Below the pieces are notes generated by a model. That model saw only the letters and a program-made list of their open reading frames with translations. It was not told where the DNA came from and searched no databases. Both the position numbers and the translations under genes were made by a program. Below, piece by piece: positions 1 to 64,000 of a DNA stretch of 64,000 nt; within the stretch, counting starts at the first letter, position 1; every line of letters begins with the position of its first letter. Source of the stretch: Schmidtea polychroa (taxonomy: Eukaryota); NCBI GenBank assembly GCA_044892525.1, contig CM097885.1, forward strand, positions 34,598,001 through 34,662,000, read 5' to 3'.

Positions 1-1638
1 TATAGAAGATTCATCAGTGATTATGCAAAGAAGGTAAAGATGTTAGAACAATTATGTAGCGGACCAAGTAACAAAAAATTAGAATTGAGTGAAGGAACGA
101 ATAGCGTGTTTGAGGGATTGAAATTAGCACTCACGACGGCGCCAATCTTATGTTTTCCGGATCTGAAAAAGGAGTTCATTTTAGATACCGACGCTAGTTT
201 CGATACCATTGGAGCAGTACTTTCACAAAGAGATAAAGATGGAATGGAAAGAGTAATTTCGTATGGATCACACTCGATGACGAGCCACGAGAAAGGATAT
301 TGTATTACAAGAAAGGAACTATTGACGGTATATTATTTTTGCATTCATTTTAAGCACTATCTCTACGGAAGAAGATTCACGCTCAGGACAGACCACAAGG
401 CAATCACGTTTATGATGACAACCAAGAAGCCGATTACTTCACAATTCCAAACATGGATCAATTATTTGAGCAGTTTAGATATAAGAGTAGAATACAGAAA
501 GGGTATTAATCACCAAAATGCAGACATGGTGTCGAGAACTAAATGTGACACGTGTGTTCACTGTCAAATGGCCCACGAAGAAGCTAAGAAAGGAAAGATA
601 AAAACCAGATTACTAGACTCGATCAGAGAAGAAGGAAGAAGCAACATCCAACATGAAATTGTAGAAGAAGTACGAAAGAAAACGATGATACCTGAAAATG
701 AGTTACAAGAAACAATAAAGGAAATACATAGACTATTGTGTCATGCTGGAGTCGAGAAGATAGCCGATTATATGAAAGATAGATATGTTGGAAAACACCT
801 GTGGAGTCAGATTCAGGAAATTGTTCGAAGTTGTGAGATTTGTCAAAAAACCAAGGCTTTAACAATAACAACGAAAGAACCAGTAAAAAAACAAGATTCG
901 AAGGAAATGTTCGAAATTATAATCGTGGATATATGTGGACCGTTGACAGAAACAAAAGGACGTAAGAAGTATATATTGAGCATAATAGATCAGTATAGTA
1001 AGTATCAAGTCTTGACAGCGATAACAAAACAAGACGAAGAAACGATAAAGAAAACGATTTTAGAAAAGTGGATTTTAAGATTTGGATGCCCAAAGGAGAT
1101 AAGAGTTGATTGCGGAAAGTCGTTTGAATCAGGAATGATGAGAGAATTCACAAAGATGCTAGATATTAAATTATGTTTTTCGAGTCCATACCATCACCAA
1201 ACAAACGGTCAAATAGATAGACAATTCAGGACAATACGGGATTTGATAAATGCTACTTTACAGGATAGAAAGAAGACGGATTGGGCAGAGATATTACCAG
1301 AAGTTGAATTCACTTTAAATGCAACCAAACAAAAAACGACAGGGAAAAGCCCGGCAGAGATAGTTTTTGGAAAAAAGATTAGCAGGGAAAAATGGTACGG
1401 GTCCAAAGAAATACCGATAAAGGAAGAACTAGAAGAACAAACAAGGAGAAAATTCAATGTAGAAGAAGAAGTATTAGTAAAAGTAGAAACACGCCACAAA
1501 GGCCAGGACAGGTATGAAGGTCCGTACAAAGTGATAGAGAAAGTGCATGACAGACGATACATCTTAAGAAATGAAGATGGAAAAAGGATCGAAAGAAATG
1601 TGGAAAAACTTAAAAATTTCTTAAGAAGGGGGATATGA
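1..1638 (+). CDS. pol: Ty3/Gypsy LTR-retrotransposon pol, C-terminal part (RT connection, RNase H, integrase); 5' end lies outside the window
   Basis: Frame is open from base 1 (YRRFISDYAKK). RNase H motifs are DTDAS..IGAVLSQ, KELL, TDHKA, NAD..SR. Integrase has HHCC (H..LCH...CEIC), a core with VDICGP / VDCG / NGQIDR, and C-terminal GPY motif (RYEGPYKV). RH-before-IN order is Gypsy-like. Confidence 0.95.
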   Translation, partial: YRRFISDYAKKVKMLEQLCSGPSNKKLELSEGTNSVFEGLKLALTTAPILCFPDLKKEFILDTDASFDTIGAVLSQRDKDGMERVISYGSHSMTSHEKGYCITRKELLTVYYFCIHFKHYLYGRRFTLRTDHKAITFMMTTKKPITSQFQTWINYLSSLDIRVEYRKGINHQNADMVSRTKCDTCVHCQMAHEEAKKGKIKTRLLDSIREEGRSNIQHEIVEEVRKKTMIPENELQETIKEIHRLLCHAGVEKIADYMKDRYVGKHLWSQIQEIVRSCEICQKTKALTITTKEPVKKQDSKEMFEIIIVDICGPLTETKGRKKYILSIIDQYSKYQVLTAITKQDEETIKKTILEKWILRFGCPKEIRVDCGKSFESGMMREFTKMLDIKLCFSSPYHHQTNGQIDRQFRTIRDLINATLQDRKKTDWAEILPEVEFTLNATKQKTTGKSPAEIVFGKKISREKWYGSKEIPIKEELEEQTRRKFNVEEEVLVKVETRHKGQDRYEGPYKVIEKVHDRRYILRNEDGKRIERNVEKLKNFLRRGI

Positions 1639-1869
1639 GGAAGTTTTATGATGAAGAAATTTTTAAATTGAAAATTTTAAAAATTAAATTTTAGATTAAT
1701 TTTTAAAAAAAATAATAAGAAGATATTTTAATTAAAAATATCTTCGTAGAAAATTTGTTTAAATAAGAAAGTTTAAAGAAGATATAATTTGGTTTGATAC
1801 TGATATTTACTGAAATAAAATTTATGGAAACAAAAACTGATTTTAATGTTTTACAGGACGAACCTCCTA
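1623..1869 (+). mobile_element. Polypurine tract and probable 3' LTR of the Gypsy element
   Basis: PPT AAGAAGGGGGA (1623-1633) is followed by TA and then TG at 1636, which overlaps the pol stop codon. The LTR start TGAGGAAGTT is imperfectly mirrored by AACCTCCTA ending ~1869. The right boundary is uncertain. Confidence 0.55.
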
Positions 1870-2030
1870 ATAAATATGATGTATATTCACAATTAAAAAT
1901 TATTTAATACACCAGAAACTACCAGACATGGAAAATTTCAGATATCAAACAAGGAATACTAGTTTACTTTCTTTCGATTAAAAAAATGAACTAACTGAAA
2001 TTAAAATTTTCATATGGAAAATTAATAAAA

Positions 2031-2137
<107 letters not shown>

Positions 2138-2355
2138 TATAGAACTTTAAAAAGACAAAACTTAAAATAGTGGACTAAATATTTTAAATATTTTCTAAAC
2201 TTCTCGCAGCCCACAAACTAAAGTTTTGCGTATACAGGTTGAGAATCGTTGGTCTAAGAGAGTGGACGTATCAATTTATTGTATAATTGAAATAACATGT
2301 CTAAAGATATAGTTTTATTGTAAAACATCTGCTATTTAAAATAATTTATTTAATA

Positions 2356-2580
2356 TTATAAGAACTTTTTTTCCAATTGCACCACTGATTTTTTTCCATT
2401 TTATTTATTAAATAGAGCTTGAAGACTATAAATCAGTAAATATATCGATGTTTTTGATATTCACGAATTTTCGGCACTGCATTTTTCAATTCACTTTTAT
2501 CACTTATCGGCAATGCCGAAAATTTTTGAATATCAAAAACATCGATAAATTACTGTTTATCAGTCTTCAAGCAATTTATT
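2356..2580. mobile_element. Copy of a dispersed foldback MITE family
   Basis: Internal inverted repeat (GCTTGAAGACT..ATCGATGTTTTTGATATTCAC..TTCGGCA versus TGCCGAA..GAATATCAAAAACATCGAT..AGTCTTCAAGC). Related pieces recur at ~8270-8360, 11570-11705, 13855-13970, 22805-22890, 46872-47015 and 49797-49885. Confidence 0.7.
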
Positions 2581-2966
2581 TAATGTTTAAAATTAAAATT
2601 TTTCAAAAATTAGATCTCAACATTTTTAATATGACTTTTAAATGACTTAATAAATTAATGTGCATAAAGTTTGATAAAAATAATACAATAAATGAGTTAT
2701 AAAATATCTCAGTTGAATGAGAATGTATAATACTTTTCCTTCGGTATAATTTTTCATATAAGATATAGGACCCCCAAAATTCATATAAGTGATTTTTCGT
2801 ACAATATTCGATTAAATAAAGTTAATTCCAAGTGTGAAACTCTTATCTTTATTCGATGTTTACATGTTAATTTATTAAGTCGTAAAAAGTCATATTTTGA
2901 CAATTTTGGAATTTATAATTTTTAAAAATGATCAATTTTTAGAAATGTCTAAATTAGCAAATATTC

Positions 2967-3649
2967 GGTTACATGACATTTAAACATGCGACAGATTAAC
3001 ATGAGACACTTTAACATAGACAGATTAACATGCGACATTTTAACATAGACCCACTTTAATATACGACGGATTAACACACATTTAGAAAATAAAATATTGC
3101 GAGCCTGGAGGGCGAAGCTAATAATACTTCAATGATTTGAAAAACCATTAACCGAAAATTCTTTGTATTTTCTAACTTTATACAATTTTAAAATTGTAAT
3201 TTTGCTGGTAAGTCTACTTAAAAAAATCTGGAGTAAGAACAATACACCTAAAACATTCCAACTTTCGTTCAAATTTTGGTCTCACACCATATAATTTTAT
3301 TTACATTCATATTATTGTTACTTAAAATATATTGTATCATGCAATAGGTACCTATGGACATTTATTTAAGAAATCTTGAAAAATTTAAGAAAATTCGTAT
3401 GTTCAATTCGAGTTGGTAACGTTTTTAAATGCATATATGTAGCAAATTTTAACTTTATTTAGCCTATTATCAATTTCATTTTTATCTTCCAAAATTAAAA
3501 TGTGTGATAATCTGTCGTATGTTAAAGTGTGACCATGTTAAACTGTCACTATGTTAATATGTCACAGTGTTAATCCTTCGTATGTTAAAGTGGGTCTATG
3601 TTAAAGTGTCGCATGTTAAATATGTCGCATGTTTAAATGTCGGCACACC
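2967..3649. mobile_element. Non-autonomous foldback DNA transposon (Mutator/Merlin-like) with tandem-repeat TIRs
   Basis: Termini GGT...ACC. Inverted arrays of ~15-bp units (TTAACATGCGACA) at 2975-3080 and 3510-3642. Perfect 8-bp TSD AAATATTC at 2959-2966 and 3650-3657. Confidence 0.8.
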
Positions 3650-4771
3650 AAATATTCACTAAAATTAATTTAATCAAGCATAAAAATCAATTTTAAGAAA
3701 TTTGAAAATTGAAGTGTCATGTAAAAGCAGGCTCACGTTGATGCCTCGCGTATTCAATTCCAATTCATCCAAAATTAAGGAAGTTTTGCACAAGTATCCT
3801 AAATAATTTAAAGCAAAGTTGAAATTAGAATCTGATGAAACTTTGAAATCTTTCATAAGGGATTTTTTTAAAGATTCTCTTTAAAGTATCTTTAGCTCTT
3901 TGAATCAATTGGTCATCGTTTGCCTTCAGAGTCATTCGGTCGTCTTAAAATTCTTCAGCCGTTTCATGAAGAAATTGAGAGAATTAAGAACTTTGAATTG
4001 GGTAGCCTACCTTTCTAATTGTAGATGAAAGTGAAAAATCTTGATTCAAATATGTCAATTTAATAATTGGAAAATTAAAACTGAACCAGAAACAATATTC
4101 CTTTGAGGTAATTGTTCAACTTATTGATGATGTTATTATTGCGTTTGGTATTTCAATTGGCAACTTCCGGATTCTGCTTGATATATGATTGAAGCTGCAA
4201 ATATATTGCATGAATTATTTCCCATTTTTTGTGTAACTTGCATTGCACCTCTTGCTCATAATTGTGCAATGAAAATAAGTAGGTGATGAAACTGGTTGAG
4301 TCTGCTCGAAATATTATTAGTAAATGGGAAAGTAATAGAATATTGGTGACCAATGCTAAAGAAGCAATTGAATAGCCAAATTTCACTCAGCCTCTTATTG
4401 CAATTTAAGAATGTAATAGCGCTTTATCAACAGTAACTTTCAATATTATAAGAACTTCTTTCTATTTTCACCTTGGATTTCTTTTTAATAAATACAATAA
4501 CTTTCAAATTAGAATCTACATCTTGTTATATTTCGACTGGGTATGGTTTGCTGCAAAGATTTGGACTTTTTCTCTAGCCCGTTTGCGATTGAACAAAAAT
4601 GAAATGCTTGAAATCTATTGTACTAGAACTGAAATTTTTCTATGTTTGCATTTCTTGTTGAAAGAAGTTCAGAGTACATCAAATGCAGTTGAAGAAGCTT
4701 CTAGCAAAGGACCGAAACTACAAACCAGAGAATGTCAAATTTTATTGCAATTCTTCTTTTGATAATAATAA

Positions 4772-5200
4772 GGGGACCCGTTCGAAGCGTGCACATGCAA
4801 TGAAATAAAAATTTGAATGAAATTTTTTTTTTCACATTAATTTCACATTAAAAAAAATAAATATATAACGTTTACAGATATACATAATTGTTACAAATTA
4901 AGATTGTATGCAATTCCTCTCAATATATATCGTATAAAAGATGCTCCTTTTCTTTATTTTCTCCGTGGTTCCAATATAACTTTTGTATAATTTGATCTTT
5001 TCTGATATCAACTTAATTTTTAAACCTAATGATTAAAGTGATATTTATTATTATTTATTTATTAAGTAAATCGATTTTTTGTCTATATGAATACATTGCG
5101 CGCATCTTGTACTCTTATTTCGCGCGCTTTTGTTATTGCACGAATATATCTGTGCGATTTTTTCGACACGTTTTTGTTTGCGCGCTTCGAACGGTGCGCC
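4772..5200. mobile_element. MITE with GC-rich TIRs
   Basis: Left end GGGGACCCGTTCGAAGCGTGCA versus reverse complement of right end GGCGCACCGTTCGAAGCGCGCA. Flanks AATAATAA / AATAATAC give a 7/8 TSD. Confidence 0.7.
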
Positions 5201-7021
5201 AATAATACGATGAATAAAAGTTTAAAGTCATTAAAATCGTATTTTAGTAATGATAAAGTCATATTTTAAGAAGAATAAAGTCATTTTATTGGCAGTCCTA
5301 ATAATATTTAATCATTTGTTAGTGTCTGAGTTTGATTAATGCTTTAAAAAGGTTCTGCTGAAAGTTTATCTATAATTTTGAATCCATCTATCAATCTTCA
5401 CCGAAAAAAACGAAGCGGAAATAAATTGACAAACTTATTTGGATAAGAAAAAATTACACCGTTTAGGTCTATTTTAGAATAATTAATCAAATCATGTTGA
5501 TTAATTGACTAGAAATTACGAAATACTTTTTATTATTCCAATTCCCATGGCTTTTATATTTCTACGTATATTTGTATATTCTGTATTCACTGAATTTCTC
5601 ATGAGACCTGATGAAGTTTCTTATGGGTATTAAATAAATATATTTTATTATTAAGGCTAACAATGTCTTTCTCATTTCGATAATGAAAGAGAATATTCAA
5701 ATACAATAACTAAAATACATTCTTATTTTCTAGTTTGTACAAATTCCGTTTTTGAAAATATTAATTTTATCTTTTTGTTTATCTTCACATTTTTGAATTC
5801 TAGATCAATACTTTGTTTTAATTTAACACGAATTTTCGGAAATGCCAAAAATATAAAGCGAAAATATTTCGATAATTTAAAATGAAATTAAGATAAAGGA
5901 AATTGAAAATATTAAAGGATTAATAATTATTTTATACTATGGCTAAACATTACTTATATTATATTACAAGGTTGTATATTTCTATATTAACATGCATTAA
6001 GACTTTATAAAAGTAATAATCTGGTTGCTTTAAAATATTTATTTATTGGTTATATAAATTCCTTACGTTGCGAGGCTTTCTCGCACTATCTAAGCATATT
6101 TACATAAATATTCAAACATCTTACATTATAATCGTACAGTTAATTACTTTCAAAATAATAACAGTAGACATAAATAGATGCTTTCGGTAAAATATTTCGA
6201 CCTAAAAAACGCTTCTATAAGGTATAATTAAGATTAATAGGGTGGAAGACATTAAAACACAATATTATGTACATTTAATTACATTTGAAAGTTATTAGAA
6301 TGGTGAAACTTTAACATTATTCATTATAAAACCGTATTATGTGAAATTCTACAATATTGGACAAGCTTTTCATATAATAATTCAATAAATAATTAGCTGT
6401 TATAACATTCAGTTTATATGTTTTATTTAATTATCCATTTTCTATCTATTGCATCTAAACAAGTTATATTTGTTTCATGGTTTCCGTATACGGTAAAATA
6501 TGCTGTAAATATACTGTAATAAAAATAATGAACTAGAACGATAAATCAAACTCATGACAAGTAGACAATGTATGCAGTAGCACGTTTACGCATATGCGCG
6601 CGCCTACGGCCCCAATCAAACGAAATGAATTAAAATTTTACAACTGTGAATTTTGACTTTAATGACTTATTGTAAATATAACCCTAACCCATGATTAATG
6701 TACCTAAAACATTTTTGTTGGAATTTTTAATATGCATGTTTTGCAACTTTAACTCTTTAATCTATATTCTCTTTTATTTCTATAACGTTATTTTTGACTA
6801 CTATACTAGTTGGTAAAAAAGTAACAGCGATTCAATTTAAAATTTTTTGAAATGAAACTTGATTTTTATAATATAAACATATTGCATTACAATCATTTTA
6901 ACAACCAAGTTGCTTTTCATGCTTTTTTCACTAAAATCAAATCGAATCACATTCTTTGAAAATAATTTCTATATTTTTAAGATAAACATTACAAACTTTG
7001 TGATACCCAGTGCAAATCCCA

Positions 7022-7063
7022 ATAGTATACTAGTTTCGAGCTTTTAGCTCTCATCAGTACCAC
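7022..7063 (-). ncRNA. Minimal type I hammerhead ribozyme (minus strand)
   Basis: Minus strand reads GUGGUA-CUGAUGA-GAGC-UAAAA-GCUC-GAAA-CUAG-UA^-UACUAU. Conserved CUGAUGA/GAAA core, 4-5 bp stem II, palindromic ACUAGU stem III, GUA cleavage triplet, 6-bp stem I with two G-U pairs. Confidence 0.85.
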
Positions 7064-7335
7064 ATCCGTAAAAAAGTATTTTAATCCATTAAAAGTTAAA
7101 AATGCTAAAGATTTACGGATGCACTTGTAAACAGTTACTGTGTATGACGGTGTCTCCAGAGGCGAATATGATTTTTCATACGCCATGTTTACAAGTTTGG
7201 AGATATTTTTTCTGTGATTTAGCAAATTTGCAAGTGATGTGATTTCCAGTGTAGCAGGTAAAGTATGCAATAGAGTTGAATCAGCAATATTGTATACTTA
7301 CCTGGCGCGACGAGAGAAATTTTCGCGTCTCCTGC

Positions 7336-7377
7336 ATAGTACTGATGAGAGCTAAAAGCTCGAAACTAGTCGACTAT
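7336..7377 (+). ncRNA. Minimal type I hammerhead ribozyme (plus strand)
   Basis: Reads AUAGUA-CUGAUGA(7342-7348)-GAGC-UAAAA-GCUC-GAAA-CUAG-UC^(7371)-GACUAU. GUC triplet; stem I has 5 bp with a G.A mismatch next to the core. Confidence 0.85.
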
Positions 7378-10300
7378 TGGGATTTGCACTGGATATCACA
7401 AAGTTTGTAATGTTTACTTTATTTTATTGTTAGACATCCGTAAAAAAAAATTTAAAAAAAAATATTTTAATTCATTACAAATTATTTTTAAGTCATTGTT
7501 AAAATAACAAAACGGCTTCTATTTCAAATTCGAGTTTTTGGACAACATTTTGCACATAGGCTAAGGCTACACAACAGTAGTCTACTCTAAGTGTAAATGT
7601 TCAAAAGGCCCATAAAAAGATGTGCTACTAGGGTCTCATTTTCGGTAAACACGTCACTGAATATATGTACACCAAATGTGTTTTACTGCACATATACACC
7701 AAAGCTTATAAATTACAATACGTTTAACTAGAAATTAAGGTATTGTATAAGACATAATTAATTTATAAACACTTGCTTGAAATAAGGACAAATATTAAGA
7801 GCATTGACATAAATTACTATATATACTATACACAATAACCCTATAATAAAATACTCTGAGGCAAAAAAAAATCATGGGCAGCAATCATTTATTAAGGAAT
7901 ATTTTTATTATAAAAATAATAAAAATATGCAATTTTGAGGATTTTTCTGGCGTTTTATCACGTTAAAACTTTCCATGAGTAGTAAAGAAGCAAAAGAGAG
8001 TAATGTAACTTATTAATTTTAAAAGGTTCCAACTTAAAACATTTTTAGAAATTCTGGAAATGATAAATTGTCAAAAATTATAAGAAATATAAGAGAAAAG
8101 CATCGAAAAAATTTATATATAATTGAAATATAACATTTAAAGTTAATTATTTTTAATTATTCAGAAATTAATAAAAAAAGAACACAACAAAGAAAATTAC
8201 TGCAATCTCATAAAACAAATTGCCAAAATAATTTCTAATTGAAAACATTTAAATTAAAGTATAACATCTTAATATTGTATTTATTAAAAAGCTTGATTAT
8301 GAATCAGTAAACATATCGATGTTTTTGATATTCACCAATTTTCGGCACTGGCTTTTTCAAGTGAATTATTAAATAAATCTTACCGTTTTCGAAAAATATA
8401 ACATAAATGACATGAAATTTATAATAAATACGAAATTTTAATTTTAATATAATGATTAAAATTATTGCTATAAAATTTGAATATGAAAAGCAAAAGGATG
8501 AGAATGTAAAGATTTTCAATTTTTCATCAGGCCTGCGGCGCACATAGAATATCCACCACTGAAAAACATGTCAATTGTATCTAAAATTCAAATAAATAAA
8601 ATACAATATTTTTCATTGATTTTTTCAAATAAATTTGAAAACCTTTTTTTAAATTGAAAATAATATTTTTTCTTTAATTTAGCTTATTCAAATATAATAC
8701 CGAAAAAAGTAAATAAAAGAATTTCTGCGAAATTGATTTAAGCTTTTTCTAGTTTTTTCGATTAAGTGAGTAAATATAAACTAAAAAATGTAGAAATTTA
8801 AAATTTTTATTTTCTTTCAAATTTAATAATCAGGTTTTTACTAATCGTAGGTCCAAATATTAAAGCTGGACATTATAACTTGTATTCAAATAGTCATTGT
8901 ATAGTAATTGAAGTGCCTCTGACTAGCACTTTTATCAATTTAATAATTGAACTAAAAACATTATGAAAAATGATTAAATTAAAATTAAATTAAAAACGTT
9001 TGTTTAAATAATCTTGTCTTTTTCCAAAAAAAATCATCAACTAGTGTGTGTATTACGTACTCGGTCATTATTCTGTAATCGCAATACCCCCCTTGTATCT
9101 GACGGGCTCACACCCTACTACTACAATGAATTAAACAATGAATTATTTAACTTCGCAATCAACAAATCGAGTCAAAATCAATAAATCAAATATGACAGAA
9201 ATTCAAGAAACAGAAACCTTCGTCTTATTAGCAATAATCTCTCTGATGATGGTCAAGATCTTCAACAATCTCCATACAATCTCCAGATCAAGTGTTCGTG
9301 CTTTCGTCTGTATATTGACTTGGAGAAGATATGACAATTATTTACTGCAATGTTAATTTGAATAAATTCTTTATTCGAATTAATTGTATGTCTCAACAGT
9401 AATGTTTATATTTTAGGATATTTATTATTACAATATTCATTTAGATATCTATTTATAATCTACTAATTTTTTATAAAAGTTTGTTATGATTTTGTTTATC
9501 TTCATTCAACTTTTCGACACTATTAAATAGGAAACAACGTAATTATTTATAATCTGATAGAATGAAGCTAAATCAAGTGAATACAGTCTAAATATTTCGG
9601 ATAACACATTATGACAATTTAAGAAACGTTAATACAAAACATACAGTTAGGAAAAGCGATATGAATTATTTTATATAAGGATGCTTAATGTAAAATATAT
9701 AATAATAAATAAACATAATGTATATCATATGAAAATATTGCAATGCAACACATGTAAAGTATTTTTACATTTTTGCAAAACAATTAATACTTAACAGTGA
9801 ATGCATCCCAATAAAAATTTGTGCCTAAAGTTCAACAACTGATTATTTAAAAATCAAAGTTTAACTTATACAACTTTGAAAATAAAATTGCTTTGGAAAA
9901 AAAGGACAGTTCAAACCCCATCGATGACATTTACACATAGTAAAAGATATCACGGGAAATAAAGTACAGAAATTCATTTCCCTTTGGCATTTATAATGAA
10001 GCTCCGATGGGTCTCTATTGGAATTATTATTACCATAACTGACAGGACACTTTGTTTTACTTAATTTGTTTTGAAAACAAATTCAACATTTTTTAGATTA
10101 ACGTCACTCATCGAAGGAATGTTTATTATATTGAATAAAATATTGTCTATTTTGTGAGGGCTTAATGATAATAATAAAGTAATTTCAAATTTTTGTATTC
10201 TATAGTTTGTGATTTATGTTGGTAGTCATTAAAATGAATTTTATCCAAGCATAATGCACAGAAAATTAACTATAACATTTCCTCGTAACACATATGATCT

Positions 10301-12008
10301 TTAATATAGATTTGTACAGACGCGCATTTATGGGGTCTGGTGGACTTGGGCTCCCTCCCATAAGGGAAAAGTGTACACGAGTTCAAACTTATTCCTACTT
10401 CTAAAATATTTAGTATTTCAATAAATCGGTGTTTTTAGATTAATATAAATATTAATTTTTCTTATCGGTTACGCGGTTGAATTTTCCTTTCAAAGCCGAC
10501 ACCGAAAGGCCTCTCCATGTTTAGATTAATGTAAAAATTATCAATAAAATACATTCAATTTTTTTTTTGACCTTTTGCGACTTTGTTTTATGTGACATTT
10601 ATGGAGATTTCCGATATTAATAGTTTGTATTTATTTCTTGCCAAATGTACCAGCAATGCTCATTATTATTGTGCCAGCATCCCTAAAATGGCACACAAGC
10701 AGATTGAACACCCCATACATAGCTTGCCTACTGTATTTGGCCTTGTATATTTATTGTGTAATTGTTATTTTTTCATTAATAAAATTTTGACTTTAGTCAA
10801 TATTCGTAAAGTTTATTTGAAAAATTTATCTTTTTCTTTCTTTATATAAATTGGTTTATAATCGTTTATTGTAAAATTTGCAAAGTATGTAATATGAGCA
10901 GTTGTTTGACTGTTCATTTTTAGAAAGTTAAGTTTTTCCAGTTTTAAAATAAAAATTTGATATTTTCTGATGGAAAAAAATAAAACATCAACGACAAACA
11001 ATTTCTTTGGAAATAAAAATTGCAAATTTAGATTGCTTAGCAAAAGAAGAAGGATTTACAGATTCTGGTAAGCATTTTGGTTTTGGGGAATCTATATAAG
11101 ACAGTCAATAAGACAGTTGGCTATTCCTGGTACAAAATTAAGTTCGTAATTAATAAAATTGGAATATCGACTTCAAATACATTTTCCATTACTTATTGAT
11201 TACTAGGGCCTATTTAGCTTTCTCAATTAGTTATACTTATTTTATTGAACTCCCCGAAACAAAATCAGGGTGTGCGTCTGGATTTTTTCATATATTGTAA
11301 TACAATAAAATGTCTTTTATCGACGTACCGTCAGTTATATACGACTGGCATCTGCTATTTCAGTGTGACCCGCGTGTTTGATAACCATCAAGCAATCTAT
11401 GTTAATTTGAACTATTATTTAAAAATGTGGTCCCTGGTCAATATATTATTATACAAATCAATAATATATAAAAATTATATTTATCAAAATGTGTTAATGA
11501 TAAATATTTTTAAAATAACTTTGTACTGGTCAAAATAATTCAAGTATAATTATATTTATAAATCACTTGAAAAACCCAGTGTCGAAAATTCGTGGATATA
11601 AAAAAAACATCGATATCTTTACTGATTCATAGTAAGTTTTTTAATAAATATAATGTCAATTGAAAACAAATCACTGGTGAAAATTGAAAAAAGTTATTAT
11701 AATATTTATAATAAATTAGAATTTTATCAAAATCTATAATAACTAACAATATATTAAAATATAAATATTTAAATATTATATCCAGTTATTTATTAAAAAA
11801 ACATCATGGATTACTTTAGAGATGAAAGAAGAGAAGTGTTTTAATAAAATAAAAAAATGTCAGAGAAGAGAAACATGCACTACTTATGAAAAATAATTCC
11901 AGAAGTTAAAACCAATTTCAGAACGAATACAATCCTTCTTGAAGATAATTATTAAACACATTTGCAAACTACTGATGATTTCAAATGCTAATTGTGTATT
12001 TTATTTAA

Positions 12009-13039
12009 CAGTTTAGCTGTCATGAAAGATGCATGTCGTGTCTCAGATTTTTGTGCGTTTGAGCCGCAAGATACTTGTGCCGTATCTTACTTACCCCATT
12101 ATATTTAGCCTCGTCGACCGCCATACGTGTAATAATAATAATACAAGTAATGTTTCTGCCGATTTGGCGTGGTTTTTGTATCGCGTCTGTGTGCGTGGTA
12201 TGATTAGACCGATTCTTGTTAGTGTGCGCACACAGACGCGAGAAGTAGGTTTTTATTTTTATATTGAAGTTTTATTTAGTTGGTAGAATTGAATTGATTG
12301 TAATTCTAGTAATTGTTTTCTGGAAGTTATAAAGTAAATTTTGGTAGAATTGAATTGATTGTAATTCTAGTAATTGTTTTCTGGAAGTTATAAAGTGAAT
12401 TTTGGTTTTAACTGGTTATATTTTGGGGAATTTTAAAAATGAAAAACTCTTGTATATTTTCTAGTATCATCCAAGATTTCGAAAATCTTAAAGTTTCATC
12501 GGAAAATGTTATTGAATCATCTGGTGAATATTATGACACTTCTATTAGACCAAGTGTTGACAGAATAATTGCCGCAAAAGATAGTGCTATATATGATACT
12601 GGAACTCCGTTTAGAATTACAAGTCAAACTATAGATTTTTGGTGAAATGCCACTAATAGTTTTGTTCATCGTTTCATGTCAAAGAATAATATAGCAGAAT
12701 TTGGAACTGCCGAAAAGAAGGAATATGATATTCTATTTAATCGAGCTCTTCAAAGGATAAACACAATTCAAATGTTTGCTAGCAAAAGTGTTGAACAATT
12801 ATCCAATGTTTTGAATTCAATATACGATCAATTAGTGACAAAAAACAAAGTATGGTTGAAAAAATATTATGATGACTTCACAGATAAAATGATAACAGTT
12901 GTGTTGGATTATATTTCTAAAGTTAATAAAGAAAGTCGGCTTCTGGGTCTTAATGTTTTCTGTAAACAAGTAATATTAGCCGAAAAACCGACTTGACCCA
13001 GGAGGATAATTTTTTCTTAACATTGTGGCCGCTAACGTG
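12009..13039 (+). mobile_element. Probable piggyBac-type non-autonomous element carrying an unrecognised interrupted ORF
   Basis: TTAA at 12005-12008 and 13040-13043. Imperfect TIRs CAGTTTAGCTGTCA versus CACGTTAGCGGCCA (10/14). CpG-rich left part and a ~61-bp tandem duplication at 12280-12400. Confidence 0.55.
12439..12996 (+). pseudogene. ~185-codon ORF of unknown family broken by one TGA (12643-12645)
   Basis: ORFs 12439-12645 and 12676-12996 are in the same frame, separated only by one stop codon. Composition looks protein-like, but I do not recognise a family. Confidence 0.45.
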
Positions 13040-14465
13040 TTAAATTATAATATATCATGAAATTTTAATTTATTATATATTAGAAACTTCACATTTCACT
13101 TGTTTGAAAATGATTCAAAATTATATTTTATTTGTATTAAATAAATTCTAAAGAATTTTAGGCGAATAGTATAATTTTGACTTTAAAATTAAAATTAGTT
13201 ATATTTTTATAAATTTAACTGAATTATTTAAAACTATTATATTTACTTGTATAAATATAGTTACATATAAAATTAGAATATAAAAAATTAATATTTTATT
13301 TAAAGATTTCGATTAAAACAATACTTTTGCTACTTACAAATTATTAATCATTTTACTTTATAATAATTTTTAATTAAATATATTTGAAAATATCCTGAAC
13401 TGTTTGAAACCGGACTAATCGGGGACCTAAATACATACAAAACTGATAATTGGTTCTAAATTAAAAATGTCTCTCTGTTTTTCAATAAATCAAATGCAAT
13501 TAATAAATTCAAATGACTTTTTAAAAAATAATTATGAAAATACAATATTTTTCGTAATTCATTTTTTATATTCTAAAACTTGAAATATCAATGTCCGCAT
13601 ATTTTTCTTCTTTGACTTTTTCTCTTCGTACAATTATTTTTCAACGTGAACCGCATCTCTTATCGTTTCTTCACATCAAGTCAACTGACATTCACTGTTA
13701 TGGGTATCTAATGCTATGAGATAAACCAAACAAAAGGAGACTTGACTGTATAAAGAGAAAAAACCGATCATTTATGTATAAAAAATAATTTTTTGTATTA
13801 ATTTTTTACAATTTATTTTATTCTTTCCAATTAAACGTAATATTTAAAAAAAGAAATTGACTATGAATCAGTAAAAATATTAAAAAATATCGATATCTTG
13901 ACTGATTCATAGTCAACATTTTTTTAAATACAATGTCAATTGAAAAAAGTCAGTGGTGAAAATTGAGACATTTTAAATAGTTTAAATAGTTTAAAGTGAT
14001 GATTTCTTGGTAGCAGCATTTATTATTTAGAATAACAGTTTGTTTTGAAATTTTAAAATCGGACTAAAGTGAATCTGGACTGATCAAAACCTGACTATGT
14101 AAGATATATAAGATATATAGAATATCAAATTTTTAAATGATATTTCGGTTATATAAAAAAAATAATAAAAATAAATACAAATAAATGCAAAAAATAAATA
14201 AATAAATTTTCAGATAAATTTCTAATAAAAATATCGAGTTATTGATTAAATCTTTTCTAATCTTACTTATTAGACTTTCATATATAAATAAACTTTATAA
14301 TTACAGGAAAAAAAATACAATAATTACTGATAAAATAGCAACAGTGTTAAATTTTTAAATGAAATTTTTTATATATTTTTTTGTTTTAAAATATTGATTT
14401 TATAGAAAAGCAAAATTCCAGTTTTTAATAAATAAAAATGTAAATTTTGCAAAGAATGAAATTAA

Positions 14466-14634
14466 TTAACCACTTAGAAACATTTCCAAATCTTTATCGT
14501 CTGACTTTCTACTAAGGGAAATTGCAGTATCCCCATTGTTATCAACACTGAGTATCGACGCTCCGTATTCTACTAACAATTGACATACAGATTTTCTTTT
14601 ATACCATGCTGCTTTATGAAGTGCTGTTTGACCT
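14466..14634 (-). CDS. DGKZ: Type IV diacylglycerol kinase, last identified exon (ankyrin repeats)
   Basis: ttttag| acceptor. Encodes GQTALHKAAWYKRKSVCQLLVEYGASILSVDNNGDTAISLSRKSDDKDLEMFLSG*, which aligns by eye to the DGKzeta/iota ankyrin tail. It either ends at TAA 14468-14466 or splices at G|GTTAAT (14470). The symbol denotes the DGKZ/DGKI/rdgA group. Confidence 0.9.
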
Positions 14635-14988
14635 CTAAAAAAAATTATAAATTTAATTTAAAATATTAATTTCATCTCAGAACAATTTTAGAAATTATTT
14701 AAACAAAGATACAATTACAAAAATCCATTATTTTAATTTTTTTTTGAGAATATCATATAAAATAATATAATAAAAAATATAAAAAAATTTATCGATTTGT
14801 ATCTGTATTATTTAAATAAAATAATTTTCAAATAATACTATAAACATCCAAATATTAATTAATACATCTTAAATTTGATATTTCATAATCCAAGTAATAA
14901 TTATCAAATTATTTTATATTATTGTTAAATTTTTTGTCTTAAATTATTAGCAATATAATTAAAAATAAAACTATAAATAATTTCTCAC

Positions 14989-15025
14989 TTTTCAATATCT
15001 TTGATATTAATAAGGCTTGATGAAC
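14989..15025 (-). CDS. DGKZ: DGK exon (37 nt, inter-ankyrin)
   Basis: aag| ... |gtgag. Encodes (C)SSSLINIKDIE(K); phases 1 and 2 match both neighbours. Confidence 0.85.
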
Positions 15026-15083
15026 CTTAATAAATATAAAAAAATAATTTACAAGTGAAATAATGACATATAGAGATATTTAC

Positions 15084-15242
15084 AGTTATCCAGGATCAGC
15101 TTCACTATGTCAACGTATCCGAACCTCACTGCGTGATGTAGACATGTCATCCCATTGACATCAATTTGATACAAATCTGCCCCATCTTCCATCAATTGTA
15201 TAACTTTATCAATATTTCCACGTTTGCACGAATCAATGAAAG
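15084..15242 (-). CDS. DGKZ: DGK exon (ankyrin repeats)
   Basis: tag| ... |gtaaat. Encodes (A)FIDSCKRGNIDKVIQLMEDGADLYQIDVNGMTCLHHAVRFGYVDIVKLILDN. Confidence 0.92.
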
Positions 15243-15936
15243 CTATTTTCAAAATTCGATAAAATAATATTTTAATAATTAAATCCAATTAAAATAATAA
15301 AATTAATTAAATTTGATAATTTGAACGAATTTCATTAATAACCTGTTGACATATCAGCCATTAATTGGTGATCTAGATTCTAGATCCTACTGACAATTTC
15401 GACATTGATTATTCAACTTTGTTTATATTTGATTTTAATTATTATTTGTTTTAAATTTAATTTTAATTCTTAATCAATTTATTTTAATTATTATTCATTA
15501 TATATTTAAATTTTGATAGTTTACGGTTTTTCTCTTTGATCTTTACATTTTTCAAAAATAATATTATATTTAAAAATTTATAGAGGTTAGTATAATTATT
15601 TAAGTAAATATGTAACAATTTTTGTTTACTTTTAATCATATAATTTATTTCCTACATTTTTGAAATTCCAAAAATATATGAGAAACAAATGTGTTTTCTT
15701 AGATAAAACAAACAACCTGTTTTGAAATTAATTGAATTTATACATCTAACAAAAATTGCAAAATATATATCTATATGTTCCACAAATTGTTGCGATTCCA
15801 GATTTTTGAAAACATTTTTAATTTTCTTTTGATCAGTTGAAAAAAACAAGGTGGCGAGAAAAAAGTTGATATTTAAACAACGTAATTTTTATTTATTACA
15901 TTTATAATGCATTTGTAATTTTAATTTAAATAAACT

Positions 15937-16071
<135 letters not shown>

Positions 16072-18149
16072 ATTAATTATATATTATATATATTAATAAT
16101 TTAATTTACTTATATATTATATAAGTAAATTAAATTATTTAATACTACAATTAGCTTAGATATGAACTAGAAAAGTTTAGAAATTTTAATTCATTAAATG
16201 TTTTAATTTTATTTATTTCTTGTTATACATAATTTATGACTTTAATATCCATATACTTTATATAGTTTTAACTGTCATATTTAATTAATAACATATTTAA
16301 ACTTATTGGAATCGAGTAAAATATTAAAAATCTGTAGGAACATTTTTCATAATTTTTTCGTAAAATTCAAGAAAAAATATATATTTCGAATGTTTAATAT
16401 TATTTAATATTATTTAATATTATTTAAACAAAAACCATTTCCCAATTTGTTGAGAATTTGATTAAATATAAATAATATTCAGAGTAATGTAATTATAGAA
16501 TTTCAACATACCACAAACATACGAATATATAATAATATTTTAAATACATCTTATAGTACGTACATTTAATAAATTAGTGTGTTTTTCCTAAACAAGCGAA
16601 ACCGATTCTTGATAACATTCGGACTAAATTTTCTCATTTTATCTTCAACGTATCTTTTTCAAATATTTTTGATAATGTTTAGGTCCCAGAAAAATTCTGA
16701 CAATATAAATATATTTTTGTGAAAATCTTTAATATTAATTATATGGCGAACTTTAGATTTGGGAATGCTGAAAAGTAACACTCAAAAAGCCAATGTCAGA
16801 AAATCTGTGTTAAATATAAAAATCATTGATCTAAAGTCGAAAATTTAACAAAGACAAATAAATATGTTAAATTGAATAAACTATTATTCTAATGTTTAAA
16901 GAATTACTTTTAAGCAGAAAATAATGTCTTTGTGATTAAAAATAACTGAAACGACAAAACATTATGTCCAGCACTATGACTTGGTAAATATATACCTGAT
17001 ATGTAATTATAAAACCTAATATCATAATAGTTGTTGTTATTTTTAGAAAATGTTAATTATTACGCTTTCTGAAAAATAGATCCCGTGTGTAAATTTTAAT
17101 GGATTTGTAAGTGCAATTTTACCAATTACATTCTCGAAAAAAAAATAAGAATTTAGATTTTCAATTGAAATGGAGAAGATGGAGAGAATTCCCGATAAAT
17201 AATTTTCCTATGCCTTCCGTAAAATGTCAAACGATTCATTAATAATCCAATTTCACTAATTTACATCTAAGAAGAAAAAGTAATATTGTAAATCTACAAA
17301 AAATATTCGTTACCGCGTATTTATTCTGTGCGGGAATAAATTGAAATTATCAGTTCCGTACATCTGATTGATAAAATGTTATATCTAATAAATGGAATAA
17401 AAGTTTTTGAACCTCTGATAAGAAATGTAAAAAAAATACTTTTTTTTCGTAATTTGTCTTTTTTAATGGTTATGTTTTTGATTTTTCCGCTTTTCTTTCT
17501 TGTATATAATTTAGTTTAATTTGTTAATTTCTTTATTTATTAAAAATGTATTTATTTATTTATTTATGTATAATTGTCAGTATTCATCTAGGTTTTAGAC
17601 GAAAAATAGTTTAATGCATTTTTCTGGTGTCAAAATTCATAAATAGATGATCTTCATTGAAAACATTTGTCATTCTGGTTTGTAATTTTGTTGTTTTAAT
17701 TGCATTTCACTAGCACAAGTACAGTAAAACAATGTCGTTTAAAAATCATCATATCTCAAAATGTGTAAATACAAAAGTTTTACTCTTTGATAGATTAGGG
17801 ACTGGCGAATTCAGAGTTTTTCATTTTTCTTTGACATCTTAATTACCAAATTTCATTATGATTTAATAATTAATAATTCCAAGGATTTACAAATATAAAT
17901 TGAAATTTATTATAATTGAGAAAATAATAAACTTCTGTCAGAAATTAGTTCTGAATCTGTTCCCTGTGTTCAGTAGAAAAATCAAAGAAGAAACTCAATA
18001 AAATATATTTATTGATTATCAAGAATATAATTCGTTTACAACAATTATTGATATATTTGGGGTAGATCTTTCAAGGATTTTACCGTCTGTGGGAAATTTT
18101 TAAATTCCAATTGTAAACTAATGCCTTAAGATTTGCTTATCTTGTTAAT

Positions 18150-18990
18150 GTGCGCTGGTTTGTTTTGACAAGAGGCAAATTACAGAAATTTATTAATGAA
18201 AATGAAAGTCAGCATAATAAATATGCTAGGCCAAGTACAGTAGGCAAGCTACTGTATGGGGTGTTTAATATTCATGTGTGCCATTTTAAGGACGCGGGAA
18301 CAATCATCCATTCTCGTTTTTCTTGTGTTATTGATAGAAGCCCCGTTGATTTTCATATGTTTTTCTGGAGCCTTTAATCACTCTATCTATCATTTTGTTC
18401 TTTATGGGCATGTCTTCTTCATATCTGAGTCCCAATTTTCTGAATACATCATTATTCCGTTTGTCCCATGTTCCGAGGGAACATACCACGAATGTTTCTA
18501 CTGTTGTATATGTGTTTGTTGGTTCTTGGATGTCTTGTGCTAATTTTCTGTATTTGTTTTGGTTTTTTGTTCTTGATGCTTCAATGGTTGGATGGTCATC
18601 AAATGGGCATTTTGCATCTATTATCATTATGTGATCCTTTAATCTGGCTACAATGTCTGGTTTTAACATTTCCATCGCTTCTTTTGGTTTTTTTCTGTTT
18701 CAAAATTGATTCCTTTTTTCCTTGATATTTCTTCCAGTGCTTACTGTTTTCATTTATATGGCCTGATTTTCATCAATTATTCCGGTTAATTTCCTGTTTT
18801 ATATCCACTCTTCTTTATCAACAAGCAATTATTGAAACAATTCTCTTCAAACGATTTACGAAGTTAATCAACTGTCAAATCTTGGTTTTTCACAATGATT
18901 GATGAAATTTTCTTGAATAACAAATGGGATTAATTAACTATTTATTTATCTTTTACCCTTCTTGAGATCTTCCTTCATTTTAAAATTATT
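18150..18990 (-). mobile_element. 5'-truncated non-LTR retrotransposon with restriction-like endonuclease (R2/NeSL/R4 group), decayed
   Basis: ORF 18328-18675 has LKPDIV..IIDAKCPF..K..KY..L..VVCSLGTW, the PD-(D/E)xK REL signature. An upstream remnant ENFINHC resembles the CCHC knuckle. AATAAA on the minus strand at ~18190. Boundaries are approximate. Confidence 0.8.
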
Positions 18991-19010
18991 TCATTCGTCT
19001 TCAAATTTTA

Positions 19011-19317
<307 letters not shown>

Positions 19318-22300
19318 TAATAGATTTAAAAACAATTTATATTTAATTTGATGATTTTTAAATGTATTTTGAAACATTTGCAATTTTTCGATTGAAACTA
19401 AATTCACATTTAATTGTTTTGCAAATCCTCAAAATTGTTTCATGGAAGTAATTTATTTAAAGTCTAGAAATATAAATAAACAAAAATGTTTATTGACGAA
19501 GACCTTCAGTTTAAATAATTGCACAATTAATTTCTATTCATTATTCTCACTTTCAAATGAGTGATAGAAATCTCTCCTCATTTTAGGTTTTTACTCCATC
19601 AAAGAAACGAAAATTCAACAAAAGCATGAGAAAGTCGAAGTTGAGTTTAATTTTAAACAAACGAAATATTTTGAAATCGCAAATAAACATTGAACAATTG
19701 AGGCAGGTAAGAACGACACTAGAATATCTGTGAAATATATGTTTATTTTTTCATTGGTTTTCTTTTTATCCATTGTTGTTTAAATTGATCATGGAAAGTC
19801 AGGATTTGTATATCTTTTTCTGGAACTTATTAATATTGACTTTTATAAATTAATTTTAATGAGATTATCTAGACATAAAATTGAAATGTTTTCGTTGAAA
19901 AAATATTTCACTAACAAATGTATTATGGGGCGATTTTAATGATTTCAATTAAAAAGAATGGTACAGATTCCAAGGTTTACTTTAAAATGAAATTAAATTA
20001 AATCGCTTGTTTTCAATTAAACAAAATATAATTGATTTCCTTTAGAAAAACTTAATTTTAAAACAAATTTTTTTATGCTATAAATGAACAATTATACAAT
20101 CAAATAACAAATTAAGACGAACAAAATCATCAAATGAACATTCTAACCTTTTATAAGGAAGTTTAAGAGATTTATTTAATAGTTGAAAATTTATTGTTTG
20201 TACACTTTAAACTTGGTTTAATTGTTAATTAATTAATTATTTATTAGTTATTTAACGCTTATTAATGATATTTTTACTATTATTATTATTATTATTATTG
20301 TTATTATTATTGATTATTGATTATTATTGATTATTATTGATTATTGATTATTATTTATTATTATTTATTATTATTTATTATTATTTATTATTAATAATTA
20401 TTATTCATTATTATTATTAAACAAAATCAATAAAAATTTTATTTTAAATGTTTTTAATTATAATAAATATCATGTATAATATCAATGACTATAATTAGAT
20501 TTTCAACTCGCGTTGACATATATAAAATGATTGGGAAAGAATTTGTAGGGAATTTATTTATGGAATTCCTAACATTTGATTAATTTAGGAAAATTTATTA
20601 TCGAAAAATATGATAAATCTGTTAACTTATTTAATTTATTAATCATTCAGTACAATTGTCATAATCTATCGGTAGAATTGTAAATAAAATTTCCCCGATA
20701 TCCAGGATTCATTTTGGTGATTTTATCTGTGGAGTTCTGTGGCGTGTCAAATGAGTTTCTAAGACATGGTGACTGAAGCATGAAATATTCGATAGAGTGA
20801 GATATCATAGGAAAATAATAAACACTGAATTTTAGCAAAATTGTTTATCCGATTCAAACAAATGATTTAACAAATAAGCTAAAATAAAATTTAAAAGAAA
20901 AAAAAATCGTTTTCTTGAAATAGAAACTTTCATTTTAATTTATTGAAATTTCGAATTTCGGTAAATTGTTTTTTCAAGAATTTTGAAGGCTTTTTTTATG
21001 ACAATCAACCAATTGAAAATTTCTGTAATTTTTACACAATTAACTTTTATAATTTATTTTTGATTATTTGTGTTGGAATATTAAAGAGGTAAGTTAGGAA
21101 AATGTTTATTTAAGATATCTGGCGATTTTAAATAAAATTTTAAATGTATTCAATTTTCAAATAACAATAATCATGATATTATGTCACTAATCCTTTCTTT
21201 TTGTTTGAACTAAGTACAAGTAGCCCTGTGGAAAACAGCTTCAAACTAATAATAAATTTCAGCACTAAAAAATGATTTATTAATCCTTTTTAACAACATG
21301 TTAAACGCTAGTTCTAGTTAAATAATTCTTGAATTTTTCTGGAGCAAATGATGTTATTATAGCTCCTGGTATCAATTTTCATCAAATCTAATGTGGATTC
21401 ATAAGTCCTTCCACACTTGACAAGCTAATGTCACTTCTGCGAAGTTGGAGAACTCATTAGCTTGAATAATGGATTTAATTGATTAATTAATTAATTAATT
21501 AATTAATTAATTTTTTAAATGGCTTCTTATGAAGTTGAAATTATTAAATTCTTATTTCTTTTTTATTTCTCATCTACTCTTAGAAAAATTGAATTTTAAA
21601 ACTTTTAAATTTCAATTTTTTACACTATATTTAATTTTTGAATTGTTGTTTTTAATTTTTTTTTTTAATTGATTTTTCATATAATTTTCGCGCATTTTAT
21701 TTTTTATTCCTTTTCACTCCTTAAAAAATCCTAACATTTAGGATGAGTTTCATCTGTTTGATAAAACATAATTGGAATTAAATGATTATTTAAACGTTTA
21801 AGAAATATGATTTAATAATTAATAATTAAATTTTTTAATATTATAATTAAATTTTAATTATTAAATTTTGACATTTTAATATTATAAAAGTAAAACCTTT
21901 TTTATAAGATTATGAAAATTAGTGAAATAAGTTTTATATATATTTTTAATTCATTTTTTGTTTTAATATTCAACGGTAAATTATAAATTTTTACGAAATA
22001 GAAAATATAATTTGTTTAACTTTTAATTTTTGAACTTATTATTCTAATCGTTTATTTTTTGACATTTTTTGTAACATTTAACTTGAAAAACGAATTAAAC
22101 ATTTTTAAATGTAAACTTTTTAACGGGAATTATTAAGAAAGAAACAAATGAAATTTTTAAATTATTCAAACAATAAATATTTGATTTATCTTTTTTTATG
22201 GGTTCATAGAAAATCGGAATTCTATCATTTGCATTGGTGGGACCGCATTGTGTTTTTGGTTGTTTTGTCAGAATCTTTTTGTGGGCAAATGAGCCTAGTA

Positions 22301-23141
22301 ACAAATTAGGAGCAACTGGTTGTTTTTCATTGATAAAGTTGTTGAAATTCTCAACACATTACTTTTTTCTACAAAAGTCAATTGTAATGTTTTTCTATAT
22401 TGTGTCCATTTTACTTGTTTGGTCTGTCAAATATTTTGATACATGGTAAGAATGCAATTAAGAATATTATAAACATTTTATCTCTTTTAGGAAACACAAA
22501 ATTGTTTTAAAATTAAAAAAGTAAATTATTTTAAAATGTTATTTTATTTATTTATATATAGAAAGAATTTAAAATATAAACTATAGTTTCAAATTATGTA
22601 CGAAAATCTTGAATGTTGAAATTTTAAAATATCTGTTAAAATTGTCGATATCAGAATTTTTATTTGTTATTTACACTGTTATTAAATAAAATAATTTTTT
22701 TTTATTTTTCTTTATAATTTAAGTTAATGTGTACTCAGTTTTATTAAACACGATTTAAATTAAAAGATTTCGAATGTTCACTTGAAAATTCATTTCAAAT
22801 TCAATTGAAAAAGGCAGTGCCGAAAATTCGTGAGTATCAAAAAACATCGATATATTACTGATTTATAGTCTTCAAGCTCTCTTTTTAATAATTTTTTTTA
22901 ATATTCAAAGAAAAATTAATTTAAAAATGTTAAAATTAAATAATTAAAAATATTTTAATAAAAAACATCAAAAACTGTAATAAATATTTAATTTTAAGAA
23001 TTTATGAACGTGATTTAATTCATGATCATTTTAGTACAATAAACATTAAAACTTAGAATGAAATATTTACTTGAAAGTCTCATTAATTAAAACTGTCATT
23101 ATTAAAATTATAAAAATAATTTTAAATATTTTTAGACGAAG

Positions 23142-23198
<57 letters not shown>

Positions 23199-23204
23199 TA
23201 TTAC

Positions 23205-23302
23205 CTTTATTTAACATATCCATGTACGAATTTCTTCTCTGTTGTAATCGCTTTTCCATTGATGGAGGGATTAGAGAAGCTGTGTTGGAATCAGTTGTAA
23301 CG
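23205..23302 (-). CDS. DGKZ: DGK exon (linker)
   Basis: ttccttag| ... G|gtaata. Encodes VTTDSNTASLIPPSMEKRLQQRRNSYMDMLNK; the phase-1 end matches the ankyrin exon. Confidence 0.75.
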
Positions 23303-23344
23303 CTAAGGAAAATTAAACATTGAAATAAAATGAAAATGACAAAC

Positions 23345-23567
23345 TTGCATGAGCACCTCCTTTGCATAAATGCTTCAGCCAATACAGCTTTTTGAGACTC
23401 TTTTGAAATTCCTTCATCAATTAAATGTTGAAGTATTAATTCAGGAAGTGGTGGAGCATTTCTTAATTTATTATCTAGAATATAAATATCTTCTGAGCTG
23501 ATATCAGTAACAAAATGCATTGATTCTTGAGCGCGATCTATTCTAAAGAACCTTTCAGTTGTTGTGG
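23345..23567 (-). CDS. DGKZ: DGK exon
   Basis: Encodes (S)TTTERFFRIDRAQESMHFVTDISSEDIYILD..., matching the DGKzeta motif [31 protein letters not shown]. The donor is ambiguous (GT at 23344 or 23356). Confidence 0.88.
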
Positions 23568-23616
23568 CTAGTTAAAGAAAGTTTTTTTAATATATTTATA
23601 ATAAAAAATTACTAAC

Positions 23617-23680
23617 AGTCCAAAAATATCCAATCATCGGATAGTTTTATATTGCCAATTGGAGTGACAAGATCAGTATC
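23617..23680 (-). CDS. DGKZ: DGK exon
   Basis: ttttag| ... |gttagt. Encodes DTDLVTPIGNIKLSDDWIFLD (compare KLSPKWCFLD). Confidence 0.9.
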
Positions 23681-24002
23681 CTAAAATTACATATTAAGGG
23701 AAATGAATAAGAATAAAAATTAAAATTAAAATTAAAATAAGAATAAATAGTAGAAGAAGAAAAAGAAAAAAAAGTAAAATAGAAGAAATAATAATTCAAG
23801 GCCAATTTAAGCGGTGAGGCAATGTAATATTAGTTAGGGTATCAAGATCTAAGGGTTCTAAGGATTGACAAAACACCAGAAAAAATTAGAGTTACACATG
23901 ATAAAAAATCGTGAAAAAATATGTAAAATATAAATAAGAAAAATAGGAATATATTATTTTAATTAGTCACAGAAGACACGAAGGAAATTGCAAACTCAAA
24001 TC

Positions 24003-24149
24003 AGTAGTGATGGAACTAGTCCTTCCAGCTCAAAAAACCGACACCCGAGACCTTAGAATACCATTTAACACTCACTAACGTTCGGTTGGGGATGTTTGAG
24101 TAAGAAGGTATCTGGAATTTGAGCTGGAAGGAATAGTTCCCTCACTGCT
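24003..24149. mobile_element. Small hairpin MITE-like element with 32-bp TIRs
   Basis: AGTAGTGATGGAACTAGTCCTTCCAGCTCAAA versus reverse complement AGCAGTGAGGGAACTATTCCTTCCAGCTCAAA (29/32). No clear TSD. Confidence 0.6.
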
Positions 24150-25199
24150 CTATTAAACTATAAAATCTGTAAATTTCAAAACTAATAAAAATTTAAAGCG
24201 TAATAAAATGAGAAAAATCGACAGCCTAGATGACTCAATGGTAATCTATTCAACAAAAATCAATAATAGACACGGTTAAAATCCCAAGTAAAACTATTTT
24301 TTATAAACTAATTTTAATTCTGTTTTAATATAACAACTATTAAGGAAATTTATTTTTTTGTGTCGGAGGATATTTTTAGAAGAAAAAAATCAGGAACAAG
24401 TCTCAAAGGTGAGCTGAAGAAATATTCGATGCGCTGGACAGTAACCTGACATTAATGTCATTATCAAATTTTGTTATATTTAATTTAATGCGATTATTTT
24501 TTTTCATTTTTAAATGGTTGTTTAATTGTTTTATTTTTTCCTTATGAAATTAACAAAAAAAAGTTTATGATATAATTTTCTTTAATGCTGTGAAATATTT
24601 TTTCTGTAATTGAAACTCAAATTTTTCAAAGATTCTCCTCAGTCAGAGAAACTGATGAAATTGTTGTCAATTGGATATGGTTATTTCTAAAATAGGTAAT
24701 TGAATTCGATGAGTGAACATATATTATCCGGGAAAAAATTTAATTTAAAAATATTTGATTAATCAGTGACTGAAATAAAGTTTGTGAATTTTGTTATTAT
24801 TTTTCCGATTATTTTTAAAATATTTTTATTGCTTTCTTGGTAAACTTGACAATTAAAAATTCAAAAAGACAAAAGAATAAAATTTTGTCTAAATGTATCT
24901 AATTATTAAAATTTATTTATAGAATTGAAATTCAATATCAAAAGAATTTACAGGTAAAATAAAACAAAAAATAAAAAATAAAAATAATAAATAAAATAAT
25001 AAATAAATAAAAATAAATAAATAAAAATAATGCCAGTTTTTTTCTCAGTTAATAGTAGGTAGATAGTAGCGCACGGGAACAATTACCCCCCGGGGGGGGG
25101 GGGGGGGGGGGGGGTAAAATTGTTCCAACTTTTTATTACGCAATTGTTCCAACTCACATTTTTTGCTTTCAGGGATTTTTGGTACAAATTTTTTTTTAT

Positions 25200-26005
25200 C
25201 AGACTATAGTGAGGGGGTCTCGATGGTCCTGGGATTTTCAATACAAAAAAATTTTTTCTATACAAAAATCCGACTATCAATAAAAAAGCATGGATTTTTC
25301 ACACTATAGTGAGGGGGTCTCGATGGTCCTGGGATTTTCAATACAAAAATCCGACTACCACTAAAAAAGCATGGAATTTTCAGACTATAGTGAGGGGGTC
25401 TCGATGGTCCTGGGATTTTCAATACAAAAATCCGACTACCACTAAAAAAGCATGGAATTTTCAGACTATAGTGAGGGGGTCTCGATGGTCCTGGGATTTT
25501 CAATACAAAAAAAATTTTTCAATACAAAAATCCGACTACCAATAAAAAAGCATGGTAATTTAAGGTCTCAGGATATTTTCAATACAAAAATCCGACTACC
25601 ACTAAAAAAGCCAAGGATTTTTCACACTATAGTGAGGTGAGTCTCCTTGGTCCTGAGAAATAGGTGGTCTACACTAAAAAAACGTGGTAATTTAAGGTCT
25701 CAGGATATTTTCAACACAAAAAGCTGGTCTACACTAAAAAAGCATGGTAATTTAAGGTCTCAGGATATTTTCAATACAAAAATCCGACTACCACTAAAAA
25801 AGCCAAGGATTTTTCAGACTATAGTGAGGTGAGTCTCCTTGGTCCTGAGAAATAGGTGGTCTACACTAAAAAAACGTGGTAATTTAAGGTCTCAGGATAT
25901 TTTCAATACAAAAATCCGACTACCACTAAAAAAGCCAAGGATTTTTCAGACTATAGTGAGGTGAGTCTCCTTGGTCCTGAGAAATAGGTGGTCTACACTA
26001 AAAAC
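25200..26005 (+). repeat. Subterminal modular tandem array, left arm (~55-75 bp units: GACTATAGTGAGG..., AAGGTCTCAGGATATTTTCAA...)
   Basis: Repeated units are visible directly; the inverted, longer counterpart is at ~44545-46070. Confidence 0.9.
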
Positions 26006-26014
26006 GTGGTAAAT

Positions 26015-26250
26015 TTTTCAATTAAAGTAAATTATGGTTCTAAAAATTGAAATTAAAGTAAATAATGGTCCAAATTTTAAAATTAAAGTAAATTATGGTT
26101 CTAAAAATTAAATTATAGTAAATTATGGCTCAAATTTTTAAATTACAGTAAATTATGGTCCTAAAAAATTAAATTACAGTAAATTATGGTCCTAAAAAAT
26201 TAAATTACAGTAAATAATGGTCCAAATTTTTAAATTAAGTAATCAATGGT
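26015..26250 (+). repeat. ~30-bp tandem array (AAATTACAGTAAATTATGGTCCTAAA-type), left arm
   Basis: About 8 units here; the inverted counterpart at ~43945-44540 has about 20 units. Confidence 0.85.
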
Positions 26251-26577
26251 AAAAAATTTTAAATAAGTAAATTAAAGTAATAATTTTTAAATAAGTAAAT
26301 TAAAGTAATGTAATAAGTAAATTAAAGTAAGATTTTAAAATTTAATTACAAAATAATAGAAGGTGTTTGAGAATTGAAATTTTTTAATGAAAATTTTTAT
26401 GAAATAATTTTTAAGTAATTTTTAATAGAAATTTTAATGAAATATTTTTCAATGGTAATTTTTAATGGAAATTTTTAAGAAATATTTTTCAATGATAATT
26501 TTAGATGGAAATTTTTAAGATAATTTTTAATGGAAATTTTTATGAAATATTTTTCAAAGCAAATTTTAATAATAATT

Positions 26578-27320
26578 CAACAACAAACCAACAACTTAGT
26601 ACCAACATGTATTTACAACCAGATACTTACAACTAGTTACTAACAACCAGTTACCTGATACCAAGTACCTACAACTAGTTACTAACAACCAACTACTTAC
26701 AACTAGTTACTAACAACCAGTTACCTGCTATCAAGTACTTACAACTAGTTACTAACAACCAGTTACCTGCTACCAAGTACTTACAACTAGTTACTAACAA
26801 CCAACTACTTACAACTAGTTACTAACAACCAGTTACCTGCTATCAAGTACTTACAACAAGATACCAAGTACTAAGCACTGTCAACTAGATACCAAACACT
26901 TACAACTAGATACCACGTACTAACTAACTCTCAAACAATTAGTTACTAACAATCAGTTACCTGCTACCAAGCACTCAACCGTCAACAACCAGTTACTAAG
27001 CATTATTAACCAACTACTAAGTACCTACAATCCACCTACCCATTAACTAGCTACAACCACCTAACAACCAATTACCTTCAACTAGTTACTAACAACTAGT
27101 TACCTGATAGCAACCAACTAGGTACCAGATACCAAGTACTAACAACCAGTTACCAACTACTAAGCATTAATTACCTACAACTAGTTACTAACAACTAGAT
27201 ACCAAGTACATACAACCAACATCAACCAGATACTAAGCATTATCAACCAAGTACTAACAACCAAGTAACTTACCAAGTACTAAGCACTGTCAACTAGATA
27301 CCAAACACTTACAACCAGAT
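26578..27320 (+). repeat. A/C-rich degenerate array (ACAACTAGTTACTAACAACC), left arm
   Basis: Direct reading; inverted copy at ~42900-43615. Confidence 0.9.
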
Positions 27321-27738
27321 GACCACATGAAATTAATGGTTAAATATGAAAATAAGGATTATATTTAGTTGTTAAGTAAATTATGGTGTAAAATTAAGAA
27401 ATAAAGAATAATTAGGTAAATTAAAGTAATAATTTTTAAAAAAGTAAATTAAGGTTCAAAATTTAAAATTAAGTAATAAATGGTTCAAATTTTAAATTAA
27501 AGCTAAAGAAGTAAATTAAAGTAATAATTTTTAAATAAGTAATGTAATAAGTAAATTAAACTAAGATTTTTAAATTTATTATCAAAAGATTGAATAACCA
27601 CCAACTTTTTTGAGAAATGTAATTTTTAATGAAAATTTAAATGGAAATTTTTTTTTAAGTTAATTTTAAATGTAAAATTTTTTAAGTAAATTTTAATGAA
27701 ATAATTTTTTAAGTTAATTTTGAATGAAAATTTTAATG

Positions 27739-27787
<49 letters not shown>

Positions 27788-28259
27788 TCAACAATCAGTT
27801 ACCAACAACCAGATACTAATTATTTTTCACTATGTGCTAAGAAATAAGTACCAAATACTTTCAACACGATACCACGTACTAACTAACTCTCAAACAACCA
27901 CATACTTACAACTAACTACTAAATATTCTTTATTGTATTTTATGAAATGCTTTTTAAATTAATTTTTTATCTGTCTTCAAAAATATGTTTAATTACAATC
28001 AGTAGAAAAAATCTTTTCAAATTTAACAAAAATGTTGATTTTCATCAAAAAATAATTGACAACTCATCACCACGTGAAATTCAAAATAATTTAAGTTACA
28101 ATGAAAGACTAATGAATTCTAATTTACAAAACATTCTTCTTTTAAATGATAACTACTGACTTATTATTGCAAAGTAAAAATCACATTCAATAAATACTTA
28201 TTATTGATCAGTTTTATTATATATACTCTGAGTTTATCCGACAGGATGTTTTGACCCCC

Positions 28260-28349
28260 TAAGGGTACTGGTCGTAAGGGTACTAGTCGTAAGGGTACTG
28301 GTCGTAAGGGTACTGGTCGTAAAGGTACTAGTCGTAGGGGTATTGGTAA
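28260..28349 (+). repeat. 15-bp tandem repeat TAAGGGTACTRGTCG, ~6 copies
   Basis: Direct reading; inverted copy at ~41822-41911. Confidence 0.92.
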
Positions 28350-31300
28350 CACTCAACCACAACCTACCCATTAACTAGCTACTATGTACTAACCACTAGG
28401 TTTCAAACAACAACTACTAACAACCACCATCAAAACCCATCGAGAAATTAACAAATATCAACCTACAACTATATAACAACAATCAGTAAACAACACTGTA
28501 CCAACTACCAAATACAAAATATTCTTCATCACATACACTATTTTCTTATCAAAATCTAAAAAGTCAACCAACTACTTACAACCAACAACTATGTAGTAAC
28601 AAATTAATCTTTAAAAGAAAAATACTCATCACTTGAAAAATTAGATGGAAAATTAATTGAACTCAAGGCATCAATAACTAGGTAAAAATTGATTAAATAA
28701 TTGTAAAAATTTAAATTATTCGAAATAAATATCATAAAAATTAAATTAATGGACAGGAAAAAATTCTAGTCATTAATCATCAAGTAAATAAAAAAAATAC
28801 TGATCATTCAAGTTGAATCAACTAAGTTAATAAATTAATAAAATTTTAAATAAAATCTAATAGATAATTGATTTAGATTGAATAAATTAATTGAAATAAA
28901 ATTAATTTTAATTATTTTTGTAAAAGTAATACATGTACTCAAATTGATTGACTGATTTCTCAATATATTCAAAAATCAGTATAAATTCATTACAAATATT
29001 GGATGAAAAATTAATTGAACTCAAGACATCAATAACTTGGTAAAAATTGATTAAATAATTGTAAAAATTTTAAATTTTCAAAATAAGTGTCATAAAAATG
29101 TAATTAATGGACAAGAAAGAACTTTAAATTCTAGTCATTGATCATTCAAGTTAATATGAATCAACTAAGATAATAAATTAATAAGAATTTTGAAATAAGA
29201 TCTAGTAGATAATTGATTTAGATTGAATAAATTAATTGAAATAAAATTAATTTTAATTATTTTTTTAAAAGTAATACATGTACTCAAATTGATTGACTGA
29301 TTTCTCAATATATTCAAAAAATCAGTATAAATTCATTACAATTATCAAAGTCAGCAATCTACAATAAAAATAATTATCATTAAATTCCAAAAGAGACTAG
29401 ATAACTAATGATAACATCTAACAAACCAGTAAATTCATTCAAATGACAATAATTGGTATATCCAAGTGAATTCTCCAATAAAATCATCTAAAAAGCATCA
29501 TTTTCCCCCTAAATATATCAATATTTAAAGATTGCTATTTTAATGATAAATACTTGTTAAAGATCATATATTCTCCTCAAACTAATAAGATTCCTTAAAA
29601 TCCCTTAAATGGCTATATTTCAACCCTTAATTCATATTATTACAAATAATTCATTAAGATCATCTAAAAAGCATCATTTCCCCTAAATATATCAATATTT
29701 AAAGATTGATATTTTAATGATAAGTACCCGTAAAGGATCATATATTCCCCTCAGACTAATAAGATTCCTTAAAATCCCCTTTAAATGACTATAATTCTAA
29801 CTTTAATTCGTATTATCACGAATATTTCCCTATAAAACATGTAAAATCATTAACCCTAAATAATTTATAAAATCTAATGATAAAACTGGTTATAATTAAT
29901 TTTTTGTTAATCACTGTACTCGATATTTTAAATAAATATTACTACAATATAACTGACTAGGTCCCATTGAAAGATTTATCCATTCAATAAAATATATTTC
30001 TTCAAATGATCATTTTTACCAATATTCAACCGATTTAATTACTAATTAAAATCAAGATTTCTTCCAATAAAGATCAATTTTCTTTAGTCGATGTTTTAAG
30101 TCCATATTTATCAACTTTTGTCATTCTCCCTCTTAAATAAAGATAAAAATAATTTAAAGTTGATATCAATCCAAATTATCTCTAAAGATTTCATTGTCAA
30201 AACCAAGTAAATCGGTCATTAACACTACTTAATAAAACCCTGGATAATTAAAAGAAAATTTAATAAAACATTGTTCTAAAACATAAATCTAAATTAATAT
30301 ACAATGAATTAATCACAACCTAATAAAACGATATAATTTCACATTATTAGTGATTCATAACTGACTAATTGCAATTTCCCTTAAAACATTGATATTTTAC
30401 CAACATTACCCATGTAAATATTCAAAAGATTCCCATCGAAACCCATCCCTCATTAAAAGCAACCGACTATATCTTTCTTAAAATGAAATATTTCCCATAT
30501 TAACCGACTATATCCCTTTAAAAATCATATATTCCCATCTTAACCCATCCCTCATTAAATCTCACCGACAATATCCCATCTTATCCGATCTCTCAGCAAA
30601 TATTTCTACCCCCCCTCATTAAATTTAACCGACAATATCCCATCTTATCCGATCTCTCAGCAAATAATTCTACCCTTTTAAACATCTATCCGATTATATC
30701 CCTTATTTTCCCTAAAGATTCCGCCCACTTGAGCCCTTTAATATATATCAATCCTCTTAAAATCCTCAGAGAAATTCAAAAATATGACTTTTAATTAATT
30801 GTTATAGAACCAGACAAATAATAAGAGCCCATTAAAAGATCAAAATTCACTAAATTTTCTACAAATATTTACCATCAAATACTGGAGATGATATATATTG
30901 TTTGATCATAATTCTTCAGCTATTCAACCAATCATTTTCAAGCAATAACAGCAAACTAAATTTCTGTATATCCTACAATAATTATCAAGTAAATTTAAAG
31001 TTAACTGGTTTCTTAGCTTATGTTTTTTAAAGTTCATCAATGAGTAAATTATTGAAAAAATTATTTAGTCAAATATATTACAAAGTTATCATCAAAAATC
31101 ACTTAATTATTAACCTAATTGTCAATGAAATTAATTTTTATTTAAAAACTATTCAATAAAATACAACTAATTATCAAGAAATTAATTAAATTTATCAATT
31201 AAATTTATCAGTCAACATGAAAGTTTTAGAAAATTGTTCAATATCCTCATAAAAATTTATCATATCACTTGATTATTGTAAAAACTCTAATTATTAACCT

Positions 31301-31408
31301 CATTGAAAATAATTTTTATTTAAAAACTATTCAATAAAATACAACTAATTATCAAGAAATTAATTAAATTTATCTTAGAACTAACTTTAAATATTCATTC
31401 AATAAACA

Positions 31409-31685
31409 TGAAATTCACAAGAATGATAAAAATCCACAAAATGATAGAAATTCACAAAAATAATAGAAATTCACAAAAATAATAGAAATTCACAAAATTG
31501 ATAAAAATTCACAAAAAACGATAAAAATTCACAAGAATGATAGAAATTCACAAGAATGATAAAAATCCACAAGAATAATAGAAATTCATAAAAATGATAG
31601 ATATCCACAAAAAATTACGGAAATTCATGAAAATATTAGAAATTCACGTTTTCATGATGGAAATTCACAAAAATTATAGAAATTT
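31409..31685 (+). repeat. ~20-bp tandem array (GAAATTCACAAAAATGATA)
   Basis: Also at ~33920-34174 (-), 36215-36510 (+) and 38822-39120 (-). Confidence 0.9.
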
Positions 31686-32349
31686 ACTTGAATAAAACCA
31701 TCAACTCTAAAAATTATGAATACCTTAAACATCAAATTTGCTTAAATTCAAATAAAAGCATTAAATACCTTTACGACTAATACCCTTGCGACATGTTGAA
31801 TGTGAGTAGTACCCTTGTGAGCAATACCCATAGGGGGACAGAATATTTTGTCGGATAAACTCAGAGTATATATTAATTAACTCATTCTTCATTGAATTAG
31901 TCAAATTATCATAATTTCAATAAAAATTCTAAAGTGGTAAGCAATGAAAAGACAATTATTCTTTAAACTTTGATAAAATTAACAATGAAGGTGGTAAGAA
32001 TCTTCATTAAAGTGAGGAAATTATTCATTACTCGATTCAAATGGGTGAAAGTAATTGGTAGAATAATTCATTAATGGAGGTAGATAATGAGAATTAGTAT
32101 AGATAAGATGAAGGTTGATAAGAATGGATGTATTGCAACTATTTTCTAAAAATTAACACTTTAATAAAAAAAACTTTTAAAACAAATATTTGTGGGGATG
32201 TATTAAGTGAATAATTAATGGAGAATCGGGGGAATATAGGAGATTAAATAGTGGGATAATGAGAATCGGTGGAATATAAGTGAGAAGGATATGTAATTTA
32301 AACTATTTTATTACGTAACAAGCCGCGACTAGTTTATTACATAACAAGC

Positions 32350-33281
32350 GGTGAATGATATTTTACCAACATTATACATGGTATATAATTTTAATTTTAA
32401 TTGTATTTTTAAATTGTATATATTTTCAATATCATTCTATTGTTTAATACCAATAATAAGTATAAAAAGTCTATAATGATTAATAAATTAATATCTTGTT
32501 AACATTTAACTGAAAATTTAAAAAACTTTACTTAAAATTTAGTGAAATATTTAATTTTGATTGTATTTTATAAGACATATATTTGAGTATTAACTTATTT
32601 TGATTGAAGTATTATATTCAATATTATGATGATTTTTTTTTCTAAATTAAAATATTTTAGTGTAAAATAGTAAATTTAATAATGAATAGAATACAATATT
32701 AAATGACTTTTTAAAAAGAAAAATTACTTTCTATTACCTAATTCCATCATTAAGTTTAAAAAGTCTATAACTGTTAATAAATCAATTTCTTATTCACATT
32801 TTCTTATAAAACTTATATTTTTAAATTTAGTGTAAAGAATTTAATTTTAATTGTATTTTATAAGTCATTTATTTGAATATTTATCTTATTTTTATTGAAA
32901 GGAGTAATATAATTAATAATATGATAATTGATTTTGAAATATTTAGTGTAGAATAATAAATTTATTAATAAATAATTATTACAATATTAAAGGACTTATA
33001 CAACAAATTTTTTGTCTTATTCCATAAAAAAGTTTTAAAGTATATAACTGGTAATAAATAATTTTTCTTATTTACATTTATTTAAAAAAGCTTTACTTAT
33101 AAAATTTATATTTTCTAAGACTTATATTTGAATATTAACTTATTTTGATTGAAAAGGGTAATTGATTTAGAAATTATTTAGTGTAAATCAAAACATTTAA
33201 ATTATTAAGGTATTAAAGTACCTATTCAAAAATTAAAAAAAAAAGACCTAATCAATAATTCTCAATAAAATACCATACACA
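32350..33281. other. 932-bp non-palindromic spacer (loop) of the giant hairpin, copy 1
   Basis: Self-complementarity stops at 32349 and resumes at 33282. A second copy in the same orientation is at 37175-38106. Confidence 0.88.
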
Positions 33282-36200
33282 GCTTGTTATGTAATAAAAT
33301 AGTTTAAATTACATATCCTTCTCACTTATATTCCACCGATTCTCATTATCCCACTATTTAATCTCCTATATTCCCCCGATTCTCCATTAATTATTCACTT
33401 AATACATCCCCACAAATATTTGTTTTAAAAGTTTTTTTTTATTAAAGTGTTAATTTTTAGAAAATAGTTGCAATACATCCATTCTTATCAACCTTCATCT
33501 TATCTATACTAATTCTCATTATCTACCTCCATTAATGAATTATTCTACCAATTATTTTCACCCATTTGAATCGAGTAATGAATAATTTCCTCACTTTAAT
33601 GAAGATTCTTACCACCTTCATTGTTAATTTTATCAAAGTTTAAAGAATAATTGTCTTTTCATTGCTTACCACTTTAGAATTTTTATTGAAATTATGATAA
33701 TTTGACTAATTCAATGAAGAATGAGTTAATTAATATATACTCTGAGTTTATCCGACAAAATATTCTGTCCCCCTATGGGTATTGCTCACAAGGGTACTAC
33801 TCACATTCAACATGTCGCAAGGGTATTAGTCGTAAAGGTATTTAATGCTTTTATTTGAATTTAAGCAAATTTGATGTTTAAGGTATTCATAATTTTTAGA
33901 GTTGATGGTTTTATTCAAGTAAATTTCTATAATTTTTGTGAATTTTTATCAATTTTGTGAATTTCCATCATGAAAACGTGAATTTCTAATATTTTCATGA
34001 ATTTCCGTAATTTTTTGTGGATATCTATCATTTTTATGAATTTCTATTATTCTTGTGGATTTTTATCATTCTTGTGAATTTCTATCATTCTTGTGAATTT
34101 TTATCGTTTTTTGTGAATTTTTATCAATTTTGTGAATTTCTATTATTTTTGTGAATTTCTATTATTTTTGTGAAAATAATTATCATTAAATTCCAAAAGA
34201 GACTAGATAACTAATGATAACATCTAACAAACCAGTAAATTCATTCAAATGACAATAATTGGTATATCCAAGTGAATTCTCCAATAAAATCATCTAAAAA
34301 GCATCATTTTCCCCCTAAATATATCAATATTTAAAGATTGCTATTTTAATGATAAATACTTGTTAAAGATCATATATTCTCCTCAAACTAATAAGATTCC
34401 TTAAAATCCCTTAAATGGCTATATTTCAACCCTTAATTCATATTATTACAAATAATTCATTAAGATCATCTAAAAAGCATCATTTCCCCTAAATATATCA
34501 ATATTTAAAGATTGATATTTTAATGATAAGTACCCGTAAAGGATCATATATTCCCCTCAGACTAATAAGATTCCTTAAAATCCCCTTTAAATGACTATAA
34601 TTCTAACTTTAATTCGTATTATCACGAATATTTCCCTATAAAACATGTAAAATCATTAACCCTAAATAATTTATAAAATCTAATGATAAAACTGGTTATA
34701 ATTAATTTTTTGTTAATCACTGTACTCGATATTTTAAATAAATATTACTACAATATAACTGACTAGGTCCCATTGAAAGATTTATCCATTCAATAAAATA
34801 TATTTCTTCAAATGATCATTTTTACCAATATTCAACCGATTTAATTACTAATTAAAATCAAGATTTCTTCCAATAAAGATCAATTTTCTTTAGTCGATGT
34901 TTTAAGTCCATATTTATCAACTTTTGTCATTCTCCCTCTTAAATAAAGATAAAAATAATTTAAAGTTGATATCAATCCAAATTATCTCTAAAGATTTCAT
35001 TGTCAAAACCAAGTAAATCGGTCATTAACACTACTTAATAAAACCCTGGATAATTAAAAGAAAATTTAATAAAACATTGTTCTAAAACATAAATCTAAAT
35101 TAATATACAATGAATTAATCACAACCTAATAAAACGATATAATTTCACATTATTAGTGATTCATAACTGACTAATTGCAATTTCCCTTAAAACATTGATA
35201 TTTTACCAACATTACCCATGTAAATATTCAAAAGATTCCCATCGAAACCCATCCCTCATTAAAAGCAACCGACTATATCTTTCTTAAAATGAAATATTTC
35301 CCATATTAACCGACTATATCCCTTTAAAAATCATATATTCCCATCTTAACCCATCCCTCATTAAATCTCACCGACAATATCCCATCTTATCCGATCTCTC
35401 AGCAAATATTTCTACCCCCCCTCATTAAATTTAACCGACAATATCCCATCTTATCCGATCTCTCAGCAAATAATTCTATCCTTTTAAACATCTATCCGAT
35501 TATATCCCTTATTTTCCCTAAAGATTCCGCCCACTTGAGCCCTTTAATATATATCAATCCTCTTAAAATCCTCAGAGAAATTCAAAAATATGACTTTTAA
35601 TTAATTGTTATAGAACCAGACAAATAATAAGAGCCCATTAAAAGATCAAAATTCACTAAATTTTCTACAAATATTTACCATCAAATACTGGAGATGATAT
35701 ATATTGTTTGATCATAATTCTTCAGCTATTCAACCAATCATTTTCAAGCAATAACAGCAAACTAAATTTCTGTATATCCTACAATAATTATCAAGTAAAT
35801 TTAAAGTTAACTGGTTTCTTAGCTTATGTTTTTTAAAGTTCATCAATGAGTAAATTATTGAAAAAATTATTTAGTCAAATATATTACAAAGTTATCATCA
35901 AAAATCACTTAATTATTAACCTAATTGTCAATGAAATTAATTTTTATTTAAAAACTATTCAATAAAATACAACTAATTATCAAGAAATTAATTAAATTTA
36001 TCAATTAAATTTATCAGTCAACATGAAAGTTTTAGAAAATTGTTCAATATCCTCATAAAAATTTATCATATCACTTGATTATTGTAAAAACTCTAATTAT
36101 TAACCTCATTGAAAATAATTTTTATTTAAAAACTATTCAATAAAATACAACTAATTATCAAGAAATTAATTAAATTTATCTTAGAACTAACTTTAAATAT

Positions 36201-39200
36201 TCATTCAATAAACATGAAATTCACAAGAATGATAAAAATCCACAAAATGATAGAAATTCACAAAAATAATAGAAATTCACAAAAATAATAGAAATTCACA
36301 AAATTGATAAAAATTCACAAAAAACGATAAAAATTCACAAGAATGATAGAAATTCACAAGAATGATAAAAATCCACAAGAATAATAGAAATTCATAAAAA
36401 TGATAGATATCCACAAAAAATTACGGAAATTCATGAAAATATTAGAAATTCACGTTTTCATGATGGAAATTCACAAAATTGATAAAAATTCACAAAAATT
36501 ATAGAAATTTACTTGAATAAAACCATCAACTCTAAAAATTATGAATACCTTAAACATCAAATTTGCTTAAATTCAAATAAAAGCATTAAATACCTTTACG
36601 ACTAATACCCTTGCGACATGTTGAATGTGAGTAGTACCCTTGTGAGCAATACCCATAGGGGGACAGAATATTTTGTCGGATAAACTCAGAGTATATATTA
36701 ATTAACTCATTCTTCATTGAATTAGTCAAATTATCATAATTTCAATAAAAATTCTAAAGTGGTAAGCAATGAAAAGACAATTATTCTTTAAACTTTGATA
36801 AAATTAACAATGAAGGTGGTAAGAATCTTCATTAAAGTGAGGAAATTATTCATTACTCGATTCAAATGGGTGAAAGTAATTGGTAGAATAATTCATTAAT
36901 GGAGGTAGATAATGAGAATTAGTATAGATAAGATGAAGGTTGATAAGAATGGATGTATTGCAACTATTTTCTAAAAATTAACACTTTAATAAAAAAAACT
37001 TTTAAAACAAATATTTGTGGGGATGTATTAAGTGAATAATTAATGGAGAATCGGGGGAATATAGGAGATTAAATAGTGGGATAATGAGAATCGGTGGAAT
37101 ATAAGTGAGAAGGATATGTAATTTAAACTATTTTATTACGTAACAAGCCGCGACTAGTTTATTACATAACAAGCGGTGAATGATATTTTACCAACATTAT
37201 ACATGGTATATAATTTTAATTTTAATTGTATTTTTAAATTGTATATATTTTCAATATCATTCTATTGTTTAATACCAATAATAAGTATAAAAAGTCTATA
37301 ATGATTAATAAATTAATATCTTGTTAACATTTAACTGAAAATTTAAAAAACTTTACTTAAAATTTAGTGAAATATTTAATTTTGATTGTATTTTATAAGA
37401 CATATATTTGAGTATTAACTTATTTTGATTGAAGTATTATATTCAATATTATGATGATTTTTTTTTCTAAATTAAAATATTTTAGTGTAAAATAGTAAAT
37501 TTAATAATGAATAGAATACAATATTAAATGACTTTTTAAAAAGAAAAATTACTTTCTATTACCTAATTCCATCATTAAGTTTAAAAAGTCTATAACTGTT
37601 AATAAATCAATTTCTTATTCACATTTTCTTATAAAACTTATATTTTTAAATTTAGTGTAAAGAATTTAATTTTAATTGTATTTTATAAGTCATTTATTTG
37701 AATATTTATCTTATTTTTATTGAAAGGAGTAATATAATTAATAATATGATAATTGATTTTGAAATATTTAGTGTAGAATAATAAATTTATTAATAAATAA
37801 TTATTACAATATTAAAGGACTTATACAACAAATTTTTTGTCTTATTCCATAAAAAAGTTTTAAAGTATATAACTGGTAATAAATAATTTTTCTTATTTAC
37901 ATTTATTTAAAAAAGCTTTACTTATAAAATTTATATTTTCTAAGACTTATATTTGAATATTAACTTATTTTGATTGAAAAGGGTAATTGATTTAGAAATT
38001 ATTTAGTGTAAATCAAAACATTTAAATTATTAAGGTATTAAAGTACCTATTCAAAAATTAAAAAAAAAAGACCTAATCAATAATTCTCAATAAAATACCA
38101 TACACAGCTTGTTATGTAATAAACTAGTCACGGCTTGTTATGTAATAAACTAGTCGCGGCTTGTTACGTAATAAACTAGTCGCGGCTTGTTATGTAATAA
38201 AATAGTTTAAATTACATATCCTTCTCACTTATATTCCACCGATTCTCATTATCCCACTATTTAATCTCCTATATTCCCCCGATTCTCCATTAATTATTCA
38301 CTTAATACATCCCCACAAATATTTGTTTTAAAAGTTTTTTTTTATTAAAGTGTTAATTTTTAGAAAATAGTTGCAATACATCCATTCTTATCAACCTTCA
38401 TCTTATCTATACTAATTCTCATTATCTACCTCCATTAATGAATTATTCTACCAATTATTTTCACCCATTTGAATCGAGTAATGAATAATTTCCTCACTTT
38501 AATGAAGATTCTTACCACCTTCATTGTTAATTTTATCAAAGTTTAAAGAATAATTGTCTTTTCATTGCTTACCACTTTAGAATTTTTATTGAAATTATGA
38601 TAATTTGACTAATTCAATGAAGAATGAGTTAATTAATATATACTCTGAGTTTATCCGACAAAATATTCTGTCCCCCTATGGGTATTGCTCACAAGGGTAC
38701 TACTCACATTCAACATGTCGCAAGGGTATTAGTCGTAAAGGTATTTAATGCTTTTATTTGAATTTAAGCAAATTTGATGTTTAAGGTATTCATAATTTTT
38801 AGAGTTGATGGTTTTATTCAAGTAAATTTCTATAATTTTTGTGAATTTTTATCAATTTTGTGAATTTCCATCATGAAAACGTGAATTTCTAATATTTTCA
38901 TGAATTTCCGTAATTTTTTGTGGATATCTATCATTTTTATGAATTTCTATTATTCTTGTGGATTTTTATCATTCTTGTGAATTTCTATCATTCTTGTGAA
39001 TTTTTATCGTTTTTTGTGAATTTTTATCAATTTTGTGAATTTCTATTATTTTTGTGAATTTCTATTATTTTTGTGAATTTCTATCATTTTGTGGATTTTT
39101 ATCATTCTTGTGAATTTCATGTTTATTGAATGAATATTTAAAGTTAGTTCTAAGATAAATTTAATTAATTTCTTGATAATTAGTTGTATTTTATTGAATA

Positions 39201-42200
39201 GTTTTTAAATAAAAATTATTTTCAATGAGGTTAATAATTAGAGTTTTTACAATAATCAAGTGATATGATAAATTTTTATGAGGATATTGAACAATTTTCT
39301 AAAACTTTCATGTTGACTGATAAATTTAATTGATAAATTTAATTAATTTCTTGATAATTAGTTGTATTTTATTGAATAGTTTTTAAATAAAAATTAATTT
39401 CATTGACAATTAGGTTAATAATTAAGTGATTTTTGATGATAACTTTGTAATATATTTGACTAAATAATTTTTTCAATAATTTACTCATTGATGAACTTTA
39501 AAAAACATAAGCTAAGAACCAGTTAACTTTAAATTTACTTGATAATTATTGTAGGATATACAGAAATTTAGTTTGCTGTTATTGCTTGAAAATGATTGGT
39601 TGAATAGCTGAAGAATTATGATCAAACAATATATATCATCTCCAGTATTTGATGGTAAATATTTGTAGAAAATTTAGTGAATTTTGATCTTTTAATGGGC
39701 TCTTATTATTTGTCTGGTTCTATAACAATTAATTAAAAGTCATATTTTTGAATTTCTCTGAGGATTTTAAGAGGATTGATATATATTAAAGGGCTCAAGT
39801 GGGCGGAATCTTTAGGGAAAATAAGGGATATAATCGGATAGATGTTTAAAAGGGTAGAATTATTTGCTGAGAGATCGGATAAGATGGGATATTGTCGGTT
39901 AAATTTATTGAGGGGGGGGGTAGAAATATTTGCTGAGAGATCGGATAAGATGGGATATTGTCGGTGAGATTTAATGAGGGATGGGTTAAGATGGGAATAT
40001 ATGATTTTTAAAGGGATATAGTCGGTTAATATGGGAAATATTTCATTTTAAGAAAGATATAGTCGGTTGCTTTTAATGAGGGATGGGTTTCGATGGGAAT
40101 CTTTTGAATATTTACATGGGTAATGTTGGTAAAATATCAATGTTTTAAGGGAAATTGCAATTAGTCAGTTATGAATCACTAATAATGTGAAATTATATCG
40201 TTTTATTAGGTTGTGATTAATTCATTGTATATTAATTTAGATTTATGTTTTAGAACAATGTTTTATTAAATTTTCTTTTAATTATCCAGGGTTTTATTAA
40301 GTAGTGTTAATGACCGATTTACTTGGTTTTGACAATGAAATCTTTAGAGATAATTTGGATTGATATCAACTTTAAATTATTTTTATCTTTATTTAAGAGG
40401 GAGAATGACAAAAGTTGATAAATATGGACTTAAAACATCGACTAAAGAAAATTGATCTTTATTGGAAGAAATCTTGATTTTAATTAGTAATTAAATCGGT
40501 TGAATATTGGTAAAAATGATCATTTGAAGAAATATATTTTATTGAATGGATAAATCTTTCAATGGGACCTAGTCAGTTATATTGTAGTAATATTTATTTA
40601 AAATATCGAGTACAGTGATTAACAAAAAATTAATTATAACCAGTTTTATCATTAGATTTTATAAATTATTTAGGGTTAATGATTTTACATGTTTTATAGG
40701 GAAATATTCGTGATAATACGAATTAAAGTTAGAATTATAGTCATTTAAAGGGGATTTTAAGGAATCTTATTAGTCTGAGGGGAATATATGATCCTTTACG
40801 GGTACTTATCATTAAAATATCAATCTTTAAATATTGATATATTTAGGGGAAATGATGCTTTTTAGATGATCTTAATGAATTATTTGTAATAATATGAATT
40901 AAGGGTTGAAATATAGCCATTTAAGGGATTTTAAGGAATCTTATTAGTTTGAGGAGAATATATGATCTTTAACAAGTATTTATCATTAAAATAGCAATCT
41001 TTAAATATTGATATATTTAGGGGGAAAATGATGCTTTTTAGATGATTTTATTGGAGAATTCACTTGGATATACCAATTATTGTCATTTGAATGAATTTAC
41101 TGGTTTGTTAGATGTTATCATTAGTTATCTAGTCTCTTTTGGAATTTAATGATAATTATTTTTATTGTAGATTGCTGACTTTGATAATTGTAATGAATTT
41201 ATACTGATTTTTTGAATATATTGAGAAATCAGTCAATCAATTTGAGTACATGTATTACTTTTAAAAAAATAATTAAAATTAATTTTATTTCAATTAATTT
41301 ATTCAATCTAAATCAATTATCTACTAGATCTTATTTCAAAATTCTTATTAATTTATTATCTTAGTTGATTCATATTAACTTGAATGATCAATGACTAGAA
41401 TTTAAAGTTCTTTCTTGTCCATTAATTTAATTTTTATGATATTTATTTCGAATAATTTAAATTTTTACAATTATTTAATCAATTTTTACCTAGTTATTGA
41501 TGCCTTGAGTTCAATTAATTTTCCATCTAATTTTTCAAGTGATGAGTATTTTTCTTTTAAAGATTAATTTGTTACTACATAGTTGTTGGTTGTAAGTAGT
41601 TGGTTGACTTTTTAGATTTTGATAAGAAAATAGTGTATGTGATGAAGAATATTTTGTATTTGGTAGTTGGTACAGTGTTGTTTACTGATTGTTGTTATAT
41701 AGTTGTAGGTTGATATTTGTTAATTTCTCGATGGGTTTTGATGGTGGTTGTTAGTAGTTGTTGTTTGAAACCTAGTGGTTAGTACATAGTAGCTAGTTAA
41801 TGGGTAGGTTGTGGTTGAGTGTTACCAATACCCCTACGACTAGTACCTTTACGACCAGTACCCTTACGACCAGTACCCTTACGACTAGTACCCTTACGAC
41901 CAGTACCCTTAGGGGGTCAAAACATCCTGTCGGATAAACTCAGAGTATATATAATAAAACTGATCAATAATAAGTATTTATTGAATGTGATTTTTACTTT
42001 GCAATAATAAGTCAGTAGTTATCATTTAAAAGAAGAATGTTTTGTAAATTAGAATTCATTAGTCTTTCATTGTAACTTAAATTATTTTGAATTTCACGTG
42101 GTGATGAGTTGTCAATTATTTTTTGATGAAAATCAACATTTTTGTTAAATTTGAAAAGATTTTTTCTACTGATTGTAATTAAACATATTTTTGAAGACAG

Positions 42201-42383
42201 ATAAAAAATTAATTTAAAAAGCATTTCATAAAATACAATAAAGAATATTTAGTAGTTAGTTGTAAGTATGTGGTTGTTTGAGAGTTAGTTAGTACGTGGT
42301 ATCGTGTTGAAAGTATTTGGTACTTATTTCTTAGCACATAGTGAAAAATAATTAGTATCTGGTTGTTGGTAACTGATTGTTGA

Positions 42384-42480
<97 letters not shown>

Positions 42481-45400
42481 CATTAAAATTTCATTCAAAA
42501 TTAACTTAAAAAACTATTTCATTAAAATTTACTTAAAAAATTTTACATTTAAAATTAACTTAAAAAAAAATTTCCATTTAAATTTTCATTAAAAATTACA
42601 TTTCTCAAAAAAGTTGGTGGTTATTCAATCTTTTGATAATAAATTTAAAAATCTTAGTTTAATTTACTTATTACATTACTTATTTAAAAATTATTACTTT
42701 AATTTACTTCTTTAGCTTTAATTTAAAATTTGAACCATTTATTACTTAATTTTAAATTTTGAACCTTAATTTACTTTTTTAAAAATTATTACTTTAATTT
42801 ACCTAATTATTCTTTATTTCTTAATTTTACACCATAATTTACTTAACAACTAAATATAATCCTTATTTTCATATTTAACCATTAATTTCATGTGGTCATC
42901 TGGTTGTAAGTGTTTGGTATCTAGTTGACAGTGCTTAGTACTTGGTAAGTTACTTGGTTGTTAGTACTTGGTTGATAATGCTTAGTATCTGGTTGATGTT
43001 GGTTGTATGTACTTGGTATCTAGTTGTTAGTAACTAGTTGTAGGTAATTAATGCTTAGTAGTTGGTAACTGGTTGTTAGTACTTGGTATCTGGTACCTAG
43101 TTGGTTGCTATCAGGTAACTAGTTGTTAGTAACTAGTTGAAGGTAATTGGTTGTTAGGTGGTTGTAGCTAGTTAATGGGTAGGTGGATTGTAGGTACTTA
43201 GTAGTTGGTTAATAATGCTTAGTAACTGGTTGTTGACGGTTGAGTGCTTGGTAGCAGGTAACTGATTGTTAGTAACTAATTGTTTGAGAGTTAGTTAGTA
43301 CGTGGTATCTAGTTGTAAGTGTTTGGTATCTAGTTGACAGTGCTTAGTACTTGGTATCTTGTTGTAAGTACTTGATAGCAGGTAACTGGTTGTTAGTAAC
43401 TAGTTGTAAGTAGTTGGTTGTTAGTAACTAGTTGTAAGTACTTGGTAGCAGGTAACTGGTTGTTAGTAACTAGTTGTAAGTACTAGGTAGCAGGTAACTG
43501 ATTGTTAGTATCTAGTTGTAGGTACTTGGTATCAGGTAACTGGTTGTTAGTAACTAGTTGTAAGTATCTGGTTGTAAATACATGTTGGTACTAAGTTGTT
43601 GGTTTGTTGTTGAATTATTATTAAAATTTGCTTTGAAAAATATTTCATAAAAATTTTCATTAAAAATTATCTTAAAAATTTCCATCTAAAATTATCATTG
43701 AAAAATATTTCTTAAAAATTTCCATTAAAAATTACCATTGAAAAATATTTCATTAAAATTTCTATTAAAAATTACTTAAAAATTATTTCATAAAAATTTT
43801 CATTAAAAAATTTCAATTCTCAAACACCTTCTATTATTTTGTAATTAAATTTTAAAATCTTACTTTAATTTACTTATTACATTACTTTAATTTACTTATT
43901 TAAAAATTATTACTTTAATTTACTTATTTAAAATTTTTTACCATTGATTACTTAATTTAAAAATTTGGACCATTATTTACTGTAATTTAATTTTTTAGGA
44001 CCATAATTTACTGTAATTTAAAAATTTGAGCCATAATTTACTATAATTTAATTTTTAGAACCATTATTTACTTTAATTGAAAAATTTGGACCATTATTTA
44101 CTTTAATTTAAAATGTTTGACCATAATTTACTGTAATTTAATTTTTAGACCATAATTTACTGTAATTTCAATTTTTAGAACCATAATTTACTTTAATTCA
44201 ATTTTTAGAACCATTATTTACTGTAATTGAAATATTTGAGCCATAATTTACTTTAATTTAATTTTTAGAACCATTATTTACTTTAATTTAAAAATTTGGA
44301 CCATAATTTACTGTAATTTAAAAATTTGAGCCATAATTTACTGTAATTTTATTTTTTAGAACCATAATTTACTGTAATTTAATTTTTTAGGACCATAATT
44401 TACTGTAATTTAAAAATTTGAGCCATAATTTACTATAATTTAATTTTTAGAACCATAATTTACTTTAATTTTAAAATTTGGACCATTATTTACTTTAATT
44501 TCAATTTTTAGAACCATAATTTACTTTAATTGAAAAATTTACCACGTTTTTAGTGTAGACCACCTATTTCTCAGGACCAAGGAGACTCACCTCACTATAG
44601 TCTGAAAAATCCTTGGCTTTTTTAGTGGTAGTCGGATTTTTGTATTGAAAATATCCTGAGACCTTAAATTTCCATGCTTTTTTAGTGTAGACCAGCTTTT
44701 TGTGTTGAAAATATCCTGAGACCTTAAATTACCACGTTTTTTTAGTGTAGACCACCTATTTCTCAGGACCAAGGAGACTCACCTCACTATAGTCTGAAAA
44801 ATCCTTGGCTTTTTTAGTGGTAGTCGGATTTTTGTATTGAAAATATCCTGAGACCTTAAATTACCACGTTTTTTTAGTGTAGACCACCTATTTCTCAGGA
44901 CCAAGGAGACTCACCTCACTATAGTCTGAAAAATCCTTGGCTTTGTTAGTGGTAGTCGGATTTTTGTATTGAAAATATCCTGAGACCTTAAATTACCATG
45001 CTTTTTTAGTGTAGACCAGCTTTTGTGTTGAAAATATCCTGAGACCTTAAATTACCACGTTTTTTTAGTGTAGACCACCTATTTCTCAGGACCAAGGAGA
45101 CTCACCTCACTATAGTCTGAAAAATCCTTGGCTTTTTTAGTGTAGACCAGCTTTTTGTATTGAAAATATCCTGAGACCTTAAATTACCATGCTTTTTTAG
45201 TGTAGACCAGCTTTTCGTATTGAAAATATCATGAGACCTTAAATTACCACGTTTTTTTAGTGTAGACCACCTATTTCTCAGGACCAAGGAGACTCACCTC
45301 ACTATAGTCTGAAAAATCCTTGGCTTTGTTAGTGGTAGTCGGATTTTTGTATTGAAAATATCCTGAGACCTTAAATTACCATGCTTTTTTAGTGTAGACC

Positions 45401-46571
45401 AGCTTTTGTGTTGAAAATATCCTGAGACCTTAAATTACCACGTTTTTTTAGTGTAGACCACCTATTTCTCAGGACCAAGGAGACTCACCTCACTATAGTC
45501 TGAAAAATCCTTGGCTTTTTTAGTGTAGACCAGCTTTTTGTATTGAAAATATCCTGAGACCTTAAATTACCATGCTTTTTTAGTGTAGACCAGCTTTTCG
45601 TATTGAAAATATCATGAGACCTTAAATTACCACGTTTTTTTAGTGTAGACCACCTATTTCTCAGGACCAAGGAGACTCACCTCACTATAGTCTGAAAAAT
45701 CCTTGGCTTTGTTAGTGGTAGTCGGATTTTTGTATTGAAAATATCCTGAGACCTTAAATTACCATGCTTTTTTAGTGTAGACCAGCTTTTGTGTTGAAAA
45801 TATCCTGAGACCTTAAATTACCACGTTTTTTTAGTGTAGACCACCTATTTCTCAGGACCAAGGAGACTCACCTCACTATAGTCTGAAAAATCCTTGGCTT
45901 TTTTAGTGGTAGTCGGATTTTTGTATTGAAAATCCCAGGACCATCGAGACCCCCTCACTATAGTGTGAAAAATCCATGCTTTTTTATTGATAGTCGGATT
46001 TTTGGATAGAAAAAATTTTTTTGTATTGAAAATCCCAGGACCATAGAGACCCCTTCACTATAGTCTGATAAAAAAAAATTTGTACCAAAAATCCCTGAAA
46101 GCAAAAAATGTGAGTTGGAACAATTGCGTAATAAAAAGTTGGAACAATTTTACCCCCCCCCCGGGGGGGGGGGGGGGGTAATTGTTCCAGTGCGCTACTA
46201 TCTACCTACTGTTTATATTTCTACCTTGCTAAATTTTATGCTTCTGTCTTTAAAAGTTTATAAGAAAATTATATCGTCGAGATAAAACAATTATAGTTGA
46301 ACAAATTAAATTTTCCCATGGTCTTTTTCGACATTCAAAACATTTAGATAAATTAAATAAATTATTAAGAAGATAATATAAATTTATTTTCTCCTTTCAG
46401 TTTTAATTGGCATAATCACTGATCTTTGCAGTTGCAATTCTTTTTAGAAATGTTCAAGTTTTATTCCTTTTCGTCACTTTCTACACTAAAAGAAACAATT
46501 GAGTGGTAATATTAAAAGCTAGTTGATAAAATATAGCGCATCTCATCTATTAGAATGACATTTGCATTTAA

Positions 46572-46785
46572 CACTAGATTTACGGACTGAGTCAATTTGA
46601 CTCATTTAAAATTCTATTGCTGCATATATATATAATAGTGATTTATTATTTTTTGAATACATATGTTGGCTTTACGTCATGAAATATAGGTAAATATTAA
46701 TTACTCTCCTCTACTGACTCTGTCATTTAAAATTGGCTTACTTCAGTAAAAAATAAGTATATAATCAACACCCGTAAATATTGTG
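46572..46785. mobile_element. piggyBac-type MITE (214 bp)
   Basis: TTAA|CACTAGATTTACGG ... CCGTAAATATTGTG|TTAA; TIR match 12/14. Confidence 0.75.
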
Positions 46786-48628
46786 TTAATAATATTATTA
46801 TTTCATTTAATAACATTATTATTTTCAATTGACAGTATTTATAATTTATATTTTAGATATTTTATTTATGTATTATAAGAACTTTTTTGTCCAATTTCAC
46901 CACTGATTTTTTTTCCATTGAATTTATTAAAAAGAGCTTGAAGATTATAAATCAGTAATATATCAAAAACATCGATATATTACTGATTTATAGTTTTCAA
47001 GCTCTTTTTAATAAATTTTATTTATGATAAATATAAATGACTGCAATGTTTAAATGGAAAAAAAAAGTTTAAATGAACAAATGAGGGAGAATAAGGAAAA
47101 CATTTATTACAATATGACGAGTTTCCTTTACTCATTTTCATAATTGTATAGATCAAGTTAAATTAGACATGTAATTTAACAAATTTAAATAACTAATTAA
47201 AAAATTGTATATTAATTAATTAAATAAGCATATGTAAATAATAATATATTAACAATATGATTATAATATAAATTAGTAATTTAAAATAATAGAATGTTTG
47301 TAGAATGACATTTTCTTGCTCAAAATATTACTGGCATAAAATAATCCTCTTGTTTTAATATTATTATTAATAATAAATCTTGAATTTTCGATAAACTTTT
47401 AAAGTAATTGACCCCGTCAATACTCGGGTTACGCAGTTTAACATGGCGCATGCTGATTGGGATAAAGTTTTTGAAAGTGCCATTTGATTAGTTATGAAGA
47501 ATTTAATTTAAAAATAGTAATCATTTGTAATTTCAAATATTACATTTTTATATAATATTTACTTAATTTTTATGAAGACAGTGTTTAACTTTAAAATAAA
47601 AATGACTTTCAAAATATGAATTAATAAATGATGATAAATGGGTTAAGAGATATTACTTTCCAGATTTTTAAAATTAATAATTTTTGCAAAATTACTTTAG
47701 TATTGATAAGTTATATAGTATGTGCAATTCTAATAAAACAATTTACAAATTATTTTTTTTACATTTAAAAATCGATTTAATTTGGTGATTACAGTTCATA
47801 CCATATATGTCCAATGATACAAACTTTTAAAATTAGAACTGTAAAATATATTAATCCCCATTTGGGGATTACAATAACTAATCGTTTAACAGTAACTTAA
47901 TGGTCCCTACTTTATACTTTAAAATGTGACAATTTAAACGGTATTGTTGGACTAATATTCACAAATAATCAAATATTTTACAGCTACCAAGAAACAAACA
48001 ATGTTTTTAATAAATATTTTTTATAAATATTTCAGTATTGTATTTATTGTTTTTATTGACAGGCAGTAAACATTGAAACATGCAAAACAGTATTTCAACA
48101 ATATTTCAAAAAAATTTAAATTGACAAATTGACTTTTCTGGATTTAGTTTTGTAGATTTTTTAATTATTATCATAATTAATATTTTCTGTCGTATCTTTT
48201 CCGACATGCATTATAGAGAGATTTGTTAGCCTTTGGTCTCCCACTGAATTTCTGAAAATTGTCTTTAACTCGTTTGAACATTGAAAATTATCTCTTTTAT
48301 TAACTATAATTAGAAATGTGTCAAAAAGATTGTAAAAAAGAACTTATTTATTTATTATTCTTGTTTCCATCTTTCAAAGAAACACAAGTTCAGTTATGGT
48401 TTCATTTCTACAGACGATACATTAAAGTATCTTGTTTTCCAGTAAATAATTGGTATTTGATTCTTGCATTTCCAGTAGTATACAATTTGATGGTCTCAAT
48501 TTAATGTATAATTAAAAATTTCACAATTTACATAGTTTCTCTATCGATTTTATAAGACTTTATATTCTAGGAAGTGACAAAATCCATATTTCGAAAAATG
48601 TTTCTGAACTATAAATATTTATCAAAAG

Positions 48629-48711
<83 letters not shown>

Positions 48712-48728
48712 CATCATCATCATCATTA

Positions 48729-48780
<52 letters not shown>

Positions 48781-48980
48781 TAGAGAATATGTATTATAAA
48801 AAACATAAATATTAATGTTACATTTATGTCCTGGTCAGAATATTAGAAACAAGTGAGTGCGCAACCTTTTTCATAATTTTTAAATTAAAAACCTCAAAAA
48901 TGAATGATTTAAGCATATGTCCGTCTAGTGAAAGCACAGGAAAAATATTTTTTTTTAAAAAAGAGCCCAAAATCATAACC

Positions 48981-49191
<211 letters not shown>

Positions 49192-49209
49192 TATTAAAAT
49201 TATAATAAC

Positions 49210-49289
49210 CTGAGCAAGTCGGTTAATATTTGTTCTCACACAGCCCAGATCAGCATCATTGTCAACCACTATTATACCCAATGGAGTAG
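49210..49289 (-). CDS. DGKZ: DGK exon
   Basis: ttttag| ... CAG|gttatt. Encodes (S)TPLGIIVVDNDADLGCVRTNINRLAQ (compare [27 protein letters not shown]). Confidence 0.92.
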
Positions 49290-52200
49290 CTAAAAATAAA
49301 TTAAATATATCCATATATTTTTTACTTTATTAATAATCAAAATCAATTACAAACTAATCGTAAAATAAATAAAATAATCCCTTATTACAATTTCAAATTT
49401 ATATTATTTTAAATAAATAGTTAAACATACATGGCAATGATTTAATTATAAGATAACGCCAAGCAAACATTTTTGTCACGATATATTTCGACAGTTTTCC
49501 TGTCATCATCAGGTGGGATATAATAACTATATAAATTAAGGATTTTAAACAAATTTATTAATTATATAAAAAAATATTTTTTTATCTAATAAAAACATTT
49601 AATTATTTTTAAAAATTATAATTAAATTAATATATAATTTTAGCATTTAGAATTTAATTTAATAATTTAAAAAAATTTTATTAATTATTTAATTTATTAA
49701 TTATTTAATATTATTTTATTGATAATTTATTTTATTAATATTATTTTATTATTACAATTTCAAATTTATATAATTTTTCATTAATAAATTAGAATATTAT
49801 AAGAACTTTTTTTCAATTTTCACCACTGATTTCTTTTCAATTGACATTGTATTTATTAAAAAGCTTTAACTGCCTTTTTCAAATGATTTTTATATTTAAA
49901 AAATTTTTATTATACAAATTTGAACTTATGTAACAATTTAGAGCCTATTATCAAAAAAATTGAAAATTTGAATTTTAAGATTATTTTTGTTGTCCTACGT
50001 CAATGTGTGAAATAAACTTTTTAATCGTTTTGTGTAGTTTCAAATAGTGTTGTTTGGAGGCCAATGCCAATAGACCCTCGTGATCCTTTCTTCCTCGGCT
50101 TATTCATAACAAAATAACAAAATAACAAAATAATAGCAATTGTTTTGCGGGATAGAATATAATGGTAATTATAATAATTAAATATTCTTGATATACAACA
50201 TTGAGATGCATTCATTTAATATGGAAATGTTGAATAATAAATTTGTTAAGGATAACGAAACAATGTAAAAATATATCAATTTAAATAACATTGATCACTA
50301 GAATTATAATCCTAAATTTAATTTGTTTGATTATTTTACTGACTCAATATCATCGAAATGTTCAAAAAGACAACATATTGGGAGAAGATTCGATACCGCC
50401 AAATATAACGCCACCATCATTGCGGCTTTCTAGGCATCACTTCACGAGTATTACATAATTTTAATTTTCAATGAAATAACTTGAATTGTTTATCTTGTTA
50501 ATTTTTGGTAAACATTTTGTAATTCTCCATTTCAGAATTTATTAATAATTTTCGTTTCTTCATTCATTTTTTTCGAGTAATATTATTAGATCAAAACTTT
50601 TAAATATGTTCAAATTTTTAATATAGAAAACATTTTATTTGTTTACTTGGAAATTATTTATTTGTTTCATATGGCTTAATTGATTATATTGTAAACATTT
50701 CAATTCTGTTGAATGTAATTTTTTGCCATTTGGACTTTTTATGAAGACTTTTCTCGAAAATAAATTCATATTATTTTTAAATGACTTTATTCAGTTCTTT
50801 TTCATTTTTATTTGTATATAATGCTTCTGAATTTGCAATAGACTTTAGAGATAGATTTATGAAATGTGCCATAGTCACACTTTATTCTTTCAACAAATAT
50901 TATTAATAATTAAACAAAGTACCCGGAAGTCTAGTTATGTTTATCTATATACTGCTGCTTAAGCATTCACATTTCCACATTTGTTTTGACAATATGGACC
51001 TCTTATGTTTATATTAGAACATTTTAGTACTTCTAAATAATTTCTAGTAAAGATTTTTACTGTTTTGAAAGGTTCAATGACAACTATAACTGAGTCATCA
51101 TATTTAAATTATTTTTATATGATCAACTCCAACATAATACTATCCCTAACTTGTCGAATTCTTTCCTCATTTCTACGTATCTTTGCAACATTGAAATTTA
51201 ATAATATAATTTATTTAGGTTAAACAAATTATAAGAGAAGCCTTGGTTGAAAATATTTATTAAAGTTTTTAATTTAATTTAATACATATTTTGCTGTAAA
51301 GACTTATCAGTTAGTTGTTTAAACTTTAATTTATGCTCCTACCAAGAAACCATTATTTTATAATTATTATATTATATAAAAAACGATAAAGTGATAATTT
51401 AAGCCTTTTGCTGCAAATAATGTATTTAATTATATTCAAATTGTAATAATAAATTACCAAGTTTACTAAATTTTTAATACTGCGCGACATCAATCAGTAA
51501 ATTATTATATAATACCATAGAAAACATTTTTACGAAATTTTTACGAAACATTTTTACATTTACTTAAAGAATGTATAAAATAAATTGAAAATGCACTTCT
51601 AATTGAAAAACTGATTTTACTATTATATTTCTGAATGTAATATGAACATTGCTAACAGAATTAACTAAAATGTCGAATCAAGCCTAGAAAAATAATATCT
51701 TCATTTATTCCACCTTTTCTTTAACAGCGTAAGTATGTCACGAAGCCGTCTCTGACTCTTATATTTACTTATTACTCTTTTTATGAAATATATAGTCTCT
51801 GGAAAATTACTAAAAATAAGTAATTAAGTATTTAATATTTTTAAGTAACAATGATATTTTGAGTGATTATTAATTAAGTCACACCCTAAACAATAAAATG
51901 TCACAAGTGACGTAAACATCACAAGTTCTAATCAAAAAAAGATATTAAGGTTAAACTTCCGAATAAAAAATATTACGAATTTTTAAAATATTTACTCTTT
52001 TAAATTAAATATTTCAATTATTTTCGCAATACAAACTTTTGATTGGTTAAAAATTATAAGCATAAAGTGCACAAATAATTTTTTAAAAAATTTAGAAAAA
52101 ATATATTTTTGAATAATATTTTAAATGTAATTAACCACAGGCATCTGTAGACCAATTATATGCCTAACAGGTATTGAAACTGTTTAAAATAGCGTGAAGC

Positions 52201-52379
52201 AAATTTTGCTATTTGATTTTGTGAAAATTTTTATTTTAAATTAAAAGCCTATTTGACTAAAATTAATTTCTAAATCAATGTTGAACAAAATTAGAAAATA
52301 CAAATTCTGAAAATTTAGAATAGTGTAGTGAGCCGTTGGGCGGTCTTATCAAAATATATGTAAACTTTATGCTTTAGAA

Positions 52380-52537
52380 CAGGGGTCTCAAACTCAAACT
52401 GGCTTGCGGGCCGCATTAGACTAGTATCATAAATAACATAAATAATTGTTTTTCAGAACATGTGAAGTCTGAAACACCGACGTTAATATTTATTTAATTA
52501 AAAACTCAACAAAACTAAAAAACATTTTTTTATTATT

Positions 52538-52604
<67 letters not shown>

Positions 52605-53062
52605 TTTGAAGAAAATGTGGTAACATTTGAATGCATTAACTTGGTCACACATGTTTGTAATGATTTTATCCTTTCCTTGCAGTTTCAAATTTAAATCGGA
52701 TAAGTGTTTCGTTATATCAACCATAAAAGATAAATCTTGCCACCACACTGTATCAGAAAACAAGGCGATGTCTTGTTTTTTTGATGTTAAAAACTGACAT
52801 ATTTCGTCTTTCAAATCCCAAAATTGTTTGAAAACCTTGGAGCAGGATAACCAACGTACCTCGGTATAGTACGACAAACCAGAATTTATTTTCGCACCCT
52901 AACTAGATTTTTGGGGTTCGTTTCCTTAATTTTTTGTTTAATGGGCGATAAAAACTAAATGTAACAGTTATAAGAAGTGATTACATAGAAAATTTTATTT
53001 TTAAGTTTTGTTTTATTTTTTTGTACTGATATATCAAGTGGGCCGCAAGTTTGACATATCTG
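52380..53062 (-). mobile_element. hAT (Buster/Charlie/SPIN-type) internal-deletion derivative with a transposase fragment
   Basis: TIRs CAGGGGTCTCAAACT and reverse complement CAGATATGTCAAACT. Perfect 8-bp TSD CTTTAGAA (52372-52379, 53063-53070). Fragment YYTEVRWLS...DLSFMVDITKHLSDLNLKLQG is GTF2IRD2/SPIN-like. Confidence 0.92.
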
Positions 53063-53278
53063 CTTTAGAAAATACAAATAATTGAGCGACATATGTTGTA
53101 AATTATTCATCAATTAGTGCCAGATTAGTTATTCTCTATTGAATCTACAGTTGGATTTCTTTTGTCAACAAATAGCTATGATAATTCGCAGGCAACTTGA
53201 ACATTCAAATAATGAAGAAATAATTATTTCTTATAAATTAACCAAAGTTAGTTTAGAGTTTATGTTTCTATTCTTTAC

Positions 53279-53428
<150 letters not shown>

Positions 53429-56400
53429 ATTATTTGAATAAAACCTATATAAAATACATTTCTCAAATAAAACAGTTGAAAAAAGAGTGAAATGACAGAA
53501 AATTCTAGAAAATATGCAAAATCCACCATAAAGTCGGGAAATATTAAAAATTAAATGAAAAATAAAAATTTAGAAATAAAACAAATAATAAATAACAAAT
53601 AATCGCCTTTAAAAATGATGAAATTTAAATAAGAAACTAAAACGTACAAAATTAATTTGAATTTGTTTTAATGCGTCAAAGTGCACACACTAACAAACAC
53701 AGAAAAGGTCATATATACGGATACATTTTCAGCAAATAATTCAGTTTAGTACTTGATAAAGTTATTGTAAAATCATTTTACACCAATTTAAGATCTTGTG
53801 ATCAAATTGTAAGTTTTCATCTCTTATGTAATGTCATTGATTTAATTACAATTGTACTAGGACTGTGGATGGTATTCTGAAAAGTACTTAAAGAAGAACA
53901 GAAGAATTAAAAAGACGATCAAATCAAAATTAACAAGATTTTAAAAGACCTAAATTGGATAAAATGGATACGATGATCGAAGAAACACGAGAACCAAAAC
54001 AAACAAGTATAGTAAATAGTTTATTGAAATTCACTAAATATTTTAGACAATTGCAATTCATTCTAAGAACCTTTCATCGGGATTTCATTATAACTTTTCT
54101 AATTAATATTTTAATTAATATTATCATTTTTATGGTTTCTAGCCTCTCTCATTTTTGTTTCGGAAATTTAAGTGTTTTAATTAACATTAATCATTTAAAA
54201 AAGAAATAAGCAAATAATGAAGTCTTGCGTAAATTATGGCCAGAATTTTTCTAATGAGGCGATTGTAAATATAGTACCATGAGTTGATACAGAAATTTTG
54301 AGAAAGACCTTAAGATGATAATTTTGAAGGAATCGAAAGGGAGAATATTAATGAGGGAGTTTTTCAAAAACTTTAGTGGTTATGGAGTTTAGGTGTTTAA
54401 CGGGTGAAAATCTTAAGATTCCAGAACAAATTGCCTATTGTCACAACGCATTTCTAAAACGAGGCAACCCATTTCTGGAGTATGTGGAAATCTTTTAACA
54501 GATGACCCAGGCGACAATTGAAGTGTAAATATTCCAAACAAGTGTAAAAGGAAAGAAAACAAAAAGTTGCACAACAGATTTTTGTCATTTTTTTCATCAA
54601 GTCAATTAAATTGAAAGTTTTGAACAATTGTGTAGAATCGTCTGGTTTAGAAAAATATTAAATTTTTAATCAAATTATGTTTTTTATTTGATTACTAATT
54701 TTATTCATGCTATTTGATGATAAACTTTACAAAATTGGGCTATACTTAAGTTTTTGTTTGGGAACCATTTAATAAAATTTCAATAGAAATGTTTGGAAAA
54801 AACCTTCGGTTTGCGTTGATTAGATTTGCGTCTTTGGTTTCTGAAATCTATAAACGACTTAGATCGGTGTCTCCATGTTGGCTACGGAAAGGGTTGTTGC
54901 AACCATGACAAATTTTGTGTTTGGCTTAAAATTTGATTTTGTAATTTCAATTTGTAATTTGAAGGTTTAATTAATCAAGTCTTCAAGTTTAAAGAAAATT
55001 TAAAAGCTACCATACTTTAAAGCAAGGGTCAGCAAGAAGTGGTCTGCGAGGCGTTTTCCTTATGAGGTGAAATCTTTCCAAGTTTCGTTTTATTTAAAAT
55101 TACGTCAAAATATTATCTTTTATTTTATATTGTTTTTACTTGTTATGTTGGATTAATTAAAAACCTTTTTTTTACCAAAATACCCTCTTTTGGTATTAAT
55201 ATGTGTACTGTGAGAGTTGGGAGTAATGAAATATTGCGATTGACAACATTGAACAACATCCACTATGACTACACCTGTTTACACTGAATAAACTATTTTA
55301 TAATAGATGTTAGTGTGCAAACCAATAGATGAGTCATCATTTGTCCACAATTATGTTTTTAAATTATGAATTTGCAAAATTTGGTTTTTTTTATTTTTAA
55401 AATTTAAAGTTTTAATAATTTTTAAATTTAACTTACTGTTATTATATTACTCACCATGTTTTCACTTTTTTACAATATTTTTTAACAAATTGGTGAATAT
55501 TCACAAAATAATGTTTTCATATTTTTATTTTGACTTTTTGTGCTGACTTTTTCATATCATAAAATACTGTCAGGACAATGAGAACTGCTGTAGTGAGGTA
55601 GATACCCTCACAAAAAGCTAATGATCGGAGATATAGATGAATGTAAAATTTAACATAGAACAAAATTTTATTAATTCCAATATAGTTCTCCAAAATGGTC
55701 TTCATCAGGTGGGTTATTCATTAAAACTTTGTGTTTGTATAATTCTTTTCATAATAATTATTTAAAAATTGGCGTTGGAAGACATTTTATTTCATTTTCT
55801 TACAATACATGTAATAAATTTATTAAATATATTTCCAAGATACTATTGATCGAGTTTTCAGCTTTACAGCATCCACTTTCAGTTCATTAGCAATTTCAGA
55901 CCCTGTTGTTGTGTACAGGTTGATAACAAACAAATCTGGAGCTACGTACAACCGCCTTTTTGCTCAGCTCGACTGTATAGAATACACAGAAACCCTGGTA
56001 ATCTATTTATCTAAAAGTAATAAACCTTTTCGGTAGTTTAAGACTGTTCCCTGAACTGATTCTAGAGACTCTGTTGTATAATTAAGATGTGTATCTGTAT
56101 ACACCTCTTTGATGAACAGTCGTGCAATCTTTTTTTTCTCTTTGAATTCAATGCTTTTTCGTTTCATTAAAATTTATATAAATTAATTTTTAAATATAAA
56201 ATAATTATTTGTTTATATCTATACTTCCATATAACTAGTAATATTCAATTCTGTAGACATTATTAATTTTGGAAATATTATTCCACGTCTGACGACTTTG
56301 AAATTTATAAAGAAATTTTCTGTGTAAATTGACTACTAGTATATAGCAAAATTTTTTATAAAAAGATTTTTTCTGTCTTGGAGTCTGTATTATAATAACT

Positions 56401-56929
56401 TAATGACTTTTAATTTTAATCAATTGATATTTCTTTCTATCGAATGATGCATAATTTAATCAATTTCGATAAAAAATATCTTATAAAACCGTTATTCCTA
56501 TCTGTGAATGTGCTGGGGTTGTCTAAATAAGTATAAATAAGCAAACAAATGTATGGCAAACTATGTGCAAAATAATTAAAAAATGTTTTACAAATATTAA
56601 ACAGGGAAATAAGTATGAGCAGACGAGTACAAATATATTATTTTCAAGTCAATAGCGGTCGCTAGACAATGTTATTTAAAAAATACAAACTAATTCAGTA
56701 ATTAATTGATGTAAACTAATAAACTTTATAAGAAAACCAAATATCGATTTTTAAATATTTTACATGAAATTTTTAAGAGTTTTTATGTAGGTCAACTCAA
56801 ATTTTAAGTAGGTGAAATCGACTTTAAAAGTAGGGGCCCTCTAACGCAAAGTAGGTCAAATACACACACGCTATATAGTTTCAATAAATATTCTAACTCA
56901 AAGTAGGTCAAATTTCATTATTTAAATAT

Positions 56930-57200
56930 CCATTACTTTTTAATATCTTGCAGCCTAACACTTGCTGGGGAATTATGCAGTGGTAGCTTTATAAAGCTGG
57001 GAATTCATTTTCACATAGGGCTAAAAATTCATTTATCCGACTTATCACTGTACCTGCGTCATCCGTTGATATTGAAACTAATTCATCAAACTGAAGGGGA
57101 AAACAAGAACATCTATTAATATCATTATATAACTGGTCTTTTATATTTCCACTCATCTTCTCCTTTCGTCGCATCACAGTGTTTCGAAATAGTTGTATCT
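56930..57200 (-). pseudogene. Decayed hAT (Buster-type) transposase relic
   Basis: Translates to ..MRRKEKMSGNIKDQL..FPLQFDE / ISTDDAGTV.. *SYHCIIPQQVLGCKIL, resembling the FSLQLDES, STDGA and HCxxHQ motifs, with deletions and a stop. Confidence 0.65.
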
Positions 57201-57448
57201 TGAATTACAGCAATAAATTTAGTCATGCATATAAAAAAAAATGGAAACAATAGAAGAAAAAATTAATTTGTGATAAAACCATATTTTGTTTAATAAATCT
57301 TATCATAAAATGTCTTCGTTATTTACTATGTTTGAAAGAAGTTGTGTTTAAATAAAATGTATAATATATTTATATTTGGCAATACTAACATTAATAGGCA
57401 CTTCGGAGTATGTAAATATGGTTGATTTATGAAACCAAATTTAGTATA

Positions 57449-59659
57449 CAGTAATACCTCGTACAACGCTCTATATGCGTTCTTGGAAATTGAGCGTAAT
57501 AGAAATCAGCGCTATAGGAGGCAAGAAACTAAACTTTAGGGGTTACATTACTTCTGTGTTAAATAAATACCATTTTTTTCATTTTTTACATTTTTAATCA
57601 ATAAATTGAAGGTACATACATTTATTACTTCAAAATAAAAATATTTCATACTTCTTCAATAAATAAGTTTTCATTATGTAAATTAAATACATATGTATGT
57701 ATCAAAAACATATAAAATAATAACATGAAGAAATTCAAAATAGAAAAACTAAATTAAATTCTACATATTCCGTAAGAAAAACTGGTCTAATTTAGACTGT
57801 TGCCGATTCGATTGTTTCTCTTTTAAAATTTCCGTGTACAGAGTAAGACTTTTTGAAACACCTCTCTTAATAAAACCAGTGCGTTTTTTTGTCAATTTCT
57901 TTGACGGCTCTGCATTTTCATCATGTTCACTTTCGTGGTTTTGGTATGATTCGTCTCCGATTTCGATTAAATCTTCATTGGAAAGGCCTGCATCATGCAA
58001 ATTGATTATCTCTTCTACGTCTTCGTTCATTAGATCGTCGAACCCCACATCATGTGCAATTTGCACTGTTTCCACGATAATGGAGTGTAAGTTATCGGAC
58101 ACTGAATTTTCATTTTCTTTAAGAAGAATTTTATTCCAAACACCTCGCATGGAATCATTTTTAACTTCATTCCAGGAGTCTCTAATAGTTTCAATCGCCA
58201 TCGTGATATTGAAACTTTTCCAAAATTTCAAAATTGTTTCCTTTTGTACATCAACTGCATTTAAAAGTTGCCTGAATGTACGCCGAAGGTAATAGGCTAT
58301 TAAAATTGGCTAATACTCCCGGGTCCATCGGTTGAATCAAAGAAGTCGTATTCGGAGTTAAAAAATAACTTCCATAGGTATGGTTTTTGAAAGCGCGGCT
58401 ATATTTTTTGAATGCCCAGGTGCATTGTCAATTATAAGAGCTCTGGATTCCAGTTTCTTACTCTCGCAATAATCTTTTACTGCCGGGCAGAAATATTTCA
58501 CAAACTATAACTCAAAAATAGCAGCCGTTAGCCAAGCCTGACGATTGGACATCCAAATGACAGGTAAATTATCCTTGGAGTAACCCTTCATTGCCCGAGG
58601 ATTTTCCGACTGATACAGCAACAACAGTTTCAATTTAAAATCATCTGAAGCGTTCCCACCTAATAAAAGGGTAAGCCGATCTTTGGCCGCTTTAAATCCA
58701 GGTGATCGCTTCTCTTCGTTAGAAATAAACGTTTTGGAAGGCATTCTTTTCCAAAATAACCCTGTCTCTTCTACGTTGAATATTAATTCGAGGGGATATT
58801 TTTCTCCGCTATCAACGATTTTAAAGATTTAGTAAAATCTTTCACGGCACCTACATCGGCGCTAGCAGCTTCTCCACAAATTTTATGTTGTGAATATTAG
58901 CACGAACCTTAAATTTCTCGAACCATCCTCGGCTTGCTGCAAACGTTTCTACTGATGAGCTGGTAGAAGGTTCGTAAGAGTTTTGTTTCTCTCTCTCTCT
59001 AACTCTCTCTCTAACTCTTCAAATAAACCTCTTACTTTCTCCATTATGACTGCTTGACTCAATGGCATATCTCTATTATTTTGGTCTTCTATCCAGTAAG
59101 TCAACAGTTTCTCCATTTTTTCAATCATTGTGTTACGCGTTCGAGAGGTCTTTGAAGCTGAAAGTGGTGTTGTTGATTGCACAGATCTTTTAATTTTCTC
59201 AGCATTTTGCAAAATTGTTCTAACAGTTGATCCGGGTAAATTCAATTTACGACATACATCGACTTGACGTTCCCCATTTTCTATTTTTCGAATTACTTTC
59301 AATTTTACATCCATAGATAAATTTCTTCTCGAATTTTTTGTTAAATCTTTCACACTTTCATTCCGATCCGACATTATTGATAAGAAATTATTTAGTTATT
59401 TACAAAAATAAATGGGAACATTTCAACAAGAAACACTGATTAACTGTTTAATTTTTGTTTCTAAAAAAATTCAAATGATTTATGTGAATCCCCAAAATAT
59501 AAACAAAAATGTATGGAAATTTGAAATAAAATAATACAGAAATCAATTTTACTAAATATGTATATGTATTCTTTTTAATGATTTTTTCATATCAAAATTT
59601 TTTTTGAGCGTTATAACGAAATAGCTTTGTAAGAGGGAGCGTTATACGAGGTATTACTG
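57449..59659 (-). mobile_element. Full-length Tigger/pogo-family DNA transposon (2211 bp)
   Basis: TA|CAGTAATACCTCGTACAACGCT ... AGCGTTATACGAGGTATTACTG|TA; 22-bp TIRs match 21/22 with TA TSD. Confidence 0.95.
57761..59374 (-). pseudogene. Tigger/pogo transposase, disrupted by frameshifts and stops
   Basis: Three ORF pieces: a CENP-B-type HTH (58949-59374), the DDE_1 region MPSKTFIS..PGFKAAKDRLTLLLGGNA (58505-58744) followed by DNAPGH and IQPMD, and a C-terminal piece (57761-58231). Confidence 0.92.
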
Positions 59660-60136
59660 TAGTTAAAAACAATAAATTTATTCAATAGTTACGTAATCGT
59701 TGACTGATAGCTATGGATATTTCAAGTACCCGAATAATAATTAAATTATGCGCCAGAATTTATTTAAATATATTTCAGAACCCCGTTAGGCTAATCTTAT
59801 TAGGTGTCCGCTAATGAAATTGTCAAATGACTTTTCCCCCACCAAATTTAATTTAATTTAAAATAGTTTAACACATGTCAAAATTTTTATTTTAGAAGAG
59901 GAGCTTGGCTAGATATAACATATCTTATTTCTAATATGTAATGACAATTAAAAATTTTAAATATTTAAAAAATGTTTTAATGGAGCTATTTTTGATTAGC
60001 TGTATTTTGACGTAACTATTGACTACTTTTTCATTGCTGGTACGAATGTCAAAATATATTGAATTTCTAGCAAAAGATATTTTTAAAATATAGTGTTATT
60101 TTTCAATTATTTGCATTCAAATTTGGAACTATTTAA

Positions 60137-60352
60137 CCCTTTCAATACTGTAGGGACATATTGTCCCAGAGAATTTCTAATAATTACTAAGATAATTTAA
60201 ATGCTTACAAATGCATTTTGATCTGGGATTTTAGTACTGTACTGTCATAGGCTCGTAAACAAGTCCAAACCTGTCTGCTTTTCTTCTTTTCTATAAAATT
60301 TTGTCAGATGTTGCTAATGAATTATTAAAATAAAAAAATCGTATTGAAAGGG
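60137..60352. mobile_element. piggyBac-type MITE (216 bp)
   Basis: TTAA|CCCTTTCAATAC ... GTATTGAAAGGG|TTAA; perfect 12-bp TIR. Confidence 0.88.
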
Positions 60353-60866
60353 TTAAATGAGTGATGAAGTTGATGGCTTAGTAATTTCAGTCTTTTTTAG
60401 TCTATATTTTCATTGATGGTATGGATGTCAAAAACTGTCAGTATTGAAGTGTCAGCAATAACTTAATTTATCCTAAATTTGATTGTTTTTTTAACAGATA
60501 TTGATCCAATTTCGAATCTTTTTTTCAGTAGACCTAGAAGTATCTCTGTCAAATTTAGGGAAATTCGAGTATAAATTGAGTATAAAAAACTTTAAGAAAA
60601 ATAGTTATTATTAAATCTAGGTCATGGATTAAAGATGTTCATTATTCAAATTGTATTTCGAGTATCAACCAATGCTCCTTTGAAGACAGTAACTTATGTT
60701 TGTCTATGAGGAAATCTTGATATTATGACCAAAGTGTTTGGTAAAACAACTGACAATAAAACATTTTGGAACAAAAATATATAACTTAGTCATGGCCGAA
60801 GAGAAGGGGGGGGGGGGGATTATTTTTCCCGGCCCCGGCTTTGAAAGGGGGCCCGGATAGGTGCAC

Positions 60867-60989
60867 TAATTTTGTTTTTATTTTACATATTTAAGTATTT
60901 TAGGAAAATAAATTTTTAAATTTTAATTAAATTAAAATTTTAATTTATTTTTCTAAAATACTTAAATATGTAAAATAAAAACAAAATTA
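60867..60989. repeat. ~123-bp near-perfect AT-rich palindrome
   Basis: TAATTTTGTTTTTATTTTACATATTTAAGTATTTTAG ... CTAAAATACTTAAATATGTAAAATAAAAACAAAATTA. Confidence 0.85.
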
Positions 60990-61329
60990 AAAATATTGCC
61001 AAAGTTTTTCCCGATACAACTTCCGCAACAAAGGCAACGAGCATTGTCGATGATTTGAACGAGATCTTCTATTAATCAGATTGATAAAAACAAAATTCTC
61101 CTTGATCTTCAAAGAAAAATTTTAACTATAAGATAAATTGAATATCCTGAATTGAAACGTCTGATTTCAATTTTTACAGCAAACTCACAGTCTACGATAT
61201 TGTCATTTACAGAGATACAAGTATTTAATATTTTTTTTATTTTTTATTAATTATAATTAAAGAAAAGTAAATTATACTCGTAAGACAACTTTAATCATGA
61301 AAAGAGGATGATTTTTTTTGTTTACTTAC

Positions 61330-61457
61330 ATGATTGTTTCAATCTTTCCTTCTCAAACAAAAGGTCTTCATAATCCGTTATCGAAATGACACTTACTTGA
61401 AGCCGCAATCGTTCTAAGAATATTTCTGAGGTTGAGCAATTAAATATGCAGCTGTCT
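61330..61457 (-). CDS. DGKZ: DGK exon
   Basis: tttcag| ... |gtaagt. Encodes DSCIFNCSTSEIFLERLRLQVSVISITDYEDLLFEKERLKQS (compare [29 protein letters not shown]). Confidence 0.92.
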
Positions 61458-61505
61458 CTGAAAGTTAATTTGTAGTTGGGAACTTAGTTGAGTTTATTAT
61501 TTTAC

Positions 61506-61705
61506 TCATTTATCACAGATAGTGATCCTCTTCGTTTCATTTTCAAAATAACTTTGGCGGTGTTTCTGTGGTTGATGTTGATAATTGACGGTTTTAATCG
61601 GCATGGTTCACCGTCTACTTGAACAGGAATCGTTTTAGTTGTGATTAGTTGAGCTTTTCGACATTGGCATATTCTTTCTCCGTGTCCGCCAACTTGTATT
61701 GTAGC
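61506..61705 (-). CDS. DGKZ: DGK exon (accessory catalytic domain)
   Basis: Encodes ATIQVGGHGERICQCRKAQLITTKTIPVQVDGEPCRLKPSIININHRN...; QVDGEP is the DGK accessory-domain signature. Confidence 0.96.
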
Positions 61706-61754
61706 CTCAAAAATAAAAGGTAAGTTTGAATAAGGAGAACATTTTATTAAATAC

Positions 61755-61866
61755 CAAAGATGTTGACGTGAATCCAATGACCTCCAATAATCCATCATCT
61801 ATACTTTGAGGAGAATAATCCATACTGTAAGCTGGATTACCCCAAGGATTCGTTCCCGCGCTATAC
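61755..61866 (-). CDS. DGKZ: DGK exon (accessory domain); upstream exons lie beyond the window
   Basis: ttttag| ... |gtattt. Encodes [37 protein letters not shown] (compare YCAGTMPWG...DDGYLEVIGFTMTSL). Confidence 0.95.
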
Positions 61867-63791
61867 CTAAAAGTTTATAATTTTCAAAATTTTTTTATGT
61901 GTTAATATTAAACTAATCATTCAAATTATTAAACAAAGTTTTTACTCGTCATAGATCTATGTTTCTTAGCCATTTCCGGTTTGTGTTCCGTACTTTTTAT
62001 TACCATTTTAGATTTTATTTCCTCACACTATGTTACTAGAGAAAGTTACTATGCAGAAAGAAGTGAGTGTCACATAACGCAACATTGATGTAAATAAATA
62101 TAGTATAGACCTGGGAAAATGAGACTTAATTCAGATAAGTTGTACTTACATATTATTAAACCTGAACTGTTTTTTAACTTCTTTCAAAATAGTAATATTA
62201 TTTAAATATTATGTCGGGTTCCATGAATAAACTGAACATGATAAGACAGAATATTTTATAACAGAACATGATATAATAAAAATAGTGTGATGTAATCACA
62301 CTTTTGGGTACCTCAATCGCGATAGCTTTTAACATGATGATTGACTATAGAGATATCAAATAATGAGTAATAATTTTTTCTGGCTATAGTGTAAATGTCT
62401 TTTTTTTAATGAATTATTTTAAAAAAATATTTGGAGGTATTTTTAAAAATGTTTTTTTTGTTTAAATATATTTTGGCGCGATTTGAAATATAATAATTTA
62501 TGATCCTATGTCCATAAATTATGTGTGTGTTTAAGTAGTGAGAAATATATTTATGTATTGTTTATTTAATGTCCTTATATGGTGCTGTTACCTATTATTA
62601 TGTAGTATGATTATCTAATCTCCATACATAGTATGTGTGGGTGGGTTGGATACCCATTGGATTTATATAGATTGTTTACATAGTCCTGTTACATAGTTTG
62701 CATTTTATTTTTTTATTAATTAGCTTTTTGAATTAATTGCTATTATTTAATTTTAAATTATAAATCTTTATTTATATTTATTTTATTATTTATTTTTTTT
62801 TAATATTAATTTTTATTTTTAATTAACTTTATTTAATTATTTCATTGTTTTAAAGTATAAAGTGGTGATTTCTTGGTAGAATCATTAATTAAATTTTAAA
62901 CAATTAAATGATAATTTAACCATTTTGCTTCAAATAATATATTTAATACAAATGAAAAAAATTTCGAATATATGAATAGCCCTTTTGTTTAATTACAAAA
63001 TTTATTTAATTTCTTTTTTTTAATTAATTATTTAACTATTATATTTGATTTTTAATTATTTTATTTAATTATTTTATTTATTAATTTTAATTATTAATTT
63101 TTATTTAAAATAATTTTATTTTTATTATTTATTATATTATTATTATTTCTTTTAAGTTTAACTTATTTATCTTTTTTATTTTATTAATATTAATTATTAA
63201 CATTTAATTGTTAATTTTTATTTAACTTTATTTAATTTTATTTAATAGTTTTAGTTATTTATTTTATTTATCGTAGCTTATTATCTTCAAAAGCTAATTT
63301 TTCACATCATTATAAAACTTTATTATTCATGCAATATCTCAGTGAATTGCATCATAGTAAGAAATTATTTTTTCAGATTGTAACAAAGTAATAAAATATT
63401 CAAATAAATTGCAACAAAGTAATATATATATTCAATGAAATTACATTAAAATTATTAAATATTTAAATAAATTGAATCAAGAACATAAAAATTTAAGTTA
63501 AATACACAAACTAGCCTTTATCTTACTGTGGGCTTATGTTTCTGGATGTAATTTACAGTGCCTGTACATTTTATATTACATTTTCTTTAAGCTGAAAAGC
63601 TGTATATTTTAATTAAAGTATTTTATTTTATGGTTTCACAAAGAAATAATATTGTGGGTCAGTTAAGTAATCTTATGGAATTAATTGCTTGGATTAATGT
63701 TTTTTGTTATTGAGAAAAATTATAGAAAGGCATTTTATTTTTTGTTGAGTATTTTGTGGACATATTGTACTTGCATGTTTTCATTTATATA

Positions 63792-64000
63792 CTCCCTCTG
63801 TCCAAAAATGATAGTCCAGTTTGACTTTTTTGGTGATTTCTTTTATACGTAACAGTGATACTTAAAATGCAGTTTTGTTATTTGTTCAATCAATAAAATA
63901 AAATTATTTAATGTGTTTTTACTGTAAAAGGTTTTACAAAACCGTTTAATTTTTTATATTTTCTTTTGACAATTGTTTTGGGAAAAAGGCTAAAATGCAA
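63792..64000. mobile_element. Possible left end of a Tc1/mariner (Stowaway-like) MITE running off the window
   Basis: TA|CTCCCTCTGTCC resembles the Stowaway-type terminus; the partner TIR is not visible. Confidence 0.35.

Follow-up and report, generated by a model that had tools for sequence, protein, structure and literature searches.

Two hammerhead ribozymes lie on opposite strands of a short locus in Schmidtea polychroa, which raises the question of whether they belong together as parts of one element. We analysed the surrounding 64,000 nt (the window) and compared the locus with contigs from public runs (X1, X5, X7, and X11, the last representing a second organism). The two do not form a working pair. 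The original prediction described a unit with two opposed ribozymes; we find one ribozyme per unit, and the second, mirror-image hammerhead probably arose as a side effect when a Penelope-like retrotransposon enzyme inserted the copy. Overall, we consider it probable that the locus is a slightly decayed insertion of an abundant 372-nt repeat, likely an animal non-LTR retrozyme, copied by a Penelope-like RT/endonuclease.

Layout of the locus and its hammerheads

The two opposed cores sit, as originally described, in an inverted repeat whose arms (6983-7060 versus 7339-7416) are identical at 75 of 78 positions (BLAST within the window, E 3.6e-31). The three mismatches fall at 7371/7028, 7372/7027, and 7393/7006, and the repeat can be extended to 83 nt (6978-7060/7339-7421, 94%). 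Each arm contains CUGAUGA, a helix II of 4-5 bp, GAAA, a palindromic 6-mer, and UH. A direct repeat at 7062/7434 resumes as 7070-7098/7456-7484 past a 14-nt A-rich insertion; its spacing of 372 bears out the earlier estimate of a ~372-nt monomer (35% GC). Coordinates are collected in Table 1.

Table 1. Features of the insertion, in window coordinates
Feature	Position	Strand	Remarks
Candidate target-site duplication, left copy, 10 bp	6972-6981	+	Identical 10-mer at 7483-7492; 4-nt overlap with element terminus
Left arm: inverted 5'-truncated copy of unit 3' end	6978-7060	-	
Left-arm hammerhead	7022-7063	-	
Left-arm hammerhead parts	core 7057-7051; helix II 7050-7038; GAAA 7037-7034; palindrome 7034-7029	-	
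Left-arm cleavage site	predicted cut 7028/7027	-	GUA (minority letter)
Inversion junction	7061	.	Single base outside both pieces, read directly from sequence
Forward unit copy	7062-7421	+	First 12 nt missing; non-coding RNA, highly self-paired
Long predicted hairpin	7255-7304	+	7255-7272 with 7288-7304; 3' arm contains 13-nt U1 snRNA 5'-end match
10-bp hairpin 5' of ribozyme	7304-7329	+	Two breaks here; intact with majority letters at 7311, 7321
Type I hammerhead of forward copy	7330-7382	+	
Forward hammerhead helices	helix I 7336-7341/7372-7377, extension 7330-7334/7378-7382; helix II 7349-7361; palindromic helix III 7365-7370	+	
Forward hammerhead core and site	core 7342-7348; GAAA 7362-7365	+	GUC, cut predicted after 7371
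Tail: read-through into next unit's start	7422-7484	+	12 nt absent from forward copy, then 7062-7098 match, 14-nt A-rich expansion
Candidate target-site duplication, right copy	7483-7492	+	Identical 10-mer at 6972-6981

On its minus strand the window also holds a diacylglycerol kinase zeta/iota gene, recovered as seven tblastn segments, the last of which ends near 14,475; the gene shows the host to be an animal. An intronic position of the element in this gene was considered and rejected, the element lying ~7 kb beyond the last coding segment found. The best matches of the kinase are oyster, annelid, and ribbon-worm proteins within a biased set of 133 proteins.

Scanning the whole window for the hammerhead core with at least three helix II pairs gave three matches, namely the two arms and 24642 (3 pairs). 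Rfam models gave no match in the window at gathering scores. The RF00163 search proposed earlier as a check found nothing, and the top hammerhead match, to HH9, is far below its cut-off (16.8 bits versus 52, E 0.75). A gathering score is a library cut-off and not a structural feature.

Canonical type I hammerheads have a helix I of 6 bp, a helix II of 4 bp, and a helix III of 1-2 bp with a palindromic loop; minimal ones (min-HHR) have a helix II of 7-8 bp, a helix I of 4-5 bp, and an extra base between 9 and 10.1 (PMC4209133). With majority letters, the unit ribozyme has a perfect 6-bp helix I, a 4-bp helix II, a 1-bp helix III with a palindromic tetraloop, and a GUC site, and its core agrees with the consensus (CUGANGA, GAAA, UH, G10.1-C11.1). 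With a helix II of 4 bp, a helix I of 6 bp, and no extra base after A9, it is canonical in its proportions and not, as had been proposed, minimal. The helix I extension is a bulged, wobble-rich stem, and loop 2 starts with C and ends with A in the majority of both organisms, like the Rfam HH9 consensus.

Both copies at the locus depart from this form. In the forward hammerhead, helix I opens with an A-G mismatch in place of its first pair (5 of 6 pairs), and the left-arm hammerhead has a native helix I of only 3 bp, to which the junction adds three chance pairs, two of them G-U. Position 7372 reads T in 97% (X1) and 99.8% (X5) of depth, and 7028 reads G in 89% (X1) and 97% (X5) of summed depth, which gives GUC as the family site. 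The ancestor previously reconstructed from the two arms was therefore right in its perfect helix I and wrong in its GUA site; the cut positions predicted on the two strands are correct.

Helix III consists of A-U and the palindromic tetraloop, with a computed self-duplex energy of -4.8 kcal/mol. The active fold of a monomer would cost 8.7 kcal/mol, with core C3-G5 predicted to pair with the loop, in agreement with the dimer-type helix III suggested at first. Judged by these folding models, the ribozyme belongs with the canonical type I hammerheads of animal retrozymes and would depend on dimers. Axolotl HHR_Amex1 has the same dimer-dependent design as is predicted here (PMC7229834). Activity cannot be assumed, since only one of nine Xenopus retrozyme dimers cleaved in vitro (bioRxiv 2026.07.22.740005).

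Abundance and RNA fold of the family

Contigs aligning to 6600-7900 number 12,759 (X1), 5,251 (X5), 402 (X7), and 170 (X11), figures that represent thousands of variant contigs and not a measured copy number. The abundance of related copies, above all in X1, supports the earlier view of a multi-copy non-coding hammerhead element. Summed contig depth rises at ~6978 and falls after ~7435, with element/flank ratios of 210 (X1), 408 (X5), and 272 (X7). None of the runs containing the unit is recorded as RNA, and RNA status for X7 and X11 is a guess; the X7 ratio lies between those of X1 and X5 and is not read as a sign of expression. Heterogeneous loose ends start at 6978 in 62 (X1), 49 (X5), and 5 (X7) contigs, hence 6978 appears to be the usual terminus of the family.

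The unit is continuous in listed contigs, which join 7078-7279, 7106-7289, 7209-7340, 7231-7362, and 7314-7436. Contigs X7-31 and X11-11 reach 7436, only 15 nt beyond 7421 against a bridge rule of 31 nt, and no joint runs from the unit end back to the unit start among 15 of the 116 joints. At the locus the tandem is only partial, in that the tail repeats the unit start. A plus-strand splice donor at 7258/7259 was rejected: its T is a minority letter (G 64-68%), and the same 15 of 116 joints include no such joint.

In the second organism, depth reaches 2,600-7,300 over the two hammerhead arms, falls to 0 at 7084-7171, and stands at 22-36 at 7216-7303. Of its best-supported listed changes within 7336-7377, loop 2 contains three (7353, 7355, 7356), and a fourth, at 7372, restores helix I. 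X11 thus aligns mainly over the ribozyme, a sequence pattern that suggests constraint on the ribozyme.

The monomer (7062-7433) is predicted to fold strongly, with an MFE of -119.4 kcal/mol, 68-71% of bases paired, and z-scores against shuffles of -6.8 (linear) and -6.4 (circular); eight other nearby 372-nt stretches give z of +2.2 to -2.2. When eleven listed majority letters, from the 40 best-supported of 204 difference rows, are put in at once, the MFE drops by 9.8 kcal/mol; with type-matched random changes it increases by 8.6 +/- 6.2 kcal/mol, and none of 100 reaches the observed value. Singly, 5 of the 11 do not help: 7092 and 7372 are neutral, and 7137, 7259, and 7353 cost +0.6 to +1.6 kcal/mol.

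Outside the runs, the family-specific pattern had no match in JGI metagenomes. Looser core patterns matched one locus in metagenomes, three in viral contigs, and eight in prokaryote genomes; none of the 12 aligns to the 372-nt monomer (blastn), and 11 were rejected as chance matches with no helix I and II. The only real-looking hammerhead among them, L001, has a helix II that begins after one extra base. As the 713-aa frame upstream of it has no Pfam match at E 0.1, L001 can be called a telomere-type Penelope element from its layout only. The hammerhead motif had no match in two supplementary files of PMC4209133 (one file left out).

Probable insertion scar and alternative readings

Penelope insertions carry an inverted 5'-truncated copy and a 30-40 bp tail (PMC8557442), with inverted pLTRs flanked by 8-10 bp duplications (PMC3846280), and in Schistosoma hammerheads occur on opposite strands 100-700 bp apart (PMC4209133). 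Both arms of our locus carry minority letters at 7353/7046 and 7404/6995, where the majority is 91-99%; independent copies diverged by 3% would share both by chance with a probability of roughly 3e-4. Since these private letters are shared, the cDNAs of both arms probably came from one source. The left arm adjoins the forward 5' end, and together with the shared letters this upholds the inverted truncated terminal copy of Penelope type proposed at the outset.

At the position equivalent to 7092, where the forward copy has a private A, the tail has the family-majority C. It is 63 nt long, or 49 without the A-rich expansion, versus 30-40 bp in published Penelope tails. A match as long as the candidate 10-bp duplication (at least 10) occurred in 6 of 3000 randomly drawn pairs of nearby stretches, the stretches compared at the locus having been chosen post hoc, and no empty site for it was seen in aligned contigs. 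We found no palindrome at the inversion junction, a consistent Penelope trait (PMC3846280).

These features may be accounted for as follows. Tandem source copies would be transcribed into multimers, in which adjacent hammerheads, paired via the palindromic helix III, would cleave just behind GUC; a monomer would keep its core folded shut. The monomers may then be ligated into circles, or multimers may persist. A Penelope-type enzyme would nick both target strands and prime cDNA twice on one source RNA; one cDNA would span more than one unit, yielding the forward copy and tail, and the other would stop after ~80 nt, yielding the inverted arm, before the two were joined head to head. In a transcript spanning the locus, the arm-arm hairpin would bury both cores, and freeing either costs a computed 52 kcal/mol. 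According to these models, the copy at the locus would be catalytically dead due to the lack of a same-strand partner, the mismatch beside the cut, and the 80-bp arm-arm hairpin.

The same anatomy is expected if the locus is what 5' truncation left of a long protein-coding Penelope-like element, namely its 3' end (pseudo-LTR), with no self-contained 372-nt unit. As such truncation predicts, summed depth is 2.7e6 near the ribozyme and 1.0e6 at 7084-7127; some contigs (31 in X1) also diverge from the window upstream of 7157. However, beyond the 3' end the sequence re-enters its own start after 372 nt, and the hammerhead is canonical, whereas those of animal Penelope elements are mostly minimal, with a helix II of 7-8 bp and an extra base after A9 (PMC4209133). 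Coding content also argues against this origin. The longest plus-strand stop-to-stop frames in the unit are only 45-51 aa, and a 102-aa minus-strand frame (6989-7297) was rejected as spurious, having no Pfam match and, once trimmed to 78 aa (7064-7297), no homologue. The forward unit has no protein homologue and no Pfam match, and the RT plus GIY-YIG frame of an autonomous Penelope-like element is absent at the locus. We therefore regard a truncated protein-coding element as unlikely.

The long hairpin raises a separate possibility. Positions 7294-7306 match Rfam U1 positions 1-13 at 13 of 13 letters (9.7 bits, cut-off 69.5; E 0.68 within a 61-nt stretch picked after seeing the match). This is the sole Rfam match in that stretch, and the probability of one given 13-mer in the unit is ~5.5e-6 by composition. 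The U1 letters are the majority in loose ends (68 contigs in X1, 55 in X5), and one X11 contig retains U1 positions 3-10. One could imagine a retrozyme RNA circle carrying a captured U1 5' end that a stem sequesters and that refolding would release to pair with host 5' splice sites, which we consider quite improbable; if true, it would be a U1-bearing circular RNA parasite with a ribozyme wired into splicing, in thousands of copies. A functional U1 5'-end piece, captured by template switch as in SINEU and pairing with 5' splice sites or recruiting splicing factors, is very unlikely. The score is low and similarity to U1 ends at position 13, the match lies 230 nt inside the unit and not at its head, and its first 11 of 11 letters are predicted to be paired in the 7255-7304 stem. 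The X11 contig retains the stem arm (7290-7303), which begins 4 nt upstream of the match, and it differs at U1 positions 2, 11, and 13; moreover, the same letters form a minus-strand consensus splice donor. The upstream stretch pairs with the 3' part of the unit in the predicted fold, which argues against an RNA start at 7294. SINEU (Kojima 2015, PMC4494074) is likewise a non-autonomous retroelement with sequence derived from the 5' part of U1; its U1 or U2 head is at the 5' end, it is mobilised by Tx1, and its abstract names no ribozyme. In contrast, the unit's match is only 13 nt long, internal, and paired, unlike a SINEU head. A literature search found no relevant report of a U1-bearing retrozyme. 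The match is probably incidental, a coincidence with a stem arm.

An ambisense two-ribozyme element, or a hammerhead-tipped MITE-like DNA element with 83-bp terminal inverted repeats, could explain the near-perfect inverted arms, the flanking direct repeat, and the six helix I pairs that the left ribozyme forms using junction sequence, but is extremely improbable, as the arms have private letters in common, the left arm is truncated inside helix I, depth in the junction bin (0.41e6) is well under that of its neighbours (2.7e6 and 0.98e6), 10 X11 contigs pass 7060 into the ribozyme's ordinary upstream sequence, the tail lies outside the right arm, and arm pairing would block both cores.

Related systems and significance

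Read as a retrozyme copied by a Penelope-like enzyme, the unit most resembles the animal non-LTR retrozymes (Cervera and de la Pena 2020, PMC7229834), such as axolotl Rtz_331 and mussel 350-390 bp repeats. Both have a length of 150-450 bp, a GC content below 50%, a single canonical type I hammerhead in each unit with a 1-bp helix III and palindromic tetraloop, and a strongly self-paired RNA (predicted here); both lack LTR, PBS, and PPT, show a duplication of more than 4 bp (a candidate here), and occur in very many copies. Unlike animal retrozyme arrays, the locus is a solo copy, and it has a clear inverted end and tail. Inverted ends or tails of retrozymes are not described in the main texts of PMC7229834 and bioRxiv 2026.07.22.740005, and a literature search found no relevant report of inverted ends. 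The unit probably represents a new family within an already described type of element; the supplement of PMC7229834 may list the family or a relative.

With endonuclease-bearing Penelope-like insertions (Adineta Pen2/Pen2a, PMC3846280; PMC8557442) the locus shares the head-to-head inverted 5'-truncated end, a one-ended tail, an 8-10 bp duplication (a candidate here), and a hammerhead near the 3' end. In contrast to Pen2/Pen2a, the unit has no RT or GIY-YIG frame and is only 372 nt long; its hammerhead is canonical and not minimal, the junction palindrome is absent, and the tail is somewhat longer. Li, Clavereau, and Pollet (bioRxiv 10.64898/2026.07.22.740005) propose the same parent-parasite relation, with retrozymes as non-autonomous Penelope derivatives, and find solo monomers common. 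They argue from co-occurrence and pLTR phylogeny in vertebrates, whereas our locus adds insertion-site anatomy in an invertebrate, for one copy.

The borrowing of Penelope enzymes by animal retrozymes has so far been proposed mostly from shared ribozymes, co-occurrence, and phylogeny. The locus unites a retrozyme-sized unit, a canonical hammerhead, and what appears to be a full Penelope-type insertion scar. For specialists this is an unsurprising confirmation, and the U1 match is the sole part that could potentially go beyond it. The family is young, very abundant, and present in a second organism, and given a genome assembly it would be suited to counting such scars and to searching for the partner element.

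Layout and ribozyme of the repeat family

The window is animal DNA with a GC content of 25%. An inverted repeat (6983-7060/7339-7416) is identical at 75 of 78 positions and comes to 83 nt once extended, and a direct repeat with a spacing of 372 nt starts at 7062/7434 and resumes past a 14-nt A-rich expansion, up to 7098/7484, which bears out the coordinates first proposed for the element. Both arms contain the hammerhead core, helix II, GAAA, the palindromic six-mer and UH. The Rfam hammerhead scan suggested with the original prediction gave no match for this motif at gathering scores, the best score being 16.8 bits (E 0.75) for the hammerhead model HH9. Chance alone often yields the bare core pattern: in three collection scans, helices were absent from 11 of 12 loci; they are present in both arms of the element. 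L001, a hammerhead-pattern locus from a metagenome scan, has an unrelated hammerhead (2501-2540 and 2580-2615) with the same palindromic helix III, located 3' of a 713-aa frame (no Pfam match) and followed by TTAGGG-type repeats. By analogy, this would be the layout of a telomere-associated Penelope-like element.

A search of public sequencing runs returned 24, of which 20 contained part of the stretch (best, 56% of sampled words) and none was on record as RNA. Contigs of four of the 24 runs (X1, X5, X7 and X11; four studies, two organisms, X11 being the second) were compared with 6600-7900. We found 12,759 matching contigs in X1 and 5,251 in X5, with summed depth rising at ~6978 and falling past ~7435. 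The ratio of mean depth in six in-unit bins to that in eighteen flank bins, themselves repeated, was 210, 408 and 272 (X1, X5, X7), which points to hundreds to thousands of family copies, the depth ratio not being a copy number. The flanks 6633-6953 and 7480-7900 are lower-copy repeats, so the element is embedded in other repeats. Since heterogeneous loose ends start at 6978 (62, 49 and 5 contigs in X1, X5 and X7), this position, the mirror of 7421, is the usual family end. Contig overlaps join 7078 through to 7436 (7421 is crossed by two contigs, by 15 nt only); hence the 5' hairpins and the ribozyme form one unit. Among the contig pieces listed on 6600-7900, none spans the whole locus or represents an empty site. 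Loose ends (31-39 contigs in X1) mark subfamilies whose hairpins differ on the 5' side of 7157 and on the 3' side of 7198, and at 7311 the loss of 2 nt leaves one hairpin loop shorter; these variants suggest modular hairpin exchange.

Majority letters in the family are T at 7372 (97% and 99.8% of depth in X1 and X5), G at 7028 (89% and 97%), C at 7353 (95% and 99%), A at 7311 and C at 7321 (85-97%), and C at 7404 (91-94%). The family therefore has a perfect 6-bp helix I, as had been predicted for the ancestor, and a 4-bp helix II with a 5-nt loop; its cleavage site is GUC, not the GUA expected earlier, the A at that place being private to the left arm. Helix III consists of a single pair capped by a palindromic tetraloop. 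In X11, nearly all depth lies over the hammerhead segment, and the best-supported listed changes either lie in loop 2 or repair helix I. Helices and GUC site match the canonical animal type I design (PMC4209133) and that of the axolotl retrozyme hammerhead HHR_Amex1, whose cleavage is weak in the monomer and efficient in the dimer (PMC7229834). Unlike the minimal Penelope hammerhead, the family ribozyme is thus canonical. This speaks against a long Penelope element of which only the truncated end remains, an unlikely origin also given the return to the unit's own start after 372 nt and the lack of coding signal in the unit.

RNA fold and U1 snRNA match

The 372-nt monomer has a minimum free energy of -119.4 kcal/mol (z -6.8 linear, -6.4 circular; 100 dinucleotide shuffles), and eight other nearby stretches give z from +2.2 to -2.2. 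The minus strand scores -6.1 and -4.9, so the fold score alone does not fix the strand. Among the 40 best-supported of 204 difference rows, the 11 listed majority letters that lie inside the monomer jointly change the energy by -9.8 kcal/mol (singly, six stabilise, two are neutral and three slightly destabilise); type-matched random changes give +8.6 +/- 6.2 kcal/mol and reached the observed value in 0 of 100 cases. For the monomer, the predictions are that core C3-G5 base-pairs with the helix III loop, that a single copy needs 8.7 kcal/mol to adopt the active fold, and that the palindrome self-pairs at -4.8 kcal/mol. The predicted energies fit a source RNA that is under selection for its structure and is cleaved only in multimeric form.

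Positions 7294-7306 equal Rfam U1 positions 1-13 (9.7 bits, E 0.68), the sole Rfam match in a 61-nt stretch that was itself picked after the match was seen; the chance of this one 13-mer by composition is ~5.5e-6. Its minus strand reads as a consensus splice donor. A functional role in the retrozyme appears improbable: the exact match and its majority status in X1 and X5 speak for it, but the match is internal and predicted to pair with 7255-7266, no U1 sequence continues beyond 7306, and in X11 the one informative contig retains 7290-7303, which is the stem arm, and differs at U1 positions 2, 11 and 13. U1 capture is known from SINEU, where U1 forms the 5' head rather than an internal segment (PMC4494074). 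A literature search for a U1-bearing retrozyme gave no relevant report.

Insertion anatomy and proposed mobilisation

Features of the element and its surroundings (window positions).
Feature	Position	Strand	Remarks
Left arm, inverted	6978-7060	minus	
Forward copy	7062-7421		
Tail	7422-7484		
Open 545-aa frame	1-1640	plus	by eye: RNase H and integrase end, Ty3/Gypsy pol
Diacylglycerol kinase zeta/iota (rdgA-like) gene, seven segments	14,475-61,868	minus	introns up to ~26 kb; runs ~61,900 down to ~14,475, element ~7 kb past last coding segment found
Non-LTR restriction-like-endonuclease-like fragment	18,328-18,699	minus	by eye; no Pfam match
Foldback-like structure, 21 kb	about 24,950-46,200		within kinase gene intron; no notable frame seen
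hAT-transposase-like fragment	52,539-52,898	minus	by eye; no Pfam match
Broken Pogo/Tigger-type transposase	57,761-59,395	minus	CENP-B_N and DDE_1 (Pfam)

The long inverted arms of the foldback-like structure are nested tandem repeats (26020-28999/44167-41184 at 95%, 28994-32349/41535-38159 at 99%), with internal direct and inverted duplications of 3-4 kb at >99%; either a foldback element or an artefact of the assembly could explain it.

The left arm starts within helix I and is joined to the forward copy via one extra base. Judged from sequence, the second hammerhead is thus probably an insertion product, and not half of a unit with two opposed hammerheads, as first proposed. The arms share minority letters at 7353/7046 and 7404/6995 (rough chance in independent copies, 3e-4); a rare subfamily or inter-arm conversion would also give these. 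After the 3' end, a 63-nt tail re-enters the unit start with the majority C versus a private A at 7092. A 10-bp direct repeat (6972-6981/7483-7492), picked after the fact, has a length that 6 of 3000 random window pairs reached. According to published descriptions, Penelope-like insertions have an inverted 5'-truncated copy and a tail of 30-40 bp (PMC8557442), inverted pseudo-LTRs (pLTRs) and duplications of 8-10 bp (PMC3846280), and Schistosoma has opposite-strand hammerheads 100-700 bp apart (PMC4209133). The inverted truncated arm, tail and 10-bp candidate duplication resemble these, in line with the Penelope-type terminal copy foreseen by the original prediction; however, the tail is longer and the inversion junction has no palindrome. 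An ambisense or MITE-like element is highly improbable, as this junction is private to the copy.

A double hammerhead from the two arms was rejected, since opposite-strand cores cannot form one. For this reason, and because freeing either core in a locus-spanning RNA is predicted to cost 52 kcal/mol, this copy would be catalytically dead. A pyrimidine-rich, splice-acceptor-like tract ending AG (7411-7434) ends exactly at 7433, the base preceding the direct repeat, and 7062, where the forward copy starts, is the corresponding position. Introns of Penelope elements that span or abut the pLTR boundary are reported in PMC8557442 and PMC4209133; the tract at the unit boundary may be chance.

Animal retrozymes have already been described as non-autonomous Penelope derivatives in a preprint (bioRxiv 10.64898/2026.07.22.740005), and a literature search, with the invertebrate retrozymes in the PMC7229834 supplement outside the comparison, found no record of the 372-nt family. 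Overall, we suggest that the element is quite probably a non-LTR retrozyme that a Penelope element with an endonuclease mobilised in trans, with two priming events on one source RNA. Tandem arrays of the unit would be the source, the ribozyme would cleave their RNA, RNA circles may form, and a partner Penelope element would supply the enzymes in trans.

Follow-up and report, generated by a model that had tools for sequence, protein, structure and literature searches.

The palindromic element and its segments

The window, a stretch of 64,000 nucleotides of Schmidtea polychroa DNA, contains a 21-kb palindromic element that sits in an intron of a diacylglycerol-kinase gene, with collinear exons of this one host gene flanking it on both sides. 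The element ends in AGTAGGTAGATAGTAG and CTACTATCTACCTACT and is made up as follows:

25048..25053, + strand: left target-site duplication (TSD) GTTAAT, 5/6 letters the same as in the right copy
25054..29366, + strand: segment A whole (self-BLAST, k-mer diagonals)
25054..25220, + strand: left terminus, AGTAG reiteration and C/G tract, common to gene-bearing Polintons
25221..26600, + strand: subterminal repeat arrays of 81/192/132-bp and 30/13-bp units
26601..29366, + strand: inner arm A, with a 14/28-bp minisatellite, a repeat copy, an AAT run and a 15-bp repeat
29367..31450, + strand: segment B, C-skewed non-coding filler
31451..32323, + strand: segment C, inner stem with a 19-bp minisatellite
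32324..33281, no strand: loop D, ~0.95 kb, ~81% AT, framed by 26-bp units
33282..34174, - strand: C', mirror of C
34173..39077, + strand: second tandem copy of B-C-D-C', with three additional 26-bp units at 38103-38206
39078..46210, - strand: right arm B'-A' to the right terminus (B' 39078-41162, A' 41163-46210)
46211..46216, + strand: right TSD GTTTAT

Self-BLAST and k-mer diagonals recovered all segments of the layout A-B-C-D-C'-B-C-D-C'-B'-A' that an earlier note on this DNA had described, and the 6-bp TSD with one mismatch was likewise as reported there. Arms of 7.3 and 8.1 kb, which make up ~94% of the element, surround the loop, and there is a 4.8-kb internal tandem duplication. The arms had also been described as reverse complements out to the last base. 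They are mirrored out to the termini, but their identity is incomplete, being 93.1% at the tip, 95.1% over 26020-28999 and 98.8% over 28994-32349 (self-BLAST), and repeat numbers are unequal, a ~192-bp unit being present in 2.2 copies on the left and 5.9 on the right. The tandem copies of B-C-D-C' are 99.5% identical over 3,956 bp (self-BLAST); when the entire unit is compared, the differences are a single substitution, one 19-bp unit and 78 bp. At the end of C', the duplication junction has 2-3 bases of A microhomology. Only two GC-rich islands occur in the left arm and loop.

We found no credible open reading frame in the 21 kb, as previously claimed; the longest stop-to-stop frames, of 110 and 104 aa, both lie within repeats. 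Among the frames listed, those in the arms of this element and of ten other copies are translated repeats. Three arm frames had no Pfam match, and an Rfam search was likewise negative, with 0 matches both for 24500-46800 at E 0.1 and for 25054-33300 at E 10. Genes for a protein-primed polymerase (pPolB), integrase, major capsid protein, protease and packaging ATPase are all absent from the element, in which tblastn with eight proteins or fragments of the helper Polinton described below (E 0.01) detected no gene remnants.

A gene-less family and a gene-bearing helper

The terminal 17-mer has 4,049 exact matches in the genome (2,024 forward, 2,025 reverse). Since the reversed control has 0, a chance origin of these matches was dismissed. 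An 18-mer from segment B has 2,424 exact matches. The gene-less palindromes number roughly 1,000 copies, which at ~16 kb each would be about 2% of the genome by a rough estimate. Further copies with different 6-bp TSDs had been predicted, and 7 of 10 copies proved to have a perfect 6-bp duplication; in the remaining three, respectively, the flanks are unlike, the left end is lost, and a 100% identical fold-back runs into the flanks. Copies of the family are inserted as complete elements flanked by 6-bp duplications. The nine copies with both ends are 13.7-17.9 kb long, although the ten had been chosen by likeness to loop D, which biases both their lengths and their low loop divergence (0.2-0.9%). 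Because the choice of copies rested on the loop, we set aside loop conservation as proof of function.

A census of C1:0-14.4 Mb found 34 adjacent terminus pairs, 22 with the motifs of the gene-less arm, five with two outward pPolB ends, six with one pPolB end and one of 307 bp. Nineteen pairs are 13-18 kb long, four are below 10 kb and one is below 3 kb. The capsid motif is present in five of the six pairs with one pPolB end, and the resulting excess of gene-less over capsid-bearing pairs (22 versus 5) is compatible with interference with helper replication. The layout of arm, 26-bp units, ~1-kb loop and mirror arm recurs across the genome, with a loop spacing of 0.7-1.2 kb in 16/20 framed loops. 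Recurrence of one layout suggests that a single founder was amplified as a whole.

The anticipated gene-bearing partner with the same termini was also present: a 16,575-bp Polinton (G000:C1:10478630-10495204), here called the helper, with an identical terminal 17-mer and with pPolB, integrase, protease and capsid genes. Domain matches were to an rve integrase (E 1.3e-8), Adeno_PX (E 2.1e-6) and Peptidase_C5 (E 4.5e-5), and weakly to an A32 ATPase (E 0.023). A 408-aa protein without a Pfam or PDB match by sequence was identified by fold search; its model (pLDDT 90.7) has iridovirus and PBCV-1 capsids as top fold matches (E ~1e-15), which marks it as a double-jelly-roll capsid protein. The integrase frame is broken in the one helper copy read (4 kb of it), and this copy may therefore be inactive. 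Helpers are 16.6-17.1 kb long. On C1 there are 98 matches to the exact capsid motif, which extrapolates to about 280 in the whole genome. Looser motifs for capsid and integrase (2,053-2,411 matches) were not used to count helpers, because most of the listed matches lie outside the family termini. In 5/30 terminus loci (L007, L018, L020, L024 and L025), the 3' end of pPolB directly adjoins the shared terminal repeat on its inner side, with a PF03175 match on L018.

The 6-bp TSD, the AG...CT ends and an overall length close to the mean of 16.9 kb given for vertebrates resemble Polintons/Mavericks (PMC8097293, PMC10748475, PMC6431247), and the co-resident helper has a Polinton-like gene set of pPolB, integrase, protease, capsid and an ATPase-like gene. 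In contrast to Polintons, the palindrome has no genes, and its arms of 7-8 kb exceed the Polinton range of about 50-1,500 bp for terminal inverted repeats (TIRs), published as 46-1,447 bp in vertebrates or 100-1,500 bp (PMC8097293, PMC10748475, PMC6431247). The end motif is AGTAGG in element and helper alike and has 5/6 letters of the published (AGT)2, Polinton ends being given as (AGT)2//(ACT)2 or (AG)3//(CT)3 (PMC8097293). By its termini, common to a gene-bearing Polinton of the same genome, the element is a non-autonomous Polinton derivative; in having no replication genes and being mostly unlike its helper, it also agrees with the non-coding satellite nucleic acids defined in PMC4756297.

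Origin of the arms

Likeness of the arm to the helper terminal repeat is limited to the outer ~1.5 kb, that is, the terminus and subterminal arrays (25054..26600), which are common to pPolB-bearing ends. A helper origin of inner arm A (26601..29366) was not found by tblastn and exact motif searches. Three inner-arm motifs, searched exactly in the mapped 14.4 Mb, are absent from 5/5 capsid-bearing and 5/5 pPolB-pPolB pairs, and 4 kb of helper interior had no match in the window or 50 loci (blastn, tblastx). Of the earlier interpretation, a non-autonomous element with Polinton ends was upheld; a literal copy-back (snap-back) of the helper was left unsupported because the inner arm has no helper gene remnant past ~1.5 kb and its motifs are missing from helper-type elements. 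The gene-less palindrome is a lineage of its own, with a conserved layout.

That every palindrome mirrors one helper end and arose repeatedly is therefore improbable, although a sister class carrying pPolB fits such an origin by its coordinates. Among the first 100 pPolB-end motifs listed, 68 are in outward pairs, a median of 11.4 kb apart, and only 2 pairs face inward. Mirrored pPolB matches have open frames of equal length in 4/5 such pairs (871/871, 1301/1301, 1331/1331 and 1214/1214; the fifth is 757/779), and a few inward-facing capsid and integrase pairs are present. Judged from these coordinates, the palindromes with two outward-facing pPolB genes look like the true snap-back form, as a second lineage. 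In a variant of the copy-back reading, the gene-less arm would be an old snap-back whose sequence has decayed past recognition. Against repeated copying stand the gene-less arm itself and the single recurrent layout, which indicates one founder.

The arms described here are long and composed of internal tandem repeats whose number is unequal between them, a make-up typical of foldback elements. We nevertheless consider it highly improbable that the element is a foldback-type cut-and-paste transposon (FB, Galileo or Mutator-like) mobilised by a transposase family of its own, since these families have TSDs of 7-11 bp, outside which the 6-bp TSDs of 7/10 copies fall, and since genes for pPolB, integrase and capsid are found between these very ends. 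FB and Galileo share with our element very long tandem-repeat arms that vary between arms, but differ in TSD length, in using a cut-and-paste transposase and in having no link to a protein-primed polymerase.

Equally slight is the chance that the family, or the internal duplication in the window copy, is a fold-back artefact of assembly. In favour of an artefact, copy L049/L050 lacks a TSD and stays 100% identical along 8,920 bp, of which ~430 bp at either end are flank; no read spanning the window element or its duplication junction was seen, and that junction was found in 0/52 loci examined. Against it, repeat number and haplotype are not the same in the two arms, TSDs and collinear host exons are in place, the tandem copies differ at three places, and same-strand arm-motif repeats 5.9-6.7 kb apart also occur at other loci (four spacings among the 100 matches listed). 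The right host junction is also crossed without differences by contigs from runs X1 and X3, by 26 and 19 letters, which is below the 31-letter bar, and X1 may be the source of the assembly. Coverage by runs X5 and X6 is missing at 46262-46315 and 46424-46531. No empty-site join was seen among the contig ends listed for four runs at 46100-47700, which carries little weight either way.

A probable satellite lineage of a resident Polinton

The element very probably belongs to a non-coding lineage, of which it is one copy, that lives as a satellite of a resident Polinton/Maverick family. Its mobilisation in trans by the Polinton appears well supported, because the two share ends, the family has 6-bp TSDs and the helper encodes pPolB, integrase, protease and capsid. 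Replication of the adenovirus/phi29 type uses a protein-primed polymerase and strand displacement, and every replication step that we propose is inferred from such systems. The helper polymerase would start at either AGTAG end and displace one strand; this strand would fold back on itself as a stem of 7 kb and a loop of 1 kb, so that the duplex origin is rebuilt with no need of a partner. Synthesis along the stem would make the two arms alike, annealing or template switching between different molecules would mix arm types, and the helper's retroviral-type integrase would insert the duplex. The 4.8-kb duplication may represent a template switch at the short A microhomology.

Within one element, arm probes differ by 0-0.4% or by 2-8% (one at 0.9%), compared with ~4% between elements; the arms are mosaics of identical and divergent tracts. 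The distance correlation between probes is 0.38 at ~1 kb and declines to about 0 at 3-4 kb, although noise or a star-shaped history could also produce low correlations of 230-450-base probes. Mosaic arms with intact TSDs could alternatively be due to gene conversion after insertion.

The earlier note took the 21-kb length as compatible with packaging. That length is no evidence of packaging, as the window copy is about a quarter longer than the helper owing to its internal duplication; it is the usual 14-18 kb of the gene-less family that matches helper length. Packaging of the gene-less palindrome in helper capsids is plausible from these lengths, and a capsid size limit is our leading guess for the helper-like length, tentative as it is. 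More speculative still, and in our view rather doubtful, is the idea that this Polinton persists in the animal's germ line as a virus population of three parts, in which a complete helper, a polymerase-only palindrome with two pPolB genes and a satellite padded with filler up to capsid length would all be packaged in helper capsids and recombine as free linear DNA, the latter forms together outnumbering the helper several-fold.

Non-autonomous Polintons (Repbase), hairpin or palindromic derivatives of linear protein-primed plasmids and adenovirus palindromic minichromosomes are deletion or mirror products of a helper. They resemble our element in replicating in trans from terminal origins and in regenerating a palindrome end through a fold-back strand. 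To our knowledge, no stable lineage of ~1,000 copies with its own filler is among such palindromic derivatives. In butterfly polintons, TIRs of ~2 kb hold hexon and adenain, and polB-less derivatives are seemingly mobile (bioRxiv 10.1101/2025.02.07.637071). They too have TIRs enlarged by duplicated internal content, but these are short and gene-bearing, whereas here the arms are ~94% of the element and non-coding or, in the sister class, carry pPolB. The satellite and defective DNAs of begomoviruses are likewise non-coding, with AT-rich filler mostly unlike the helper save for origin-type signals and with a size tied to the helper; however, they are ssDNA circles that reach no more than a quarter or half of the helper's size and whose encapsidation has been shown (PMC4756297), while the present element is a linear, integrating, helper-length palindrome that may or may not be packaged. 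We found no description of giant gene-less palindromic Polinton derivatives in the literature searched, PMC11662393 included, with Repbase, the founding Polinton paper and supplements outside the search.

The Polinton replication model is built largely on analogy. PMC8097293 states that no Maverick particles had been observed. Since the gene-less element, unlike ordinary miniature derivatives, is not shrinking, packaging becomes testable from genome data and DNA extracts. If the three-part population is real, the conserved loop, together with the 26-bp units framing it, would serve as a signal for packaging or replication, and the satellite length distribution would be indirect evidence for Polinton particles in an animal. 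The mosaic arms would be a record of recombination between copies, and kilobase hairpins in introns are a likely source of rearrangement and assembly error. Screens based on polymerase or integrase (e.g. PMC8097293, PMC10748475) are blind to a gene-less class, which may therefore be widespread and uncounted.

Structure of the element and its genomic setting

Self-comparison of the window bore out the segment map proposed in the earlier note, in which the arm parts A, B and C enclose a loop, D, and are mirrored as C', B' and A'.

Segments of the window's element
25054–29366: A
29367–31450: B
to 32323: C
to 33281: loop D
to 34174: C'
to 39077: second B-C-D-C', a tandem copy
to 46210: B', then A'

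The two ends are exact mirror images, while the left and right arms share 93–99% identity and have unequal repeat numbers. The element had been described as gene-less, and indeed its longest frames (110 and 104 aa) both lie in repeats, with no credible gene; an Rfam search of the element returned no RNA gene matches. The 6-bp target-site duplication (TSD) claimed for it is imperfect: GTTAAT and GTTTAT agree in five of six letters, with one mismatch. Without its 4.8-kb duplication, the element would measure about 16.3 kb. An assembly artefact was considered as the source of this duplication, but the tandem copies of B-C-D-C' differ at three places and same-strand repeats of arm motifs are also present at other loci. 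At the right junction of the element, contigs from sequencing runs X1 and X3 show 0 differences but reach across by only 26 and 19 letters (below the acceptance bar), and X1 may be the source of the assembly itself. The loop is framed by a 26-bp unit (window 32305–32350 and 38103–38206) that contains short palindromes and occurs in 1 to 4 copies. Its 17-mer has 3,215 matches in the genome, with no exact match in the helper-type elements examined.

Exons of a diacylglycerol-kinase gene, collinear and on the minus strand, flank the element on either side; it is an insertion within an intron of that gene.

Features surrounding the element in the window
1–1635, plus: LTR-retrotransposon RNase H and integrase, in a 545-aa open frame running off the window
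14469–15288, minus: ankyrin exons of the diacylglycerol kinase
within 23122–23571, minus: diacylglycerol-kinase exon (DGKI profile positions 105–138)
57761–59395, minus: broken pogo/Tigger-like transposase (CENP-B_N, HTH_Tnp_Tc5 and DDE_1 in three frames)
61325–61874, minus: diacylglycerol-kinase exon (DAGK_acc and DGKI profile positions 11–39)

A gene-less family and its helper

Across the genome (781 Mb, 1,012 contigs), the terminal 17-mer gave 4,049 exact matches, against 0 for the control. The terminus started at the identical base in 29 of 30 terminus loci, and the flanks were unrelated. A segment-B 18-mer gave 2,424 exact matches; among the first 100 listed, 60 lay in inward pairs approximately 5.3 kb apart and none in outward pairs. 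This count, together with the inward pairing, suggests a genome-wide total of roughly 1,000 elements without genes. Other gene-less palindromes with different 6-bp TSDs had been predicted and were found: ten copies were examined from among the 40 that best matched loop D, and seven of the ten had a perfect TSD. The remaining three showed unlike flanks, an absent left end, and a perfect fold-back continuing into the flanks, respectively. The nine copies with both ends were 13.7–17.9 kb long, and among the first 100 matches listed for the 26-bp-unit 17-mer, 16 of 20 framed loops measured 0.7–1.2 kb. Because of the TSDs and the unequal arms, the family as a whole cannot be an assembly artefact.

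In the copy at L049:600–9518 and L050:421–9340 (its two halves), the palindrome shows 100% identity across 8,920 bp, reaching about 430 bp into both flanks, and has no TSD; either the assembly folded back here or the inverted duplication is genuine. Multimeric forms were also seen: at G000:C1:12799098–12835428, two framed 7-kb loops lie 16.7 kb apart inside one terminus pair, and at G000:C1:25670903–25689821 three same-strand arm motifs are spaced at 6.67 kb.

Protein-primed polymerase (pPolB) genes are abundant in the genome (8,821 candidates at first look; every one of the 91 that were scored passed the cut-off). The predicted gene-bearing partner with shared termini was recovered: 5 of the 30 terminus loci have the end of pPolB immediately internal to this terminus and its subterminal repeats. 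Two 2-kb pieces were sampled from the interior of a 16,575-bp element (G000:C1:10478630–10495204) carrying the identical terminal 17-mer. They contain an ATPase-like frame (weak match, E 0.023), an Adeno_PX match, an rve integrase split over two frames and a Peptidase_C5 protease. A 408-aa protein of this helper has 138 homologues and a structure model (pLDDT 90.7) whose fold matches the double-jelly-roll capsids of iridovirus, PBCV-1, Sputnik and mavirus. This gene set is the canonical Polinton set, as laid out in PMC8097293 and PMC10748475.

In the outer flanks of loci L019 and L027, and probably L017, L022 and L028, termini adjoin genes for pPolB or an ATPase-like protein that belong to other Polinton families; these are nested insertions. 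A degenerate capsid motif has 2,411 genome-wide matches. At G000:C1:213932416–213944498, a segment of the helper is arrayed in tandem, its integrase motif occurring four times on one strand at intervals of about 4.0 kb. A flank frame at L011:1620–3200 matches a viral fusion glycoprotein, followed by an aspartyl protease, and resembles the env-bearing giant LTR elements described in PMC6431247.

Motif coordinates were mapped on the first 100 termini listed (C1:0–14.4 Mb), giving 34 adjacent pairs less than 40 kb apart. Gene-less-arm motifs occurred in 22 pairs, two outward-facing pPolB ends in five, and one pPolB end in six; the last pair measured 307 bp. Five of the six single-pPolB pairs also carried the capsid motif (8.2, 16.6, 17.1, 20.9 and 20.9 kb long), which was not found in the five pPolB–pPolB pairs. 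These five have a single terminal variant in common. The pPolB-end motif has 1,069 matches; among the first 100 listed, 68 lay in outward pairs (median spacing 11.4 kb), with two inward-facing pairs. Placed by motif coordinates, the pPolB–pPolB elements (11–16 kb, e.g. G000:C1 2663675–2677166, 9092710–9106037 and 14263195–14279491) look like the mirrored right end of the helper, spread as a lineage of its own. Where capsid and integrase motifs form pairs that face inward (G000:C1:67843162–67853028 and 216072319–216081596; C2:2390256–2393424), these are apparently mirrored left ends of the helper. At C1:4717073–4732320, motif coordinates place a gene-less arm on the left and, opposite it on the right, a helper end with an integrase; this pair suggests recombination between element classes.

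Origin of the arms

A literal copy-back of the helper did not hold up, as the gene-less arm tracks the helper terminal repeat for only about 1.5 kb. Three arm motifs, located 1.5 kb and 5.1 kb along the arm and in the loop frame, had no exact match in the five capsid-bearing and five pPolB–pPolB pairs, and tblastn with eight helper proteins or fragments gave 0 matches inside the window's element or the ten copies, the single match falling in a flank. Together, these absences suggest that the inner arm is filler, with no source found among the helper pPolB ends and the 4 kb of helper interior read, and that 'satellite' is a better label than 'copy-back genome'. Decay of helper DNA in the ancient past is a possible source of the inner arm, given that the comparison covers that interior and those ends.

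Five low-repeat probes, each found in 17–21 of 22 arms, showed that the arms are mosaic. Divergence between elements averaged about 4%, while divergence within elements was 0–0.4% or 2–8% (one value, 0.9%) and changed along the arm; in copy L031/L032 the probes gave 0, 0, 0, 8.0 and 5.2%. Copy L047/L048 has unlike terminal variants at its two ends and nevertheless a perfect TSD. Two pairs of neighbouring probes had distance correlations of 0.38 and 0.30, other neighbours only 0.11–0.12, and distant probes about 0. The mosaics fit correction within a fold-back strand combined with exchange from one molecule to another; they could also reflect probe noise, or gene conversion acting once the copies had inserted.

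Proposed mobilisation, possible packaging and relation to known systems

Adenovirus and phi29 replicate by protein-primed strand displacement. By analogy, helper pPolB would prime at the AGTAG reiteration, and the displaced strand would fold back into a 7-kb stem, restoring the origin; the helper integrase would insert the element. The 4.8-kb duplication could have arisen by template switching, for which the 2–3 A of microhomology at its junction are as expected. Packaging of the satellite in helper capsids is speculative and somewhat less likely than not. In its favour, 19 of 34 terminus pairs are 13–18 kb long and only one is below 3 kb, while non-autonomous DNA transposons usually shrink. 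Against it, 11 of 34 measure 10–13 kb or more than 18 kb, the window's copy is oversize, and the length may reflect no more than descent from a recent founder.

The window's element differs from autonomous Polintons in lacking genes and in having arms far longer than their TIRs of 46–1,447 bp (PMC8097293). By its sequence it qualifies as a non-autonomous Polinton derivative, putatively mobilised in trans. Butterfly polintons with gene-bearing TIRs of about 2 kb, and polB-less derivatives, are described in 10.1101/2025.02.07.637071. The closest functional analogy is with non-coding begomovirus satellites, whose size is tied to the helper (PMC4756297). Helper-length gene-less palindromes were not found described in the literature searched (main texts, outside Repbase). 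Non-autonomous Polintons exist in Repbase. New here are the demonstration of a helper that shares the element's ends, the pPolB–pPolB class and the mosaic make-up of the arms. For the gene-less family it is established that the ends are shared, that copies insert as units with 6-bp TSDs, that genes are absent, that the layout is conserved and that the arms are mosaic; the window's element probably represents a real, Polinton-mobilised lineage of gene-less palindromic satellites.
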